Shown here in pieces: positions 1 to 64,000 of a stretch of DNA of 64,000 bases. Where the stretch lies: the NCBI GenBank assembly GCA_022841915.1, contig JALHQN010000002.1, forward strand, positions 338,724 through 402,723. The letters are read 5' to 3'. The DNA is from Burkholderiales bacterium. Lineage in GTDB: Bacteria; Pseudomonadota; Gammaproteobacteria; Burkholderiales; WYBJ01. Positions within the stretch are counted from its first letter, which is position 1; every line of letters begins with the position of its first letter. The notes beneath the pieces are model-generated. The model was given only the letters and a program-made list of their open reading frames with translations. It was not told the DNA's origin and searched no databases. A program made the translations under genes and the position numbers.

Positions 1-717
1 CATCGGTTCCTGAAGGGCTCGCTCGCCGCTACGGTCGAGCAGGTGAGGCAGGCCGGGGGCGAGGCGATCGCTGTGGCTGCGAACGTTTCCGACGAAGACG
101 ACTGTCGCAAGCTCGTCCAGGCTGCGCAGGAGGCCTACGGGCAAATCGACATTCTGGTGAACGATGCCGCGCTGACCTACTACGACAAGATCGTCGACTT
201 CGACATCAAGCGCTGGGTGACGGCGTTCGCCGTGAATGTTCACGGGCCCTTCATGCTTTCGAAAATGGTTCTGCCGGGCATGATGGCGCGCCGGTGTGGC
301 GCGATCGTGAACATCTCCTCGGGTGCTGCCATCGGGCCAGGGCGCACGCCGTTCAATCCGGCTGTGCGTATCGGTGGCACCATGTACGGCGCGACCAAGG
401 CCGCCTTGGAGCGCTTCACCCAGGGCCTGGCGCATGAAGTCGACGGCTGCAACATCGCGGTCACGGCGGTGTCGCCGTCGCAGATTGTTCCGACCCCGGG
501 GACGGTCTACCACAAGCTCGTCAAGGGCGCCGACGATCCGCACGGCGAACCGACGAGCTACATGGCGCGTGCGGCGCTCCTGCTCGCCTCCGAACCGGCC
601 GAAAAGGTCAACGGCCGGGTGACATACAGTCAGCAGATCTTGAGCGAATACGGCCTGATCGAGCATCCGACCGGCCGCGGCGTGACAACCAAGGGCACCG
701 GCTATTCTGAGATATGA
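1..717 (+). CDS. short-chain dehydrogenase/reductase (SDR), 5'-truncated by window edge
   Basis: Frame 1 is open from base 1, so the track Met at 43 is internal. NISSGAA...YGATKAALERF gives the SDR catalytic Ser and YxxxK. Confidence 0.85.
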   Translation, partial: HRFLKGSLAATVEQVRQAGGEAIAVAANVSDEDDCRKLVQAAQEAYGQIDILVNDAALTYYDKIVDFDIKRWVTAFAVNVHGPFMLSKMVLPGMMARRCGAIVNISSGAAIGPGRTPFNPAVRIGGTMYGATKAALERFTQGLAHEVDGCNIAVTAVSPSQIVPTPGTVYHKLVKGADDPHGEPTSYMARAALLLASEPAEKVNGRVTYSQQILSEYGLIEHPTGRGVTTKGTGYSEI

Positions 718-777
718 CCGCCGGCAGCGGTCCCGCGGGAAGGTATGCTCGCAGAAACGAGATCGAGGAGACGTGAC

Positions 778-1644
778 ATGACACTCAAGCTGCGCAAGCT
801 TTCTTATCCGCTCGGTGCGGAGGTCTGCGAGATCGATGTGGCTCGCCCGATCAGCGAATCGGCTTTCGGGGAAATCTACCGCGCGTTTCTCGACCACGGC
901 ATCCTCCTGTTCCGCAATCAGAACATCAGTCGCGAGCAGCACATCGAATTCAGTCGCCGATTCGGCGAACTGGATCGGCACGATTCTCTGCCGCGCGACA
1001 GGCACCCCGATTATCCGGAACTGCTGCGGGTCACCAATCGGCAGAATTCCGACGGCTCGCCCTCGGACTCGCGCTACACCGGCCGCAGTTGGCATTCCGA
1101 CATGTCGTTCACGACGCAACCGTCGCTAGGCTCGCTGCTGCGAGCCTGGGCGGTGCCCGAGGTGGGCGGGGACACGCTGTTCGCCAACATGTACCTCGCG
1201 TACGAGACGTTGTCGCCCGGCATGCAGAAGTTGATCGAGCCGCTGTACGGCATCCAGCTTGCGGGCACACGAAAGATCAACGATCCCAAGAGCGGCGTCC
1301 CGCGGCTGGAGGAGCAAAAGCGCATCAATCCGCCGGTCGCACAGCCCGTGGTGCGCGTGCATCCCGAGACGGGCCGCAAGGCCTTGTACATCGGCGACAA
1401 GGTCAAGCGCTTCGATGGCATGACCGAAGAGGAGAGCGCGCCTCTGATCCAGTACCTGGTGCGGCATGCCACCCGGCCCGAATTCGTCTACCGCCATCAA
1501 TGGCGTGCCAACGACATCCTGCTCTGGGACAACCGCTGCACCATGCATCAAGCCCTGGGCGACTTCGACGAGACGCAGCTGCGCGAACTGGAGCGCACGA
1601 CGGTTTTGGGAACGCCGTCGGGTTACGTGGTGGCAGCCGCCTGA
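778..1644 (+). CDS. TauD/TfdA-family Fe(II)/2-oxoglutarate dioxygenase
   Basis: ORF 745..1644. Start moved to ATG 778, with GAGGAG (765-770) 7 nt upstream. WHSDMSF (HxD iron ligands) and the C-terminal WDNRCTMH motif are typical of the family. Confidence 0.85.
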   Translation: MTLKLRKLSYPLGAEVCEIDVARPISESAFGEIYRAFLDHGILLFRNQNISREQHIEFSRRFGELDRHDSLPRDRHPDYPELLRVTNRQNSDGSPSDSRYTGRSWHSDMSFTTQPSLGSLLRAWAVPEVGGDTLFANMYLAYETLSPGMQKLIEPLYGIQLAGTRKINDPKSGVPRLEEQKRINPPVAQPVVRVHPETGRKALYIGDKVKRFDGMTEEESAPLIQYLVRHATRPEFVYRHQWRANDILLWDNRCTMHQALGDFDETQLRELERTTVLGTPSGYVVAAA

Positions 1645-1811
1645 GCGAGTATCTGCCCTCACGCGAGCTGAGACACCGGGCGCGAACCCGTCGACGGGAC
1701 TCCCATGCCGATTAAAGTCGTCGGCATCGCCGCCGAAAGTGAGCTATGCGTCGCAGTGCCAGGTGCGCGTACGACTCTGGCGGCGTCTCTTGCCATTTCT
1801 CGGATTTGTCC

Positions 1812-2702
1812 ATGCTCGCTGAAGCAGCAACTCAACCGGTCGCCCCGACCGAAACCCGCTTGTCGTCGCCGACTGCCGACCAACTGATCAAGGAAATCGG
1901 CATCCCGCCGTGTCCGACGGTCTTGGTCGAGTTCATGGCCGAGTCGGGCAAGGACGACCCGGATTTTCGCCGGCTGAGTCATCTGGTGAACAAGGACGTG
2001 GCACTCGCGGCCGCAGTCTTGAAGACGATCAATTCCCCGTTCTATGGGCTTGGGCGCAAGGCACGCACGGTACAGGACGCCTTGGCGCTGCTGGGGCTGC
2101 GCGAGACCAGCCGCCTCATTGCGGGCTTCCTGTTGCGGCAAGCGTTCGCCTCGTCGGCATCGCCGGCGATGTACGACTACTGGGATGCCTCATCGCGCAT
2201 CGCCATGATCGCCGCCTACCTTGCCCGCGAACTGGAGATCTCGAAACTCGACGAAGCCCATACCTTCGCGCTCTTTCGTGATTGCGGTGTCCCGGTGCTG
2301 CTCACCCGCTATCCGGAGTACGAGGCTTTGCTGGTCTCCACGCGGCTCGAAAACGAGCGCCGGCGAACGGACGCGGAGCGATCCGCCTATGGCTACGATC
2401 ACGCCCTGGTCGGCGCCACGTTGGCACAGAGCTGGCACCTGCCGAGCGAGATGTGGCATGCGATTCGTGTGCACAATGCCTACGACGAGCCCGGCTTCCT
2501 CGCCGACGAGCGCACGCGACGGTTCAGCAGCCTGATCGCCGTCGGCCTGCTCGCCGAGCAACTGCATCGCATACATCGTGGAACCTACGACCCGCCGCTT
2601 TGGACCGCCGAAGAGGCGTTCATCGCCTCCGTGCTCGGACCCATGGAGGGCAAGCTCGAGCCGCTCGTGAACGACATCGCGCTCATCATGGAGCAGGCGT
2701 AA
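1812..2702 (+). CDS. HDOD domain-containing signalling protein
   Basis: ORF 1746..2702. Likely start is ATG 1812 (residue 23 of the track ORF). PPCPTVLVEFMAE...NKDVALAAAVLKTINSPFYGL...VQDALALLG resembles the HDOD consensus. Confidence 0.7.
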   Translation: MLAEAATQPVAPTETRLSSPTADQLIKEIGIPPCPTVLVEFMAESGKDDPDFRRLSHLVNKDVALAAAVLKTINSPFYGLGRKARTVQDALALLGLRETSRLIAGFLLRQAFASSASPAMYDYWDASSRIAMIAAYLARELEISKLDEAHTFALFRDCGVPVLLTRYPEYEALLVSTRLENERRRTDAERSAYGYDHALVGATLAQSWHLPSEMWHAIRVHNAYDEPGFLADERTRRFSSLIAVGLLAEQLHRIHRGTYDPPLWTAEEAFIASVLGPMEGKLEPLVNDIALIMEQA

Positions 2703-2761
2703 GTCGGCCCGCCCGGGGCGATCCACCGGAGGCGGTGCTGGCCGGGCGCTATAATCGGTCG

Positions 2762-5659
2762 ATGAAATCCGAGACGCTTCCCGAACGCGCGGTCGATGCC
2801 GACGCGTTGGCGGCACGTCTGCGCGCGGCGCTGACGTGCAAGGTTCAGTTCGACATCGGTGCGCGTGCGCTTTACGCCGCGGACTCCTCCAATTATCGCC
2901 AAGTACCCATCGGGGTCGTGCTCCCCGAGACGATCGACGACATCGTCACGGCGGTAGCCATCTGCCGCGAGTTCGACGCGCCCATACTCATGCGGGGCGC
3001 CGGTACCAGTCTGTGCGGCCAGACCTGCAATGTTGCCGTGGTGCTGGATGTCTCGCGCCACCTCGATCGCATCGTTTCCATCGACCCGCAGGCGCGCACG
3101 GCCATCGTCGAGCCCGGCGTCATCTGCGACACGTTGCGCGATGCTGCGGAGAAGCACGGACTGACCTTCGGTCCCGATCCTGCGACGCATAGTCGTTGCA
3201 CGCTGGGCGGGATGGTGGGCAACAACTCCTGCGGCGCCCATTCGGTCATGGCGGGCAAGACGGTGGAGAACATCGAGGCGCTCGAGATCCTGACCTACGA
3301 CGGCGAGCGGATGTGGGTCGGCCCGACCTCCGACGAGGAACTGCAGGCCATCCTGGCAACGGGTGATCGCCGCGCACAGATCTACGGGGAGCTGAGCAAG
3401 CTGCGCGATCGCCATGGCGAGCGGGTGCGCCGCGAGTTTCCGCAGATACGGCGTCGGGTGTCGGGCTACAACCTCGACGAGCTGCTGCCGGAACACGGCT
3501 TCAACGTCGCGCGGGCGCTTGTCGGCACCGAGGGCACCTGCGCGATCCTGCTGCACATCAAGGTGCGCCTGGTGACCAGTCCGCCGGTGCGTGTGCTGGT
3601 CGTGCTCGGCTATGACGACATGTATACCGCGGGCGACCGCACCCCTTATGTCCTGGAACACGCGCCGGTCGCGCTCGAAGGTCTCGATCGCATGATCATC
3701 GAGGATCTGGGAAAAAAGCGTCTGCTGACCGACGACATCGCGTTGCTGCCCGAAGGCAATGGCTGGCTGATGGTCGAGCTGGGCGCCGACGATGCGCAGC
3801 AGGCCGAAGCCCGAGCCCGACGCCTGATGGATGCGGAACTGGCTGCGGGCTTCGCGCGAGGCGCGCGTTTCTACCCTGGCGCGGAGCAGAAGCGGGTCTG
3901 GGCCATACGCGAAGTGGGCGCGGGCGCGAGCAATGCGGTTCCCGGTGTGCGTGAAGAGACGTATGCCGGATGGGAAGACGCCGCGGTCGACCCGGCCCGG
4001 GTGGGCGACTATCTGCGCGAGTTCCGTCGGCTGCTCGATCGCTATGGCTATCGCTCGTCGTTGTACGGACACTTCGGCGACGGCTGCATCCACGGGCGCA
4101 TCAGTTTCGACTTTCGGACCCGGGAAGGTCTCGATGCGATGCGAAGCTTCATGGAGGAGGCCGCCGATCTCGTCGTCAAGTACGGTGGCTCGATATCCGG
4201 CGAGCATGGCGACGGCCAGGCTCGCGCAGAGTTCCTGCCCCGCATGTACGGCCCGGAGATCATGCGTGCATTCCGTGAGTTCAAGGCGATCTGGGATCCG
4301 CGCAACCGCATGAATCCGGGCAAGGTCGTCGATGCGTACAAGGTCGACGAAAATCTGCGCATCGATCCGTCCTATCGCCCGCTCGAACCGAAGACCCATT
4401 TTTCCTTCGCGGCCGACTTCGGCAGTTTCGCGCATGCAGCCGAGCGCTGCATGGGGGTAGCGAAATGCCGCAACACGCAAAGCGGTGTGATGTGCCCGAG
4501 CTACCGGGTCACGCGCGACGAAAAGCACTCCACCCGGGGCCGCATTCGTCTTTTCGGCGAGCTCTTTCGCGGCGAAACGCTCAAGGACTTGTGGTCGAAC
4601 GAAGAAGTGAAAGACGCGCTCGACCTGTGCTTGGCGTGCAAGAGCTGCAAGAGCGAGTGCCCGGTGCAGGTCGACATGGCGACGTACAAGGCGGAATTCC
4701 TCTCGCACTACTACGAGAACCATGCCCGGCCCCCGCAGGCGCGCAGCATGGGGATGATCCATCGCTGGGCGCGGCTTGCATCGACGGCGCCGGGCATTGT
4801 CAACTTCGTCAATCGCATGCCCGGCCTGAGTCATCTCAGCAAGCGTTGGGCCGGCGTGGCGCCCGAGCGCAGCATCCCCCGCTTCGCCAACAAGACCTTC
4901 ACGAGCTGGTTCAATGCGCGACCCGCAGCCAAGGCAACCGCCAAGCGCGTCCTCCTGTGGCCGGATACCTTCAACAACTATTTCCATCCCGAGTCGCTCA
5001 TCGCCGCAACCCACGTGCTGGAGGCGGCGGGTTACACCGTTTCGTTGCCGCAGCGGGGCTTGTGCTGCGGGCGTCCGCTCTATGACTTCGGCATGCTTGA
5101 TGTCGCCAAGAGACAGCTGCTCGAGATCTTCGGTGCGCTTCGGTCCGATATCGACACGGGTACACCCATCGTGGGCCTGGAGCCCGCGTGCGTGTCGGTG
5201 TTCAAGGACGAAGCGCCGAATCTGTTTCCGGACGACGAGCGCGCGACGAGATTGGCCGGACAGATGACCTACTTCAGCGATTTCCTCAAGGCCGAGGAAG
5301 CGCTGCAGGGCAAAGGATCCGGTCTGCAAGCGCTGGTGCATGGGCATTGCCACCACAAGGCGCTGTTGGGCATGGGCGCCGAGATGGCTTTGCTCAAGCG
5401 GGTAGGCATCGATGCCAAGCCGATCGATTCGGGTTGTTGCGGCATGGCGGGATCGTTCGGATTTCGTCCCGACACCTATGAATTGTCGGTGAAGGCAGCG
5501 GAGCTGCAGCTGCTTCCCGCAGTGCGCGCCGCCGGGGAAGCACAGCTCGTCATCGCGTCCGGGTACAGCTGCCGGGAGCAGATCGATCAGCTGTCGCCGC
5601 GCAAGGCGATCCACGTTGCCGAGGCAGTCGCAAAGGCGCTGCGCTTGCCGATCGCGTAA
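2762..5659 (+). CDS. FAD-binding and (Fe-S)-binding oxidoreductase (GlcD/GlpC-type fusion, YdiJ-like)
   Basis: ORF 2282..5659, but the first 160 codons overlap the HDOD gene, so ATG 2762 is used. RGAGTSLCGQ (FAD-linked oxidase), CLACKSCKSECP (4Fe-4S) and two CCG motifs (GLCCGRP, SGCCGMAGSFG) are present. Confidence 0.85.
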   Translation: MKSETLPERAVDADALAARLRAALTCKVQFDIGARALYAADSSNYRQVPIGVVLPETIDDIVTAVAICREFDAPILMRGAGTSLCGQTCNVAVVLDVSRHLDRIVSIDPQARTAIVEPGVICDTLRDAAEKHGLTFGPDPATHSRCTLGGMVGNNSCGAHSVMAGKTVENIEALEILTYDGERMWVGPTSDEELQAILATGDRRAQIYGELSKLRDRHGERVRREFPQIRRRVSGYNLDELLPEHGFNVARALVGTEGTCAILLHIKVRLVTSPPVRVLVVLGYDDMYTAGDRTPYVLEHAPVALEGLDRMIIEDLGKKRLLTDDIALLPEGNGWLMVELGADDAQQAEARARRLMDAELAAGFARGARFYPGAEQKRVWAIREVGAGASNAVPGVREETYAGWEDAAVDPARVGDYLREFRRLLDRYGYRSSLYGHFGDGCIHGRISFDFRTREGLDAMRSFMEEAADLVVKYGGSISGEHGDGQARAEFLPRMYGPEIMRAFREFKAIWDPRNRMNPGKVVDAYKVDENLRIDPSYRPLEPKTHFSFAADFGSFAHAAERCMGVAKCRNTQSGVMCPSYRVTRDEKHSTRGRIRLFGELFRGETLKDLWSNEEVKDALDLCLACKSCKSECPVQVDMATYKAEFLSHYYENHARPPQARSMGMIHRWARLASTAPGIVNFVNRMPGLSHLSKRWAGVAPERSIPRFANKTFTSWFNARPAAKATAKRVLLWPDTFNNYFHPESLIAATHVLEAAGYTVSLPQRGLCCGRPLYDFGMLDVAKRQLLEIFGALRSDIDTGTPIVGLEPACVSVFKDEAPNLFPDDERATRLAGQMTYFSDFLKAEEALQGKGSGLQALVHGHCHHKALLGMGAEMALLKRVGIDAKPIDSGCCGMAGSFGFRPDTYELSVKAAELQLLPAVRAAGEAQLVIASGYSCREQIDQLSPRKAIHVAEAVAKALRLPIA

Positions 5660-6432
5660 TGCCGGGATTGGATGCCCTGTCGCCGCTGGCGTTGCTCTAC
5701 GTCGGCATCGCAGTCGCTTGCGCCGGCCTCGTTCACGGCACCCTGGGGCTGGGTTTTCCTCTGATCGCCACGCCGCTCATCTCGCTGGTGACCGGAATCA
5801 AGACGGCGATCGTGCTCATCGTGCCGCCGACGCTGGCGGTCGTCATCATGGCCATTGTCGTCGGCGGCACGTTCGCCCAGACCCTCCGGGACTGGTGGCG
5901 TATGCCGCTGTGGATGTTCGCAGGGGCCTTGGTCGGAACCCAGATCTTCATCCTGATCGATCCGGCGCCGCTTACCTTGATGCTCGCGGCGGTGATCCTC
6001 GTCTATCTCGGCCTCGATTGGATCGGGCGGGGCCATTGGGGCCTTCTGGGCCGACACCGGCACAAGTCCGGCGTGGCGTTCGGGTTTCTCGGCGGCGTCT
6101 TCGAAGGATCGGTGAATATCGCAGCACCGCCGCTGCTGATCTATTTTCTTTCCGTGGGCCTCGCGCCGACCGCGCTCGTGAAGGCGTTGAATCTGTGCTT
6201 TCTCACGGGCAAGAGCACGCAGTTCGCCACCCTGCTGGCGACCCTCGACGTGCCGCTGACCGTGTGGGTTTCCACGGTTCCGCTGTGCATGATCGGAATC
6301 GCCACATCGCTGGCCGGCACCCGCATCCGCAACCGCGTGGATGCGGCGACCTATAGGCGCTGGCTCAAGCAGGCGCTGCTCGGCATGGCCGCCCTGCTCA
6401 TCGCACAGTTCGTGATGCTGGCGAGGACTTGA
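5659..6432 (+). CDS. TauE/SafE-family anion exporter (membrane protein)
   Basis: 257 aa, multi-helix and hydrophobic. The N-terminus ...GLVHGTLGLGFPLIATPLISL is typical of the family. Its ATG overlaps the upstream TAA (TAATG at 5657-5661). Confidence 0.75.
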   Translation: MPGLDALSPLALLYVGIAVACAGLVHGTLGLGFPLIATPLISLVTGIKTAIVLIVPPTLAVVIMAIVVGGTFAQTLRDWWRMPLWMFAGALVGTQIFILIDPAPLTLMLAAVILVYLGLDWIGRGHWGLLGRHRHKSGVAFGFLGGVFEGSVNIAAPPLLIYFLSVGLAPTALVKALNLCFLTGKSTQFATLLATLDVPLTVWVSTVPLCMIGIATSLAGTRIRNRVDAATYRRWLKQALLGMAALLIAQFVMLART

Positions 6433-6451
6433 GCCGGCGACCTGCCCGTCA

Positions 6452-7420
6452 TCAGCCCAGGGTGATCCCCGCCTCGCGCACGATCTTCTGAATACGCGGG
6501 ATCTCCTTGCGGATGAGCGCGTCGTACTCGGCCGGCCCCATCGGGCTGGCCGTGATGCCTTGCCGGAACAGGCTCTCCTTGACCTCGGTCGTGTTCAAGG
6601 CGCGAACGATTTCGGTGCCTAGCCTGTCGACGATCTCCTTCGGCGTCTGGGAACGGACGTAGACGCCGAGTTTCGCCGTGAGTTCGAAATCGGGATAGCC
6701 GGATTCGGCCAGCGTGGGGACGTCCTTGACCAGATCCGAGCGTCCGGTGGACGTGACCGCAATGGCGCGCAGTCGCTTGCCGTTGAGGTAGGGGATGACC
6801 GTGGCAATGGTGGAAATGAGGATGGTATTGTGGCCGCCGAGCACGGCCAGCGCAGCCGGGCCGCCCCCGTTGTAGGGCACTGCGGTGACGTCGATCTTGG
6901 CTGCCTGCTTGAGCAACTCGCCGGATACGTGCTGCGCGCTGCCCGCGCCATTGTGGGCGTACGTCAGTTGCCCGGGTTTCGTGCGCGCCAAGCTGACGAG
7001 GTCCCCGACCGTGTGGACGGGCAAAGACGGATGCACGCTGATGATGTAGGGATCGGCCCCGATGCGCGCGACGCCGACGAAATCCTTTTGGGCGTCGAAC
7101 GGCAGCTTGGTGCGCATGACGGCATTGGCGATGAAAGTGAAGCCGGCGATCAGCAGCGTATGGCCGTCGGCGGGCGCGCGCGCGACGAGTTCAGTGCCGA
7201 TCATGGTGCTTGCGCCCGGTCGATTCTCGACCACCACGCTTTGCCCCAAGGCTTTCGACAATGGCGTCTGCAGCGCTCGTGCGGCGACATCCACGGAGCC
7301 TGCGGGCGTGAACGGCACGACGATGCGTATCGGCTTGGACGGGTACTGCTGGGCCTGGACGCTGGTCGCCAGCAGCGTGGGGACGAGCAGGCTCAGCAGT
7401 CGTACGGTTTTCGGGGTCAT
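6452..7420 (-). CDS. Bug-family (TctC-like) tripartite tricarboxylate transporter substrate-binding protein, orphan
   Basis: ORF 6452..7528. Start moved to ATG 7420 (residue 37), which gives the signal peptide MTPKTVRLLSLLVPTLLATSVQA/QQ. The mature part resembles the Bug family (YPSKPIRIVVPFTPAGSVD...). No tctA/tctB gene is adjacent. Confidence 0.85.
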   Translation of the reverse strand: MTPKTVRLLSLLVPTLLATSVQAQQYPSKPIRIVVPFTPAGSVDVAARALQTPLSKALGQSVVVENRPGASTMIGTELVARAPADGHTLLIAGFTFIANAVMRTKLPFDAQKDFVGVARIGADPYIISVHPSLPVHTVGDLVSLARTKPGQLTYAHNGAGSAQHVSGELLKQAAKIDVTAVPYNGGGPAALAVLGGHNTILISTIATVIPYLNGKRLRAIAVTSTGRSDLVKDVPTLAESGYPDFELTAKLGVYVRSQTPKEIVDRLGTEIVRALNTTEVKESLFRQGITASPMGPAEYDALIRKEIPRIQKIVREAGITLG

Positions 7421-7657
7421 TCGCTGTCTTCCTCGGGATGCGCGCGAGAGCGGCCGTTTGCATGACGAGCCGTTCACTGTGCGGGAACGAGAGAGTGCCT
7501 GAGCGCAGCCTGGTTCGTCCACTGCCATGGCAGGTGTCGACTCGCGACGGCCGGCGCGGGCATGCAGGGCGGATACCTTCGCGCGGCCCGCGCGCCGGGC
7601 CGGTCCGCGAAGTTGGTATCATGGGACGCACCTGCCCGCCTCGTTCACGGAGCCCTC

Positions 7658-8296
7658 ATGACCCAGCCGCTCGGCCTTTTGATCGCCTCGTTCGACATCA
7701 GCGCTTGTCCCGAAGACGAATTCAACGATTGGTATGACACCGAGCACATCCCCGACCGCCAGAAGGTGCCCGGTTTTCTCAACTTCGAGCGCTGGATCGG
7801 CGCGGACGATCCGAAAGTCGTGCTGGCGATCTACGATCTACAGTCCGCCGCCGTGCTGCAAAGCCCGGAATACCTGGCCATCGGCTTTCACAATCCGTCA
7901 CCCTGGACGCGGCGCCTGATGCCCAAGACGAAGCGTGTGTTGCGGTTCGTCGGCGAACAGATTACGCCGGGCAACGTACTGGCGCCCAAAGGCGCGGGAG
8001 GGCTGCTCTTCATGGGCTTCAATATCGAGCCCGGCATGGAGGAGGAGTACGCGCGATGGATGGACGAAGAGCACCTGCCGCGCCTGGCGAAGGTGCCGGG
8101 CGTGCTGAGCGCGCGCCGCTTCGTGGCTGTCGATAGCACCCACAAGTACATCGCCGTCTACCATCTCACCGGCCCCGAAGTGAGTAGCTCGGAGGCGTGG
8201 CGCGAGGCGATCGAGACGCCCTGGACGCACGCCATCCGCCCCCGGACGCGTGACCGGCTGCGGATCAGCTGTCGTGCCTATCGCAGGCAGGCATAG
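7658..8296 (+). CDS. hypothetical protein with two tandem ferredoxin-like (dimeric alpha+beta barrel) repeats
   Basis: ORF 7562..8296. Start is ATG 7658, with GGAG 5 nt upstream. An internal repeat is visible: EDEFNDWYDTEHIPDRQKVPGFLNFERWI versus EEEYARWMDEEHLPRLAKVPGVLSARRFV. Confidence 0.6.
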   Translation: MTQPLGLLIASFDISACPEDEFNDWYDTEHIPDRQKVPGFLNFERWIGADDPKVVLAIYDLQSAAVLQSPEYLAIGFHNPSPWTRRLMPKTKRVLRFVGEQITPGNVLAPKGAGGLLFMGFNIEPGMEEEYARWMDEEHLPRLAKVPGVLSARRFVAVDSTHKYIAVYHLTGPEVSSSEAWREAIETPWTHAIRPRTRDRLRISCRAYRRQA

Positions 8297-8350
8297 CACG
8301 CGGGGGTGGGCCGCGCTGGGCGCATCCAGCCGAGCGCGGCGATCAGGTGC

Positions 8351-8656
8351 CTACTTCAGCATCTTCTGCAGTTCGCCCGACTGATACATCTCGGTCACGA
8401 TGTCCGAGCCGCCGACGAACTCTCCGTTGACGTAGAGCTGAGGGATGGTCGGCCAGCTGGCGTAGTCCTTGATGCCTTGGCGGATCTCGGGTTCCTGCAG
8501 CACGTCGACACTGAAGAACTCCTCCACGCCGCACGCACGCAGAACTTGCACCGCGCGTGCGGAGAATCCGCACTGGGGAAAGTCGGGCGAGCCCTTCATG
8601 TAGAGGACGACTTTGTTGCCGGTGACTTGCTGCTTGATGGTCTCTTGCACACTCAT
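8351..8656 (-). CDS. grxD: Grx4-type monothiol glutaredoxin
   Basis: ORF 8351..8722. Start is ATG 8656 (residue 23). CGFS active site (PQCGFS), WPTIPQLYVNGEFVGG, about 101 aa. Confidence 0.95.
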   Translation of the reverse strand: MSVQETIKQQVTGNKVVLYMKGSPDFPQCGFSARAVQVLRACGVEEFFSVDVLQEPEIRQGIKDYASWPTIPQLYVNGEFVGGSDIVTEMYQSGELQKMLK

Positions 8657-8756
8657 GGGCGTCTCCAATACTTGAGCACTTTGGTCGGATTTGAGTCTAC
8701 CCAGCCTGCCCGGAAGGGTCAAGTCTCGGCGCGGGGTTTCCTGGCCCGCCCCCGAT

Positions 8757-9587
8757 TCACGGCGCCTTGCGCCCGCCGCTTACCCGGGGCACGCCGGCCA
8801 GATCGGGTGCAACGAAGCGATCCTCGAACCCGACGCGAGCCAACAGCGCACCGACCGTGCCGGCCTGGTCGTAGCCATGCTCGAGCAACAGCCAGCCGCC
8901 CGGGCGCAGGTGTTCCGGCGCGTGCGCGATGATGCGTTCGAGATCGTCGAGCCCGTCTAAGCCTGCGGCCAGTGCCTGTCGCGGTTCGAACCGCAAATCG
9001 CCCTCAGCCAGGTGAGGATCATCTTCGGCGACGTACGGCGGGTTTCCCACGATCAAATCGAAGGTCATGCCGGCCAGCGGCAGGAACCAGGCTCCATGGC
9101 GGAAGGTGACGTTGGCGACGCCCAATGCGGCTCGGTTCTCGGTGGCAACCGCCAGTGCCTCGGAACTCGCGTCGACTGCATAAATCGACGACTCCACGGC
9201 CTCTAGCGCGAGAGTGAGCGCTATACAACCGCTCCCTGTACCCAGATCGAGGACGCGCGGGGAGGGGAGCGAGCGCATGCGCTCCAGGGCCAGGTCCACC
9301 AACAGTTCCGTGTCCGGGCGAGGGATGAGCACGGAGGGCGTGACGCGAAAATCGCGACCGTAGAACTCTCGCCGGCCGAGGATGTAGGCGATGGGTTCAC
9401 CCGCCATCCGGCGGCGGGTCAGCGCCAGAAAGCGTGCTTGCTCCGCCTCGCTCAGGCGGCGGTCGGAATGCGCGATCAGTTGCGCATGCGTGAGGCCGAG
9501 GGCTTCCTGCAGCAGCACCCGGGCATCGACCGGATCGAGATCGGCACAGCGCAAGGCTGCGGCGATGGTGTCAGGCGGTCGGGACAT
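8757..9587 (-). CDS. prmC: peptide chain release factor N5-glutamine methyltransferase
   Basis: IVGNPPYV (NPPY) and LDLGTGSG SAM motif. It lies immediately downstream of prfA. Confidence 0.95.
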   Translation of the reverse strand: MSRPPDTIAAALRCADLDPVDARVLLQEALGLTHAQLIAHSDRRLSEAEQARFLALTRRRMAGEPIAYILGRREFYGRDFRVTPSVLIPRPDTELLVDLALERMRSLPSPRVLDLGTGSGCIALTLALEAVESSIYAVDASSEALAVATENRAALGVANVTFRHGAWFLPLAGMTFDLIVGNPPYVAEDDPHLAEGDLRFEPRQALAAGLDGLDDLERIIAHAPEHLRPGGWLLLEHGYDQAGTVGALLARVGFEDRFVAPDLAGVPRVSGGRKAP

Positions 9588-9632
9588 CGCTCGCAGGCGA
9601 GAAGGCGCAGGGGTCGCGCCCGGAGCGGGGCG

Positions 9633-10715
9633 TCAAATCGATTCGCCGAGCTGCGCCAGCAACTCGGCCTGGTGTTCTGCCGCCAGCGCCTTGACGACGT
9701 CGTCCAGATCCCCGTCCATGATGGCGGCGATCTTGTACAGCGTGAGATTGATCCGATGATCGGTGACCCGGCCCTGAGGGAAGTTGTAGGTCCGGATGCG
9801 CTCGGACCGATCCCCGCTGCCGACCAGCAGCTTGCGCTCCGCGGCCACTTTCGCCTGCTGCTCGTTGACCTGCTCGGCCTTGATGCGCGCGGCGAGGATG
9901 GCAAGCGCCTGCGCCTTGTTCTTGTGCTGCGAGCGGTCGTTCTGACACTCGACCACGATGCCCGTCGGCAGATGCGTGACGCGCACCGCGGAATCGGTCT
10001 TGTTGATGTGCTGGCCGCCCGCGCCCGAGGCTCGGAAGGTGTCGATGCGCAGATCCGCGGGATTGAGCACGACATCGCTCACCTCGTCGACCTCCGGCAT
10101 CACGGCGACCGTACAGGCCGAGGTGTGGATGCGTCCCTGTGTCTCCGTGACCGGGACGCGCTGCACGCGATGGCCGCCGGACTCGAACTTCAGGCGCGAG
10201 TACGCGCCTTGACCGCTGATGCGCGCGATGATCTCCCGAAAGCCGCCGAGGTCGCTGTTGCTCGACGACATGACTTCCACTCGCCATCCCTGACGTTCGG
10301 CGTAGCGCGAGTACATGCGAAACAGATCGGCCGCGAACAGGGCCGACTCGTCGCCGCCGGTGCCGGCCCGAACCTCGAGGAAGACGTTGCGTTCGTCGTT
10401 GGGATCCTTGGGCAGCAGACTGCGTTGAAGCTCGACTTCGAGGCTCTGCATGCGCTCGCGGGCTGCGCGGATCTCGTCCTCGGCGAAGTCCCGCATGCTC
10501 GGGTCGCGCGCCATGTCCTGCGCGGTCTCTACGTCCTGGCCGCTTTGCAGATACGAGCGGTACAGCGCGACGACGGGCTGGATGTCGGCATGCTCGCGCG
10601 TGAGCTTGCGATAGTTGTCGAGGTTCTGCGTGACGTCCTCGGAGCCGAGCAAGGCGTTCAACTCGTCGAGTCGCGCGGTCAGCTGGTCGAGCTTTTGGGC
10701 GATACTGGGTTTCAT
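9633..10715 (-). CDS. prfA: peptide chain release factor 1
   Basis: GGQ motif ([11 protein letters not shown]) and the RF1-type PxT tripeptide ([14 protein letters not shown]). The start overlaps the hemA stop by 4 nt. Confidence 0.97.
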
Positions 10716-11962
10716 TCGCGATGAATCTGGTAGAGGCGCGACAGGGTGCGCATGAGTTCCTCCCGCTCGTCGGCGGATGCCGTGTTGAGCGCGTTGGTCG
10801 GGCCGTGCATCAGCTTGTTGGTGAGCGCTTCGCTCATACGTTCGAGCACCTTGCGCGCATCGTCGCCCTTTTCCAGGGCCTTGAGCGCGCGTTCGAGTTC
10901 ATGCCGGCGGCTGCGCTCGGCCTGGTCGCGCAACGCTCGAATGGCCGGCACGGCATCGCGCGTGCTCATCCAGTGCATGAAGTCGCGCACTTCGGTGTCG
11001 ATGATCGCTTCGGCCTGCATCACCGCGCTGGACCGGGCCGCGAGGCCTTCGGACGCGATGCGGCCCAGATCGTCGACGGTGTAGAGAAAGGCATCGTCGA
11101 GTTCACCCACTTCGGGCTCGATGTCGCGCGGCACGGCCAAGTCGATCAGCAACATCGGGCGATGCTTGCGGGCCTTCAATGCGCTTTCGACCGTGCCCTT
11201 GCCGATGATGGGTAGCGGGCTCGCCGTGCTGGAGACCACGACATCGTACCTCGCCAGAGCGGTGGCCACATCGTTCAACGCGATCGCATGCCCCGCGTGG
11301 CGCGCGGCGAGTTCTTCGGCCCGAGCCTGAGTGCGGTTGGCGAAGGTCATCCGCTCGGGGTGGCGCGCGGCGAAGTGCGTGGCGCACAAATCGATCATTT
11401 CGCCGGCGCCCACGAACAGCAGGCGACATTCGCTCACACTGGGATAGATTTCCTCGGCGAGCCGTACGGCGATCGACGCCATGGAGACCGCATTGGCGCC
11501 GATCTCAGTATGCGTGCGCACCTCTTTGGCGACCGAGAACGTGCGCTGGAACAGCCGATTGAGCAGCAACCCGAGGGTGCCGGCCTCTTCGGCCGAGCGC
11601 ACGGCCTGCTTCATCTGCCCGAGGATCTGGGCCTCGCCGATCATCATCGAATCCAACCCGCTGGCCACCCGGAACGCATGCTGGACGGCACGTTCCTGCG
11701 GCAGGCGATAGATGTAGGGTTCGAGGCCGTCGGGCGGGAGATCGTGGTAGTCGGCGAGCCAATGCACGGCGGCGGCCGGCTCGTCGGTGTTGCAGTAGAT
11801 CTCGGTGCGGTTGCAGGTCGAGAGAATGGCCGCTTCTTTCACGGGCCGCTGCTCGACCAGATTACGCAAGGCCTGCGACAGGCGCTCGGTTTGAAAAACC
11901 ACCTGCTCGCGCACGGTCAGAGGCGCGGTCTGGTGGTTGATGCCAAAGGCGAACAAACGCAT
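10712..11962 (-). CDS. hemA: glutamyl-tRNA reductase
   Basis: ORF 10712..11980 begins with TTG. ATG 11962 gives [15 protein letters not shown]..., the usual HemA N-terminus. STCNRTE holds the active-site Cys and there is a central NAD-binding domain. Confidence 0.93.
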
Positions 11963-12009
11963 GGGGAGCGCGTGACTCAAAGCGGGCGCGGACAGCGGAA
12001 GGGTCCTGA

Positions 12010-12015
12010 ATTATA
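12010..12015 (-). promoter_or_regulatory. candidate -10 hexamer (TATAAT on minus strand) upstream of hemA
   Basis: Forward attata at 12010-12015 is TATAAT on the minus strand, 48 nt upstream of ATG 11962. No clear -35 is present. Confidence 0.3.
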
Positions 12016-12094
12016 GGCGATGTCCGCCCAGCGGCGCGCATGGTACCGCCAGGCATGCCGCATTCTCGTGGGGAGATCGTCCGTCAGGCGCCGC

Positions 12095-13111
12095 TCAACT
12101 GTGCTTCGCCACCGACCGGGCAGCAATCGCCACCGCGCCGCGCAGACCGACTTCGGGCGTCAGGACGACGTGCACCGGAAAGCTGCGCATCAATTCGGCG
12201 AACTTGCCCTTGGCGAGAAATCCCCGCAAGAAGGCGCCATCGCTGAACATGTGCGCGATGCGCGGCGCAATGCCGCCTGCGACGTAGATGCCGCCGTGCG
12301 CCATCAGCGTAAGGGCCAGATTGCCCGCGACAGCGCCGTAGATCTCGAGGAACAGATTGACCGCCGACATGGCGCGCGGGTCGCTGCCCTCGACCGCTCG
12401 GGAGGTGATCTCGGCGGCGGCCAACCCCGTTTCCTGAGCCCGTCCGCCCGAGGTCCGTACCCGTAGCGTGTCGGCCTCGCTCAGGAACTGATAGATGCGC
12501 TCGAGCCCCCTGCCCGACAGCAGCGCCCCGCACCAGACGCGCTCCAGCCGATGGGAGAGGTAGGTCCACAAGCGGCTCTGGACTTCGTTCACTGGCGCGA
12601 AGTCCGCGTTGCCCCCCTCGGAGGGCACGACTTTGTACCCGTTGCCCGTCCAGACCATCATGACCATGCCCAAACCGGTGCCGGCGCCGAGCACGCCCCG
12701 CACGCCGTGTTCGTCCGGGCGTCCCGGCTGCAGGCACTTCAGCTCGTTTTCGGGGAGGCCCGGTATGCCGTGGCCGACAGCGGCGAAATCGTTGACGAAG
12801 CGCACGTGCGAGATCCCGACGCTGGCCGCGAGCGCGTCACTGTCGACTTCCCAGGGCAGGTTGGTGAGGCGCACGCGCTTGCCCACGATGGGACCGGCGA
12901 GCGCGAAACACGCCGAAGCAATGGACTGGGGCCGATCGTTTCCCAGAGTTTTCAGGAAGGCTTGGGTGACCGCCTCGACACCGTCGAAGTCGGCATTCAT
13001 GAAGCCACCCGCTCGCAGCCTGCGATAGCGGCCGGCCTCGACCACGCCCAACTCCAGCAGTGTTTTCGTGCCGCCGACGTCGGCGGCGAGTGTGTGGCGC
13101 GGGGTGGTCAT
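12095..13111 (-). CDS. glk: glucokinase
   Basis: ADVGGTKT phosphate-1 motif, NDFAAVG, GAGTGLG, SEGGNADFAP and GGIYVAGGIAPR are typical of bacterial Glk. Confidence 0.85.
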   Translation of the reverse strand: MTTPRHTLAADVGGTKTLLELGVVEAGRYRRLRAGGFMNADFDGVEAVTQAFLKTLGNDRPQSIASACFALAGPIVGKRVRLTNLPWEVDSDALAASVGISHVRFVNDFAAVGHGIPGLPENELKCLQPGRPDEHGVRGVLGAGTGLGMVMMVWTGNGYKVVPSEGGNADFAPVNEVQSRLWTYLSHRLERVWCGALLSGRGLERIYQFLSEADTLRVRTSGGRAQETGLAAAEITSRAVEGSDPRAMSAVNLFLEIYGAVAGNLALTLMAHGGIYVAGGIAPRIAHMFSDGAFLRGFLAKGKFAELMRSFPVHVVLTPEVGLRGAVAIAARSVAKHS

Positions 13112-13114
13112 CGG

Positions 13115-13897
13115 TCACTTGCCTTTGAACTGGGGTTTACGCTTCTCGACGAATGCCCGGCGGCCTTCGATACGATCCTCGGTGCCGTGCAGCAGGCCGA
13201 ACGCGTAGCGTTCGGCCTCCAGAGCGGCCGATAGCGGCATGTCCATGCCGCGGTTCACCAGGCGTTTGACCGCACGCACGGCCAGCGGTGCACCCGCGGC
13301 GATGCGTTTGGCGATGGCACGCGCTTCATCGAGCAGCTTGTCTTGTGGCACGACCCGGCTCACCAACCCGATGCGCAGCGCCTCTCGGGCATCGATGGCG
13401 TCGCCCGTGAGCATCATCAGCATCGCATCCGATTGGCCGATGAGCCGCGGCAGGCGCTGAGTTGCGCCTGCGCCCGGGAGCGTGCCGATCTTGACCTCGG
13501 AGAGCGCGAAGCGCGCGTTCTCGGCGCAGATGCGGATATCGCAAGCCAGCGCGAGCTGCATGCCGCCCGCGATCGCGTGGCCGTTGACCGCTGCAATGAT
13601 CGGCGTATCGCAACGTTCGAGCCCAGCGTGCAAGTCGCGCGCCATGGGCGTGCCGAACATCTGCTGGGCGAAGGAGGCTTCCCCGCCTATGGTGGTTTTC
13701 AGATCGCCGCCCGAGCAGAAAGCCTTGTCGCCCGCGCCGGTGACGATGAGCACGCGGATCTGCGGGTCCACGCGAACCTGCTCCCAGATCCCGTGCAGCT
13801 CGGCGCGCATCGACGGCGTGACTGCGTTCATGGCCTGCGGCCGGTCGATCGTGACCGTGGCGATCTGGTCCTGCACGCTGAACGATATGCCGGGCAT
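13115..13897 (-). CDS. enoyl-CoA hydratase/isomerase (crotonase) family protein
   Basis: 260 aa. FCSGGDLK oxyanion-hole region and AAVNGHAIAGG. Confidence 0.88.
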   Translation of the reverse strand: MPGISFSVQDQIATVTIDRPQAMNAVTPSMRAELHGIWEQVRVDPQIRVLIVTGAGDKAFCSGGDLKTTIGGEASFAQQMFGTPMARDLHAGLERCDTPIIAAVNGHAIAGGMQLALACDIRICAENARFALSEVKIGTLPGAGATQRLPRLIGQSDAMLMMLTGDAIDAREALRIGLVSRVVPQDKLLDEARAIAKRIAAGAPLAVRAVKRLVNRGMDMPLSAALEAERYAFGLLHGTEDRIEGRRAFVEKRKPQFKGK

Positions 13898-13907
13898 TCG
13901 ACGGATC

Positions 13908-14744
13908 CTATACCGTGGGATCGCACCGCAGCGAGAACGGCCGATCGTGCTGCAGCGCAGGCAGCATGCCGCGCACCTTGGCCGCCTGTTGCAGATCTAT
14001 ATCGGCGACGAGCACGCCGGGTTGATCCTCCAGTTCGGCGACGATCTTGCCCCAGGGGTCGATGATGAGCGAATGACCGTAGGTGGATCGGCCGTTGGCA
14101 TGATCGCCGCACATGGCCGGGGCGATCACCCAAGCTGCGTTCTCGATCGCACGCGCCCGCAGCAGCGCATGCCAATGTGCCGGGCCGGTTTCACGCTGAA
14201 ACGACGACGGCACGGCCAGCATCACGGCGCCCGCTTGGGCCAACGCGCGATACAGTTGGGGAAAGCGCAGGTCGTAGCACACGCTCATGCCCAGCGGGCC
14301 CCACGGCGTGGCGGCGACGACGGCCTCGTCGCCCGGCTGGTAGCCGCTCGATTCGCGAATCACCTTGCCGTTGGGCAAGGTGCAATCGAACATGTGGATC
14401 TTGTCGTAGCGCGCGACGATGTCGCCGTTGCTGGATACGAGATAGGAGCGGTTCGCCATGCGATCGTCCGAGGCGCGTACGGTGAGCGATCCGAGCAGCA
14501 GCCAGGCCCGGGTCTCGCGCGCCAGGGCGCTGAACGCAGGCAGCGCCGGATGCTGCGCCTCGTCGGGCGAGCCTTCGCGCATGACCCGACCGCTGCCGTC
14601 GAGCAACACGCAATACTCCGGCAGTGCGATCAATTGCGCGCCTTGGGACGCAGCGTTGCGGACTGCCTGCGTGGCGGCTTCCAGATTACGGGCGAGATCG
14701 CTGCCGGCATTGAGCTGGATGCAGCCCACCTTCAGATGTGTCAT
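13908..14744 (-). CDS. carbon-nitrogen hydrolase (nitrilase superfamily) protein
   Basis: ORF 13908..15038. Start is ATG 14744 (residue 99). The E-K-C triad contexts ALPEY, YDKIHMFD and SVCYDLRFP are present. Confidence 0.85.
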   Translation of the reverse strand: MTHLKVGCIQLNAGSDLARNLEAATQAVRNAASQGAQLIALPEYCVLLDGSGRVMREGSPDEAQHPALPAFSALARETRAWLLLGSLTVRASDDRMANRSYLVSSNGDIVARYDKIHMFDCTLPNGKVIRESSGYQPGDEAVVAATPWGPLGMSVCYDLRFPQLYRALAQAGAVMLAVPSSFQRETGPAHWHALLRARAIENAAWVIAPAMCGDHANGRSTYGHSLIIDPWGKIVAELEDQPGVLVADIDLQQAAKVRGMLPALQHDRPFSLRCDPTV

Positions 14745-14808
14745 TGCAGAGCCTTTCGTCGAGCCTGCGGTCGAATCGGCGATTCGCCTTCGATCGACCG
14801 CAAGCCAA

Positions 14809-15816
14809 TCAGTCGTCGCCCGCCCGATACTCGTTCGCCAGGGGCTCGTTGCGCAGCAGGTGCCCGATGTTCTCGATGAAGTAGCGCGTGCCGCGGCCGT
14901 CGTTACCCTGGGCCGAGGAGGCGTTGTGCGGCGACATGACCACGTTGGGCATTTCCCACAGCGGCGAGTCGAGCGGCAACGGCTCGCGGGCATAGACATC
15001 CAGGTAGGCGCCGGCCAAGGCGCCATTGCGCAGCGCATGGATCAATGCGGTTTCGTCGACCACTTCGCCGCGCGCGACGTTGATGAACGACGCGGTGGGC
15101 TTGAGCAACGCGAGCGCCTTGGCATCGATCATGCCACGCGTGGCTGCGGTGAGCGGGCACGTCATCACCAGGAAGTCGGCCAAGGGGAGTACGCTCGTCA
15201 GTTCGCGCGGCGTGACTAGACGATCGACGGGTTCGCCGGGCCGGAGCCCGCTGCGGCGCACGCCGATGACTCGCAACCCGAGCATCTGTGCGAAACGGGC
15301 GAAGCGCGAGCCCACGGCGCCGAGCCCGACCACGACGACCGTCTGTCCGGCCAAGTCGGGCGGCACACCGGCGTCTCGGTGCGGCAACCACTGCTTCGCC
15401 TGCTGGCCGCGTATCCATACATGAGCACGCCGCCCCATGAGCAGCAGTCCCATGAGCGCGATCTGCGCCACCGGATCGGCATTCGACCCGGTGGACGTGC
15501 TCATGCGCACGCCACGTTGGAGCAGGCCGTCCAGCCACGGTGTCGGATTCATGCCCGAGCTGATGAAGTGCACCCAGCGCAGGTTCGGCGTGGCAGCCAT
15601 CGCATGATCGAAGGCGTGCACGTGCGCCGTGAATCTGAGATCGCGCGTGAAGAATGCGGCGTGCACCCGCTCGAGGTCCGTCGCGCTCAGGCGCTCGCTC
15701 GGATCGTCGGGGAGATGGATGAAATCCGGCTCCAGACCTTGCGCCTGCACGGCAGCGCCGATGTCGCGGCCGAACTGGGCCACGAGCCCCTTCGAGAGCA
15801 GCATCCCGAACTTCAT
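14809..15816 (-). CDS. D-isomer-specific 2-hydroxyacid dehydrogenase family protein
   Basis: This is the C-terminal 335 aa of the 742-aa track ORF. Start is ATG 15816 (MKFGMLLSKG...). VVVVGLGAVGSRFA Rossmann motif, INVARGEVVDE and the SPHNAS catalytic His region. Confidence 0.85.
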   Translation of the reverse strand: MKFGMLLSKGLVAQFGRDIGAAVQAQGLEPDFIHLPDDPSERLSATDLERVHAAFFTRDLRFTAHVHAFDHAMAATPNLRWVHFISSGMNPTPWLDGLLQRGVRMSTSTGSNADPVAQIALMGLLLMGRRAHVWIRGQQAKQWLPHRDAGVPPDLAGQTVVVVGLGAVGSRFARFAQMLGLRVIGVRRSGLRPGEPVDRLVTPRELTSVLPLADFLVMTCPLTAATRGMIDAKALALLKPTASFINVARGEVVDETALIHALRNGALAGAYLDVYAREPLPLDSPLWEMPNVVMSPHNASSAQGNDGRGTRYFIENIGHLLRNEPLANEYRAGDD

Positions 15817-15842
15817 TGCCTGTGCTCCGTCGACCACGACCG

Positions 15843-16748
15843 TCAATCGCCGACCTTGAGGTTGTCCTTCGCATAGAGCTGATCGATCTTGCGCTCGTAG
15901 GCATGATAGTCGAGGTGCCGGTAGAGCTCGTCGCGCGTCTGCATGAGCGGCAGCACGCTCTTGGCCGAACCTTCGGCGCGGATCGACTCGAACACCTTGA
16001 GCGCGGCGGCGCTTTGCGCGCGGAACGCCGAGAGCGGATACAAGGCCATCGCGATGTTCACGCTGCGCAATTCCTCCACGGTGAAGCAAGGCGTCTTGGA
16101 GAACTCGGTGATGTTGGCCAGCAGAGGATAGCCCTCGCCGAGCGCTGCGGCGAACTTGGCATACTGGGGCAGCTGCGTGACCGCCTCGGGGAAGACGCCG
16201 TCGGCGCCGGCCTCCTTGCAGGCGATGGCGCGCTCGATGGCCGAATCGATGCCCTCCACGGCCAGCGCGTCGGTGCGGGCAAGGATGAAGAACTCCGGGT
16301 CGGTGCGGGCGTCGACGGCCGCCTTGATGCGATCCACCATTTCCGCTTTCGACACGACCGCCTTGCCCGGCCGATGGCCACAGCGCTTGATCGCCACCTG
16401 ATCTTCCATGTGCAGCGCGCCGGCGCCTTGCTTGATCAGCGACTTCACGGTGCGCGCGATGTTGAAGACGCCGCCGAAGCCGGTATCGATGTCCACCATC
16501 AAGGGCAGCGTCGTGGCGTTGGTGATGCGGTCGACATCGGTGAGGATGTCGTTCAGCGTCGTGATCGCCAGGTCCGGCAGGCCGAAAGAGGCATTCGCCA
16601 CACCGCCCCCGGAGAGATAGATCGCGCGGAAACCCGAGGCTTGCGCGAGCAGGGCGGTGAACGCGTTCACCGTGCCTACGATCTGCAGCGGGGTCTCGGC
16701 TTTCAGGGCGGCACGAAAACGTGCGCCGGCGGATTCGGCACAGGTCAT
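15843..16748 (-). CDS. isocitrate lyase/PEP mutase family protein (methylisocitrate-lyase/PrpB-like)
   Basis: ORF 15843..16907. Start is ATG 16748 (residue 54), with GAGGAG upstream. [28 protein letters not shown] and ILARTDA are family signatures. Confidence 0.85.
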
Positions 16749-16960
16749 GAGGGACTCCTCGACGAAGGGTGACTGGGGATGCGATTCGGCGGCCCGATGC
16801 AGCCGCGAAGAGGCGCTCGATGATACACCCCGGCCCAAAGGGTCGAAAACCACAGCAGCGGCCGGGCGGGCGTTCAGGTTTCCAGCTCGGCGGCACTGCG
16901 GTAGCATCCGGGCAACGCCGGCCTTCCCGGCAACCTACGCTGCCATCCCTGGAGAGAGCC

Positions 16961-18346
16961 ATGAACGACGTCGCACCGCCGGCCGCCGCCACCGAGCACA
17001 ACGATGCCACCCGCCGACTTGCCCGGCACGTGGCCACGACCGGCTATGCCGATCTGAGCGAGCGCGCCGTGCACGCATTCAAGCGTGCCCTGATGGACTA
17101 CCTGGCCACATCGATCACCGGCTCGCAGGAGCCGGTGTCCAAGCAGATGCTCGATTACCTCGCCAGTGTGGACGAGTCGCGCACTGCCGCCGTGATCGGC
17201 AGCACGCAGCGCCTGTCCGTGCTCAATGCTGCGCTGCTCAACGGAACGAGCACTCACGCGCTCGATTTCGACGACGGTCATACCAACGCGTCGGCCCATC
17301 CGGCCGGCCCGAATTTTCCGGCCGTGTTCGCCGTGGCCGAGCAGAAGGCGATGGATGCCAAGAGCGTGATCCTCGCGACGGTCATGGGTTACGACGTCAT
17401 GCTGCGCGTCTCCTCGGCCATCCATCCGACCTCCGCCCTGCGCGGCTGGCACAACACGCCCATCACCGGGGTGCTCGGGGCGGCGGCCGGCGTGTCGCGA
17501 CTCATCGGCAACGACGAGGAGCAGACGCTCTATGCCATCGGGCTGGCGGGCAGTTTCGCCGGCGGCCTGTTCGAGTTTCTCGGCGAAGGTGCGGACATCA
17601 AGCGCATACATCCGGGCAAGGCCGCGCGCGACGGCGTGCTTTGCGCCGAGCTGGGCAAGCGCGGGATCACCGGGCCGATGCATGTGCTCGAAGGCAAGCA
17701 CGGCTTCTTCAAGGCTTTCGTCGAGAACAAGGTCAACTGGGAGCGGTTGATGCTCGATCTGGGCAGCCGCTACGAGATCGAGGACGCCTACTTCAAGCCC
17801 TACCCATGCTGCCGGCATCTGCACCCCATCATGGACGGCATCGTCACGCTCAAGCGCAAGCATCAGATCAATCCTTCGCAGGTCGAGCGGATCGAGGCCG
17901 GCAGCTATGCGGTCGGCGCGCGGCACAATCACACCAGCTGGGAGGCCTTGCTCGATGCCCAGATGAGCATGCCTTGCGCGGCCGCGCTAGCGCTCGTCGA
18001 AGACAATGTGACGTCGCCCTCGTTCAAGCCCGGGCGCATCGACCGTCCGGAGGTGCAGGACATGATCAAGAAGGTGTCGGTTTACACCGATGCGGAAACC
18101 GACCGGGTGTATCCGCAGCGTCGTGGCGGTGTCGTGACCCTGGTGATGAAAGATGGTGCCCGCCTGACCGAACGCGTGCTCGACCCCAAGGGCGAGGGCG
18201 AGAACCTCATGTCCGACGCCGATCTGGAAACCAAGTTCCTCTCGAACTGCGAAGCCATCATCGGCAAAGACAAGTGCCAGCGCCTGGTGGACGCCGTGTG
18301 GAGCTTCGATCGGCTCGACAACCTGGCGCTCTTCTACCGCTGGTAG
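16961..18346 (+). CDS. MmgE/PrpD family protein
   Basis: ORF 16769..18346. Start is ATG 16961 (residue 65), with GGAGAG upstream. ALDFDDGH and YFKPYPCCRHLHP motifs. Confidence 0.85.
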   Translation: MNDVAPPAAATEHNDATRRLARHVATTGYADLSERAVHAFKRALMDYLATSITGSQEPVSKQMLDYLASVDESRTAAVIGSTQRLSVLNAALLNGTSTHALDFDDGHTNASAHPAGPNFPAVFAVAEQKAMDAKSVILATVMGYDVMLRVSSAIHPTSALRGWHNTPITGVLGAAAGVSRLIGNDEEQTLYAIGLAGSFAGGLFEFLGEGADIKRIHPGKAARDGVLCAELGKRGITGPMHVLEGKHGFFKAFVENKVNWERLMLDLGSRYEIEDAYFKPYPCCRHLHPIMDGIVTLKRKHQINPSQVERIEAGSYAVGARHNHTSWEALLDAQMSMPCAAALALVEDNVTSPSFKPGRIDRPEVQDMIKKVSVYTDAETDRVYPQRRGGVVTLVMKDGARLTERVLDPKGEGENLMSDADLETKFLSNCEAIIGKDKCQRLVDAVWSFDRLDNLALFYRW

Positions 18347-18469
18347 ATCGTGCCCGCAGGGGATATTTCCCTGCGGGAGAGTCTCAGTGTCTTGCAGTGA
18401 ACGGCGTTGCCGGGGACGGTCGACTTGTTCCGTTCCCGGGTCTCATCAACCTCCATCCAAAGATCCGGC

Positions 18470-19729
18470 ATGGCCAAGATTCCCTCGCGCAACTTCGCAA
18501 CCGGCGCGCGTTGTCCGCTCGACGGCGTGCGCATCCTCGATTTGTCCCGCGTCATTGCGGGCAACATGGTGAGCCTGGCGCTGGCGGATTTCGGCGCCGA
18601 AGTCATCAAGGTCGAGCCTCCGGAGGGCGACGCCTTGCGCGACTGGATGGTGGCGGGCGTGGCCGCCAACTGGAAGGTCTACGCGCGCAACAAGAAGAGC
18701 GTCGGACTCAATCTGCGCAAGCCCGAGGGGCGCGAGATTCTGCTGCGCCTGGTCGAGACGGCCCAGGTCTTCATCGAAAATTTCCGTCCCGGCACCCTGG
18801 AGAAGATGGGGCTCGGCCCCGATGTCCTGCTGGCGCGCAATCCCAAGCTGGTGGTGATGCGCGTGTCCGGCTGGGGGCAGGACGGCCCCTTTCGCCACAA
18901 GCCCGGCTTCGGCACGCTGATCGAGGGCATGTCGGGCTTTGCCGCGATGAACGGTTTCCCCGATCGAGAGCCGGTGCTTCCGCCCACGCAGATGGCCGAC
19001 ATGTACGCGGGCTACATCGGCTCCATGGCGGTGATGGTGGCCTTGCGTGAAGTCGAGGTGAACGGCGGCAGCGGTCAGGTGATCGATCTGCCCTTGTTCG
19101 ATCCCCTGTTCGCAGCACTCGGGCCGCAGGCCGCCTCGTATCAGCTCAGCGGCAAGGTGCGGCCGCGCTCGGGCAGCCGCTCCACCACCGCAGCGCCCCG
19201 CAATGCCTATCGGACGCGGGACGACAAGTGGGTTTCGATGTCGGCGTCCACGCAGAAGATGACCGAGCGCCTGCTTGCCGCCATCGGACGGCCGGAGCTG
19301 ATCGACGACCCGCGCTACCGGACCAATGCGGACCGCCTGCGCAACGGCGACGAACTCGACGACATCATCGCGCAGTTCATACGCAAGATGGATCTGGCCG
19401 CTGCGCTCGAATTCTTCGACCAAGCCGAAGTTACGGTGGGACCGATCTACGACATCTCGCAGCTCATGCAAGATGAATATATCGCCGAGCGCGAGATACT
19501 GGCCAACTATCCCGACGAGCAGATGGGCGAGATCGCCATGCACTGCGTCGTGCCGAGGCTGCAAGGCACGCCCGGCGCGATCCGCAAGCCTGCGCCGACG
19601 CTGATCGGCGAAGACAACGCCCAGGTGCTCGCCGGCCTGGGTATCGATGACGCCCGGATCGAGGCCTTGATGGCGGCCGATGCCGTTTACCGCGGCCCTC
19701 AGCGCAAGCGCTCCGGCGGCGACGACTAG
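18470..19729 (+). CDS. family III CoA-transferase (CaiB/BaiF family)
   Basis: ORF 18407..19729. Start is ATG 18470 (residue 22). LDGVRILDLSRVIAGN...LADFGAEVIKVEPPEGD is the typical N-terminus. Confidence 0.9.
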   Translation: MAKIPSRNFATGARCPLDGVRILDLSRVIAGNMVSLALADFGAEVIKVEPPEGDALRDWMVAGVAANWKVYARNKKSVGLNLRKPEGREILLRLVETAQVFIENFRPGTLEKMGLGPDVLLARNPKLVVMRVSGWGQDGPFRHKPGFGTLIEGMSGFAAMNGFPDREPVLPPTQMADMYAGYIGSMAVMVALREVEVNGGSGQVIDLPLFDPLFAALGPQAASYQLSGKVRPRSGSRSTTAAPRNAYRTRDDKWVSMSASTQKMTERLLAAIGRPELIDDPRYRTNADRLRNGDELDDIIAQFIRKMDLAAALEFFDQAEVTVGPIYDISQLMQDEYIAEREILANYPDEQMGEIAMHCVVPRLQGTPGAIRKPAPTLIGEDNAQVLAGLGIDDARIEALMAADAVYRGPQRKRSGGDD

Positions 19730-19805
19730 GCCCGCTCGCTGGGCATCCCCAGGGGCGGCGCCGCGAGGGCCCGCCTGCCTCGACTTTTCACGGAGACCAA
19801 AGCGC

Positions 19806-20717
19806 ATGAAACCGAATCTGCCCGTCTGGCGCACCCTGCTCTATGTGCCGGTCAATGTCGAGAAGTTCGTGGACAAGGCGCATGTTCGCGGCGCCGACGT
19901 GATCCAGCTCGATCTGGAAGATGCGGTGCCGCATGCGGAGAAGGCTCATGCGCGCACGCTGGTGCAGAAGAATGCCGCCCGGGTACGGCGCGGCGGGGCC
20001 GACGTGCTGGTGCGCATCAATCGCCCCATCGCCATGGCGGTGCGGGATATCGAAGAGTCGGTTTGCCCCGAGGTGGATGCGTTCGCCATCACCAAGTGCG
20101 ACAGCGCCTCCCACATTCGACTGCTGGACGAACTGGTGAGCGAACTGGAGCAAAAGCGCGGCATGCCGATCGGGCACACCAAGTTCAATGCGATGGTGGA
20201 AACGCCGGATGCGTTCTTTCGCATCTACGAGATTGTCCGTGCGAGCGATCGCATCGTTGCGGCGAACATCGGCGGCGAGGATCTGGCGCTGAGCTGCAAT
20301 TTTCAGCCGACCGGGGAAGCGCTGCTCTATCCCAAGCAGCACATGGTGATCGCAGCCGCCTCGGCGGGGGTGATGCCGCTGGGCTTCATCGACAGCGTGG
20401 CCGGATTCGGGGATTGGGATGCGTTCCGCGCGATGGTGCGCCGTTCACGCGACTTCGGATTCATGGGCGCGAGCTGCATCCATCCCGGACAAGTCACGAT
20501 CGTGAACGAGGAATACACGCCGAGCGACGAGGAAGTCGCCTATGCGCGCAAGCTGATCGCCGCCGATGAGGAGGCCAAGCAGCAGGGCCGCGGCTCCTTC
20601 GCGGTCGATGGCAAGATGGTCGACATTCCGATCATCGAGCGCGCGCAGCGGCTGCTGGCCCGCTACGAGGCGATCAAGGCGCGCGAGGCGCGGACGATGG
20701 CGGCGGCGAAAGGTTGA
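19806..20717 (+). CDS. HpcH/HpaI aldolase / citrate-lyase beta (CitE-like) acyl-CoA lyase family protein
   Basis: ORF 19680..20717. Start is ATG 19806 (residue 43). LYVPVN...DVIQLDLEDAV and GGEDLA motifs. Confidence 0.85.
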   Translation: MKPNLPVWRTLLYVPVNVEKFVDKAHVRGADVIQLDLEDAVPHAEKAHARTLVQKNAARVRRGGADVLVRINRPIAMAVRDIEESVCPEVDAFAITKCDSASHIRLLDELVSELEQKRGMPIGHTKFNAMVETPDAFFRIYEIVRASDRIVAANIGGEDLALSCNFQPTGEALLYPKQHMVIAAASAGVMPLGFIDSVAGFGDWDAFRAMVRRSRDFGFMGASCIHPGQVTIVNEEYTPSDEEVAYARKLIAADEEAKQQGRGSFAVDGKMVDIPIIERAQRLLARYEAIKAREARTMAAAKG

Positions 20718-20794
20718 TGCGGCTCGCCGGTCTCGCCGGCAGCCCGAAGTGAAGTCGATCGCGTGCGATGCGAGGTTCGCGCGAGATCCGCGCC

Positions 20795-21811
20795 CTAGCG
20801 CCGCTGCTTGAGAAACTCCGTGTTCACGCAGTTGACCAGAGCGCCGTCGCGCAGATAGAAGTAGGCGGTCTGCGCAGCCTTGGTCCGCTGGTCGACATAG
20901 GCGTCCGGGCTGAAGAAGGCCGAATGCGGGTTGATCAGTACCCGCCCCTTCAACCACGGCTCGTTCGCCAACCAGGCGGCGATCATAGGGTCCTCGGCCT
21001 GCCCGGGTTCCTTCGGCAGCACGTCGAGTCCGACCGCCAGCAGCCGCCCCGAGCGCAGGCCTTCGAGCAAGGCTGCGGTATCGCATACCGGTCCGCGCGA
21101 GGTGTTGATCAGGTAGGCGCCCGGCTTGATCATCGCCACGGTGTCGGCATTGATCATCTTTCGGGTCTGATCGTTGAGGGGCGTGTGCATGTCGATGACA
21201 TCGGCCTGGGCGAGCAGCTCCTGCAGTGTGCGTGCGCGCGTGAAACCCAGTGCCAGCTCCGTGCCGCCCGGCAGCAACGGATCGTAGAAGACGACGTTCA
21301 TGCCGAAGGCGCGGGCGCGCAGCGCGGCGGCGGTGCCGATGCGGCCCAGGCCGATGACGCCGAAAGTGGCGCCCCGCAGCCTGCGTGCGGTGACATTGCG
21401 CTCGTGCGTCCAGTTGCCTGCCAGATTTTCTCGGAGCGCTGAATCCATCGCCGCCGTTCCGCGCGCGAAGGCAAGCATCATGGCGATGGCGCTGTCCGCC
21501 ACTTCGGTGGTGCCGTAGTCGGGGATATTGCACGCGGGAATGCCCGCCCGGCCCAGCGCGGGAAGATCCAGCACGTCGAAGCCGACGCCATTGCGCACGA
21601 CGATGCGGCAGCGCTCCAGGTGCGGGATCACGTCGGCGTTGATCGGCATGCGCGACACCACGAGCGCGTCGCAGGTCTTCCACAGATTCAGGTCGATCGC
21701 GTCGAATGCGTTCTGACGGGCGTGGATCAGCGTGACATCGCTGCCGACCGCCGCGGTTTCGATATCGAGCTGCTCGGGCTTCGCGTCCGGATACAGAATG
21801 GTGAATGGCAT
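20795..21811 (-). CDS. NAD-dependent 2-hydroxyacid dehydrogenase family protein (CtBP-like)
   Basis: 338 aa. GVIGLGRIGTAAALRA Rossmann motif and NTSRGPVCD. ATG 21811 with GGGAGA upstream. Confidence 0.8.
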   Translation of the reverse strand: MPFTILYPDAKPEQLDIETAAVGSDVTLIHARQNAFDAIDLNLWKTCDALVVSRMPINADVIPHLERCRIVVRNGVGFDVLDLPALGRAGIPACNIPDYGTTEVADSAIAMMLAFARGTAAMDSALRENLAGNWTHERNVTARRLRGATFGVIGLGRIGTAAALRARAFGMNVVFYDPLLPGGTELALGFTRARTLQELLAQADVIDMHTPLNDQTRKMINADTVAMIKPGAYLINTSRGPVCDTAALLEGLRSGRLLAVGLDVLPKEPGQAEDPMIAAWLANEPWLKGRVLINPHSAFFSPDAYVDQRTKAAQTAYFYLRDGALVNCVNTEFLKQRR

Positions 21812-22006
21812 GTGGGGTCTCCCGATGGCGGGCCTGCCGGTGGTCGGCGGCGTCCGGCGAGACTAAGACAGCACGCCGCCGGCTGTCTAGAGACGTTTGA
21901 GCGGCGCGCTGGTGAGGCTGCCCGCAGCCGTCGATGACGGACCTTACTTCGGACCGGCCGGTCCGCGCATAATTGCCGATCTCGATCGGTAACCGTAGGA
22001 AAAGAC

Positions 22007-22873
22007 ATGGCCTTGCGCTGGGTGTGCCTGCTTGCATGCGTGTTTGCTATGCCGTCGTTCGTGCATTCCGCCGACGTGGCCGAGGAAGTTTCGTTCTCGA
22101 GCGCGGACGGGACCACGACGCTGCGCGGATTTCTTTTCTCGCCGAGCACGCCAGGGCCATGGCCCGCCGTGGTGATGATGCATGGGCGCGCCGGCCCGTT
22201 CTCAACGGCGGCCAAGGGTGTTTACGACGCGTCGACCCTGTCGCTGCGGCACAAGCAGTGGGGGCGCTTCTGGGCCGAGCGGGGCTATCTCGCGTTGCAC
22301 GTGGACAGTTTCGGGTCGCGCGGCTATCCCGGCGGGTTTCCCATACGCAGCTACTCGCAGCGTCCGCCCGAGGTGAACGAGCAAAAGGTGCGGCCCTTGG
22401 ATGCCTACGGCGCGCTTGCGTATTTGCGCGGGCGCGGCGATGTCTTGAAGGACCGGATCGGTTTGCAGGGCTGGTCCAACGGCGCCATGGCCGCGTTGGC
22501 GACCCTGGATCGCGCCGCGCCGGGCATCTCGTCGCCCGATCCCGAGCGCGGCTTTCGCGCGGCACTCATCTTCTATCCAGGCTGCCGAGTTCAACTCGCC
22601 AAGGATGACTACCGGCCTTACGCGCCCGCCATCATGTTCATCGCGTCGAACGACGAGGAAGTGGCCCCTTTGCCGTGCAGCCAGTTGGCCGATCAGGTCA
22701 AGGCGCGCGGCGTGAAGGATTTCGAGATGGTTTGGTACGACGGGGCGACACACTCGTTCGACGATCCTGGAAAGCGGCGTCAGTCCGTGCCGGGCAACCG
22801 GGAGGCCCGCAGCGATTCGATGGTCCGCGCCGAGCAATTCTTCGAGACGCGCCTCAAATCCCCGGTGCCCTGA
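22007..22873 (+). CDS. dienelactone hydrolase family protein, secreted
   Basis: Signal peptide MALRWVCLLACVFAMPSFVHS/AD. VVMMHGRAGP and a GWSNGA nucleophile-elbow-like motif. AGGAAAAG ribosome-binding site. Confidence 0.7.
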   Translation: MALRWVCLLACVFAMPSFVHSADVAEEVSFSSADGTTTLRGFLFSPSTPGPWPAVVMMHGRAGPFSTAAKGVYDASTLSLRHKQWGRFWAERGYLALHVDSFGSRGYPGGFPIRSYSQRPPEVNEQKVRPLDAYGALAYLRGRGDVLKDRIGLQGWSNGAMAALATLDRAAPGISSPDPERGFRAALIFYPGCRVQLAKDDYRPYAPAIMFIASNDEEVAPLPCSQLADQVKARGVKDFEMVWYDGATHSFDDPGKRRQSVPGNREARSDSMVRAEQFFETRLKSPVP

Positions 22874-22918
22874 TTCCGGTGTCGGCAATTCGTGCGGCGA
22901 TCGCCATGCGATGCGGCT

Positions 22919-23710
22919 TCAGTCCGGCGCGGCAATTCGTGCGTAGAGATCCGTCCCGTTCAGCCAGTGCTCGTGGTGGCTTTCGTCGCGCACGTTCCAC
23001 GGGTCTGCCGAGAACGCGATATCGGAGGTCTGCGTCAACAGCCAACGGTAGAACCTCGCGACGGTCGCCGGGGCGATGAGCTGGCCCGCATCGCGCAATC
23101 GCCGGTAGTCTTCGGCATCCGGGTACAGCCCCGGATCGGCGGCGATCTGAGCGGCGATCATCGGCGTATCGACAGGGCTCGGCACCGCCGAGCCGACGGC
23201 GATGCCGCGCGGCGCAAGCTCGATCTTCAGGCACTGCTGCAGCATGTGACTCGCTGCTTGGGAGACGCAGTACGCCGTGGCGGACTGCCTGGGGCGCGTC
23301 GCCGAGTTCGAGCCGACGAAGAGCACTCGCGATCCTGGCTGCAGCCAGGGCAGCAGATCGAGCGTGAGGAACAGGCGCGCGTCGACATTGGTATCGAGTA
23401 TGCGCCGCCAAGTGGCGACGGTTATGCTCCCAAGCGGCTCGATGGCATGCATGCCCGCGGCGTGAACGAGGAAGCGCACCCTGTCCGCGGAGCGCAGTGC
23501 GCTGCAGATCCGACTGCGCCCGCTGGTCGTCGAAACATCTGCGGCAACCGGCTCGATCGTGCCCCCCGACATCGATGCAGTCGCAAGCAGCGGATCCAAC
23601 CGCCGACCGATGGCGATCACGCGCAAGGGCAGTTCAGCCAACGACCGGGCGACGGCTCGACCTAGGCCGGAGCCTGCGCCGGTAACGATCGCGATGTCGC
23701 AACGGCTCAT
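22919..23710 (-). CDS. atypical SDR-family oxidoreductase (YxxxQ instead of YxxxK)
   Basis: This is the C-terminal 263 aa of the 411-aa track ORF. ATG 23710 overlaps the LysR stop (ATGA). TGAGSGLG cofactor motif. The catalytic region reads SATAYCVSQAAS (Y147...Q151, codon CAA verified on the minus strand). Confidence 0.75.
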   Translation of the reverse strand: MSRCDIAIVTGAGSGLGRAVARSLAELPLRVIAIGRRLDPLLATASMSGGTIEPVAADVSTTSGRSRICSALRSADRVRFLVHAAGMHAIEPLGSITVATWRRILDTNVDARLFLTLDLLPWLQPGSRVLFVGSNSATRPRQSATAYCVSQAASHMLQQCLKIELAPRGIAVGSAVPSPVDTPMIAAQIAADPGLYPDAEDYRRLRDAGQLIAPATVARFYRWLLTQTSDIAFSADPWNVRDESHHEHWLNGTDLYARIAAPD

Positions 23711-24612
23711 GTTCGCGGCCGCTCCGCGTGCCCGTTCGAACCCCCGAACGGCGCCGTATCCATCGCCAGCCGGATGAACGCATCGACGAGCGAACGATTG
23801 CGGCGAGCAGCGAGGCAGACGACGTAGGCTTCGATGACGATCGTCGCATCCGTGACCTTGAGCAGGCGGATGTTCTCGTGGGGGGCGAACTCCGTTTCGC
23901 CGATCGCGCCGAGCCCGATGCCGCGGGCCACGGCCTCGCGCACGGCTTCGCGGACGTTGATCTCCATGATGGGGCGTATGCGTACGCCCGCCTCGACGAG
24001 CGCCGATTCGAATGCGCGCCGAGTGGCCGAACCGGCGTCGCGCAGGATGAAGCCTTCGCCTTCCAGATCGGCAAGTCGCAGGGATCTGCGCTTGGCCAGG
24101 CGATGGGTATGCGGCACCATGATTCGGACCGGATGTCGATCGTAGAGCATGCAAAAATACCGTGAGTCCGTCACGGCATCGGCAACCACGCCGACATCGA
24201 AGTCGAACCCGGTCAGTCCGGCCATGATGGCATCGCGCGGTGCCACGCTCACCGAGAGTTCGACGCGCGGATAGCGATTGCGAAAAGCCTGGGTCAGCGC
24301 CATGACGTCATGCGGACCGACGGCGCCGAGGCGCAGCCGGCCGCCGTCGTTGCGCCCGATGCCGCGCAGATAGCTGATCGCCTCGGCCTCGTGGCCGTAG
24401 AGACCTTGGGTGATCGTGAAGAGCGATCGGCCCACGTCGGTCAGTTCGACCGTTCGCCCGCGCCGATAAAAGAGTTCGACCTTGAAATAGTCTTCGAGCG
24501 TCTTGATGTGCGCCGAAATCGTCGGCTGACCGACGTTGAGAGCCTTCGCCGCGTGCGTGAAGCTGCTTTGCGAGGCAACCATGTGGAAGGCCTTGAGCCA
24601 CTTTTCGTACAT
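23707..24612 (-). CDS. LysR-family transcriptional regulator (PhnR-like by position)
   Basis: N-terminal wHTH FTHAAKALNVGQPTISAHIKTLEDYF. About 300 aa, divergent from the phnA-like gene. Confidence 0.92.
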   Translation of the reverse strand: MYEKWLKAFHMVASQSSFTHAAKALNVGQPTISAHIKTLEDYFKVELFYRRGRTVELTDVGRSLFTITQGLYGHEAEAISYLRGIGRNDGGRLRLGAVGPHDVMALTQAFRNRYPRVELSVSVAPRDAIMAGLTGFDFDVGVVADAVTDSRYFCMLYDRHPVRIMVPHTHRLAKRRSLRLADLEGEGFILRDAGSATRRAFESALVEAGVRIRPIMEINVREAVREAVARGIGLGAIGETEFAPHENIRLLKVTDATIVIEAYVVCLAARRNRSLVDAFIRLAMDTAPFGGSNGHAERPRT

Positions 24613-24641
24613 CGATCAAATCAATGGAAGATGAAGAATTT

Positions 24642-24654
24642 TCGATTTTATCGA
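24642..24654. promoter_or_regulatory. candidate LysR-type T-N11-A box (TCGAT-N3-ATCGA)
   Basis: tcgattttatcga has 5-bp perfect inverted arms with T-N11-A spacing. It lies 30 bp upstream of the LysR start in the divergent intergenic region. Confidence 0.4.
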
Positions 24655-24670
24655 TGATAGGTGCGGTGCT

Positions 24671-24861
24671 AGTGTCCTGAGTCGGTGATTCGTTGACATT
24701 TTGCCGAACGGTATCGCTACTGCCTCAGCGACAAAAGTGTCGAAATCGTCGTCAGACGCGAAGGAAACCGCAGCCAGGTTGGACACCTGGCGAGGATTTC
24801 CGACAAAGTATGGCGCCGATTCTCGGCGCTTTTGGTCAGCGAATTTCTGACTCAGGACACT
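24671..24861. repeat. pair of perfect 13-bp inverted repeats (agtgtcctgagtc / gactcaggacact) 165 bp apart
   Basis: Read directly: 24671-24683 and 24849-24861 are exact reverse complements. Both lie in the LysR/phnA intergenic region. Confidence 0.9.
24812..24833 (+). terminator. intrinsic-terminator-like hairpin in the phnA leader
   Basis: GCGCCGA-ttc-TCGGCGC (7-bp GC-rich stem at 24813-19/24823-29) followed by TTTT (24830-33). It sits 75 nt upstream of the phnA start. The T-run is present only on the + strand. Confidence 0.35.
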
Positions 24862-24907
24862 GTGGTTGGGCAATTGTGGGCAAGCTACAAAACGAGGAGA
24901 CCACCGC

Positions 24908-26173
24908 GTGGCGACGAGCGACAAGCCGAAGGTCCGGGTGAACGGTACGGAGTATGGTTGGCCCCGCAAGCCGGTGGTGGTCGTGTGTATCGACGGCGGG
25001 GATCCGGCGTATTTCGATCACGGCCTCGCTCACGGTTACATCCCGAACGTCGCCCGCTTCATGAAGCAGGGCTTCAGCGCGGTCGCCGACGGCACCGTGC
25101 CGAGCGTCACGTGCACCAACAACATGTCGATCATCACGGGAGCGCCCGCTTCCGTGCACGGCATTTCGGGCAACTTCTACCTCGATCCTGCCACCGGCGA
25201 AGCGGTGGTGATGACCGGTCCGGAGCTGCTGCGCGGGGAAACCATCTTCGCCCAGTTCGCCCGCGCCGGTGCCCGAATTGCTGCGATCACCGCGAAGGAC
25301 AAACTGCGCCGCCAACTCGGCAAGGGGCTCGACGTCTCGCGCGGGAACATCTGTTTTTCGTCCGAGCACGTCGAGCGGTGCACGCGGGCCGAGCACGGCA
25401 TCGAGAATGCGCTCGAATTCGTCGGCATGCCCAAGCCCGACATGTATTCCATGGCGTTGTCGCTGTTCGTGCTCGAGGCGGGTGTGCGCATTCTCGAACG
25501 CGATCGGCCCGACATCCTGTATCTGTCATTGACCGACTGGGTGCAGCACAAGTATGCCCCGGGTGAGCCGGAGGCGATCGAGTTCTATCGCAAGATCGAC
25601 GACTGCTTCGGGCGGCTCGCCGATCTCGATGCCATCGTGGCGCTCACCGCCGATCACGGGATGAACGACAAGTCCAAACCGGACGGAACCCCCAATGTCG
25701 TCTGGCTGCAAGACATCCTGGACGCCGAGTTCGGCCAGGGCGACACCAAGGTGATATGTCCGATTACGGATCACTTCATCGCGCATCACGGTGCCCTGGG
25801 GGGATTCGTGCGTGTGTACTGCCGCGGCGGACGCGCGACGCCCGAAGCGATCATGCGGCTGATCGAACCCGTGCCCGGTCTGGCGGAGATCTACGACCGC
25901 CACACGGTCTGCAAGAAGTTCGACCTGCCGCTCGATCGCGAAGGCGATGTCGCCGTGATCTCGGCGCGCGACGTATGCGTCGGCGGTTCGGAGAAGGAGC
26001 ATGATCTGTCCGGTCTCGGGGGCCATCGGTTGCGCACCCATGGCGGCGTCACGGAAGCGCGCGTACCGTTCGTCGTGAGCGAGCCGGTGTCGGATGCCCA
26101 CAGGCTGAAAGCGACGAACGGGCCGCTCAACAGCTATCAGCTCTTCGACTACGCGATCAACGGGACGCGGTAG
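24908..26173 (+). CDS. phnA: phosphonoacetate hydrolase (alkaline-phosphatase superfamily)
   Basis: ORF 24866..26173 begins with TTG. GTG 24908, preceded by GAGGAG, is preferred. Blocks match recalled PhnA: VVVCIDGG, VPSVTCTNNMSIITGAPASVHGISGNF, TAKDKLR, YLSLTDWVQHKYAPGEPEA, LTADHGMN, HHGALG, HDLSGL, THGGVTEARVP. Confidence 0.85.
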   Translation: MATSDKPKVRVNGTEYGWPRKPVVVVCIDGGDPAYFDHGLAHGYIPNVARFMKQGFSAVADGTVPSVTCTNNMSIITGAPASVHGISGNFYLDPATGEAVVMTGPELLRGETIFAQFARAGARIAAITAKDKLRRQLGKGLDVSRGNICFSSEHVERCTRAEHGIENALEFVGMPKPDMYSMALSLFVLEAGVRILERDRPDILYLSLTDWVQHKYAPGEPEAIEFYRKIDDCFGRLADLDAIVALTADHGMNDKSKPDGTPNVVWLQDILDAEFGQGDTKVICPITDHFIAHHGALGGFVRVYCRGGRATPEAIMRLIEPVPGLAEIYDRHTVCKKFDLPLDREGDVAVISARDVCVGGSEKEHDLSGLGGHRLRTHGGVTEARVPFVVSEPVSDAHRLKATNGPLNSYQLFDYAINGTR

Positions 26174-26210
26174 CGCACTGCGTGACCCGACACGCCTTCA
26201 GGGAGGAGCG

Positions 26211-27305
26211 ATGAGCAGAACCGGCAAGGCGGTCGTCTACGATGCGCCCAATCAGCCCTTCGTCGTCAGGGAATATCCGCTCCGACCGACGCGAAAGGGC
26301 GAAGTGCTCGTGCGCATCAGCATGTCGACGATCTGTCGCTCCGACATCCATTCCTATCAGGGCCATCGGCCCAATCCCTGCCCGGGTGTTCTGGGGCACG
26401 AGATCATCGGCATCATCGAAGAGCTCGGGGACGGCGTAGAGCGCGACATGCGGGGCGACACGCTTGCGGTCGGTGATCGCATCACGTGGAGTGAGTATTT
26501 CATCCCGGGTGCCAACTACTACAGCGACGTGCTCGACATTCCGCAGAAGTCGCCGGGCGTGGACAAATACGGTCACATGGCCGTCGATACCGACCCGCAC
26601 TTCCACGGCGGCTTTGCCGAATACTGCTACATCCTGCCGCAGTCGTGGATACTCAAGCTGCCCGACGTGTTGAGCGACGAGGAAGCGACGCCGGTCAACT
26701 GCGGCGTCGCCACCATGATCGCGGTCACCGAAGCCGCAGCGATCGGCATGGGAGACACCGTCGTCGTGCAGGGACTCGGCCTGTTGGGTCTCTACGGTTG
26801 TGCGATAGCGCGCGCGCGCGGGGCGCGCCTCGTCATCGGGCTCGACACCGTGGCTTCACGCCGGGAATTGGGCAGGCGCTTCGGTGCAGACATCACGCTC
26901 GACCCCTCTGCGATGGATGAGGTCGAACTGGTCAAGCGGGTGCGCGAAGCTTGCCGGCCCGATGGCGCAGACGCCGTGATCGAGGTCTGCGGGTATCCCG
27001 AAGTCATTCCGGCAGGCCTGCAGTTCTTGCGCATCGGCGGGTGCTATACGCTCGGTGGGGTGGTCAACCCGAACTCGATCGTGCGCTTCGACGCCAACGT
27101 GCTCTTGCGCAAGCTCATCACCCTGCGGGGTGTGCACAACTACCACCCGCGTCATCTCATTCAGGCCCTCGACTTCGTCGTTGCCAATCGGGAGCGATTT
27201 CCGTTTCGCGATCTCGTCGACGGCAAGTACGGGCTGAACGAGGTCGGCCAGGCGATGCACGATGCGGCTGAACGCAAAGTGTTGCGAGCGGCAATCGTGC
27301 CCTGA
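26211..27305 (+). CDS. zinc-dependent MDR alcohol dehydrogenase (phosphonate-cluster-associated type)
   Basis: GGGAGGAG ribosome-binding site. Catalytic Zn ligands are Cys42 (ICRSD) and His63-Glu64 (GHE). VVVQGLGLLG Rossmann motif. No 4-Cys structural-zinc loop is visible. Confidence 0.8.
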   Translation: MSRTGKAVVYDAPNQPFVVREYPLRPTRKGEVLVRISMSTICRSDIHSYQGHRPNPCPGVLGHEIIGIIEELGDGVERDMRGDTLAVGDRITWSEYFIPGANYYSDVLDIPQKSPGVDKYGHMAVDTDPHFHGGFAEYCYILPQSWILKLPDVLSDEEATPVNCGVATMIAVTEAAAIGMGDTVVVQGLGLLGLYGCAIARARGARLVIGLDTVASRRELGRRFGADITLDPSAMDEVELVKRVREACRPDGADAVIEVCGYPEVIPAGLQFLRIGGCYTLGGVVNPNSIVRFDANVLLRKLITLRGVHNYHPRHLIQALDFVVANRERFPFRDLVDGKYGLNEVGQAMHDAAERKVLRAAIVP

Positions 27306-27307
27306 GG

Positions 27308-28804
27308 ATGACGATCGCGGAGCAGCCAATGAGCGCGAAAGAACGAAGTATCGTGTCCGAGCCCGACATCGGCTACTCGCCGCGCGGCCTTTACATCGGC
27401 GGGCGTTGGGAGGCGGCAGCCGACGGGCGCACGTTCGCAAGCATCAATCCGTCGACCGGCCGCAAACTCGGTGACGTGCCGTATGCGGCCGCCGCGGATG
27501 TCGATCGTGCGGTGCAGGCTGCAAAAATGGCGTTTCGCGACTGGAGTCGCGTTGGCGTCAAGGAGCGTGCGCGATGTCTGGAACTGCTGGCGAAGCGCAT
27601 TCGCGAAAACCGCAATGAACTCGGCCTGATGGATGCGCTCGACGCCGGCAATGCCGTCGTCGGGATGCGCGCCGACATGGACTGGACGGCCGACAGCCTC
27701 GAGTACTTCGCCGGACTCATCACCGAGATCAAGGGCGAAACGAGTTCGCAAGGGCCGCGACATCTCAACCTCACGCTGCGCCAGCCCTATGGCGTGGTCG
27801 GCAAGATCAATCCGTTCAATCATCCGTTCCGCTTTTGCGCGGAGAAAGCGGCTGCGCCGCTCGCGGCAGGCAATTGTCTGGTGATCAAGGGCTCGGAGCA
27901 GGCGCCCTTGTCGAGCCTGAAGCTCGGGGAACTCTGCGATGGTGTTTTTCCGCCCGGCGTGGTGAATATCGTCACCGGGGATGCCGTGGCGGGCGAAGCG
28001 ATCGTGCGGCACCCGGACGTGCCGCGCATCGGGCTCGTCGGTTCGGTGGATGCGGGCCGACGCGTCGCCATGGCTGCTGCCGAGCAGCTCAAGCGCGTGA
28101 GCCTCGAACTGGGCGGCAAGAATCCGATCGTCATCTTTCCGGATGCCGATCCGAAGAAGGCCGCCGCTGCGGCCCTCAAGGGCATGAACATGAACCGGCA
28201 GGGCCAGTCGTGCAGCTCGACCAGCCGGGTGTTCGTGCATGCTTCCCTGCACAAGGCCGTGCTCGACGAGATCGTCCGACTCGCCCGTGCGTTGCCGGTC
28301 GGTTTCCCCTGGATCGAAAGCAACGAGCTCGGACCGATCGTGTCCGAAAAGCAGTTCCAGCGTGTGATGGGCTACATCGAAGCGGGCAAGCAGGAGGGCG
28401 CCGAACTCGTTACCGGAGGCGCAAGGCCTACGGCGCCGGCGCTTGCAGGCGGCTACTTCATCCAGCCGACGGTGTTCGACGGCGTCCGCGACGCCATGCG
28501 CATCGCGCGCGAGGAAATCTTCGGGCCTGTCGTGGCCGTCATGACGTGGACGGACGTCGACGACGTGTTCTCGCGCGCCAATGCCCTTTCGTACGGTCTG
28601 ACCGCGGCCATCGTGACCAACGATCTGGCGCAGGCGATGGAGGCAGCGCACCGACTCGACGCAGGCTACGTCTGGATCAACGGCAATGGTCGTTACCTCG
28701 GTGCGCCCTATGGTGGTTGGAAGTCGAGCGGTCTCGGTGTCGAAGAGACCTTCGATGAGCTTCTGAGCTACACCCAAATCAAGAACGTTCACATGCGCTG
28801 GTAA
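27308..28804 (+). CDS. NAD(P)-dependent aldehyde dehydrogenase (phosphonoacetaldehyde dehydrogenase PhnY-like by context)
   Basis: ELGGKNP (catalytic Glu) and QGQSCSSTSRVFV (catalytic Cys). It starts 2 nt after the ADH stop. The alternative start at 27329 (MSAKER...) is not excluded. Confidence 0.8.
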   Translation: MTIAEQPMSAKERSIVSEPDIGYSPRGLYIGGRWEAAADGRTFASINPSTGRKLGDVPYAAAADVDRAVQAAKMAFRDWSRVGVKERARCLELLAKRIRENRNELGLMDALDAGNAVVGMRADMDWTADSLEYFAGLITEIKGETSSQGPRHLNLTLRQPYGVVGKINPFNHPFRFCAEKAAAPLAAGNCLVIKGSEQAPLSSLKLGELCDGVFPPGVVNIVTGDAVAGEAIVRHPDVPRIGLVGSVDAGRRVAMAAAEQLKRVSLELGGKNPIVIFPDADPKKAAAAALKGMNMNRQGQSCSSTSRVFVHASLHKAVLDEIVRLARALPVGFPWIESNELGPIVSEKQFQRVMGYIEAGKQEGAELVTGGARPTAPALAGGYFIQPTVFDGVRDAMRIAREEIFGPVVAVMTWTDVDDVFSRANALSYGLTAAIVTNDLAQAMEAAHRLDAGYVWINGNGRYLGAPYGGWKSSGLGVEETFDELLSYTQIKNVHMRW

Positions 28805-28908
28805 CTTCGGCGCCGAGCAGGACGTCATCGGCTTGTAATACCCCTGTCCTACTATCGCGCGAATCTGAAGGGTTCTTCAGTGCGCTACAAGACCAGGAGA
28901 CAAGCAGC

Positions 28909-30486
28909 ATGAACATTCGAGCATGGCGTTCCCGCATCCTGCCTACCACGATCGCCACCTTGGCTTTGCTGGGGGGGCTGTTTCAGTCTGCTGCGGCAAG
29001 CGCGCAGGTGCGCGAGCTTAGAGTCGGTGTCGCTTCGCACGTGCGCGGCCTCGATGTGCAGGAAGAAACCGGCAACAACGCCGCCCAGATGCTCCATCAG
29101 ATCTTCGATACGCTGATCGAGCGCGACAACTTCGCTGCCCCCCTGAAGTTCGGGCCCGGACTCGCCACGAGTTGGCGTATGGTTTCGCCGACCACGATGG
29201 AGCTGACGCTGCGCGACGGCGTCGTGATGCACGACGGCACCACGCTGGACGCCGAGGACGTCAAGTTCTCGCTCGAACGCGTGATCGATCGCAAGGATCC
29301 GCGCTATCGCAGTGCCCACGGCCGGTTCTTCTACAACCTCAAGGGGGTCGATGTGGTCGATCGGCTTACCGTGCGAATCCATACGCACCGGCCGGATCCT
29401 CTGCTCGAGACACTCCTGTCGGCACGCAATGCCGGCATCACGTCGAAGGAGTATGTGCAGAAAATCGGTGCCGACAAGGCGGCGCTGTTGCCGGTCGGCT
29501 CGGGGCCGTACAAGGTCGACAGCCTGCGCCCGAACGAGGTGCTCGTGCTGAGCCGCCACGACAAGTTCTGGGGTCCGCGCCCGCCGTTCGAGCGAATCAC
29601 CTACACGCGCATTCCCGAAGTCGCTGCGCGCGTAACGGCGCTCGTCAATCGCGAGGTCGACTTCATCGTGAACGTGCCGCCCGACCAGGAAGGCGCGGTC
29701 AAACGGGTGAAGGGCTTCAAGCTGGTTGGTGCGCCCTTGCCGGTGTTTCACATCTGGGTGCTCAACATGAGTCATCCCGTCATGGCGAACCCGGAGTTTC
29801 GCAAGGCGCTCAATCTTGCCGTCGATCGCGAAGCGCTGGTGAAGGGCTTGTGGAACGGCAGAGGCCTCGCGCCCAAGGCGCATCAGTTCAAGGAGTACGG
29901 CGAGCCGCTCTTCATGCCGGATCTCAACCACTACCGCTACGATCCGAAGGCAGCGCAGGCGCTGTTGAAGAAGGTCGGCTACAAGAACGAACAGGTCACC
30001 ATCACCTTCTTTCCCGAGTACTACCTTTACGGCAACTACGCTGCCGTCGCCGTCGCCGACATGTGGAAGAAGCTCGGCATCAATGTGAAGATCCAGCAGA
30101 GCGAGCCTGCGTTCAGCAACGCCGACCATACCAAAGTCATGATCCAGCCTTGGTCGAATCCGCTCTACTATCCGGATCCGATGGGGGTCTTCGACACGCA
30201 CTGGTCAGCCGAGAGCTGGGTCACCAAGAAGGGATTGTGGAAGCCCGATCTGCCGGAATGGGCGAGCACCTATGACAAGGCCCGCTTCTCGACAGATTCG
30301 AACGAGCGTCGTGCCGCCTATCGCAAGCTGCTGGAAATGGGCCAGGAGCTGAGCGGTTGGATCGTGCTCTACCAGCCGTACGAATCGTTCGCCATGAACG
30401 AGAACATCGAGTGGCGCATTCCGACAGCCCAACGGCCGTACGAGCTTACGTTCCGCGCCGGTCAGATAAGCTTCAAAGCGAAGTAG
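28909..30486 (+). CDS. ABC transporter substrate-binding protein, family 5 (peptide/opine/nickel type)
   Basis: Sec signal MNIRAWRSRILPTTIATLALLGGLFQSAAASA/QV. 525 aa with DppA/OppA-like architecture. CAGGAGA ribosome-binding site. Confidence 0.85.
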   Translation: MNIRAWRSRILPTTIATLALLGGLFQSAAASAQVRELRVGVASHVRGLDVQEETGNNAAQMLHQIFDTLIERDNFAAPLKFGPGLATSWRMVSPTTMELTLRDGVVMHDGTTLDAEDVKFSLERVIDRKDPRYRSAHGRFFYNLKGVDVVDRLTVRIHTHRPDPLLETLLSARNAGITSKEYVQKIGADKAALLPVGSGPYKVDSLRPNEVLVLSRHDKFWGPRPPFERITYTRIPEVAARVTALVNREVDFIVNVPPDQEGAVKRVKGFKLVGAPLPVFHIWVLNMSHPVMANPEFRKALNLAVDREALVKGLWNGRGLAPKAHQFKEYGEPLFMPDLNHYRYDPKAAQALLKKVGYKNEQVTITFFPEYYLYGNYAAVAVADMWKKLGINVKIQQSEPAFSNADHTKVMIQPWSNPLYYPDPMGVFDTHWSAESWVTKKGLWKPDLPEWASTYDKARFSTDSNERRAAYRKLLEMGQELSGWIVLYQPYESFAMNENIEWRIPTAQRPYELTFRAGQISFKAK

Positions 30487-30519
30487 CTGCGGCGAACCGA
30501 GGAGGCGGTCCCGTCATCC

Positions 30520-31440
30520 ATGCTGCACTTCCTGCTCTGGCGACTCGGCCGCGCGGCGCTCACGATCGCCCTCGTTCTGGTAATCTGCTTTGTCGCCGTG
30601 CGCGGGACGGGCTCGCCCGTCGACATCCTGTACCCCGAGGATGGGACGCCCGAGCAGCGTGCCGAACTCGAAAAGCAATGGGGGCTCGATCGGAGCCTGC
30701 CGGAGCAGTTCGCGGTCTACGTCGCCAACCTCGCCCGAGGCGAGTTCGGTGTGAGCATCATCGAGCGGCGACCCGTGATCGACGTCTATGCAGAGAAGCT
30801 CGCGCCCACCCTGCAGCTCGCCGGTTGCGCCCTCGTGATCGGCATCGCGGTCGGCATCCCGCTCGGCGTATTGGCCGCACTGCGCCGAGGTCGCGCCACC
30901 GCTCGGCTTGCCATGGCACTGGCATTCACCGGCTACGCCGTGCCCCATTTCATCATCGCCATCGTGCTCATTCTCGTATTCGGCTATCACCTCAACTGGC
31001 TCCCGAGCACCGGGGCAGCGACGCCCGCGCACTACATCCTGCCCGCGATAACGTTGGCGTTGCCTCTCATCGCAGCGATCGCTCGCTACATGCGCAGCAC
31101 CATGCTCGATGTCATGAGTCAGGACTATGTCCGCACTGCGAGGGCGAAAGGGGTGCGTGAACCAAGAATCGTCGCTCTGCATGTGATCCGCAATGCACTG
31201 TTGCCCCTGATCACGGTCCTCGGGCTGGAAGTCGCGGGACTGATCAATGGGTCACTGATCGTCGAAACGGTGTTCTCTTGGCCGGGACTGGGCAAGGTGT
31301 TGACCGGTTCGGTCTCCCGGCGGGATTTCCCGGTGCTGCAGTTCGGCGTGATCGCATACTCGGCGGTCGTCGTGTTCATCAATCTTCTGGTGGACGTCCT
31401 CTATTCCGTGGCCGACCCGCGCGTGCGCGTCGAGGCATGA
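30520..31440 (+). CDS. ABC transporter permease (DppB/OppB-like)
   Basis: 306 aa with six hydrophobic segments. The EAA-type loop DYVRTARAKG is present. Confidence 0.88.
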   Translation: MLHFLLWRLGRAALTIALVLVICFVAVRGTGSPVDILYPEDGTPEQRAELEKQWGLDRSLPEQFAVYVANLARGEFGVSIIERRPVIDVYAEKLAPTLQLAGCALVIGIAVGIPLGVLAALRRGRATARLAMALAFTGYAVPHFIIAIVLILVFGYHLNWLPSTGAATPAHYILPAITLALPLIAAIARYMRSTMLDVMSQDYVRTARAKGVREPRIVALHVIRNALLPLITVLGLEVAGLINGSLIVETVFSWPGLGKVLTGSVSRRDFPVLQFGVIAYSAVVVFINLLVDVLYSVADPRVRVEA

Positions 31441-31450
31441 GGCACCATCC

Positions 31451-32368
31451 ATGACGACAGCTGCGGACCCCACGGTTTCCCGGATTCCGGCTCCCGCGCC
31501 CGCCGCACCGGAGTTCGCGCTGCGCCGTCGGCTGGCCTTTCGGCGCATGCCGATCAGCATCAAGATCTGTTCCCTGCTCGCACTGGCTTTCGTATTCACC
31601 GCCCTCTTTGCGCCGTGGCTGACGCCTCACGACCCGGACGCAACGCAGATCCTGGCCAAGCTCAAGCCGCCGGCCTGGATGGAAGGCGGCGAGGCGGCCC
31701 ATCTGTTCGGCACGGATCAGCTCGGCCGTGATCTGCTCTCGCGTTGCATCTACGGCGTGCGCGTAAGCGTGGGCCTCGCCCTGTTCGGTCTCATCGTGGG
31801 TTGCCTGATCGGAACGACCCTCGGTGTCGTGAGCGGGCTCCTCGGTGGTCATGTCGATCGCGCCATCATGATGCTGGTCGACGTATTCATCAGTGTGCCG
31901 AACCTGCTCATCGTGCTGGTCGGCATCGCCGCGTTCGGAACCGACATCGTCGTGCTCGTGGTGCTTATCGGCCTGGCGCGCTGGGAATCCTATGCGCGCA
32001 TCGTGCGCGGGCAGGTATTGCAGGTGCGCGAAATGCCCTTCATCGAAGCGAGCCGTGCGCTCGGGGGATCGCACGCGTGGATCGCGATGCGCCATGTGTT
32101 GCCGAACATCGCAGGCCCGTTGATCGTGTTGCTGACGCTCAACTTTCCATCGATCCTGCTGCTGGAGTCGTCGTTGTCCTTTCTCGGCATCGGGGTGCAG
32201 CCGCCGACGGCCTCGCTCGGCAGCATGGTCGGCGACGGACGGGATCATCTGATATTCGCTTGGTGGGTGGCCGTTGCGCCGGCCCTCGTGATCGTCGCCA
32301 TCACGTTCATCGTGCAGATGCTTGGCGACTGGTTGCGCGACGTACTGGACGTGCGCGTCGATGATTGA
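31451..32368 (+). CDS. ABC transporter permease (DppC/OppC-like)
   Basis: 305 aa. The FIEASRALG loop and GTDQLGRDLLSR N-terminal motif are typical of DppC. Confidence 0.88.
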   Translation: MTTAADPTVSRIPAPAPAAPEFALRRRLAFRRMPISIKICSLLALAFVFTALFAPWLTPHDPDATQILAKLKPPAWMEGGEAAHLFGTDQLGRDLLSRCIYGVRVSVGLALFGLIVGCLIGTTLGVVSGLLGGHVDRAIMMLVDVFISVPNLLIVLVGIAAFGTDIVVLVVLIGLARWESYARIVRGQVLQVREMPFIEASRALGGSHAWIAMRHVLPNIAGPLIVLLTLNFPSILLLESSLSFLGIGVQPPTASLGSMVGDGRDHLIFAWWVAVAPALVIVAITFIVQMLGDWLRDVLDVRVDD

Positions 32369-33422
32369 GACATCCGAAGAGCATCGTGGGCATGCGCCCT
32401 CTCGGGTGCTGGAAGTTTGCGACCTGCGCGTACATCTTGCGCACGAGGAGCGCGAGCTGGAGGCGGTTGCGGGGGTCAGCTTTCACGTCGATGCGGGCGA
32501 GACCCTGGCGCTGGTCGGCGAGTCGGGCGCCGGCAAGTCCGTGACGGCGCTGTCGATCATGCGGCTCGTGCGGGCGGGCGGCCATACCGCAGCGGTGCGT
32601 ACCAGCGGACACCTCCGCTTTCGGAATGAGGCTGGCGAAACCGCCGATCTGCTGACATTGGACGATGAAGCCATGCGCGCCGTGCGCGGCCGCTCCATCG
32701 CCATGATCTTCCAGGAGCCGATGACTTCCCTCAATCCGGTGTTGCGGGTCGGCGACCAGATCGCCGAAGGCATTGTCGCTCACGATCGGATCGGCTGGCG
32801 CGCTGCGTCGGTGCGGGCCCTGGAGATGCTCGAGCTGGTGGGTATTCCCGATCCGCGCGCTCGGCAGCGAGCTTTTCCGCACGAGCTCTCCGGAGGGATG
32901 CGCCAACGAGTGATGATCGCCATCGCGCTTGCGTGTCGTCCCCGACTGCTCATCGCCGACGAACCCACCACCGCGCTCGATGTCACGATTCAGGGCCAGG
33001 TGCTGGACCTGATACGCAGACTCCAGTCGGAACTGCGCATGGCGGTGCTTTTCATCACCCACGATCTGGGTGTCGTTGCCCAGATGGCCGATCGAGTCGC
33101 GGTGATGTATGCCGGTCGCATCGTCGAGGAAGCTCCGGTCGAGGCGTTCTTCGAGAGCCCGGCGCATCCCTATTCGGCCGGGCTGCTGCGCTCCATGCCC
33201 AATCCGGATCCGCGGCGGCCGGCACAGGCGCTGCAGCCGATTCGGGGCACGGTCCCGAGTCTGGATCAGGTGCCGCCCGGTTGTGCTTTCCAGCCTCGGT
33301 GCGATCGCGCCGCGGGCGAGGATTGCACGCAAAGGCGCCCGGTGCTGGAGCCATTCGGCGAGCGACGTGCCGTGCGATGCTGGCGCCCTCACCCGGTGTT
33401 CACGACAGGAACCGGCAAGTGA
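32361..33422 (+). CDS. ABC transporter ATP-binding protein (DppD-like)
   Basis: ORF 32322..33422. ATG 32361 overlaps the permease stop by 8 nt. Walker A GESGAGKS, signature LSGGMRQR, and a C-terminal oligopeptide-type extension. Confidence 0.9.
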
Positions 33423-34414
33423 GTTCAGACCCGCTCATCCGTGCCGAGTCGCTGACTACGGCCTTTACGGTCGGCCGGTCGTTCATGAAGCGCGCGGTTC
33501 TGCGTGCGGTCGACGAGGTCAGCCTGGATATTCGCGCGAACGAAGTGCTCGCGTTGGTGGGCGAATCCGGGTCCGGGAAGACGACGTTCGGGCGCTCGCT
33601 CCTGCGTCTGGTCGAACCCACGGCGGGCGCCATCTGGTATGACGGTCGCGACATTACCCACTTGCCGGGCGACGAGATGCGTGCGCTTCGTCGGCAGATG
33701 CAGATCGTGTTCCAGGATCCGTTCGCCTCCCTGGATCCGCGCATGAGCGTCGGCGAAATCGTCGGCGAGGGTCTGCGCATCCACGGCATGGGCGCAGCAT
33801 CGGTACGGGCGCAGCGCGTGGCGAACGTGCTCGAGCAGGTGGGGCTGGGTGCAGACCACGCGCGCCGCTATCCGCACGCCCTCTCGGGCGGTCAGCGGCA
33901 GCGCGTCGGCATCGCCCGGGCCCTCGCGGTGGAGCCCCGCTTCATCGTCGCCGACGAGCCCGTGTCCTCGCTCGATGTTTCCATTCAGGCGCAGATTGTC
34001 CAACTCCTCGTCGAGTTGCGCCGGCGCCTCGGGCTGACGATGCTCTTCATCACGCACAACCTGGGTGTGGTTCGTATCCTCAGCGACCGGGTGGCCGTGA
34101 TGTACCTGGGTCGGCTGGTGGAGATTGCGCCCACTGCCACGCTCTTCGAACGACCGGCGCATCCCTACACGCGCAGCTTGCTTGCGAGCATACCGTTGCC
34201 CGATCCCAAGGCGCGGCGACCGCTTGCCGCGCTCCGCGGAGAACTGCCGAGCGGGCTCAACCCGCCGAGCGGCTGTGTGTTCCGTACCCGGTGTCCGCAC
34301 GCGATCGAAGCGTGCGCGAGCGCCCGCCCTGAACTGCGAGCACTCGGGCCCGGACATCAGGCGGCATGCTCACGACCTGAGATCACCGCGCTTCCCTTCC
34401 AAGGCTTTGCATAG
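33419..34414 (+). CDS. ABC transporter ATP-binding protein (DppF-like)
   Basis: In the frame of track ORF 32933..34414. GTG 33419 (residue 163) overlaps the DppD-like stop (GTGA). Walker A GESGSGKTT and signature LSGGQRQR. Confidence 0.88.
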   Translation: MSSDPLIRAESLTTAFTVGRSFMKRAVLRAVDEVSLDIRANEVLALVGESGSGKTTFGRSLLRLVEPTAGAIWYDGRDITHLPGDEMRALRRQMQIVFQDPFASLDPRMSVGEIVGEGLRIHGMGAASVRAQRVANVLEQVGLGADHARRYPHALSGGQRQRVGIARALAVEPRFIVADEPVSSLDVSIQAQIVQLLVELRRRLGLTMLFITHNLGVVRILSDRVAVMYLGRLVEIAPTATLFERPAHPYTRSLLASIPLPDPKARRPLAALRGELPSGLNPPSGCVFRTRCPHAIEACASARPELRALGPGHQAACSRPEITALPFQGFA

Positions 34415-34427
34415 GAACGAACGAATC

Positions 34428-35960
34428 ATGGCAAGACCGGAAATGAACGTCCTGCTCATCGTCGTCGATCAATGGCGCGGCGACACCTTGGGTGCTTTGG
34501 GGCACCCCTGCGTACGAACGCCGAACATCGATCGGCTCGCCGCCGAAGGCGTGACCTTCACCCGGCACTACGCGCAAAGCTCGCCGTGCGGCCCGAGCCG
34601 GGCATCGATGCTCACGGGCCAGTACTTGATGAATCATCGGGTCATTACCAACGACACGCCGACCGCCGCGCATCGCAAGACGATGGCGCGGTTCATGCGC
34701 GAGGCCGGTTACGAACCCGCGCTCATCGGCTATACGACGACGGTACCCGATCCGCGCGTGGCGCATTCGAACGATCCGCGCTTCACGACCAACACCATCG
34801 CCGAAGGCTGGAACATCGTTCGCGACTTCGAGGGCGAGCGCGAGCACTACATGGCCTACCTGTCCGGACTTGGCTACGACATCCCGAAGAAGTATGTCGA
34901 CATCTTCCAGCCCCCGCACGGAGCTGACGAATCGCTGAGGCTCGCCCCGTCTCCGATCAAGAAGGAGCACAGCGAGACGGCCTGGTCGATCGATGCCGCT
35001 CTCGATTACATCCGCATCCGCGCGGACGAACCGTGGTGTCTGCATCTGGGCACGTACCGGCCGCATCCGCCCTTCATGGCGCCGACGCCCTACGATGCGA
35101 TGTACGATCCGGCCGCGATGCCGGCTCCGCTGCGCGCACCGAACCTCGCGGCAGAGAAGCGCGTGCATCCGTTGACGCACCTGCTGCTGGAACACGTCAA
35201 AGCATCGAATGCCGTGCGGCATTGGTCCGGACTCGCCTCGGCGATCGATCTCGAAGGCATCGCAAAGATCAGGGCTGCCTACTATGCGTTGTGCACCGAG
35301 GTGGACGATCATCTCGGGCGCGTGTTCGAGTTGCTGCGCGCGACCGGCCAGGACGAACGCACGCTCGTCATCCTCACGTCCGATCACGGCGAGCAGCTCG
35401 GCGATCACTTCATGGTGTCGAAGCGGGGCTACTTTCCGCAGTCGTATCACATTCCGCTGATCGTGCGCGATCCGCGCGCGGCGGCGAACGGCACGCGTGG
35501 GCGCAAGTTCGCTCACTTTACCGAGAACGTCGATGTGCTGCCGACGATCCTCGACTGGCTGGGAGAGCCCTTGCCGCATCAGTTCGACGGCCATACGCTC
35601 ATGCCCTTGCTCAGAGGGGAAGTGCCCGGACGCTGGCGCAAAGCGGCACGGTACGAGTACGACTTTCGCGACATGGCGAGCCGCAAGGCTGCTGCCGCAC
35701 TCGGCATCGATCCCGACGCGACGTCGCTGGCCTGCGTGCTCGACGACGACTACGCCTACATCCATTTCGCCGAATTGCCGCCGCTGCTATTCGATTTGAA
35801 GGCCGATCCGCACTGGCTCAACAATGTGGCTGAAGAAGCGCGCTATCAACCGGTCGCCCTGAAGTACGCGCGTCAAATGCTCGATTGGCGGCTCGCTTAT
35901 GCCGACCGAACACTGACCGGGCTCGCGATCAGCAGCGACGGCCTCAGGGGGCATGCGTGA
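34428..35960 (+). CDS. sulfatase-fold hydrolase, phosphonate monoester hydrolase/phosphodiesterase (PMH)-like
   Basis: ORF 34125..35960. Start is ATG 34428 (residue 102), with no signal peptide. LLIVVDQWRGD (Asp-Gln metal site), SSPCGPSRAS (CxPxR formylglycine motif, Cys54), TSDHGE, and the tail FDLKADPHW...WRLAYADRTLT. Confidence 0.75.
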   Translation: MARPEMNVLLIVVDQWRGDTLGALGHPCVRTPNIDRLAAEGVTFTRHYAQSSPCGPSRASMLTGQYLMNHRVITNDTPTAAHRKTMARFMREAGYEPALIGYTTTVPDPRVAHSNDPRFTTNTIAEGWNIVRDFEGEREHYMAYLSGLGYDIPKKYVDIFQPPHGADESLRLAPSPIKKEHSETAWSIDAALDYIRIRADEPWCLHLGTYRPHPPFMAPTPYDAMYDPAAMPAPLRAPNLAAEKRVHPLTHLLLEHVKASNAVRHWSGLASAIDLEGIAKIRAAYYALCTEVDDHLGRVFELLRATGQDERTLVILTSDHGEQLGDHFMVSKRGYFPQSYHIPLIVRDPRAAANGTRGRKFAHFTENVDVLPTILDWLGEPLPHQFDGHTLMPLLRGEVPGRWRKAARYEYDFRDMASRKAAAALGIDPDATSLACVLDDDYAYIHFAELPPLLFDLKADPHWLNNVAEEARYQPVALKYARQMLDWRLAYADRTLTGLAISSDGLRGHA

Positions 35961-37591
35961 ACGCGCCGTCGTTGCACCCGGTTGCGCGCCGGCTCACGAG
36001 CGTCCTCGGCGGCATGGCCCTCGCGGTCGCCATGTTTTCTGTGCCGCAGGCAGAAGCGCAACTCCTCGCTTCGGGGGATGTCGGCCCCGACGGGGCGGTG
36101 GTTTGGGTGCGGCCCGAGCGCAGCGGTACTTATCAGCTTGAAGTCGCCCTGGATGCGGCGTTCTCCAAGGTGCAGCAGCGCGTGCCGATCGCTGTCGGCG
36201 ATTCGACCGGCTTGACCGGGCAGACCACGCTCAATGGCCTGATGGCCTCCACGCGCTATCACTATCGCTTGCGCGACGAGAAGGGGCCCTTGCCGGCCCG
36301 GGGTGTCTTCACGACAGCGCCGAGGGATGGCGTGCGGGCACCGCTCACGCTCCTCTTCGGCGCGGATCTCGGCGGGCAGGGTTACGGCCGCCTGCGGGCC
36401 GATGTCGGGTTGCCGGTGGACGGCTGGCCGATCTTCAAGCCCATGCTGGCCGAGAACGCGGACCTGTTTCTCGCGCTGGGTGACATGATCTACTCGGATC
36501 GACCGATCGGCACCAATGCGCCCGATCGGGAGTATCCCAAGGGCAACGACTACCAGATTCCGAAACCAGGGCCGGGGTTCGTTGCAGGGGTGGACGACTT
36601 CAGGCGCGATTGGCACTACCATCGCAGCGACCATCGTCTCGATGCCTTCTTGCGCGCTACGCCCATGATCGCGACGTGGGACGATCACGAGATCGTCAAC
36701 GACAGTGGCGGGCCGGAGCTGGTGAAGGGCCCCAACGCGCAGGAGCTGGCACGCGATGCCCGACTGAGCCAGGGCGATCCGTCGCGGCCGCGAGGGGAGT
36801 TCATGCCCTGGAGCACGACGAAGGATCCTCGCGGCCGCCGCAAGTCCGTGTTCTTCAATCCCGAATTGTTTCGGGCGGGACGGCAGGCGATGTTCGAGTA
36901 CAACCCCATTCGAGCCGAACCGGATCCCTCGGGGGCCTTCGAGCGTCGGCTCTACCGCAGCGTGCGCTGGGGCGCACATGCCGAAGTCATCATGCTCGAC
37001 ACGCGCTCGTACCGTGATCCCCGTTATCGAGTCGATAGCGATCAGTCGCCCAAGACCATGCTCGGCGAAGCGCAGAAGCGATGGCTGCTCGAGCGCCTGG
37101 AGAAATCGGACGCCACGTGGAAGATCGTGGTCAGCAGCGTGCCGCTGTCGGTCGAAGGCGGCAACGAGAAGGATCCGCAGGGGCACGGCTACCGCGATGC
37201 ATGGGCAAACGTGACCCCGGACAATCCCTACGGCTACGGGCGCGAACTGAAGCAGATCGTCTCGCACATCCTGACGAAAGGAATCCGCAACGTCGTCTTC
37301 CTCACCGGCGACAAGCACTACTCGAACGTCTTCGGCTACGACCCGGATGCCGATGGCGTCATCGACTTTCACGAGATCAACGTCGGCCCGTTGCGCGCCG
37401 GTCGCGGTTCGGGGAAGCTGCCGTTCGATACCAGTCTGAATCCAACCCGGCTGTACACCGATGCGGGCAGTGCGGCATTCGTCTATGGGTGGGTCCGCAT
37501 CGATCCGGCATCGGGCCGCTTCGAAGCGGAGCTGCGCGACGTGGACGGAGCGACGCGTTCGGGCTCTCGACTGGTGTTGAATCCGAGGTAG
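35957..37591 (+). CDS. phoD: PhoD-family alkaline phosphatase/phosphodiesterase, exported
   Basis: ORF 35885..37591. GTG 35957 overlaps the upstream stop (GTGA). The N-terminus VARRLTSVLGGMALAVAMFSVPQAEA/Q looks like a Tat/Sec signal. TWDDHEIVND (PhoD WDDHE motif) and FLTGDKHYS are present. The start is uncertain (alternative Met at GGMALAV). Confidence 0.8.
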   Translation: MNAPSLHPVARRLTSVLGGMALAVAMFSVPQAEAQLLASGDVGPDGAVVWVRPERSGTYQLEVALDAAFSKVQQRVPIAVGDSTGLTGQTTLNGLMASTRYHYRLRDEKGPLPARGVFTTAPRDGVRAPLTLLFGADLGGQGYGRLRADVGLPVDGWPIFKPMLAENADLFLALGDMIYSDRPIGTNAPDREYPKGNDYQIPKPGPGFVAGVDDFRRDWHYHRSDHRLDAFLRATPMIATWDDHEIVNDSGGPELVKGPNAQELARDARLSQGDPSRPRGEFMPWSTTKDPRGRRKSVFFNPELFRAGRQAMFEYNPIRAEPDPSGAFERRLYRSVRWGAHAEVIMLDTRSYRDPRYRVDSDQSPKTMLGEAQKRWLLERLEKSDATWKIVVSSVPLSVEGGNEKDPQGHGYRDAWANVTPDNPYGYGRELKQIVSHILTKGIRNVVFLTGDKHYSNVFGYDPDADGVIDFHEINVGPLRAGRGSGKLPFDTSLNPTRLYTDAGSAAFVYGWVRIDPASGRFEAELRDVDGATRSGSRLVLNPR

Positions 37592-37621
37592 TGAATCGGG
37601 AGACGGCGTGGAGCGTGCTGC

Positions 37622-38059
37622 TCAGGTGCGAGCGGGCGCGATACGTTCGAAGCGTTCGATCGCTGCGAGCAGGCCCGGCGGCACGGGTGCCGACTTGCGC
37701 GTTCGTGGGTCGGCGTGAACGTAGACGAGTTCGCCGTTGACCAGCGCTTCGTCGCCGCGCCAGATCTCGAGGACGAAAGTCAGTGAACTGCGCCCGATGC
37801 GCGTGCAGCGGATGTATAGGTCGATCTCGTCATCGTAGCGTGCAGGACTTGCATATTCGACCACCGACCTGACGGTGTAGAGTTCGCCACCGGTCTCGGC
37901 GGTGGCTTGCGGATACGGCAGTCCGATCTGGCGCCAGTACTCCGTCACGGCAATATCGAAGTAGGTGAGATAGTGGCCGTTGAAGACGATGCCCTGCATG
38001 TCGACCTCGGCCCAGCGGACCCGCAGTCGGTGCGTGGATGCGAATTCTTCACGTGCCAT
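37622..38059 (-). CDS. acyl-CoA thioesterase (YbgC/4HBT hotdog family)
   Basis: 145 aa. RVRWAEVDMQGIVFNGHYLTYFD is the typical 4HBT N-terminal motif. Confidence 0.8.
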   Translation of the reverse strand: MAREEFASTHRLRVRWAEVDMQGIVFNGHYLTYFDIAVTEYWRQIGLPYPQATAETGGELYTVRSVVEYASPARYDDEIDLYIRCTRIGRSSLTFVLEIWRGDEALVNGELVYVHADPRTRKSAPVPPGLLAAIERFERIAPART

Positions 38060-38142
38060 GCGTATCGTCTCCGCGTCTGACAGGTTACATTGCCGAGGCT
38101 AGTGCCCCGGCAGGGCAGATGCCCAATGGGCGTGAGCCGCGG

Positions 38143-38604
38143 TCAGTGACTCTTGCCTGCGGGCACCGTCACCGGCAGCGGCACGACCTCGATGCCTTCT
38201 TCGCGCAGTTCGCCGACTTCCTGGACTGTGGCCATGCCGCGGATCTTGCGCTCGGGTGATTCGCCGTAGTGGATCTTGCGCGCTTCCTCGGGGAAATCCT
38301 TGCCGACATCCTCGGTGTTCTTGACGACGTATTCCACCACTTTGGCGAGCATGGCGGAGCGCAAGTTTGCGTATTGGGCTTGTTCGGGGGTGAGGGCTTG
38401 GGGCTCGGCCTCGGTGGGCTTGGGGCCGCGGTCGCTCGCGCCGGTGTTCACGTAGCTGGCAGAGGGCACTTTGACGACATGGCTGTCCCCGCACAGAGGG
38501 CACGCGATGATTCCCCGTTCGCGCTGCTGATCGAAGTCGGCGCCCGAAGAGAACCATCCCTCGAAGCGGTGATCGTTGGCGCACAGCAGATCGAAAACTT
38601 TCAC
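38143..38604 (-). CDS. DUF1178 family zinc-ribbon protein
   Basis: ORF 38143..38679. GTG 38604 (residue 26), preceded by GGGAAGG, gives (M)KVFDLLCANDHRFEGWF...CPLCG, the usual DUF1178 N-terminus. Confidence 0.7.
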   Translation of the reverse strand: MKVFDLLCANDHRFEGWFSSGADFDQQRERGIIACPLCGDSHVVKVPSASYVNTGASDRGPKPTEAEPQALTPEQAQYANLRSAMLAKVVEYVVKNTEDVGKDFPEEARKIHYGESPERKIRGMATVQEVGELREEGIEVVPLPVTVPAGKSH

Positions 38605-38707
38605 GTGGAGAACCTTCCCTGAGGGCCCGATAGTAGCAGATGGCCATTGTCCCCAACCGGTAACGGCAGGGCAGGGCACTGGCTTGACCAGCTGCCGGGG
38701 ACCTGCG

Positions 38708-38716
38708 TGCTATACT
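38708..38716 (+). promoter_or_regulatory. extended -10 promoter element (TGcTATACT)
   Basis: tgctatact read at 38708-38716, about 45 nt upstream of the methyltransferase ORF. A TTGACC at 38684-89 sits at non-optimal 21-nt spacing. Confidence 0.35.
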
Positions 38717-38759
38717 GATTTTACAACCATTCTGGCCTCTGACTGCTTCTGCGTGGCGG

Positions 38760-39656
38760 TTGCGAGGCGCGTCTTCCAAGTTGCTTTCCTTCGTCCGTGA
38801 CATCGCGCGCGCATCGGGAGCGGTTTTCGCCGCGGTCTGGCTATTGATCCCGGTGGTGTCGCTTGCAGCAGAGAGTTATGCGCCCAAGGTCGGCCAGTCC
38901 GGCAAGGACGTCATCTGGGTGCCCACGCCGGAGCGTGCGGTGGAGCGCATGCTCGCCTTGGCGCATGTCGGCCCGGACGATGTCCTGATCGATCTGGGCT
39001 CCGGGGACGGCCGCATCGTGATCGCGGCGGCCAAGAGTCGTGGCGCCCGAGGCTATGGCGTGGATTTGAATCCGGATCTGGTGCAGCTTGCCGAGCAGCG
39101 CGCGCGCGAGGCGGGGGTGTCGGAGCGGGCGAAGTTCAGCGTCCGCGATATCTTCGAGGCCGATCTGCGTTCGGCAAGCGTCATCACGCTGTACCTGCTG
39201 CCCGAACTCAACATGCGCTTGCGCCCTGCGCTGCTTAAGCTCAGGCCGGGCACCCGGATCGTCGCCAACGCCTTCGACCTGGGTGAATGGGAAGCCGACG
39301 CGATCGATACCAGCACCGCGAGCATGCTGCGATTGTGGGTGGTGCCCGCGCCCGTGGCGGGACGCTGGTCGTGGTCGCTGCAGTCGAACGGCAAGTCGCA
39401 GCATTTCGAGCTCGACATGAATCAGCAATTCCAGCGCGTCAGCGGCGTGGTCGCCCTCGGGCAGCAGCGCTTGCGGCTGCGTAATCCCAAGCTGCAGGGC
39501 GATGCGATCAGCTTCGTGCTGCTCGAGCAGCAGCGCGTGAATCATGGCGTGCGCACCGATTACTTCGGCCGTGTGAAGGGCAACCGGATCGAGGGCGAGG
39601 TGACGAGCAGCGAAACCGGCAAGACGACGAAGTGGATCGCTGTTCGCCGCGGGTGA
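38760..39656 (+). CDS. class I SAM-dependent methyltransferase with N-terminal signal/anchor sequence
   Basis: LIDLGSGDGRIVIAAA (motif I). The hydrophobic N-terminus is AVFAAVWLLIPVVSLAA/ES. The only start options are TTG 38760 or TTG 38781, so the start is uncertain. Confidence 0.65.
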   Translation: MRGASSKLLSFVRDIARASGAVFAAVWLLIPVVSLAAESYAPKVGQSGKDVIWVPTPERAVERMLALAHVGPDDVLIDLGSGDGRIVIAAAKSRGARGYGVDLNPDLVQLAEQRAREAGVSERAKFSVRDIFEADLRSASVITLYLLPELNMRLRPALLKLRPGTRIVANAFDLGEWEADAIDTSTASMLRLWVVPAPVAGRWSWSLQSNGKSQHFELDMNQQFQRVSGVVALGQQRLRLRNPKLQGDAISFVLLEQQRVNHGVRTDYFGRVKGNRIEGEVTSSETGKTTKWIAVRRG

Positions 39657-39780
39657 ACGCCATGTCCTTCACCACGGGCGCGTTGCCGAATCATTCATCG
39701 TCTGACGTGGCGCACGTCGCGGCACAAGCCCAGGTGTCGTCGCCAGACGCAGTGAAGCATGCTCATGAACGGAGCCTGAA

Positions 39781-40989
39781 ATGAAAGCACCCCTGGAAGG
39801 AATCCGCGTCGTCGACATGACCTCGGTCGTCGTCGGTCCGCTTTGCACGCAGATGCTCGCCGACTACGGGGCGGACGTGATCAAGATCGAAGCGCCGCCG
39901 GGCGGCGACATCGCGCGCACGATCGCCGGGCGCGGCGTCACGCCGCTCATGTCGGGCAAGTTTCTGCACCTGAACCGCAACAAGCGCTCGCTCGCGCTGG
40001 ACCTGAAGAAGCCCGGAGGCAAGGAAGCCCTGCGCCGCCTGCTGCAGACATCGGACGTTCTGGTCTGGAACATACGGCCCCCGGCGATGGCTCGTTTGGG
40101 GCTCTCGTACGAGGATGTGAAAGCCATCAATCCGAAGATCGTCTACGTGGGAATGTTCGGTTTCGGCCAGGATGGGCGCTATCGAAACAAGCCGGCCTAC
40201 GATGCGATCATCCAGGGCTCGGCGGGCGTCGCCGGGCTCAATCACCGGGCCTATGGCGAGCCGCGCTATCTGCCGATCGTGATGGCGGATCGCACGGTGG
40301 GTTTGATTGCCACGCAGATGATCCTGCTCGCCTTGTATCACCGCAGCATCAGCGGCGAAGGTTCGGCGATCGAGATCCCGATGTTCGAGAACATGGCGAA
40401 GTTCGTGCTCGAAGAGCACATGTATCTGCAGACCTTCGATCCGCCGCTGGGCAAGATGGGCGACCCTCGTCTCATGGATCCGAACGCAACGCCGCTCAAG
40501 ACCAAGGATTCATGGATTTGCATCTCGGCCAACACCAACGATCAGGCGTTCGCGATCTTCGAGGCCATCGGCCGCCCCGAGCTGAAAGACGATCCTCGCT
40601 TCAGTACGGTCGCCGCTCGGTTCGAGAACGTGAAGGAATATTTCGCCATTCGCGCCGCCGGGCTGAAGGAGAAGACGACCGCCGAGTGGATGGAGATCCT
40701 CGATCGGCTCGATGTGCCTGCCATGCCGTACAACACGCTCGAAACCCTGATGGAAGACCCGCACCTCGCCGACGCGGGGTTCTTCCAGACGCTCGAACAT
40801 CCCACGGAGGGCAAGGTGCGCAACATGCGCCTGCCCAACAAGACGAGTTTCAGCGCCCGCAAAGAGATCAAGGGTGCGCCCAAGCTCGGGCAGCACAGCA
40901 TCGACGTGTTGCGGGATGCGGGTTTGAGCGAGGCCGACATCCAGGCACTGATCGATCAGGGAGGCGTCATCGATGGCCGCCTCGGCTGA
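39781..40989 (+). CDS. family III CoA-transferase (CaiB/BaiF family)
   Basis: LEGIRVVDMTSVVVGPLCTQMLADYGADVIKIEAPPGGD. GGAG ribosome-binding site. Confidence 0.9.
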   Translation: MKAPLEGIRVVDMTSVVVGPLCTQMLADYGADVIKIEAPPGGDIARTIAGRGVTPLMSGKFLHLNRNKRSLALDLKKPGGKEALRRLLQTSDVLVWNIRPPAMARLGLSYEDVKAINPKIVYVGMFGFGQDGRYRNKPAYDAIIQGSAGVAGLNHRAYGEPRYLPIVMADRTVGLIATQMILLALYHRSISGEGSAIEIPMFENMAKFVLEEHMYLQTFDPPLGKMGDPRLMDPNATPLKTKDSWICISANTNDQAFAIFEAIGRPELKDDPRFSTVAARFENVKEYFAIRAAGLKEKTTAEWMEILDRLDVPAMPYNTLETLMEDPHLADAGFFQTLEHPTEGKVRNMRLPNKTSFSARKEIKGAPKLGQHSIDVLRDAGLSEADIQALIDQGGVIDGRLG

Positions 40990-41044
40990 TCGCACACGAC
41001 CGAGACACGGCTTCCGATGACGCGCAGGCGGTGCCTCGATAGCC

Positions 41045-42580
41045 ATGCCTGAAGCTTCGAGCAAGACTGCGGCGCTGGCAAAGCGCGTCGGGTTGATTGC
41101 CGGGCCGGTGGCGGCCGTGTTGTGCTATCTGCTGTTGCCGGACACCTATATCGACACCGAGGGCCGAGAACTCGTCCTCGGCCACGCGGCCCGCGCGGCG
41201 CTTGCGATGATGTGCTGGATGGCGCTGTGGTGGATGACCGAGGCGGTCCCCATCGAGGCGACCGCGTTGCTGCCGGTGGTTGCGTTTCCCCTCCTCGGGG
41301 TGGCGACGCTGGGCAAGACGACTGCGGCCTACGGCTCAGACATCGTGTTTCTGTTCCTCGGCGGTTTCATCCTCGCCGCCGCCATTCAGCGCTGGGGGCT
41401 CGATCGGCGCATCGCTTTCCTTACCCTCAGGGTGGTGGGCACCCGGCCCGACCGTATCGTGGGCGGGCTCATGGTGGCAACGGCGTTCTTGAGCATGTGG
41501 GTATCGAACACCGCGACGGCGGCGATGATGGTCCCGATCGCGCAGTCGATCATTGCCTTGTATCGTGCCCCTCGCCAGGCAGGTGATGGCGGTCTGGACG
41601 ATGACCGCGCACAGCGCAACTTCGCGCTGGCGATGCTGCTCGCGATCGCCTATGCGGCATCCATCGGCGGTCTGGGCACGATCGTCGGTTCCCCACCGAA
41701 CGGCATCGCGGTACGCTTCATCGAGCAGACCTATGGCCGTGAGGTCTCCTTCGTGCAATGGCTCGTCATTGCGCTGCCGGTCGTGGTCGTGTTCCTGCCG
41801 CTCGCCTGGCTGTTGCTGACCCGAATATTGTTTCGCAGCGACTTGCGCGAAAGCGAGCACGGCCGCGATTGGGTCGTGCAGCAATGGCGGGCGCTCGGGC
41901 CGCTGAATCGTGGCGAGCGGATCACGCTCGTCGTCTTCGTGGGCACCGTGTTGTTTTGGATCACGCGTCCGTTGCTCAGCCAGTGGGCGATCGGCGGCCT
42001 CATGCCGCTTGCCGGGCTGAGCGATGCAGGCATTGCGGTCGCTGCCGCGCTTGTCTTGTTTCTCGTCCCGGTCGATCGCAAGGCCGGTTCGTTCGCCATG
42101 GACTGGCGCACCGCCCAGACCCTCCCCTGGGGGGTGTTGATTCTCTTCGGCGGCGGATTGGCTCTGGCGGGCGCGATCGAGGCCACCGGCGTTGCCGGAT
42201 TCATCGGCAGTCAGGCCCGCAGCCTGGGCGGCTGGCCTGTGTGGGCCGTGCTGCTCGCCGTGGTCGCCGCCACGGTGTTTCTGTCGGAAGTCACCTCGAA
42301 TACTGCGCAAGTCGCGACCATGATTCCGCTGCTTGCTGCGATGGCAGCGGGGCTCGGCGTCGATCCGCTGCTGTTGATCGTTTCGTGTACCCTCGCTGCA
42401 AGCTGTGCCTTCATGCTGCCGGTGGGGACGCCGCCGAATGCCATCGTGTTCGGTACCGGGCTGGTCACGATACCGCAGATGTGCAAGGCAGGCTTGTGGT
42501 TGAATCTTCTCGGCATTGCCATCATCACGGCGCTGAGCGTGCTGTTCTTGCCCGTAGTGCTTGGGCGCGTGATGAACTGA
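41045..42580 (+). CDS. DASS/SLC13-family anion (di/tricarboxylate or sulfate) symporter
   Basis: 511 aa polytopic protein. Two SNT hairpin motifs (WVSNTATAAMMVPI and EVTSNTAQVATMIPL). Confidence 0.85.
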   Translation: MPEASSKTAALAKRVGLIAGPVAAVLCYLLLPDTYIDTEGRELVLGHAARAALAMMCWMALWWMTEAVPIEATALLPVVAFPLLGVATLGKTTAAYGSDIVFLFLGGFILAAAIQRWGLDRRIAFLTLRVVGTRPDRIVGGLMVATAFLSMWVSNTATAAMMVPIAQSIIALYRAPRQAGDGGLDDDRAQRNFALAMLLAIAYAASIGGLGTIVGSPPNGIAVRFIEQTYGREVSFVQWLVIALPVVVVFLPLAWLLLTRILFRSDLRESEHGRDWVVQQWRALGPLNRGERITLVVFVGTVLFWITRPLLSQWAIGGLMPLAGLSDAGIAVAAALVLFLVPVDRKAGSFAMDWRTAQTLPWGVLILFGGGLALAGAIEATGVAGFIGSQARSLGGWPVWAVLLAVVAATVFLSEVTSNTAQVATMIPLLAAMAAGLGVDPLLLIVSCTLAASCAFMLPVGTPPNAIVFGTGLVTIPQMCKAGLWLNLLGIAIITALSVLFLPVVLGRVMN

Positions 42581-42583
42581 ACC

Positions 42584-43459
42584 GTGAATGCGAATTTTCC
42601 CGATGCAGCAACGAACCCAACAATCCGGACACTGATCATGCACAACCTCGATGCCTCGCTCCAACTCGATCCCATGAACCCGGCGCCGCATGGCGCGGCG
42701 GCGGCCTTCGTCTGCCGTGCAAGCGACCACTACCGCAACGCGATCGGCCCCTTCGGCGGCTGGATCGCGGCGCTGCTGCTCAAGGGCGTGATGTCGGCGC
42801 CGGAAGTGCGTGGCGCTCCGCTCGCCCTCGATGCCTTGTTCATGGGCAGCATGGAGGACGGTTGGCTCGAAGTGCGCGTGTATCCGGTGCGACAGAATCG
42901 GTCGGTCGGCTTTTGGCGCAGCGAGGTCTGGCAGGCCGGGCGAATCTGCGCCCACGCGCAGGTGACGTTGTCCATGGCGAGGAACAGTCTCGTCCTGCAG
43001 GACGCGCGGTTTCCCGAGGTGCCGTCTCCGGACAAGGTGAAGGTTTACGACAACCCCAGAACACCCGTACCCTGGGTCGGCCAATACGTCTTCAAGCCGG
43101 TGAGCGGCGTATTGTTCTCGCGCGCCGAGACCATGGATTCGACACTGTGGATTCGAGATGCAGCGCCGCGCCCGCTCGACGCGATCTCGCTTGCGGCGAT
43201 CTGCGATACACCGTTTCCCTCGCCGTGGATCCGCTTGTCCGGCCAAGTGCCGGTGTCGACGGTGACCTACTCGGTGTACTTTCGCGGTGATGCCGAGGAT
43301 TTCGCGCAGGCCGGTAGCGGTTTTTGCCTGGTGGATACGCGGGCGAGTCTTGCCCGGGCAGGCTACGTGGATCAGTTCAGTTCGGTGTGGAGCGAGTCCG
43401 GGCGCCTGCTTGCGCAGACCCAGCAGATGCTTTGGATGGCGGATACGCAGCCAGCATAG
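42584..43459 (+). CDS. thioesterase-superfamily protein (TesB-like double hotdog)
   Basis: FGGWIAALLLKGV resembles the acyl-CoA thioesterase II-like N-domain motif. Start is GTG 42584 (3 nt after the DASS stop) or ATG 42638. Confidence 0.6.
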   Translation: MNANFPDAATNPTIRTLIMHNLDASLQLDPMNPAPHGAAAAFVCRASDHYRNAIGPFGGWIAALLLKGVMSAPEVRGAPLALDALFMGSMEDGWLEVRVYPVRQNRSVGFWRSEVWQAGRICAHAQVTLSMARNSLVLQDARFPEVPSPDKVKVYDNPRTPVPWVGQYVFKPVSGVLFSRAETMDSTLWIRDAAPRPLDAISLAAICDTPFPSPWIRLSGQVPVSTVTYSVYFRGDAEDFAQAGSGFCLVDTRASLARAGYVDQFSSVWSESGRLLAQTQQMLWMADTQPA

Positions 43460-43490
43460 CCAACCGTGCCGCTAGCGTTCACACCATGGA

Positions 43491-44669
43491 TTACGCGCGC
43501 CGTGGCGTGGCCAAGAAAATCAATGCGCTCGCTGCGACGATTGCGCCGAGCACCGGGAACGCGACGCCATAGCCCCAAGTGGCTACAACGAAGCCGGTGA
43601 GGACAGGACCGATGGTTTGGCCGATGTCCATGATCGTTCGCAGCACCCCCACCGAAGCACCGAACTGACCCGCCTTGGCGAAGTCGGCGACCAGCGCCGA
43701 GGTCGAAGAGGTCACAGTGGCAAAACCGATTCCGAACAAGAGGCTCAATGTCGCTAGGCTCACGACGTCGCGCGCCAACGGCAGCGAGGCGACGCTGATT
43801 GCGACGAGCGCTAGGCCCGGCACGATCACGGCAGTGCGTCCGAACTTGTCGGACAGGGCGCCCATCAGCGGCTTGATCAACACGACGCTCACGAGCTGCA
43901 CGCCCAGAATGACGCCGATCTCCCAGGCCGATATGCCCAGACTGAGCGCATACAGGGCGAGAAACGCTTCCACCGCGCCGAACACCAGGTACTGCGCAGC
44001 CTCGACGATGCTGATCAGCATGATCGGACGGCTTGCGAGCACGGTGCGCAACGCCGCGAAGAAATGTGGGAATGATGCGGGCTTGCGATTGATCGAGGAC
44101 ACTTCCGCGGGAAGCATCAGGCCGATCAGCCAGGCCAGCACGCCGCTCGCCGCGCAAGCCAGGTAGACCGAGTGGAAGCTCGCCACCGAGATGAGAAATC
44201 CGCCCAGAAACGGGGCGACTGAACGGCCGACGATCGTGACCGACGAATAGGTCGAAAGCATGGCGGCGCGTCGTTCCGGGTAGCGCTCGGCGATCGCCGC
44301 GGTTGCCACGGTGCCGAAGATCGCGGTGGCAAAGCCGTGGTAGAAGCGCACGGCCATCAGTTGCCAGCTATTCGTCACCAGCAGATAGAGGAACGGGGCA
44401 GTGGCGAACACGATCAACGAGGCGAGAATCACTCGCCGCTTGCCGATGAAATCCGAGATCGCGCCGGCCGGAAAGCTGATCAAGATGCCGGGCAGGGTCG
44501 AGGCAATGACGATCCAGCCGATCTCCCGCGGCGTCGCGCCCAAAGCGCTGGCGAACAGCGGCAGCACGGGAGTCTTCGACATCGTCGAGCTCAGAATGGC
44601 GAGCCCACCCATCGTGGCGATCAGGATGAAGAACTGGCGCTGCGTGGACAAGGAGGACAACGGCTTCAC
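43491..44669 (-). CDS. MFS transporter
   Basis: 392 aa with about 12 hydrophobic segments. DFIGKRRV loop motif. GTG start preceded by AAGGGAG. Confidence 0.85.
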   Translation of the reverse strand: MKPLSSLSTQRQFFILIATMGGLAILSSTMSKTPVLPLFASALGATPREIGWIVIASTLPGILISFPAGAISDFIGKRRVILASLIVFATAPFLYLLVTNSWQLMAVRFYHGFATAIFGTVATAAIAERYPERRAAMLSTYSSVTIVGRSVAPFLGGFLISVASFHSVYLACAASGVLAWLIGLMLPAEVSSINRKPASFPHFFAALRTVLASRPIMLISIVEAAQYLVFGAVEAFLALYALSLGISAWEIGVILGVQLVSVVLIKPLMGALSDKFGRTAVIVPGLALVAISVASLPLARDVVSLATLSLLFGIGFATVTSSTSALVADFAKAGQFGASVGVLRTIMDIGQTIGPVLTGFVVATWGYGVAFPVLGAIVAASALIFLATPRRA

Positions 44670-44872
44670 GCTCCCTTAAGTGTTGTTCTGCGCTGTGAGG
44701 TCGACGCCCGCGTCAGCTCAGCGGCACTCGCATCGAATCCTCGCCGGCGAAGTCTATGGATTCACGTAGCAGTAAGGCTACGTCACCCGACCGTGACGAT
44801 GCCACTGTAATCGGACAAGCACAAAGGTTCACTGGTCCGCGATGTGCACGCAAGTCATCTCGACCAGCGTGT

Positions 44873-45715
44873 TCAGCCAATGAACGCGGCGAGCCGGTCG
44901 TTGAACGCAGCGGCGCGATCGTACTGCAACCAATGGGCTGCTTGTTCGATCATGCAGATCTGCGCGTGCGGCGCATGCTGCACGATCGCCTGCAGCTCGC
45001 CTGCGAGCCCGAATTGATGGTGGACATCTTCGCGCCCGATGAAAACCAGCGTCGGCTGCCGGACGCCTCGGAGGATGAGATCGGTGCGTATGCTCTGAGA
45101 CACGACGCGCGAGACGAAGCGCGTCTGGCGCAGGTTCGCGAGCATCATGTTCACGACCTCGTCGTCGATCAGGCCGCGATTGAAAAGCTGTATCTGCCGC
45201 AGGCTCTCGCTTGCGCCGAGGCGCAGTCCCTTGCGTACGCTCAATTCGGAGAGCGCCTTTGTCAAGCTGGTTGCGATCGGCGACGTCGGGCCGATGCCGG
45301 GGGCATTTACCAGCGCAAGATGGCTGATCCGGTCAGGCTCGTCGCGAGCCGCGGCGCTGGCGACGATGCAACCGAAGGAGAATCCGGCAATGGCGGCACG
45401 TTCGATACCCAGCGCATCCAGTACGGCGCTGATGATGCCCGCGTATTGCTCGATCGAGTAGGGCGGCTGGGGATTGAAGGAGGCGCCGAATCCGGGCAGG
45501 TCGAGCGCGATCACCCGCCGGGTTCGCGCCAACACGCCGATATTGGCGATCCAGTGCGTCCATGAGCCGTGGCCGCCGTGGATGAGGAGCAGAACTGCAC
45601 CGGCGCCTGCTTCCACGTAGTGCAGAGGCCCCTCGTTCAGTTCGATGCTGGCGTGCTGCAGCCCTGCGATTCGTGCTCCGGTATCGCGCTGGTAGCGCGC
45701 CTCAGAGCTCCGCAA
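44873..45715 (-). CDS. alpha/beta-fold hydrolase
   Basis: LLLIHGGHGS and GFSFGC (GxSxG nucleophile elbow). The TTG start overlaps the RidA stop by 14 nt and is uncertain. Confidence 0.75.
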   Translation of the reverse strand: MRSSEARYQRDTGARIAGLQHASIELNEGPLHYVEAGAGAVLLLIHGGHGSWTHWIANIGVLARTRRVIALDLPGFGASFNPQPPYSIEQYAGIISAVLDALGIERAAIAGFSFGCIVASAAARDEPDRISHLALVNAPGIGPTSPIATSLTKALSELSVRKGLRLGASESLRQIQLFNRGLIDDEVVNMMLANLRQTRFVSRVVSQSIRTDLILRGVRQPTLVFIGREDVHHQFGLAGELQAIVQHAPHAQICMIEQAAHWLQYDRAAAFNDRLAAFIG

Positions 45716-46112
45716 TCGTCTGCACCTCGATCAGATAGGCCTCGGCTGCGAGACGATCGATCACCAGCAGGGTGTTCGGCGGGTACTTTGCATCGCTGAA
45801 CCACTGTGCGAACACGCGTTGCCGGAAAGCTCGCCACTTCGGAATGTCCTCCGCGCGCGTGAGATAGGTCGTGAATTGAACGACATCGCTCCAGGTTGCT
45901 CCGGCGGATTTCAGCGCTGCCTCGATGTTGAGGAAAACCTGAGCCGCTTGCGCGTCGAAGTCGTTCTCGCCCACGACTTTGCCGCTCGCGTCGCTCGCCA
46001 CCATCCCGGCGATATAAAGTCGTTCGGCGGCGTTGCGCACGCGTGCGACGTGGGAGAAGTGGCCGGAAGGCTGTCCCAGTTCCGGCACGTTGTAGATGGA
46101 TATGTCCGCCAT
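45702..46112 (-). CDS. RidA/YjgF family protein
   Basis: ORF 45702..46181. Start is ATG 46112 (residue 24). About 136 aa. HFSHVARV...LYIAGMVA...DVVQFTTYL is the typical family pattern. Confidence 0.8.
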   Translation of the reverse strand: MADISIYNVPELGQPSGHFSHVARVRNAAERLYIAGMVASDASGKVVGENDFDAQAAQVFLNIEAALKSAGATWSDVVQFTTYLTRAEDIPKWRAFRQRVFAQWFSDAKYPPNTLLVIDRLAAEAYLIEVQTIAEL

Positions 46113-46123
46113 GACGGCTGGCC

Positions 46124-46732
46124 TCAGGCGCGCGGCGCGGTTTCTCGAACCGAGTCGCGCGTCGACACCGTCGCGAACCACGCCTTAAGACGCGGGTGCG
46201 TGGCACGCCACTCGATGTCAGGGAAGCGGAAGTCCAGATAGCCGAGGACGCACGCAGCGCCGATCTCGCCGATGCCGAAATTGCCACCGAAATTTGGTTC
46301 GGCCTTCTCCAGGGTGGCCAATCCGCCATTGATCTTGGCGCGCTGGCCGTCGACCCAATCCTGCCAACGCAGCGCTTGCGGGCGAATGGCCAGTTCGTAG
46401 CGGGTCAGCACGGCGGCATCGAGGATGCCGTCGCAAAGGGACTGCATGCACAGGGACTGCCAGCGTGCCATGCCGCTCTGCGGAAACAGACGATGGCCGG
46501 CCAGGGAATCGAGGTATTCGCAGATGACTCGCGAGTCGTAGAGCGCACGGCCGTCGTCGAGCAGCAGCGTCGGAATCTTGACGAGCGGGTTCGCACCCGC
46601 CAGGTCGGCATTAGGCGCAACCGGCGAGACCGCAGTCTCGATTTCCCGCACCTGATCGGCGAGGCCGGCTTCGCGGACGACGATCCGGACCTTGCGGGCG
46701 AACGGCGAGGCGGCATTGACATTGATCTGCAT
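46124..46732 (-). CDS. glutathione S-transferase family protein
   Basis: Thioredoxin-like N-domain with SPFARKVR and KIPTLLLDDGRALYDSRVICEYLD. GAGGAG ribosome-binding site. Confidence 0.85.
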   Translation of the reverse strand: MQINVNAASPFARKVRIVVREAGLADQVREIETAVSPVAPNADLAGANPLVKIPTLLLDDGRALYDSRVICEYLDSLAGHRLFPQSGMARWQSLCMQSLCDGILDAAVLTRYELAIRPQALRWQDWVDGQRAKINGGLATLEKAEPNFGGNFGIGEIGAACVLGYLDFRFPDIEWRATHPRLKAWFATVSTRDSVRETAPRA

Positions 46733-46887
46733 GGATCGGCTCCTCGGAGTGTGGACAGGCGTCGAGCCATCCTAACCGTATCGACGTGCTCGGGCAACGG
46801 CGCTGGCAGGCCACCGACGCGCCTCGCGAGAGGTCAGGAAGCGGACGATCCCATATACTTTGAGGCCCGATCAATATTCGCCTTGGC

Positions 46888-47682
46888 ATGGATAGCAAGA
46901 TCAAGCCCTGGCTGCCTTGGATCTTGCTCGCCGCAGCGACGCTGTCCTCGCTGGCGCGCGGCGAAGATGCGGGGCTGGCCCGTTTGTTCGCCCAGCACGG
47001 CATCGAAGGCACGTTGGTCGTGGCGTCCGTGCGAACCGGTCGGACCGTGATCCATGACGAGGTTCGTGCCGCTCAGAGATTCTCTCCCGCCTCCACCTTC
47101 AAGGTGTTCAATACGCTGATTGCGTTGGAGGAGGGTGCGCTGGTCGGTGGGCAGAGCGTATTGAAGTGGGATGGGCGCCAGCACGATTTTCCCGACTGGA
47201 ACCGCGATCAGACGTTGGAAAGCGCGTTCAAGGTCTCCTGCGTTTGGTGTTTCCAAGCCCTCGCGAGTCGGGTAGGGGCGCAAAAGTACGGCACCTATTT
47301 GCGGGACGCGGCCTACGGGGTGTTGCGCGAGCCGTTCGATGCAACCACGTTCTGGCTCGATGGTGCCTTGCAGGTCAGTGCCATCGAGCAAATCGAGTTT
47401 CTGAGGAAGCTGCACTCGCGCCAGTTGCCGTTCAGCGCGGGAACGTACGAGACGTTGCGAGCGCTCATGCTCGTGCAGAGCGGGCCCGACTTCGCCGTGC
47501 GAGCAAAGACCGGCTGGTCGGCGAGGACGAGGCCCGAAATCGGCTGGTACATCGGGTACGTGGAAGCGGCGGACGATGTCTGGTTGTTCGCGCTGAACAT
47601 CACGGTGCGAAACGCAGCCGATCTGCCGTTGCGGCAGAAACTGACGCTGCAAGCCTTGCGCGCGCAGGGCATCCTTCGCTGA
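46888..47682 (+). CDS. class D (OXA-type) beta-lactamase
   Basis: Signal peptide followed by S69-T-F-K72, S117-C-V119 (SxV), Y143-G-V145 (YGN position), FW156LDG..L.VS..EQ..FL, and K207-T-G-W210. Motif spacing mirrors OXA-10 numbering. Confidence 0.88.
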   Translation: MDSKIKPWLPWILLAAATLSSLARGEDAGLARLFAQHGIEGTLVVASVRTGRTVIHDEVRAAQRFSPASTFKVFNTLIALEEGALVGGQSVLKWDGRQHDFPDWNRDQTLESAFKVSCVWCFQALASRVGAQKYGTYLRDAAYGVLREPFDATTFWLDGALQVSAIEQIEFLRKLHSRQLPFSAGTYETLRALMLVQSGPDFAVRAKTGWSARTRPEIGWYIGYVEAADDVWLFALNITVRNAADLPLRQKLTLQALRAQGILR

Positions 47683-47704
47683 CAAGTCCGGAACTACAGT
47701 GGCC

Positions 47705-47740
47705 AAAAAAAAATGCCGGTTCGAATGAACCGGCATTTTC
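47705..47740. terminator. bidirectional Rho-independent terminator
   Basis: A-run, then aaaTGCCGGTTC-gaat-GAACCGGCAttt, then T-run. The stem is up to 13 bp with a GAAT tetraloop. It lies between the convergent bla (stop 47682) and DUF4340 gene (stop 47754). Confidence 0.85.
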
Positions 47741-47753
47741 GAGGGAGGCCTGA

Positions 47754-48893
47754 TTACTTCTTCGGCTCCGGCTGCTCGATGAAGCGCTCGCGCACTCGCA
47801 GCAATCCGCCCAGCGTCTTCGTTTCGACGATGTAGACCCACTGATTCATGGTCTTCTCTCGCGCCAGCTGCGCTTCGAGGCGCTTCATTCGCTCCTCGTG
47901 TTCCTTGTCGCGCTTGGCCTTGTCTTCCGGCGTCTCGTCCTTGCGGGGCACCCGCTCGGTCTTCTTGAACTCGCCGGTCACTGCCACCGTGAAGTACATG
48001 TGGGTGTCGTCGTTCGGCTTGGGCGCGATCCTGATTGCGTAATTCCAGCCGTCGAACGTGTCGATGTTGATGCGGGTCGCGCGCTCCAGCGCTTCCGGCT
48101 TCATCGGCGCCACGTCGACGAACGCAAGTTGGTAGAGCGCATTGGTCGTGGAGAGTGCGGCCGAGATATCGGTCTTCTGGCCGGGTTTGGCACCCTCGAG
48201 CACGAAATCGCCCATCTCGGAGTCGCGTGCCAGTGCGTAGCTTGCCTCGGGCACGCCGCTGTCGAGTTCGATGCGCTTGACGCTGTCGACCCGGATGAAC
48301 TCCTTCGAGATCCACTTCACGGGCTTGGGCTCGATGTTGTTCATCGGGTCGGAGACGACCAGCACCGTCTTGAGGTCGGATCCGACCAGCAGGTAGCGCC
48401 CGTCGGGCTGGCCCTTGTCGAACCCCTTCACTTGCAGCGGCGGTTTGCCCAGGTGCTTCTTGCCCAGGAACAGCGTGGCGAGCGGCTTGCCGTCCTTGCC
48501 GCGGAACTCGAGCAAGGTCGAGGCGCCTTCCTTGGCATCGGGCGCAGCTACATCGACGCGCGGGCGCTGCTCTTCGCTGATCGGCTCGCTCTGGACGACT
48601 TTCCATTCGCGTGCCTTGAAGGTCAGCTCGGACACCAGCGGCGGATCCGCCGGGTAGCCGCCCCGCTCCTTGATGCCCCACACCTTGCCGTCGTAGACGA
48701 GGTTCAATTCCTCGTCCTTGTGCTTGATGTGGATGTGCGCGATATCGCTGACCTGCAACTCGGGCAGCACTTTCTGGCCGAGGCGCGAATCCTGACGCTG
48801 CCAGGCCTCCGTATCGCGCTTGAACATGGTCACGCCGATGCCGCCGATGACCAGCACCAGTATCAGAAGGATCAGGAGATGCTTGCGGCTCAT
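47754..48893 (-). CDS. DUF4340 domain-containing protein
   Basis: N-terminal anchor MSRKHLLILLILVLVIGGIGV. It is the last gene of the Gld-like ABC operon and its ATG overlaps the GldG-like stop (ATGA). Confidence 0.75.
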   Translation of the reverse strand: MSRKHLLILLILVLVIGGIGVTMFKRDTEAWQRQDSRLGQKVLPELQVSDIAHIHIKHKDEELNLVYDGKVWGIKERGGYPADPPLVSELTFKAREWKVVQSEPISEEQRPRVDVAAPDAKEGASTLLEFRGKDGKPLATLFLGKKHLGKPPLQVKGFDKGQPDGRYLLVGSDLKTVLVVSDPMNNIEPKPVKWISKEFIRVDSVKRIELDSGVPEASYALARDSEMGDFVLEGAKPGQKTDISAALSTTNALYQLAFVDVAPMKPEALERATRINIDTFDGWNYAIRIAPKPNDDTHMYFTVAVTGEFKKTERVPRKDETPEDKAKRDKEHEERMKRLEAQLAREKTMNQWVYIVETKTLGGLLRVRERFIEQPEPKK

Positions 48894-50803
48894 GGCCTCA
48901 CCTGCCTCTTACGCGCCAGCGCGAGCCCTGCTCCGATGAGAATGACGAGCAGCGGAATCGCGCCGATGTTGACGACCTTGGTCCAGAACTGAAGAGACTC
49001 CGCATCCTGACGAAGGTTGCGGCGCAGCTCCTTCAGATCGCGCTTCGTTTCCGTCGAGCGCTTGCGGAAGTTGTCGACCTCCACCTGCTGCTCGGGCGAG
49101 AGCACGATGGGTCCCGTGTCCCGGGCCTCACCCCTGCGCTTCTGGATGTCTTCGAGCTTCTTCTGGGTTTCCATCAGATCGTCCTCGAGTTCCTTGATCT
49201 TGCCGAGGTACGCTTCCTGAGCCTTGGACTCCATTTCGCGCACGACGGTTAGCGGGCGCGTGAACGCGGCGCGGCTGCGCAGGTTGATCAGGTTCTTGTC
49301 GGATGCGAGCTGCTCCACCAGGCTTTGCGCCAGGTTGAGGTTGCCGTTGCGCGGCACGATGACGCGCTGACCGAAGACGTCCTGGATATCGACCGCGGCA
49401 TTGTCCGTGAGCATGTCGGCGTCGGCCACCAGAACGACGGTGCCTTCCTCCTTGCTTTCCTTCAAATGCGGCTCGGCCGCTTCGGGTTTCTTCGCTTCGC
49501 CGTCCTTGGCCTCGCCTTCCTTCTTCAGCTCGGCGTAGGGATCCTTCGGCTTGCCGTCCGGATAGGCGCTCTTGAACTTGCCGGTGAGGCGGATCGCAAG
49601 CGGCTGCTCGGTGTTGGTCGGCTCGAAGCCCTTGGTCGAGGGCTCCCCGGTCAACGTGGCGATGATGAGATCGACCGGCATGTTGTTGGGCGAGCTCTTG
49701 GCCAGGACGGTCATGTTGAGCCCTTCCGCCGGCTTGCCCTTGAAGTAGCCGCCGAAGGCGTAAAGCAGTGTGCCGACCTGGCTCGTGACCGGGTCATCGG
49801 CATTGAGGGCGCCGCCGGTGAGGTTGAGCAGGGTGGGCAGCAGGCGCGGACCTTCACCGCTGCCGTAGGTCAGGTCGGCGAGCACCTTGGACATGTCCAT
49901 CTCGAAGCCCCAGCTCTTCATCAAAGTGTGGAGCGAGGACTGTCCGGCTTGCGTGCCGCCGAGCGGGTTTTGCATGTCACGCTGCTGGTCGAAGTACATG
50001 AAGGGATCGACGAAGGCGATCACCTTGCCGCCGCGCATCATGAACTGATCGATGGCGTACTGCGTGATGTCGGTGATTTCACGCGGATGCACCACGAGAA
50101 GCACCTTGACGTCGGCATCGATCTTCTCCGCAGTCATGGCGACTTCCTTCAGTTCGAAGTCGCGCTTGAGTTCCGAGATCAGCACCCAGGGCTCGGTCAG
50201 GCCTTTTTGCTCCTGCATGGCCAGGGGAGAGAGGCCGCGGCCGAATACAGGCACCGCGCTCATGACGCCGATCACTGGCTTCTTGACTGTAGACACCCGG
50301 GCGACGGCGCGCGTGAGGTCGTATTCGAGCAGGCGCTCGCGCTCGGGCGTCAGCACGGGAATCGCGACCTTGTCGTCGAGTTGGCTGATGGCAAGACCGA
50401 GGTAGAACTTCTCGCCCGTATTGAGCATCTGCCCTTCGATGCCGTCCAGCGTGGCCGACTCTTCAGCGTCCGAGTCGGGCTGCGGGTTGTACTTCTCCAC
50501 GATGACCTTGCCGCCGGACACCGAGCGGAATTCGCCCAGCAGATCCTCCACGCGCTGAGCGAAGGTTCTCAGCGCCACCGGCGTCGCTTCGCCCTGCGTG
50601 TAGTAGAAGCGGATCTTCACCGGCGAATCGAGCTTGGTGAGGATGGCGCGCGTGCCTTCCGAGAGCGTGAACACCTTGCCTTCGGTGAGATCGATGCGCG
50701 CGCTCACGGGCGACATGATGTAGTTGACCGCGATCAGGATGAGCGCGAGCGCGACCACCCCGGCAGTCGAGTAGAGGAAGGTTTCCAGTCCCTTCTTTTG
50801 CAT
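48890..50803 (-). CDS. GldG-like ABC-transport auxiliary component
   Basis: 637 aa. N-terminal TM segment, a large periplasmic domain, and a C-terminal coiled-coil plus TM segment (…NIGAIPLLVILIGAGLALARKR). It occupies the GldG position after the ABC-2 permease. Confidence 0.75.
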   Translation of the reverse strand: MQKKGLETFLYSTAGVVALALILIAVNYIMSPVSARIDLTEGKVFTLSEGTRAILTKLDSPVKIRFYYTQGEATPVALRTFAQRVEDLLGEFRSVSGGKVIVEKYNPQPDSDAEESATLDGIEGQMLNTGEKFYLGLAISQLDDKVAIPVLTPERERLLEYDLTRAVARVSTVKKPVIGVMSAVPVFGRGLSPLAMQEQKGLTEPWVLISELKRDFELKEVAMTAEKIDADVKVLLVVHPREITDITQYAIDQFMMRGGKVIAFVDPFMYFDQQRDMQNPLGGTQAGQSSLHTLMKSWGFEMDMSKVLADLTYGSGEGPRLLPTLLNLTGGALNADDPVTSQVGTLLYAFGGYFKGKPAEGLNMTVLAKSSPNNMPVDLIIATLTGEPSTKGFEPTNTEQPLAIRLTGKFKSAYPDGKPKDPYAELKKEGEAKDGEAKKPEAAEPHLKESKEEGTVVLVADADMLTDNAAVDIQDVFGQRVIVPRNGNLNLAQSLVEQLASDKNLINLRSRAAFTRPLTVVREMESKAQEAYLGKIKELEDDLMETQKKLEDIQKRRGEARDTGPIVLSPEQQVEVDNFRKRSTETKRDLKELRRNLRQDAESLQFWTKVVNIGAIPLLVILIGAGLALARKRQVRP

Positions 50804-50816
50804 CGTCGGTTCCTCC

Positions 50817-51554
50817 TCAACCAGCGCGCAGGCCGCGGATGATGACGCCGGTGGTGAACAGGGCGAGGCCTATCACCGAAGCAAAGAACACGACGTCACG
50901 AACATCCACGATACCGCGCTGAAACGCATCGAAATGTGTCATCACCGAGAACGAGGCGACGACCTGAACGACCTGGGGGCTCGCCCACTGCGACAGAAGA
51001 TCGGTCACGGGGTTGTAGCCGCACAAAATCAGGAACAGCAGGATCAGTACCGACAGAATGAAGCTGATGACCTGGTTGCGCGTCATGGCCGACGTCATGC
51101 AGCTCACGGCGAGGTAGGCGCCTGCCAGCAGCACGCTGCCGACGTAGCCCGAGGCGATGACGCCGTTATCGGGATCGCCCAGCCAATTGACGGTGATGAT
51201 GACCGGGAAGGTCAGCGCCAGCGCCAACGCCAGGAACAGCCACGAGGCGACGAATTTGCCGACGATGGCTTGCCAGGTCGCGATGGGCAGAGTCAGCAGC
51301 AACTCCAGGGTGCCCAGACGGCGCTCTTCGGACCACAAGCGCATGCCCACGGCGGGAACCAGGAACAGATAGAGCCACGGATGCCAGGTGAAGAAGGACA
51401 CCAGCGAGGCTTCGCCGCGCTCGAAGAAATTCCCCACCGTGAAGGTGAAGAATCCGGTCAACAGCAGGAAGATCACGAGAAACACGTAGGCTACGGGCGA
51501 TACGAAGTAACCCGCGAGTTCACGCTTGACGATGGTTATGACACCGCCGCTCAT
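50817..51554 (-). CDS. ABC-2 type transporter permease (GldF-like)
   Basis: 245 aa with six hydrophobic segments. Its ATG overlaps the ATPase stop (ATGA). Confidence 0.8.
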   Translation of the reverse strand: MSGGVITIVKRELAGYFVSPVAYVFLVIFLLLTGFFTFTVGNFFERGEASLVSFFTWHPWLYLFLVPAVGMRLWSEERRLGTLELLLTLPIATWQAIVGKFVASWLFLALALALTFPVIITVNWLGDPDNGVIASGYVGSVLLAGAYLAVSCMTSAMTRNQVISFILSVLILLFLILCGYNPVTDLLSQWASPQVVQVVASFSVMTHFDAFQRGIVDVRDVVFFASVIGLALFTTGVIIRGLRAG

Positions 51555-52516
51555 TGACGAGCCTCCTTAATCGTGTCGGGCAAGGTGATCGAGCGGAACA
51601 CCTCGTCGAAATGGCCTTCTTCGGTGCGCAGGTCTTCCAGTTGCCAATGGCGCTGGCTGACCAGTTCCATCACCGCGCGCACCAGAGCGGGTTTTTGATC
51701 GGGGGAGTCGGGATGCGCGCGCACCACCGACTGTTGCGGCGTCTCGCTGAGCGTGTCGACACGGACAACGAGATCGATCGAGGACAGGGCTTCGCTCAGT
51801 TCGGCGGCGGTCACGCCTGAAACGACCACGGAAACCGCGCCGGCCAAATGAGAGCGTCGGCGCAATTCGTCCGGCGTGCCGTTGGCGACGATCCTGCCGC
51901 GGTCGATGATGATCACGCGCGAGCAGGCGGCGTCGACTTCTTCCAGGATATGCGTGGAGAAAATGACCGCCTTGTTGGTACCCATGCGCTTGATGAGATT
52001 GCGCACCTCGTGCTTCTGATTCGGATCCAGGCCATCGGTCGGCTCGTCCATGATCAGGATGTCGGGATCGTGGATGATCGACTGCGCGAGGCAGGTGCGA
52101 TGCCGATAGCCTTTCGACAAGGTGTCGATGGTCTGGTAGAGCACGTTCTCCAGCATGCACAACTCGACAGCCCGGTTCACGGCGCGTTTGCGGGCATCAC
52201 CGGTGATGCCACGCATCTCTGCGGTAAAGCGCAGAAAGCCCTGCACCGTCATGTCGGCATAGGACGGCGCATTCTCCGGCAGATAACCGATCAGACGCTT
52301 GGCCGGTATGGGGTTGGTGAGGATGTCATGACCACCGACGCTGATGCGTCCCGCCGTCGGTGGGATGAAGCCCGTCACCATGCGCATGGTGGTGGACTTG
52401 CCCGCGCCGTTCGGCCCAAGAAATCCCAGCACCTCTCCTCGCTCCACACTGAATGACACGTCATTGACGGCGATCTTGGGGCCGAAGTTCTTGATGAGGT
52501 TCTCGACCTTGATCAT
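51551..52516 (-). CDS. ABC transporter ATP-binding protein (GldA-like)
   Basis: Walker A GPNGAGKSTT, signature LSKGYRHR, Walker B ILIMDEP. AGAGGGGA ribosome-binding site. Confidence 0.9.
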   Translation of the reverse strand: MIKVENLIKNFGPKIAVNDVSFSVERGEVLGFLGPNGAGKSTTMRMVTGFIPPTAGRISVGGHDILTNPIPAKRLIGYLPENAPSYADMTVQGFLRFTAEMRGITGDARKRAVNRAVELCMLENVLYQTIDTLSKGYRHRTCLAQSIIHDPDILIMDEPTDGLDPNQKHEVRNLIKRMGTNKAVIFSTHILEEVDAACSRVIIIDRGRIVANGTPDELRRRSHLAGAVSVVVSGVTAAELSEALSSIDLVVRVDTLSETPQQSVVRAHPDSPDQKPALVRAVMELVSQRHWQLEDLRTEEGHFDEVFRSITLPDTIKEARQ

Positions 52517-52800
52517 TGTGTTCCCCTCTTTGTATTGACGACGCTAGCCCGTTCGTCGGTGTCGCGATCGTCGACCGTCGGCTTGCAATTCCGACCCTGC
52601 GCGCGCTCCTCCGCGCTCACGCGATGTCGATCTAGCTGCTTGAATAATCGCAAAAACTGCAGAAGGCGGCGAAGTCTACACGAATAAGCGAAGCATCGCC
52701 AAGATATGGCCTGCCGGTGTGAATACAAGGCCTGAACGGCCGAAATTCTTCACCTGTGCTCGCGCCCGCGGCGAGGCAGCGTCCCTGGTGGCTGCATGCC

Positions 52801-52806
52801 TATAAT
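52801..52806 (+). promoter_or_regulatory. candidate -10 hexamer (TATAAT) for the 3-hydroxyacyl-CoA dehydrogenase gene
   Basis: A perfect tataat lies 39 nt upstream of ATG 52845. No convincing -35 is present. Confidence 0.3.
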
Positions 52807-52844
52807 CGCCGCCTGCATCCCACACTAATCAGCGGAGAATCCAC

Positions 52845-53768
52845 ATGGCCAAACGCGGCGTCGCCATCATCGGCGGCGGCATCATGGGCGGCGACATTGC
52901 AACCAGTTTTGCAGCGGGGGGCTGGGATGCACACGTCATGAGTCCCTCGCCGAAGACCCGTGAGGCCTTGCCGGGGCGGGTGAGCAAGGGTTTGGAGCGC
53001 CTGGGCGCCGGGGCTGGGTGCGCCGCCGCGGTGCAAGCCCATGCCGCGCTGACGGACATCCCCTGGCAGGGCGTCGATCTGTGCATCGAGGCGGTGACCG
53101 AGGATCTCGCGCTCAAGCACAAGGTGTTCTCGGCGGTGGAGGCGTTGGCGCGCCCCGAGATTCCCCTGGCGACCAATACTTCGAGCTTTCCCGTCACGGA
53201 AGTGGGCAGACATCTGAAGACGCGATCCCGGCTTTGCGGCGCGCACTACTTCATGCCCGCGCACCTGGTGCCGCTGGTCGAGGTCGTCTGCGCCGAGTTC
53301 ACGGCGCCGAAAGTGGCCGAAGAAGTCGAGGCCATCATGACTTCGGTCGGCAAAGTGCCGGTCATGGTGAAGAAGGACATCCCGGGCTTTCTGGCCAACC
53401 GGATGCAGCACGCCCTGTTGCGGGAGGTGCTCTGGCTGCTGGAGAACGACATTGCGACCCCGGAGGGCATCGACGCGGCCGTTCGGTACGGCTTCGGCTT
53501 CCGCTTCATCGCCTGCGGCCCGCTGATGCAGAAGGAAATGTCGGGCTGGGATACCAACTTCTATGCGGGCAGCACCATCTACCCCAGTTTGTCGAACGCA
53601 TCTGCGCCGCCGAAGATGCTCAAGGACATGGTCGAGCGCGGCGCGATCGGCATGAAGACCAAGCAAGGCCTGTGGCCTTGGACGGACGACGCCATCGCGC
53701 GCGAAAAGTCGCGCTACGAACAGGCGCTGCAGGCCGGGTTCAAGATCCTGCAGGCCGAGAAGAAGTAG
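52845..53768 (+). CDS. 3-hydroxyacyl-CoA dehydrogenase family protein
   Basis: VAIIGGGIMGGDIA Rossmann motif, NTSS, and the C-terminal HCDH domain. GGAGA ribosome-binding site. Confidence 0.85.
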   Translation: MAKRGVAIIGGGIMGGDIATSFAAGGWDAHVMSPSPKTREALPGRVSKGLERLGAGAGCAAAVQAHAALTDIPWQGVDLCIEAVTEDLALKHKVFSAVEALARPEIPLATNTSSFPVTEVGRHLKTRSRLCGAHYFMPAHLVPLVEVVCAEFTAPKVAEEVEAIMTSVGKVPVMVKKDIPGFLANRMQHALLREVLWLLENDIATPEGIDAAVRYGFGFRFIACGPLMQKEMSGWDTNFYAGSTIYPSLSNASAPPKMLKDMVERGAIGMKTKQGLWPWTDDAIAREKSRYEQALQAGFKILQAEKK

Positions 53769-53809
53769 TTTCGAACGGGGACAGCCTGGCTTGGCTGTCC
53801 CCGACCGCG

Positions 53810-54241
53810 TCAGCCTCGCTGGCTGGCGTAGGTCCCGCGGCCGACCGCCAACAGGCGGCCCTGCTCGTCCATCACGTCGATGTCGATGACGGCCGACGTC
53901 TTGCCGGCGCGCCGGACACGGGCGATGCCCACCACCGAATCGCCGATCGCCGGACGCAGGTAGTCGATGCGCAGGTTCATGGTGGGCACACCGCCGCCCA
54001 CCTGCATGCCGATGGCGAAATCGCCGACCGTGTCGATGAACGAGGCGAGCGGGCCGCCGTGAAACTGCTTCGTTCCCAGGCGGCGCTCGAGTTCCGGCCT
54101 GAGCGGCATGCGCACTTCGAGTTCGCCCTTGTCGTGATCGAGCGCGATCACCTTGAGGCCGAGGAAGGAGATGAAGGGCGAAGCATCGAAGATGGCCTGT
54201 ACGCCCGCTACGTCGAGTTTCTGGGGAGTCGATTCGCTCAT
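53810..54241 (-). CDS. PaaI-family hotdog thioesterase
   Basis: This is the C-terminal 143 aa of the 371-aa track ORF. ATG 54241 lies 2 nt after the upstream stop. HGGPLASFIDTVGDFA motif. Confidence 0.8.
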   Translation of the reverse strand: MSESTPQKLDVAGVQAIFDASPFISFLGLKVIALDHDKGELEVRMPLRPELERRLGTKQFHGGPLASFIDTVGDFAIGMQVGGGVPTMNLRIDYLRPAIGDSVVGIARVRRAGKTSAVIDIDVMDEQGRLLAVGRGTYASQRG

Positions 54242-54243
54242 GG

Positions 54244-55257
54244 TCAGATCGCCTTCACCACGACTTTGCCGAACACCTCGCGCTCTTCCAGCAGGCGAAA
54301 GGCTTCGTTGACTTCTTCCAGCGGCAATTCGCGATCGATGGTCGGTGTCAGTCGCCCGTCCTTGATCATGTCGAGCAGCAGATGGAGGTCTTCGCGCATC
54401 CAGCCGTTGGAGCCGAGCACCTGCAATTCGAAGGTCCAGATGAAGCGCAGATCCTCGACCGGATCGTAGCCCGCGGTCGCACCGCAGGTCAGCAGCCGGC
54501 CTTGCCGGTGCAGCGCGCGCAAGGATTTCACCCACGTGTCGCCGCCGGTGAAGTTGACGACCACGTCGACGCCGCCTTCGAACTTGCGCCGATGCGGCTT
54601 GCCCCATTTCTCGTAGGCCCATTTCACGAAGTCCTGCTTCGTGTAATCGATCAGATGATCGGCGCCGAGTTCGGCCAGGCGCTTGAGCTTCGATTCGCTC
54701 GAGGCGCAGGCGATCACCTCGCAGCCGGCGAGTTTCGCCAGCTGCACGCAGCAGGTGCCCACGCCGCCCGATGCGCCGAGGATGAGCACGCGCTCGCCCT
54801 TGGCGATCTTGCCGATGGTATGCATCATGCGCACGGCCGTGCCGTAGGCGACCGGCAGGCAGGAGGCGGCTTCGTAGGAGACTTCGGCGGGCAGTTCGAC
54901 CAGATGATGCGCCGGCACCGCGCAAAACTGCGCCAAACCGCCGGGGCGCATCTCACCCAGCAGGCCGCCGAAGTTGACGCGATCCACCGGGTCGACCATC
55001 ACGCGTTGACCGACGCGCCAGCCCTCGACGCCTTCGCCCACTTCGACGATCTCGCCGGCGAAATCCAGCCCCATGATGCATGGCATCGGCACCTTGATTC
55101 CGGGCATGCCGCGGCGGGTGAAGATGTCGTGGTAGTTCAGTGTCGCCGCCTTCACGGCCAGGACCACCTCGCCGGCTGCCGGTTTGGGGTCGGGATAGTT
55201 GTTCTCGATCTGGATCGAACCCGGTCCGCCGTGTTCGCGTATAACCGCCGCTTTCAT
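54244..55257 (-). CDS. MDR-family zinc-binding dehydrogenase / quinone-oxidoreductase-like
   Basis: MKAAVIREHGGP...GLDFAGEIVEVG and ILGASGGVGTCCVQLAK. Its ATG overlaps the VOC gene stop (ATGA). Confidence 0.85.
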   Translation of the reverse strand: MKAAVIREHGGPGSIQIENNYPDPKPAAGEVVLAVKAATLNYHDIFTRRGMPGIKVPMPCIMGLDFAGEIVEVGEGVEGWRVGQRVMVDPVDRVNFGGLLGEMRPGGLAQFCAVPAHHLVELPAEVSYEAASCLPVAYGTAVRMMHTIGKIAKGERVLILGASGGVGTCCVQLAKLAGCEVIACASSESKLKRLAELGADHLIDYTKQDFVKWAYEKWGKPHRRKFEGGVDVVVNFTGGDTWVKSLRALHRQGRLLTCGATAGYDPVEDLRFIWTFELQVLGSNGWMREDLHLLLDMIKDGRLTPTIDRELPLEEVNEAFRLLEEREVFGKVVVKAI

Positions 55258-56129
55258 TTGTCGTTCTCCTCAAAAAAATGCAGGGTCGCACCGCAGCCCT
55301 CGGCCGGGTCCACCCAGATGCCATCGCGCTCGTCGATCGAGACGCCGCGTTGTAACAGCAATTGACGTGTTGCGGCCAGCGACTTCACCCGCACGCCGAA
55401 TCCCACTGCCGCGGGATGACCTTCCGCAGCGGGCGTGCCGCAGCGAGCTGCCCACTGCGCCGCATCGAAGACATGCACGCTGCCGCGCGTGAGCCCGACC
55501 AAGCCGTGCCCCGGCGTGAGGCGCTCGGGCCGTGTGCCAAGGATGCCGCCGAGCTTGGCACCGAGCGCGTCGACGTCCTCGCTGCAAAAGTAGACATGCT
55601 CCAGAGCCACCGCGCCGTTCGGATGGTCGAGCAGATGCGGCTGCCAGAGCACGTCGCGCGTCAGGTGCTCGATGTAGAGAAAGCGCGCTTCCGGATACGG
55701 GCCGCGATCCAGATAGATGTTGCGAAAGCGCGCGCGGCGCACGGCTTTGTCGTCGGGACCGTAGGCCGCATCGCGTTCCAGCGCACGGGGGGCTTCCACG
55801 GGAACACCGGCCTTGCTCAGTGCCTGGAAGGTCGCGTCGGCATCTTCGCAGCCTAGCGCAACGATATGAAGGCCTTCGTACCGCGCGACCATGTCCTTGA
55901 CCGAGCTGTAGCGGCTGGGGTCGGTGAGCCCGAGCACTTCGATGTAGCCCGTGCCGAGCATCGCGCAATGATTGCCCGAGCCCCAGGGCACGATCGGGGC
56001 GCCTGCGCTCGGTGAGCCCGAATGCATGCTGCGCGCGGTGAGGCGAAAGCCCAGGCGCTCGTAGGCCGTTCGGCCGCGCTCCAGATCCTTGACGCCGATA
56101 CCGACGTGGTCGAGCTTCAGATCAAGCAT
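55254..56129 (-). CDS. two-domain VOC (glyoxalase/dioxygenase-fold) family protein, paralog A
   Basis: LDHVGIGVKDLE...GYIEVLG is the N-terminal VOC module. It is clearly paralogous to the upstream gene. Its ATG overlaps the paralog B stop by 8 nt. Confidence 0.75.
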   Translation of the reverse strand: MLDLKLDHVGIGVKDLERGRTAYERLGFRLTARSMHSGSPSAGAPIVPWGSGNHCAMLGTGYIEVLGLTDPSRYSSVKDMVARYEGLHIVALGCEDADATFQALSKAGVPVEAPRALERDAAYGPDDKAVRRARFRNIYLDRGPYPEARFLYIEHLTRDVLWQPHLLDHPNGAVALEHVYFCSEDVDALGAKLGGILGTRPERLTPGHGLVGLTRGSVHVFDAAQWAARCGTPAAEGHPAAVGFGVRVKSLAATRQLLLQRGVSIDERDGIWVDPAEGCGATLHFFEENDK

Positions 56130-56946
56130 GTTGGACGAGCCTCATCACGAATCCGTTGGTCGCGCCCGGGGGCAGCCAGTGTTCGTCGCCGCTGCGCCGG
56201 ACGTCGATGCCGCGTTGCTCGAGCAGCGTGAGGGTTTGGGCGAGGTCGAGGAAGGAAATCGTGATCGCGGCAATGCAGGGGGCGGGGGGCTGCCAGCCGT
56301 AGCGACGCTGGAACTCGCCCGGGCTTTGCACTCGGGCGATTGCGTCGAGCGCTTCGACCCGCGCGACCACGTTTGCATCGTCGGTGACGATGAGCGCCTC
56401 TTCGAGCGCCTGCGCCCCGTTCTCGTGCTGCATCAGTTCGGGCTGCCAAAGCAGTTCCGGGGTTTGGTGCTCGATGACGATGTAGCGGCCCTCGGGACAG
56501 GCGCTGTCCCGCGAGAAGATGTTCCGAAAGCGCATCGTGCGCGCCTCGCCTCGGTAGGTTAGCGTGCGCTCACGCTCGACAGGTGGCGCCAGGAACGGTG
56601 CTTTGTGCCGAAGTCTCGCAAAGGCTGCATCGGCCTCGGTACAGCGCAGAGCCAGTAGGTGCAGACCTTCGAAGCGGTTCAAAAAGCTCCGCCAGGGGTT
56701 GTAGGCCGCGGCATCGACCGTGCCGATGAGTTCGAGGTAGCCGCGGCGCAGGATCGCGCAGCGATTGGCGGTTGCCCAAGGCTGCATCTGGGCCTCGCCT
56801 GGCACTGCGCCGCGTTGCCGGCTGAGCGGCGAGAGCGCGAACCCGAGCCGCTCCCAGCGGCTGGCGGCCGCGGCGAGATCGTGCGTGATGGCGCCGACGT
56901 GGTCGAGCGCGAGTTCAGCGGCCTGCGTCACCGGCCTCACTGCCAC
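56122..56946 (-). CDS. two-domain VOC (glyoxalase/dioxygenase-fold) family protein, paralog B
   Basis: LDHVGAITHDL...GYLELIG. Candidate GTG starts lie at 56946, 56940 and 56931, and all overlap the ligase 3' end. The start is uncertain. Confidence 0.7.
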   Translation of the reverse strand: MAVRPVTQAAELALDHVGAITHDLAAAASRWERLGFALSPLSRQRGAVPGEAQMQPWATANRCAILRRGYLELIGTVDAAAYNPWRSFLNRFEGLHLLALRCTEADAAFARLRHKAPFLAPPVERERTLTYRGEARTMRFRNIFSRDSACPEGRYIVIEHQTPELLWQPELMQHENGAQALEEALIVTDDANVVARVEALDAIARVQSPGEFQRRYGWQPPAPCIAAITISFLDLAQTLTLLEQRGIDVRRSGDEHWLPPGATNGFVMRLVQHA

Positions 56947-58429
56947 GCCATTGTTGCAAGGCGAGCGCTGCCAAGATCTTGCGATCCACCTTGTTCGTGC
57001 CCGCCAGCGGGAACTCGCCCATGAACGTGACTTGCCGGGGATGCTGATAGGCGGGCGCGTTGGAAAGCGCGTATTGCTTGACGTCGTCTTCGGTGAGTGC
57101 GGCGCCTGGCCGGGGAATCACGAAGGCGAAAGGCTTCGCGCCCTTGATCTCGTCGGGCACCGCGACGACGCAGGATTGCATGATGTCGGGGTGCGTTTCG
57201 AGCATGTGCTCGACCTCGCCGGGATAGATGTTCTCGCCGCCGCAGACGAACATGTCGTCGGCGCGACCGACGAAGAAGTACGCGCCCTGATCGTCGCGCC
57301 GGAAGACATCGCCCGAGATGTACCAGCCGTCGGTTGTCAGCACCTCTGCCGACTTCTGGGGAAGGTTCAGATAGCCCTTCATGTTCGCGGGGGTGCGTAT
57401 CCAGAGCACGCCCTCGTCGGCGTCGCAGCCGTCGGCGTCGACCAGGCGCACCTCGACACCAGGCATGGGCCAGCCCAGCGCGATGTCGGGCTTCTTCTTG
57501 CCCTCGGGCGACGGACCGAACATCACCGGCCCGGCTTCGGTGGTGCCGTAGGAGTTGAGGACCGTCGCCGCCGGGAACACCCGCCGAACGTCGTCGACCA
57601 GTTTCTGCGTAATCGGCGCCGAACCCATGCGCACGGTGCGCACGCTGGACAAATCGGTGCGGGCGAGCGTTTCCTTCTCGCGCACCGCCATGGCGATCAT
57701 CGTGGGCACGGACGTCACCCATGTCACGCCGTAACGACCGATCGCTTCGATGTAGTGGCGCGCGTCGAACTGCGGCATCAGAACCATGCTCGCCTGGGCT
57801 GCCAGCGCGAACTTCGCACTGCCGAGGGCGTTCATGTGGAACAAGGGCGCGGCAACGAGCAGCCGCTGATCCTTGAAGGGGCCGGGGGCGATGCGCGAGC
57901 GCACCGTCCACAGATGGCCTTCGTGATCGAGCGGCACGCCTTTGGGCCGGCCGGTCGAGCCCGAGGTGTAGAGAATCATCGCGATCGCGCCGGGATCGGG
58001 ATGGACGGTGTCGAACTCGGGCGGACCCAGGAAGCCTTGCCAGTCGGACTCGAACTCGACCGTGGGCATGCCGGCGGGCAGCAAGCTGCGGCGAGCCGCA
58101 TCGCAGAACACCAGGCGCACGTCTGCATCCTGCAGAACGAACTCGATGGTCGCACGCGGAAACTTGTGATTGATGGGCACGGCGACCAGCCCGGCCCGCA
58201 TGCTGCCGAAATACGCCGCCAGGAACTCGGCCCGGTTGGCCGCCAGGATGCCGATGCGCTGCCCGGGTGTGAGGCCCTTTCTCCTGAGCCCGTTGGCGAC
58301 GGAACGCGCAAGGCGATCCATGTCGCCGTGGCTGTAGTGCACCGGCCGCTCCCAATCGAGGCAATCGATCAGCGCGGTGGCGGCGGGGTCCTGCGTAGGG
58401 GCGACCAAGTCGCCGAGATTGAACAGCAT
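56915..58429 (-). CDS. AMP-dependent acyl-CoA synthetase/ligase
   Basis: ORF 56915..58627. Start is ATG 58429 (residue 67). LYTSGSTGRPKGV (AMP-binding motif I), YGTTE, and GDV...D..GY.F.GR.DD. Confidence 0.88.
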   Translation of the reverse strand: MLFNLGDLVAPTQDPAATALIDCLDWERPVHYSHGDMDRLARSVANGLRRKGLTPGQRIGILAANRAEFLAAYFGSMRAGLVAVPINHKFPRATIEFVLQDADVRLVFCDAARRSLLPAGMPTVEFESDWQGFLGPPEFDTVHPDPGAIAMILYTSGSTGRPKGVPLDHEGHLWTVRSRIAPGPFKDQRLLVAAPLFHMNALGSAKFALAAQASMVLMPQFDARHYIEAIGRYGVTWVTSVPTMIAMAVREKETLARTDLSSVRTVRMGSAPITQKLVDDVRRVFPAATVLNSYGTTEAGPVMFGPSPEGKKKPDIALGWPMPGVEVRLVDADGCDADEGVLWIRTPANMKGYLNLPQKSAEVLTTDGWYISGDVFRRDDQGAYFFVGRADDMFVCGGENIYPGEVEHMLETHPDIMQSCVVAVPDEIKGAKPFAFVIPRPGAALTEDDVKQYALSNAPAYQHPRQVTFMGEFPLAGTNKVDRKILAALALQQWRGSEAGDAGR

Positions 58430-58820
58430 AGTCGAACGTGGGTTGTCTGGGTCAGCCGGCGATCGCAGAGCCTCGTGCTGTCGGCGGTCGCGCTGGAGCG
58501 CAGGACCACCGGCCCTCGATGTGATCTGCCGGACGCAATGTCGGCGGCCAGTGTAACCGCTTGCGTTGTGCTTTGCCACGAAGGGGGATCGGCTGGACCT
58601 CACGGTGCGCGGGCGATGGCTGCGCACCCTGGCTGCGAGTTCTTCGATGGGCGTCGCGCATCGTTCCTATCGAGATCAGCCGATTTGGGTCGTTAAGGCT
58701 CGCAATGCGTCATCATGCTCGCCTGATCGCAGGCAGCGCTTCGCGATGCGGAGATGGCGATCGCAGTGACGTCCGAACGGCTCGCCCGATGAACGAGATT
58801 CTCTGGAGAGGAAAACAACG

Positions 58821-59405
58821 ATGGAATGGATCTTCCTGGCGGCTGTCGTGGCCGTGGCCGGTTACGGCATCGTCATCTACAACGGCCTGGTCGCCTTGCG
58901 CAATCGGGTCAAGAACGCTTTTTCGCAGATCGACGTGCAGTTGCAGCGTCGCTACGACCTGATTCCGAATCTGGTCGAGACCGCCAAGGGTTACCTGGCG
59001 CACGAGCGCGGAACGCTCGAAGCCGTGATCGCGGCACGCAACCAGGCGCAAGCCGCTGCGGGACGCGCGAGCGCTGGCGCAGCAGGCGCCATCGGGGAGT
59101 TGGCCGGGGCCGAGGCCGCGCTGGGCGGCTTGCTGACACGCTTCTTCGCCCTTGCGGAGGCCTATCCCGACCTGAAGGCCAATCAGAACATGGCGCAGTT
59201 GCAGGAGGAACTTGCCAGCACCGAGAACCGAGTCGCCTTCGCGCGCCAGGCGTACAACGACGCGGTCATGGGCTACAACACCAAGCGGGAGCAATTCCCC
59301 GATTCGGTCGTTGCCAATACCTTCAACTTCGCGGCTGCCGAACAGTGGCAATTGGAGAGCGCGCAAGCGCGCACCGCGCCGAAGGTGAGCTTCGGCCAGT
59401 CCTGA
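58821..59405 (+). CDS. LemA family protein
   Basis: N-terminal TM segment followed by YNGLVALRNRVKNAFSQIDVQLQRRYDLIPNLVETAKGY, the LemA consensus. GGAGAGG ribosome-binding site. Confidence 0.9.
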   Translation: MEWIFLAAVVAVAGYGIVIYNGLVALRNRVKNAFSQIDVQLQRRYDLIPNLVETAKGYLAHERGTLEAVIAARNQAQAAAGRASAGAAGAIGELAGAEAALGGLLTRFFALAEAYPDLKANQNMAQLQEELASTENRVAFARQAYNDAVMGYNTKREQFPDSVVANTFNFAAAEQWQLESAQARTAPKVSFGQS

Positions 59406-59420
59406 TCGAGATCGGGCACG

Positions 59421-62039
59421 ATGGACTTCTTCGCAGCGCAGGACCGCGCGCGACGCGCGAGCCGCTGGCTGTTGCTGTGGTTTTTCCTGGTGGTGGCGGC
59501 CACCATCATGCTGGTCTATCTGGTCATCGCGCCGCCACTGGCCGGCCAAGGCGCCAGCCTCTGGCGGCCGGGGTTGTTCTTTCTCGTTGCCTTCAGCGTC
59601 GGCGGCGTGATCCTCGGCGGTTCAGCCTGGAAGGTGGCTGAGCTCGCCGCTGGCGGGGGTGCGGCGGTCGCCCATTCGTTGGGGGGGCGGCTTGCGACGC
59701 GCACGAGCGCCGACCCCGCGGAGCGGCGCTTGCTCAATCTCGTCGACGAGATGGCCCTGGCCGCCGGAATTCCGGCTCCGCCGGTGTACGTGCTCGAGAA
59801 CGAAAGCGGCATCAATGCCTTCGCCGCCGGCGCCCGAGCGCAGGAAGCCGTCGTCGCCTTCACCCGAGGCGCACTGGAGAAACTCACGCGCGATGAGATG
59901 CAAGGCGTGGTCGCGCACGAGTTCAGCCACATCCTCAACGGCGACATGCGCCTCAATCTGCGGCTCATGGGCGTTCTGCACGGCCTTTTCATGCTCGCTA
60001 CCGCCGGGCGGCTCCTGCTCAGAAGCGGCGGCGGTCGGTCGTCGGGCAGGAACCGAGGCGGCCTGGTCGCGCTGGGTGTTGCGCTGATCGTCGCGGGCTA
60101 CGTCGGCGTGCTGGCCGGACGGTTGCTACGCGCCGCCGTCTCGCGTCAGCGGGAGTTCTTGGCCGATGCATCGGCTGTGCAGTTCACCCGCAATCCAGCG
60201 GCCGTGGCCGGCGCCTTGCGCAAGATCGCGGGAGAAGGCGCCGGGCTCGTCCATGCGCGCGCCGATGAGGTGAGCCACATGCTGTTCGATGCCGGGCGCA
60301 GCTTCGCGGGCTGGTTCGCCACGCATCCGCCGTTGCCCGAACGCATCCGTCGCATCGAAGGTGGCGTGGGGTTCGTCGCCGTGCCGCCGACCATCGCGCC
60401 GTTGCCCGGTCTTGCGGCGGTCGCGAATGAAACGCTCGCGACAGCCTTTGCTGTCACGCCACCGGTCGCGATCCCAGCCCCGCAGGCCTATGCGCAGCGT
60501 ATCGGGGCACTGGCCGCCGAACAGGTCGAGGCCGCGCGCGACCTGATCGAAACCTTGCCGGACAATCTGCGTCGTGCCGTGTCCACGCCGTCCGGCGCGT
60601 GTGCGGTCGTTCTCGCGCTGCTGCTCTCGCGAAATGCCGAACAGCGGGCCGATCAGCTTGCCGCTGTGGCGCGTCGCTACGACGAGGTATTCGCACGGCA
60701 GGTCGCCGCAGCCATCGCAGACGACCTGGCGCCGAGCTTGCGCCTGCCGCTGATCGAACTCGCGCTCGGCGCGCTGCGCGAAATGCAGGCCCACGCGCGC
60801 GATGACTTCCTCGCCGCCGGCGATGCGATGGCGCGCGCGGATGGGCGCGTGAGCCTCGGCGAGTACGTCCTGCTGCGCCTGCTGCGAGACGCGCTGGTGC
60901 CGCGAATACCGTCTCCCATGCGACTCATCCCCGGCGAACTGGCCGCGCATGGCGCGCTGGTGCTGTCGCTCGTTGCCCATGCGGGGCACCGTGATTCGGA
61001 CGCAGCCGCCGCGGCTTTCGGACCAGGCGCGAGCCGTGCGCCTACCGACGGCTTGACGCTGCTGCCGCGCGCCGAGATGCGCACCGAGGCGCTCGACCGG
61101 GCATTGGACAACCTGTCATGCGCCGCCCCCGGTTACCGCCGCCGCCTGGTCGAAGCGCTCGCTGCCGTCGCCTGGCACGATGACCGCCTCGGTTCTGCCG
61201 AGGCTGAACTGCTCGCGGCCGTCTGCAGTGCGCTCGATTGTCCCGTGCCCCTGCCGCCGGTGCCCGATGTCCGCGCAAGAACCGGCGCAGCTGCGAGTGC
61301 AGACGGCTCGCCTGCGGCGGCAGTCGGTCTCACGGCGTCGCCGCGAACGCCGGAGGTCGCGCTGGCGAGCGCAGATCGGCTGCCGGTCCAGGCGCTGGTG
61401 GCTGCCAACCTGATTCCCGTGATCGGCGTGTTCTTCTTCGACTGGGATGCCCTGACCTTGTTGTTGACCTACTGGCTGGAGAACCTCGTGGTCGGCGCCT
61501 TCACCTATGCGCGCATGGCGCGCGTCGGCGGTTGGACCACCCTGTTCTCGCCCGGCCTGTTCTTCCTGTTCCACTATGGCTTCTTCTGCGCCGGCCACGG
61601 CATGGTGCTCATGGGCATCGGCGCGATGACCGGCTTGTCGGTCGACCTCGCTGCCTACGTCGGCGACGTGGAATGGCCCGGGCCATTCGTCATTTTTCAG
61701 GAACTCACCGGTATCCTGCTGTGGATCGCGAACGAGCGCCCGGAGATGCTGCTGGCGCTGGTCGGATTTTTCGCCAGCCACGGCGTGTCCACTCTCGTCC
61801 ATAACTTCATCGGCGACGAGGACCGAGGACGCGAGGTCAAGCAGATCATGTTCGATCCCTACCGGCGCATCCTCGTCCTGCATGTCGCGATGATCGCCGG
61901 CATGTTCGTCGTGATCCTGTCCGGCGGGGCCAGCATCGTGCCTGTGCTGCTGCTCATGGTGGCGGGCAAGATCGCCTTGGACCTGCATCTGCACCGCCGG
62001 GCGCATCGGTCGCGATTGTTGCAGACCGCGGGTGCGTGA
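59421..62039 (+). CDS. M48-family zinc metallopeptidase fused to TerB-like repeats and a C-terminal polytopic (DUF6498-like) membrane domain
   Basis: H166-E-F-S-H170 (HExxH) and REFLADASA (third ligand region), with flanking TM helices. Middle segments such as ARADGRVSLGEYVLL and WHDDRLGSAEAELLAAV are TerB-like. The last 219 aa (from nt 61380) are multi-TM (NLIPVIGVFFFDWDALTLLLTYWLENLVVG...). Confidence 0.8.
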   Translation: MDFFAAQDRARRASRWLLLWFFLVVAATIMLVYLVIAPPLAGQGASLWRPGLFFLVAFSVGGVILGGSAWKVAELAAGGGAAVAHSLGGRLATRTSADPAERRLLNLVDEMALAAGIPAPPVYVLENESGINAFAAGARAQEAVVAFTRGALEKLTRDEMQGVVAHEFSHILNGDMRLNLRLMGVLHGLFMLATAGRLLLRSGGGRSSGRNRGGLVALGVALIVAGYVGVLAGRLLRAAVSRQREFLADASAVQFTRNPAAVAGALRKIAGEGAGLVHARADEVSHMLFDAGRSFAGWFATHPPLPERIRRIEGGVGFVAVPPTIAPLPGLAAVANETLATAFAVTPPVAIPAPQAYAQRIGALAAEQVEAARDLIETLPDNLRRAVSTPSGACAVVLALLLSRNAEQRADQLAAVARRYDEVFARQVAAAIADDLAPSLRLPLIELALGALREMQAHARDDFLAAGDAMARADGRVSLGEYVLLRLLRDALVPRIPSPMRLIPGELAAHGALVLSLVAHAGHRDSDAAAAAFGPGASRAPTDGLTLLPRAEMRTEALDRALDNLSCAAPGYRRRLVEALAAVAWHDDRLGSAEAELLAAVCSALDCPVPLPPVPDVRARTGAAASADGSPAAAVGLTASPRTPEVALASADRLPVQALVAANLIPVIGVFFFDWDALTLLLTYWLENLVVGAFTYARMARVGGWTTLFSPGLFFLFHYGFFCAGHGMVLMGIGAMTGLSVDLAAYVGDVEWPGPFVIFQELTGILLWIANERPEMLLALVGFFASHGVSTLVHNFIGDEDRGREVKQIMFDPYRRILVLHVAMIAGMFVVILSGGASIVPVLLLMVAGKIALDLHLHRRAHRSRLLQTAGA

Positions 62040-62082
62040 GATCCTGGCTGCGTAGTCGGTGCATCGAACAAGGCTGGGGGTG

Positions 62083-62111
62083 GAGCGAGTCGATGCGGTC
62101 GCTCGGGTTTT
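62083..62111 (+). terminator. weak terminator-like hairpin after the M48 gene
   Basis: GAGCGA-N10-TCGCTC (6-bp stem) followed by gggTTTT, about 45 nt after the stop at 62039. Confidence 0.25.
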
Positions 62112-62287
62112 GCCCCCGGGTGGTTCGTCGAGCATGCTCGATCGACAGCTGGAGGCGCCGCCTCTGCGCGACCTGCCAAGGCAGGGAAATGTACGCGAGG
62201 TCGCGTCTCGCCCAGCCATCGCCAGGGCTTGCTATCATCACCCCACTGTAGTCATGCGCTGGCCCGTGCCAGCGATCGGAGGAGCTC

Positions 62288-63436
62288 ATGCAAGCGATAG
62301 ACACGGCAAGCGCGCGCGCCGACGACCGGCGGATGCTGGCTGAGAGCGTGGCTGATTTTGCGCGCCGAGCCACCGACGTGGCACGAGTGCGCAAGTGGCG
62401 CGGCACCGAACCCGGATTCGATCGCGGCTTGTGGCGCGAGATGGCCGGGATGGGATGGACGGGGCTGCTCGTTCCCGAGCGATGCGGTGGCATGGCGCTC
62501 GGCTTCGCCGAGATGGCGGAGGTGAGCCGCGGTTTGGCCAAGACGCTCACGCCCGAACCGCTGTTGACCTGCGCCGTGCTGGCGGCGCGCACGCTGGTGC
62601 ATTGTCAGAACGACGCCCTCGGCGCCGAGCTTCTCGCCGGCATCGCGAAGGGCGAGACGATCGCGGCAGTGGCCTGGCAGGAGCGAGCGGGCGATCTGGG
62701 CCGCCACGGGTCGGCCACCCGGGTCGAAATCGCCGGGGGTCAGCTTACGCTGAGCGGCTCGAAGCGTTTCGTGATGGGCGCGGCCGATGCCGACGGGTAC
62801 ATCGTTTCGGCATCCGGCGGAACAGGTGGGGCGCTCGTCTGGGTGCCTGCGCAGGCGGCCGGGCTCAGCCTCGTGCTCGAACCCTTGGCCGACGGCCGCT
62901 TTACCGGGCAACTCACGTTCGATGGCGTGCGGCTGCCCGAGCAAAACCTATTGGCGCCGGGGGAAGTCGCGCAGTCGGCTCTGGATCGCGCGGTCGACGA
63001 AGCGACCGCCATGGCAAGCGCGGAGCTGCTCGGCGTGATGAGCCAGGCGCTCGAAATGACCTTGGACTACCTGCGCACCCGCGTGCAGTTCAATCGCGCC
63101 ATCGGCGGGTTTCAGGCGCTGCAGCACAGGGCGGTCGATCTGTACATCCAGGAGCAGCTCTCTTCGGTGGTCTTGAACGACGCGATCGCCGCGCTCGACG
63201 AGCGCCCGACCGAACCGGCCACGTCGGCCGCCGTCAGTCGGGCGAAGGCGCGTTGTTCCGATGCGGCCTCGCTCATTACCCGTCAGGCGATCCAGATGCA
63301 CGGGGCGATCGGTTTTACCGAGGACAGCGATGTCGGCTTGTATGTGAAGCGCGCGCTGATCTTGTCCGCCTGGCTGGGCAACAGCGCGTATCACCGCCGT
63401 CGTTTCTTGCGGCTGGCCCCCGCCGATGCCGAATAA
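62288..63436 (+). CDS. acyl-CoA dehydrogenase family protein (possible non-catalytic partner subunit)
   Basis: 382 aa with an ACAD fold (FQALQHRAVD..., QMHGAIGFTEDSDVGLYVKRA). GGAGGAG ribosome-binding site. The position I align to the MCAD YEGT catalytic Glu reads WLGN. Confidence 0.8.
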   Translation: MQAIDTASARADDRRMLAESVADFARRATDVARVRKWRGTEPGFDRGLWREMAGMGWTGLLVPERCGGMALGFAEMAEVSRGLAKTLTPEPLLTCAVLAARTLVHCQNDALGAELLAGIAKGETIAAVAWQERAGDLGRHGSATRVEIAGGQLTLSGSKRFVMGAADADGYIVSASGGTGGALVWVPAQAAGLSLVLEPLADGRFTGQLTFDGVRLPEQNLLAPGEVAQSALDRAVDEATAMASAELLGVMSQALEMTLDYLRTRVQFNRAIGGFQALQHRAVDLYIQEQLSSVVLNDAIAALDERPTEPATSAAVSRAKARCSDAASLITRQAIQMHGAIGFTEDSDVGLYVKRALILSAWLGNSAYHRRRFLRLAPADAE

Positions 63437-63446
63437 GGAGCACGTC

Positions 63447-64000
63447 ATGACCGACTGGAATGCGATGTCCGACGAGGCGTTCCGCAAGGAAGTGCGAACG
63501 TTCTTCGAAGCCAACTATCCCGCTGAACTGCGCTTCCTGCCGCGGCGGCTGCGCTGGGACGAATGCAAGCCCTGGTATCAAGCACTCTACCGGCAGGGCT
63601 GGATCGCGCCGGCGTGGCCCCGAGAACAAGGCGGGATGGGATTGTCGCCGGCCAAGCAGATCATCATGCTGGAGGAGACCGAACGCTGCGGCATCGGTCG
63701 CATGCCCGATCAGGGCATCACGCAAGTGGGCCCGACCATCATGCGCTACGGCACCGAGGCGCAGAAGGCGAAGTATCTGCGGCCGATCCTGACCGGGGAG
63801 AACATCTGGTGTCAGGGCTATTCGGAGCCCAACGCCGGATCGGATCTCGCCAGTCTGCAGACCACTGCGGTGCGCGAGGGCGACGAGTGGGTGATCAACG
63901 GCTCCAAGATCTGGACCTCCATGTCGATGGATGCTTCGCACATGTATGTGCTCGTGCGAACCGACCGCAACGCCGCCAAGAAGCAGGAGGGGATCAGCTT
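63447..64000 (+). CDS. acyl-CoA dehydrogenase, 3'-truncated by window edge
   Basis: Not in the ORF track because there is no stop in the window. ATG 63447 has AAGGAG 6 nt upstream. The translation MTDWNAMSDEAFRKEVRTFFE...WCQGYSEPNAGSDLASL...INGSKIWTS is a typical ACAD N-terminal/middle domain. Confidence 0.85.
   Translation, partial: MTDWNAMSDEAFRKEVRTFFEANYPAELRFLPRRLRWDECKPWYQALYRQGWIAPAWPREQGGMGLSPAKQIIMLEETERCGIGRMPDQGITQVGPTIMRYGTEAQKAKYLRPILTGENIWCQGYSEPNAGSDLASLQTTAVREGDEWVINGSKIWTSMSMDASHMYVLVRTDRNAAKKQEGIS

Follow-up and report, generated by a model that had tools for sequence, protein, structure and literature searches.

A conserved operon for an acyl-CoA ligase, a VOC metalloenzyme, an ene-reductase-like protein and a thioesterase in Burkholderiales and other proteobacteria, possibly for processing a small polar acid

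Genes for a two-domain VOC metalloenzyme (VOC2), a zinc-free medium-chain dehydrogenase/reductase (MDR) and a hotdog thioesterase (TE) recur together in dozens of proteobacteria, mostly uncultured, and to judge from the sequences this core is a real functional unit. It is quite probable that this core belongs to an operon dedicated to CoA-dependent chemistry, with the VOC protein acting on the product of an acyl-CoA ligase (LIG) and the MDR serving as an ene-reductase. The best explanation as a whole, to which a probability of about 0.4 is given, is a line for elimination and then reduction of a small polar acid; the specific elimination-then-reduction chemistry is put forward more tentatively.

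The window, i.e. the whole stretch of DNA that was analysed, comprises 64,000 nt of the forward strand from a Burkholderiales bacterium (GCA_022841915.1, JALHQN010000002.1:338,724-402,723), and its positions are used throughout. Five minus-strand genes at 53810-58429 stand in the transcript order LIG, VOC1, VOC2, MDR, TE. The AMP-forming ligase of the ANL superfamily (56915-58429, 504 aa) starts at the ATG at 58429, which is backed by homologues of 500-508 aa. For VOC1, a Glyoxalase_3 two-domain paralogue (56122-56946, 274 aa from the GTG at 56946), the start is ambiguous, with in-frame GTGs also at 56940 and 56931 and a 269-aa start picked by gene callers on identical contigs, and the overlap with LIG is 32, 26 or 17 nt according to the start chosen. 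VOC2 (55254-56129, 291 aa) overlaps VOC1 by 8 nt and meets MDR (54244-55257, 337 aa) in an ATGA, a 4-nt overlap, and a gap of 2 nt separates MDR from the PaaI/4HBT-class TE (53810-54241, 143 aa). Genes, positions and all four junctions are as an earlier note on this DNA had placed them, and its domain assignments for the five proteins are borne out by Pfam and NCBIfam searches. Co-transcription, stoichiometry and reaction order of the set are what we infer.

The gene-neighbourhood conservation that the earlier note had proposed to check is found for VOC2, MDR and TE, which occur together in 59 of 80 related loci; 50 of these also have a ligase orthologue (at least 50% identity) no more than 8 kb away. 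These core loci span Burkholderiales, Bordetella/Achromobacter, Xanthobacteraceae and marine Alphaproteobacteria, and throughout the two classes, Beta- and Alphaproteobacteria, gene set, order and short junctions are kept while the flanking genes change completely, so that the arrangement is more than chance. TE directly follows MDR, with a gap of at most 30 nt, in 55 of the 59. The idea of all five genes as a unit stands for the core and not for the second VOC, which is lineage-specific and confined to some of the Burkholderiales MAGs (the analysed set has 21 members); VOC1 and VOC2 overlap or nearly overlap in 30 of 30 loci, the junctions being extrapolated from tblastn. None of the five proteins comes up to any curated equivalog cut-off in NCBIfam and literature searches yielded no description of a pathway with a matching ligase/VOC/MDR/TE operon, in keeping with the earlier view that the gene set matches none described.

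The 391 bp between LIG and a divergent LemA gene (58430-58820, minus strand) contain no regulator gene, no Rfam match and no consensus sigma-70 match. The description of a regulator-less upstream region of 390 bp is apt for the window but not for all relatives, since 20 of the 59 core loci have an adjoining Lrp/AsnC regulator. A 17-nt block, CGCAAGCGGTTACACTG, at 58565-58549 is common to the window and its closest relative, L005, in a two-sequence alignment (the motif is present in L001 and L005 only) and is a weak promoter candidate, with TACACT as the -10. At the other end a perfect 11-bp inverted repeat with a 6-nt loop (53776-53803), positioned between the convergent stops of TE and a 3-hydroxyacyl-CoA dehydrogenase-family gene, is possibly a bidirectional terminator hairpin; a consensus terminator scan missed it because it has no T-tract.

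LIG has the Pfam domains AMP-binding (265 bits) and AMP-binding_C (57 bits) and reaches no NCBIfam cut-off, the top model being PRK06187 (324 bits, cut-off 476). Its best PDB matches, at only about 200 bits, are 4-coumarate-CoA ligase, gramicidin synthase (LgrA) chains and feruloyl-, oxalyl- and malonyl-CoA synthetases. Pertinent to what follows it is a natural LIG::VOC fusion of 798 aa, identical in three independent assemblies, after which come MDR and TE, overlapping by 1 and 4 nt; the fusion argues for a functional link between VOC and ligase.

VOC1 and VOC2, with 32% identity (E 1e-44), are by this measure true paralogues, and both match PF13468, Glyoxalase_3 (81.5 and 99.9 bits, respectively). 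Invariant in the 21 VOC1 members are H16/E72/H96/E159, N61 and C63; in 65 VOC2 sequences H8, E64 and H88 are invariant with E, D or Q at position 154, as are N53, C55, R119, H155, H165 and H169. Structure prediction, suggested earlier for the VOC pair and carried out on VOC2, gives an AlphaFold (AF2) model of mean pLDDT 94.5 with two beta-alpha-beta-beta-beta barrels, in agreement with the two-domain fold that had been assigned, and structurally it is matched best by 3P8A, itself uncharacterised. The metal site is in the N-terminal barrel, domain 2 being without conserved His or Glu, and from its residues it is a predicted four-ligand His/Glu/His/Glu site of the methylmalonyl-CoA-epimerase/glyoxalase-I, proton-transfer type. 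Among the options that the earlier note left for this fold, i.e. isomerase, epimerase or ring-cleaving enzyme, such a site is compatible with the proton-transfer ones and disfavours ring cleavage. Together with the fusion it also lends support to the suggestion that the VOC proteins act on a CoA thioester. The VOC reaction may be beta-elimination, epimerisation or isomerisation, both substrate and reaction being what we infer.

The MDR (Pfam ADH_N, ADH_zinc_N and ADH_zinc_N_2) has NYHD and GLDFAGE where Cys and His zinc ligands would stand, a feature kept in 58 orthologues, in which there is also no structural-zinc Cys loop. No other gene of the set is as well conserved (72% median identity), and the protein forms its own highly conserved clade. 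The best PDB matches are 2EIH, then 5K1S (E 6e-48), which we take to be AibC, the enoyl-CoA (3-methylcrotonyl-CoA) reductase of Myxococcus, and then crotonyl-CoA reductases, its closest named solved relatives. AibC, AcuI/YhdH and crotonyl-CoA carboxylase/reductases are MDRs that likewise lack zinc, and their reaction is reduction of the C=C in short 2-enoyl-CoAs. The present protein differs in its separate clade, in being shorter (337 aa) than the solved crotonyl-CoA reductases (about 445-467 aa) and in that all its NCBIfam matches, to PIG3 (the best), crotonyl-CoA reductase (146 bits, cut-off 379), acryloyl-CoA reductase (AcuI, 90, cut-off 440) and YhdH (113, cut-off 297), are below the curated cut-offs. 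It is probably an NAD(P)H-dependent enoyl-CoA (C=C) reductase, and the reduction step envisaged previously gains from the missing zinc ligands and from these relatives. The thioester-release step likewise gains from TE, whose H61-G62-G63, D70 and D74, the HGG...D catalytic motif, are invariant in 39 of 39 orthologues. TE matches PF03061 (49.9 bits) and is above the cut-off for TIGR00369 (80.7 bits, cut-off 36.6) and below that for the PaaI equivalog (41 bits, cut-off 118.9).

In the elimination-then-reduction line, LIG would make the acyl-CoA, a role for which the family is evident and the substrate conjectural. The VOC metal centre would bind the thioester and take the alpha-proton as methylmalonyl-CoA epimerase does and, in the preferred version, the enolate would expel a beta-substituent (sulfite, sulfide, thiolate, sulfoxylate or ammonia) to leave a 2-enoyl-CoA such as acryloyl-CoA; VOC1, added in this lineage, may pair with VOC2. 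The reactive C=C would be reduced at once with NAD(P)H by the MDR, a role suggested by its family and whose gene appears translationally coupled to that for VOC2 through the ATGA, and TE would presumably hydrolyse the saturated acyl-CoA to the free acid and recycled CoA. Counting against elimination, we know of no VOC enzyme that is a beta-lyase on a CoA ester, and there is no characterised member of this VOC subfamily, of the ligase clade or of the MDR clade.

Near the operon the window has no transporter, thiol dioxygenase or regulator, and the substrate clues therefore all come from relatives at 45-80% identity. A thiol dioxygenase gene is present in 13 loci, and in nine of these it directly adjoins LIG, the arrangement being of two kinds. 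A gene for cystathionine beta-lyase that passes the curated cut-off is present in five loci, a SufS-like gene in four and DUF2817 in 23; in 11 loci TE is directly followed by an amidase gene, and an amino-acid racemase with a cysteate-racemase-like match is adjacent in two lineages. These neighbours argue for a heteroatom-bearing substrate. Taken with the SsuA-like ABC importers and Lrp/AsnC regulators of relatives, they suggest that a small acid is derived from sulfur or acidic amino acids. Against the best explanation, the sulfur-related ones are in a minority of loci only, and a sulfur-starvation role gains no support from the Cys+Met content of the operon proteins, which at 2.8-5.0% (window mean 3.5%) is not depleted. 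In favour of the best explanation, 3-sulfopropionate is a natural sulfonate (PMC11489063).

Among known systems the 3-mercaptopropionate/3-sulfinopropionate pathway of Advenella mimigardefordensis and Variovorax paradoxus, involving Mdo, SucCD or Act, and the desulfinase Acd (PMC5373536, PMC6370202), is similar in having a thiol dioxygenase gene by a CoA-activating enzyme and a step that desulfurises the CoA ester, with TctC nearby. In Advenella the thiol dioxygenase gene mdo is beside those for the CoA-activating enzyme and 3-sulfinopropionyl-CoA desulfinase (PMC5373536), and it is in that place that Bordetella and Achromobacter have the present module, with an Mdo-like gene directly by LIG there and in several Burkholderiales MAGs. 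The differences are that activation in that pathway is by succinyl-CoA synthetase or a CoA-transferase and desulfination by an enzyme of acyl-CoA-dehydrogenase fold, and that the window is without a thiol dioxygenase. No operon protein matches the desulfinase model, and neighbouring ACAD-family genes score 71-83 bits against its cut-off of 600. The single-operon logic of ligase, modifying enzyme and thioesterase is also that of the 4-chlorobenzoate operon (FcbA ligase, FcbB 4-CBA-CoA dehalogenase and FcbC 4-hydroxybenzoyl-CoA thioesterase), where an AMP-forming ligase adds CoA only to permit removal of a substituent and a hotdog 4HBT/PaaI-type thioesterase frees the acid. There, though, a crotonase-family enzyme acts on an aromatic ring and there is no reductase, whereas the present set has a Glyoxalase_3 VOC metalloenzyme and then an MDR of probable ene-reductase function, with a substrate that is probably aliphatic.

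Less probable than elimination, and overall unlikely, is a reading in which the VOC epimerises or racemises a 2-substituted acyl-CoA, much as methylmalonyl-CoA epimerase or alpha-methylacyl-CoA racemase would. LIG would then activate an unsaturated or branched acid, the MDR would reduce its C=C to give a chiral C2, and the VOC protein(s) would set the stereochemistry needed by TE or a downstream acyl-CoA dehydrogenase, i.e. a line for CoA-dependent reduction and chiral inversion. To our knowledge the only well-described VOC working on a CoA thioester is methylmalonyl-/ethylmalonyl-CoA epimerase, whose chemistry is alpha-proton abstraction, and in a weak profile match (E 6e-4) H8, E64 and H88 of VOC2 fall on three of the epimerase's four metal-ligand positions. 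Two paralogues, each with a complete site, could serve two stereoisomers, the racemase gene adjoins in two lineages, and there is moderate similarity of LIG to malonyl-CoA synthetase and of the MDR to the crotonyl-CoA carboxylase/reductases that make alkylmalonyl-CoA. In some marine relatives a PimC-like acyl-CoA dehydrogenase accompanies the VOC, and MDR and TE are absent, a pairing that suits an epimerase at least as well as the elimination-then-reduction line. Yet with 22.8 bits VOC2 falls short of the cut-off of the methylmalonyl-CoA epimerase model (115), has two barrels and about 290 aa where the epimerase is one barrel of 130-150 aa, and is set apart by PF13468 and its extra invariant residues; the genomic context differs too, with no carboxylase or mutase partner in any of the loci, and it would be left unexplained why thiol dioxygenase, C-S lyase, amidase and importers of sulfonate type recur. 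CoA-dependent chiral inversion of 2-arylpropionates resembles the locus in its triad of ligase, epimerase and thioesterase with CoA as a transient handle, but its epimerase has the alpha-methylacyl-CoA racemase (CaiB) fold rather than that of a VOC, and it lacks a reductase.

A somewhat lesser chance is given to the elimination-then-reduction module with TE for proofreading or CoA rescue only, as with PaaI in phenylacetate catabolism. A TE of PaaI type may be such a rescue enzyme and not the last step. The reduced acyl-CoA would pass to beta-oxidation via the neighbouring 3-hydroxyacyl-CoA dehydrogenase and two-subunit acyl-CoA dehydrogenase, and the operon would be the entry branch of a carbon-catabolic pathway, with which the normal Cys and Met content would agree. 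The former gene (52845-53768, plus strand; Pfam 3HCDH_N and 3HCDH, no NCBIfam cut-off met) is convergent with TE, as had been noticed, at a distance of 41 bp, and is also convergent at the cluster end in L005 (76% identity) and L086; missing from more distant loci, it is a syntenic neighbour of uncertain pathway membership. In the window the PimD/PimC-like acyl-CoA dehydrogenase pair lies at 62288 and on past 64000; in L005 it immediately adjoins LIG in divergent orientation. Most relatives, though, have lost these neighbours (L086, with a 97% identical ligase, has a TonB-dependent receptor in place of the pair), and TE is itself among the most constantly linked genes.

Improbable is a role for the VOC proteins as O2-dependent dioxygenases (extradiol, hydroquinone or HPPD type) whose substrate would be either a thiol or a CoA ester of aromatic or quinol nature, with the MDR as quinone reductase. 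Foldseek gives HPPD and hydroxymandelate synthase as two-barrel structural neighbours (TM about 0.6), JGI names homologues 'catechol 2,3-dioxygenase-like', the best NCBIfam match of the MDR is to a quinone oxidoreductase family, and there is a PobA-like hydroxylase beside LIG in four marine loci and UbiD-like decarboxylases in up to seven. But identity to HPPD is just 9-13%, the conserved ligands are four and N-terminal rather than a 2-His-1-carboxylate triad in the C-terminal barrel, and no ring-hydroxylating, hydrolase or aldolase partner is conserved among the related loci. Chance packing of generic CoA/fatty-acid housekeeping genes in a compact high-GC genome is very improbable, for though all five proteins are from large, promiscuous superfamilies and fall short of specific curated cut-offs, it is disfavoured by the synteny, by the fusion and by the small size of the VOC subfamily (of 1.84 billion representatives searched, only 306 clusters, formed at 50% identity, come up to E 1e-30).

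With elimination and then reduction as the preferred reading, the locus would use CoA as a 'handle' for processing a small polar carboxylic acid, probably C3-C4 with a sulfur or nitrogen substituent and derived from the breakdown of sulfur or acidic amino acids. The uptake systems in relatives argue for its use in catabolism or assimilation: of the 59 core loci, 31 have an SsuA-like ABC substrate-binding protein and 21 have TctC.

Five consecutive minus-strand genes, as the earlier note had them, are borne out by an ORF map together with Pfam and NCBIfam scans: an acyl-CoA ligase, LIG (56915-58429, 504 aa, AMP-binding plus AMP-binding_C); two Glyoxalase_3 paralogues, VOC1 (56122-56946, 274 aa) and VOC2 (55254-56129, 291 aa); a reductase, MDR (54244-55257, 337 aa, ADH_N plus ADH_zinc_N); and a PaaI-type thioesterase, TE (53810-54241, 143 aa, 4HBT hotdog). 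On re-reading, the junctions are as claimed. LIG and VOC1 overlap by 32, 26 or 17 nt according to which in-frame GTG, 56946, 56940 or 56931, is used (gene callers chose a 269-aa form of VOC1 on identical metagenome contigs), VOC1 and VOC2 overlap by 8 nt and VOC2 and MDR by ATGA, with 2 nt separating MDR from TE. An internal-promoter scan gave no promoter-like site inside the operon, and the terminator-like sites in it number three against 3.2 expected from shuffles; since no site above shuffle expectation splits the operon, co-transcription of all five genes is likely, judged from sequence. The upstream region, put earlier at 390 bp, measures 391 bp between LIG and a divergent LemA gene. An Rfam scan of 52500-59500 found no riboswitch or leader RNA family upstream of LIG, the sole match being a chance snoRNA (E 0.43). 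A 17-nt block, CGCAAGCGGTTACACTG, at 58549-58565 (minus strand) is kept amid an otherwise diverged LIG upstream region in L005, the closest named relative (a Burkholderiales MAG, 66-90% identity), and TACACT inside it may be a -10 element. At the other end, a 3-hydroxyacyl-CoA dehydrogenase gene converges on TE and lies 41 bp from its stop, and the interval contains a perfect 11-bp inverted repeat; compared with L005, the window appears to have lost a binding-protein/ABC/DUF2817 block from this interval.

The surroundings merit brief description. On the plus strand, 58821-62039 encodes LemA (194 aa) and then an 872-aa fusion protein, in which an M48/HtpX-like peptidase is joined to a weak TerB-like stretch and, at the C-terminus, DUF6498; this pair adjoins LIG also in the locus L001 and in L086, a drinking-water-type JGI metagenome contig with a 97% identical ligase and the same layout as the window, and is absent from L005. 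Beyond it lies a PimD (small)/PimC (large)-like acyl-CoA dehydrogenase pair (62288-63436 and 63447 to beyond 64000, both plus strand) of pimeloyl-CoA dehydrogenase type, all scores being below cut-off. The dehydrogenase pair is directly divergent from LIG in L005; in L086 a TonB-dependent receptor stands there instead, so that the linkage is weak and the pair was rejected as an operon partner. On the other side, an ABC-2 type transporter set at 48890-52516 (minus strand) comprises an ATPase, an ABC-2 membrane protein and, carrying DUF7088, a GldG-like auxiliary protein; next comes a 379-aa protein without a family match. L086 shares this synteny, and the set seems to have no connection with the operon. 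A class D beta-lactamase of 264 aa (46888-47682, plus strand; 266 bits against 250 for the NCBIfam class-D model), whose gene is also in L086, has OXA-198-like carbapenemases as its best specific family (381 bits, under the cut-off of 515) and is perhaps an environmental enzyme related to the OXA-198 lineage; upstream of its gene, at 45702-46732 (minus strand), are neighbouring RidA/L-PSP family and glutathione S-transferase genes.

Conservation of the gene neighbourhood, a check that the earlier note had proposed, proved considerable. The exact VOC2 protein is encoded also on Logan contigs from runs SRR281545xx. A search of one genome per GTDB species with two VOC2 peptide patterns yielded 107 relatives, a lower bound that depends on the patterns, and 80 loci were fetched. 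By tblastn with the window proteins, VOC2, MDR and TE are kept together in 59 of the 80 (several of the rest being truncated contigs), and in 50 of these 59 core loci a LIG orthologue (identity 50% or more) lies within 8 kb. VOC1 is restricted to a subset of Burkholderiales, and the conserved core is thus one of four genes. Median gaps, as extrapolated from the alignments, are -10 nt for VOC1 to VOC2, 15 nt for VOC2 to MDR and -1 nt for MDR to TE; MDR is the most conserved (median identity 72%) and VOC2 the least (50%). The genes flanking the module are wholly different from lineage to lineage. Its hosts comprise uncultured Burkholderiales, Bordetella bronchiseptica, B. petrii, Bordetella sp., Achromobacter, Orrella, Chitinasiproducens and a Herminiimonas MAG among betaproteobacteria, and further Xanthobacteraceae/Bradyrhizobiaceae and many marine Alphaproteobacteria, the habitats of carriers (Bordetella and Achromobacter included) being soil, groundwater, drinking water and the sea. 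In Bordetella sp. BOR01 and B. petrii the genes form a compact operon, VOC2-MDR-TE-LIG-dioxygenase, adjoining AsnC.

The ligase belongs to the ANL superfamily (PF00501, 265 bits; PF13193, 57 bits), whose marks are an AMP-binding N-domain with AMP-binding_C, (T/S)SGSTGxPKG, YGxTE and a C-terminal catalytic Lys; YTSGSTGRPKG, YGTTE and GTNKVDRK are read in the translation. Its PLFH motif is of the acyl/aryl-CoA-ligase and not the amino-acid adenylation type. LIG falls below every specific NCBIfam ligase equivalog cut-off (malonyl-CoA synthetase, MenE, FadD3, FadD, CaiC and others), the best score being 324 bits against 476 for PRK06187, with 251 against 558 for malonyl-CoA synthase and 212 against 330 for MenE; its best solved relatives reach just about 200 bits, and the source names of LIG and VOC homologues are generic throughout. 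A profile search of 1.84 billion representatives showed the VOC subfamily to be small (306 clusters at E 1e-30).

Among its relatives is a 798-aa fusion protein, P0249, that joins a LIG orthologue (residues 1-500, 58% identity) to a VOC2 orthologue (residues 513-798, 46%). Identical copies of its gene are on three contigs from three different samples (L087, 918-3314; L088, 788-3184; L089, 773-3169), and so it is not an assembly error. On L087 the fusion gene is followed by MDR and then TE, with overlaps of 1 and 4 nt; the other two contigs end within or just past the MDR gene. The strongest single argument that the VOC protein works on the product of the ligase comes from this fusion. On all three contigs it is preceded by a gene for an amino-acid racemase of Asp/Glu type with a sub-threshold cysteate-racemase match, and at another locus, L078, a racemase 48% identical to the fusion-linked one is directly upstream of VOC2. 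Apparent VOC1::VOC2 fusions are a different matter: one, P0242, is a frameshift artefact with an Arg-rich out-of-frame stretch, and the other, P0241, known from a single contig, was set aside as evidence.

Both VOC proteins are members of Glyoxalase_3 (PF13468; VOC2 99.9 and VOC1 81.5 bits, threshold 25.1), and the AF2 model of VOC2 (pLDDT 94.5) has two barrels of beta-alpha-beta-beta-beta modules. In the N-terminal barrel H8, E64 and H88 of VOC2 are invariant in 65 sequences, position 154 being E, D or Q; the same four ligand positions in VOC1 are H16/E72/H96/E159, invariant in 21 of 21 sequences. A PDB profile search with VOC2 found methylmalonyl-CoA epimerase (E 6e-4), with H8, E64 and H88 on its ligand positions. 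The predicted site fits the four-ligand centre of methylmalonyl-CoA epimerase and glyoxalase I, in which a single barrel carries His, Glu or Gln, His and Glu on the outermost strands (first and last) of its two modules. Such a site is typical of proton-transfer members of the superfamily, these two among them, whereas the dioxygenases have a 2-His-1-carboxylate site. An extradiol or HPPD-type dioxygenase would have an Fe(II) triad of that kind in its C-terminal barrel and O2-dependent ring chemistry; the C-terminal barrel of VOC2 has no conserved metal ligand, no His or Glu being conserved in domain 2 (residues 173-287), and its likeness in fold to HPPD reaches only TM about 0.6, at 9-13% identity, all of which speaks against this assignment. 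Nor are the proteins methylmalonyl-CoA epimerase itself: VOC2 scores 22.8 bits against 114.95 for TIGR03081 and VOC1 has no match to it, and at 291 and 274 aa with two barrels they are unlike the single-barrel enzyme of about 130-150 aa. PDB profile and structure searches returned no close solved or characterised relative, the best structural match of VOC2 being the uncharacterised 3P8A. In an annotated plasmid collection the only relatives were VOC paralogues at about 30% identity, set in other surroundings. One closes another operon on Pantoea vagans C9-1 plasmid pPag3 (345844-362656), with genes for a TIGR04028 binding protein, an ABC transporter, a luciferase-like FMN (LLM) monooxygenase, an AhpD-like protein and an amidohydrolase, and suggests repeated recruitment of the wider Glyoxalase_3 family into uptake-linked catabolic clusters.

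MDR, with ADH_N and Rossmann domains in Pfam, belongs to the zinc-free (quinone oxidoreductase/enoyl reductase) branch, which lacks both the catalytic Cys/His/Cys and the structural-zinc Cys4 loop: across 58 orthologues the ligand positions are taken by NYHD and GLDFAGE, and residues 90-110 hold no Cys cluster. Its nearest solved relatives are 2EIH and 5K1S (the latter being AibC, a 3-methylcrotonyl-CoA reductase), followed by crotonyl-CoA reductases. Named identities fail by NCBIfam cut-offs, namely YhdH (113 against 297 bits), AcuI (90 against 440), crotonyl-CoA reductase (146 against 379) and Thermoproteota acryloyl-CoA reductase (145 against 500). TE is in the PaaI/4HBT hotdog class (TIGR00369, 80.7 bits, cut-off 36.6) without being the PaaI equivalog (41 against 118.9 bits); H61-G62-G63 and D70, nine residues past the His, are invariant in 39 of 39 orthologues, the Asp being presumably catalytic by analogy with PaaI and THEM2.

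What accompanies the core in relatives is informative as to substrate. An SsuA/TauA-like (NMT1) binding protein with ABC ATPase and permease is encoded at 31 of the 59 core loci, DUF2817 at 23, a TctC binding protein at 21, an Lrp/AsnC regulator at 20, a CDO-family thiol dioxygenase at 13, an amidase directly after TE at 11, and an opine-oxidase-like DAO/Pyr_redox_2 pair directly before LIG likewise at 11 (marine Alphaproteobacteria). Rarer are cystathionine beta-lyase above its curated cut-off (five), a SufS-like protein (four) and a UbiD-like decarboxylase (four, up to seven among all 80 loci). None of these accessory genes, importers, Lrp/AsnC, thiol dioxygenase and amidase included, is in the window. 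The thiol dioxygenase gene flanks LIG in two independent ways: Bordetella and Orrella have it downstream, other Burkholderiales MAGs upstream. Its product keeps the iron-binding histidines and an S-x-H-x-Y motif and has 3-mercaptopropionate dioxygenases as nearest solved relatives (E 4e-18); with Arg in place of Gln62 of the P. aeruginosa enzyme, it is not a 3-mercaptopropionate dioxygenase of the Gln type.

With the protein families, conserved catalytic residues, conserved synteny and the ligase-VOC fusion as observations, the following course may be pictured. LIG would activate a small polar acid to its acyl-CoA; a VOC protein would take the alpha-proton from the thioester; beta-elimination of a sulfur or nitrogen substituent would give a 2-enoyl-CoA, to be reduced by the translationally coupled MDR; and hydrolysis of the thioester would be the final step. 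This chemistry of elimination, reduction and hydrolysis is favoured because relatives encode uptake systems and feeder enzymes (thiol, C-S, amide) and because the module has a dedicated thioesterase. Candidate substrates would include 3-sulfopropionate, which arises in nature as sulfoquinovose and homotaurine are degraded (PMC11489063), and also beta-amino acids, mercapto- or sulfosuccinate, 3-sulfinopropionate and 3-mercaptopropionate. In its most specific form, to which we give a probability of roughly one in five, the proposal is that the Glyoxalase_3 protein is the first acyl-CoA beta-lyase of the VOC superfamily, which, once the ligase has activated the acid, would use its metal to assist an E1cB (retro-Michael) elimination. 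A C3 organosulfur acyl-CoA (3-sulfopropionyl-, 3-sulfinopropionyl- or 3-mercaptopropionyl-CoA) would lose its sulfur group in this way and yield acryloyl-CoA, for immediate reduction by the coupled MDR. The main rival has the VOC protein epimerise a 2-substituted acyl-CoA. Epimerisation is the one VOC/CoA chemistry known, and it suits the marine loci in which acyl-CoA dehydrogenase takes the place of MDR and TE, a PimC-like gene adjoining VOC2 homologues in seven such alphaproteobacterial loci.

Elimination by the VOC protein has to be set against the described desulfinase route from 3-sulfinopropionyl-CoA (Mdo-Act/SucCD-Acd). In Advenella, mdo adjoins genes for a CoA-transferase and the desulfinase, and the present module occupies an analogous place beside the thiol dioxygenase (PMC5373536). 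The acyl-CoA dehydrogenase fold is absent from the operon proteins, ACAD-family genes near the operon score 71-83 bits against an Acd desulfinase (NF042439) cut-off of 600, and an Mdo-like gene, present in 13 of the 59 relatives, is absent from the window; that route was accordingly rejected for the operon. The proteomics papers of the Steinbuchel group (PMC5373536 included) mention neither a glyoxalase, a thioesterase nor a zinc-binding dehydrogenase. The exclusion of the paa, box, gentisate and methylmalonyl pathways stands, TE falling short of the PaaI equivalog and partner genes being missing: no family of paaABCDE/GZJFH, boxABC, gentisate dioxygenase or propionyl-CoA carboxylase/mutase is represented among the genes annotated up to about 9 kb to each side in the window, or among the neighbour clusters that recur at the 80 related loci. 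Cys and Met are undepleted in the operon proteins, which gives no sign of a sulfur-starvation regulon. Full-text literature searches found no paper on the gene set, in agreement with the earlier failure to match a described pathway, and no operon protein reaches an NCBIfam equivalog cut-off. In 4-chlorobenzoate dehalogenation CoA is a mere handle for taking off a substituent, a logic that the dedicated thioesterase here resembles. The operon would work like known CoA-handle operons and is drawn from known superfamilies, the gene set itself being undescribed in the literature searched.

Were the module instead to process branched acids through an epimerase and a reductase, it would be a modest addition to CoA-dependent catabolism. 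If the favoured chemistry is true, the VOC superfamily would gain a new reaction type that goes beyond epimerisation, that of a CoA-ester lyase or isomerase, and a new clade of ligase and enoyl-CoA reductase would be defined. The beta-lyase would, further, be a sulfur-elimination route non-homologous to the Acd desulfinase, and would supply the missing aerobic fate of 3-sulfopropionate and 3-mercaptopropionate in Burkholderiales, Bordetella and marine Alphaproteobacteria. Cultured and genetically tractable carriers (B. bronchiseptica, B. petrii and Achromobacter spp.) make the module directly testable, and the genes could serve as a marker for turnover of small organosulfur or amino-acid-derived acids, such as 3-sulfopropionate from sulfoquinovose/homotaurine breakdown and 3-mercaptopropionate from DMSP/methionine.
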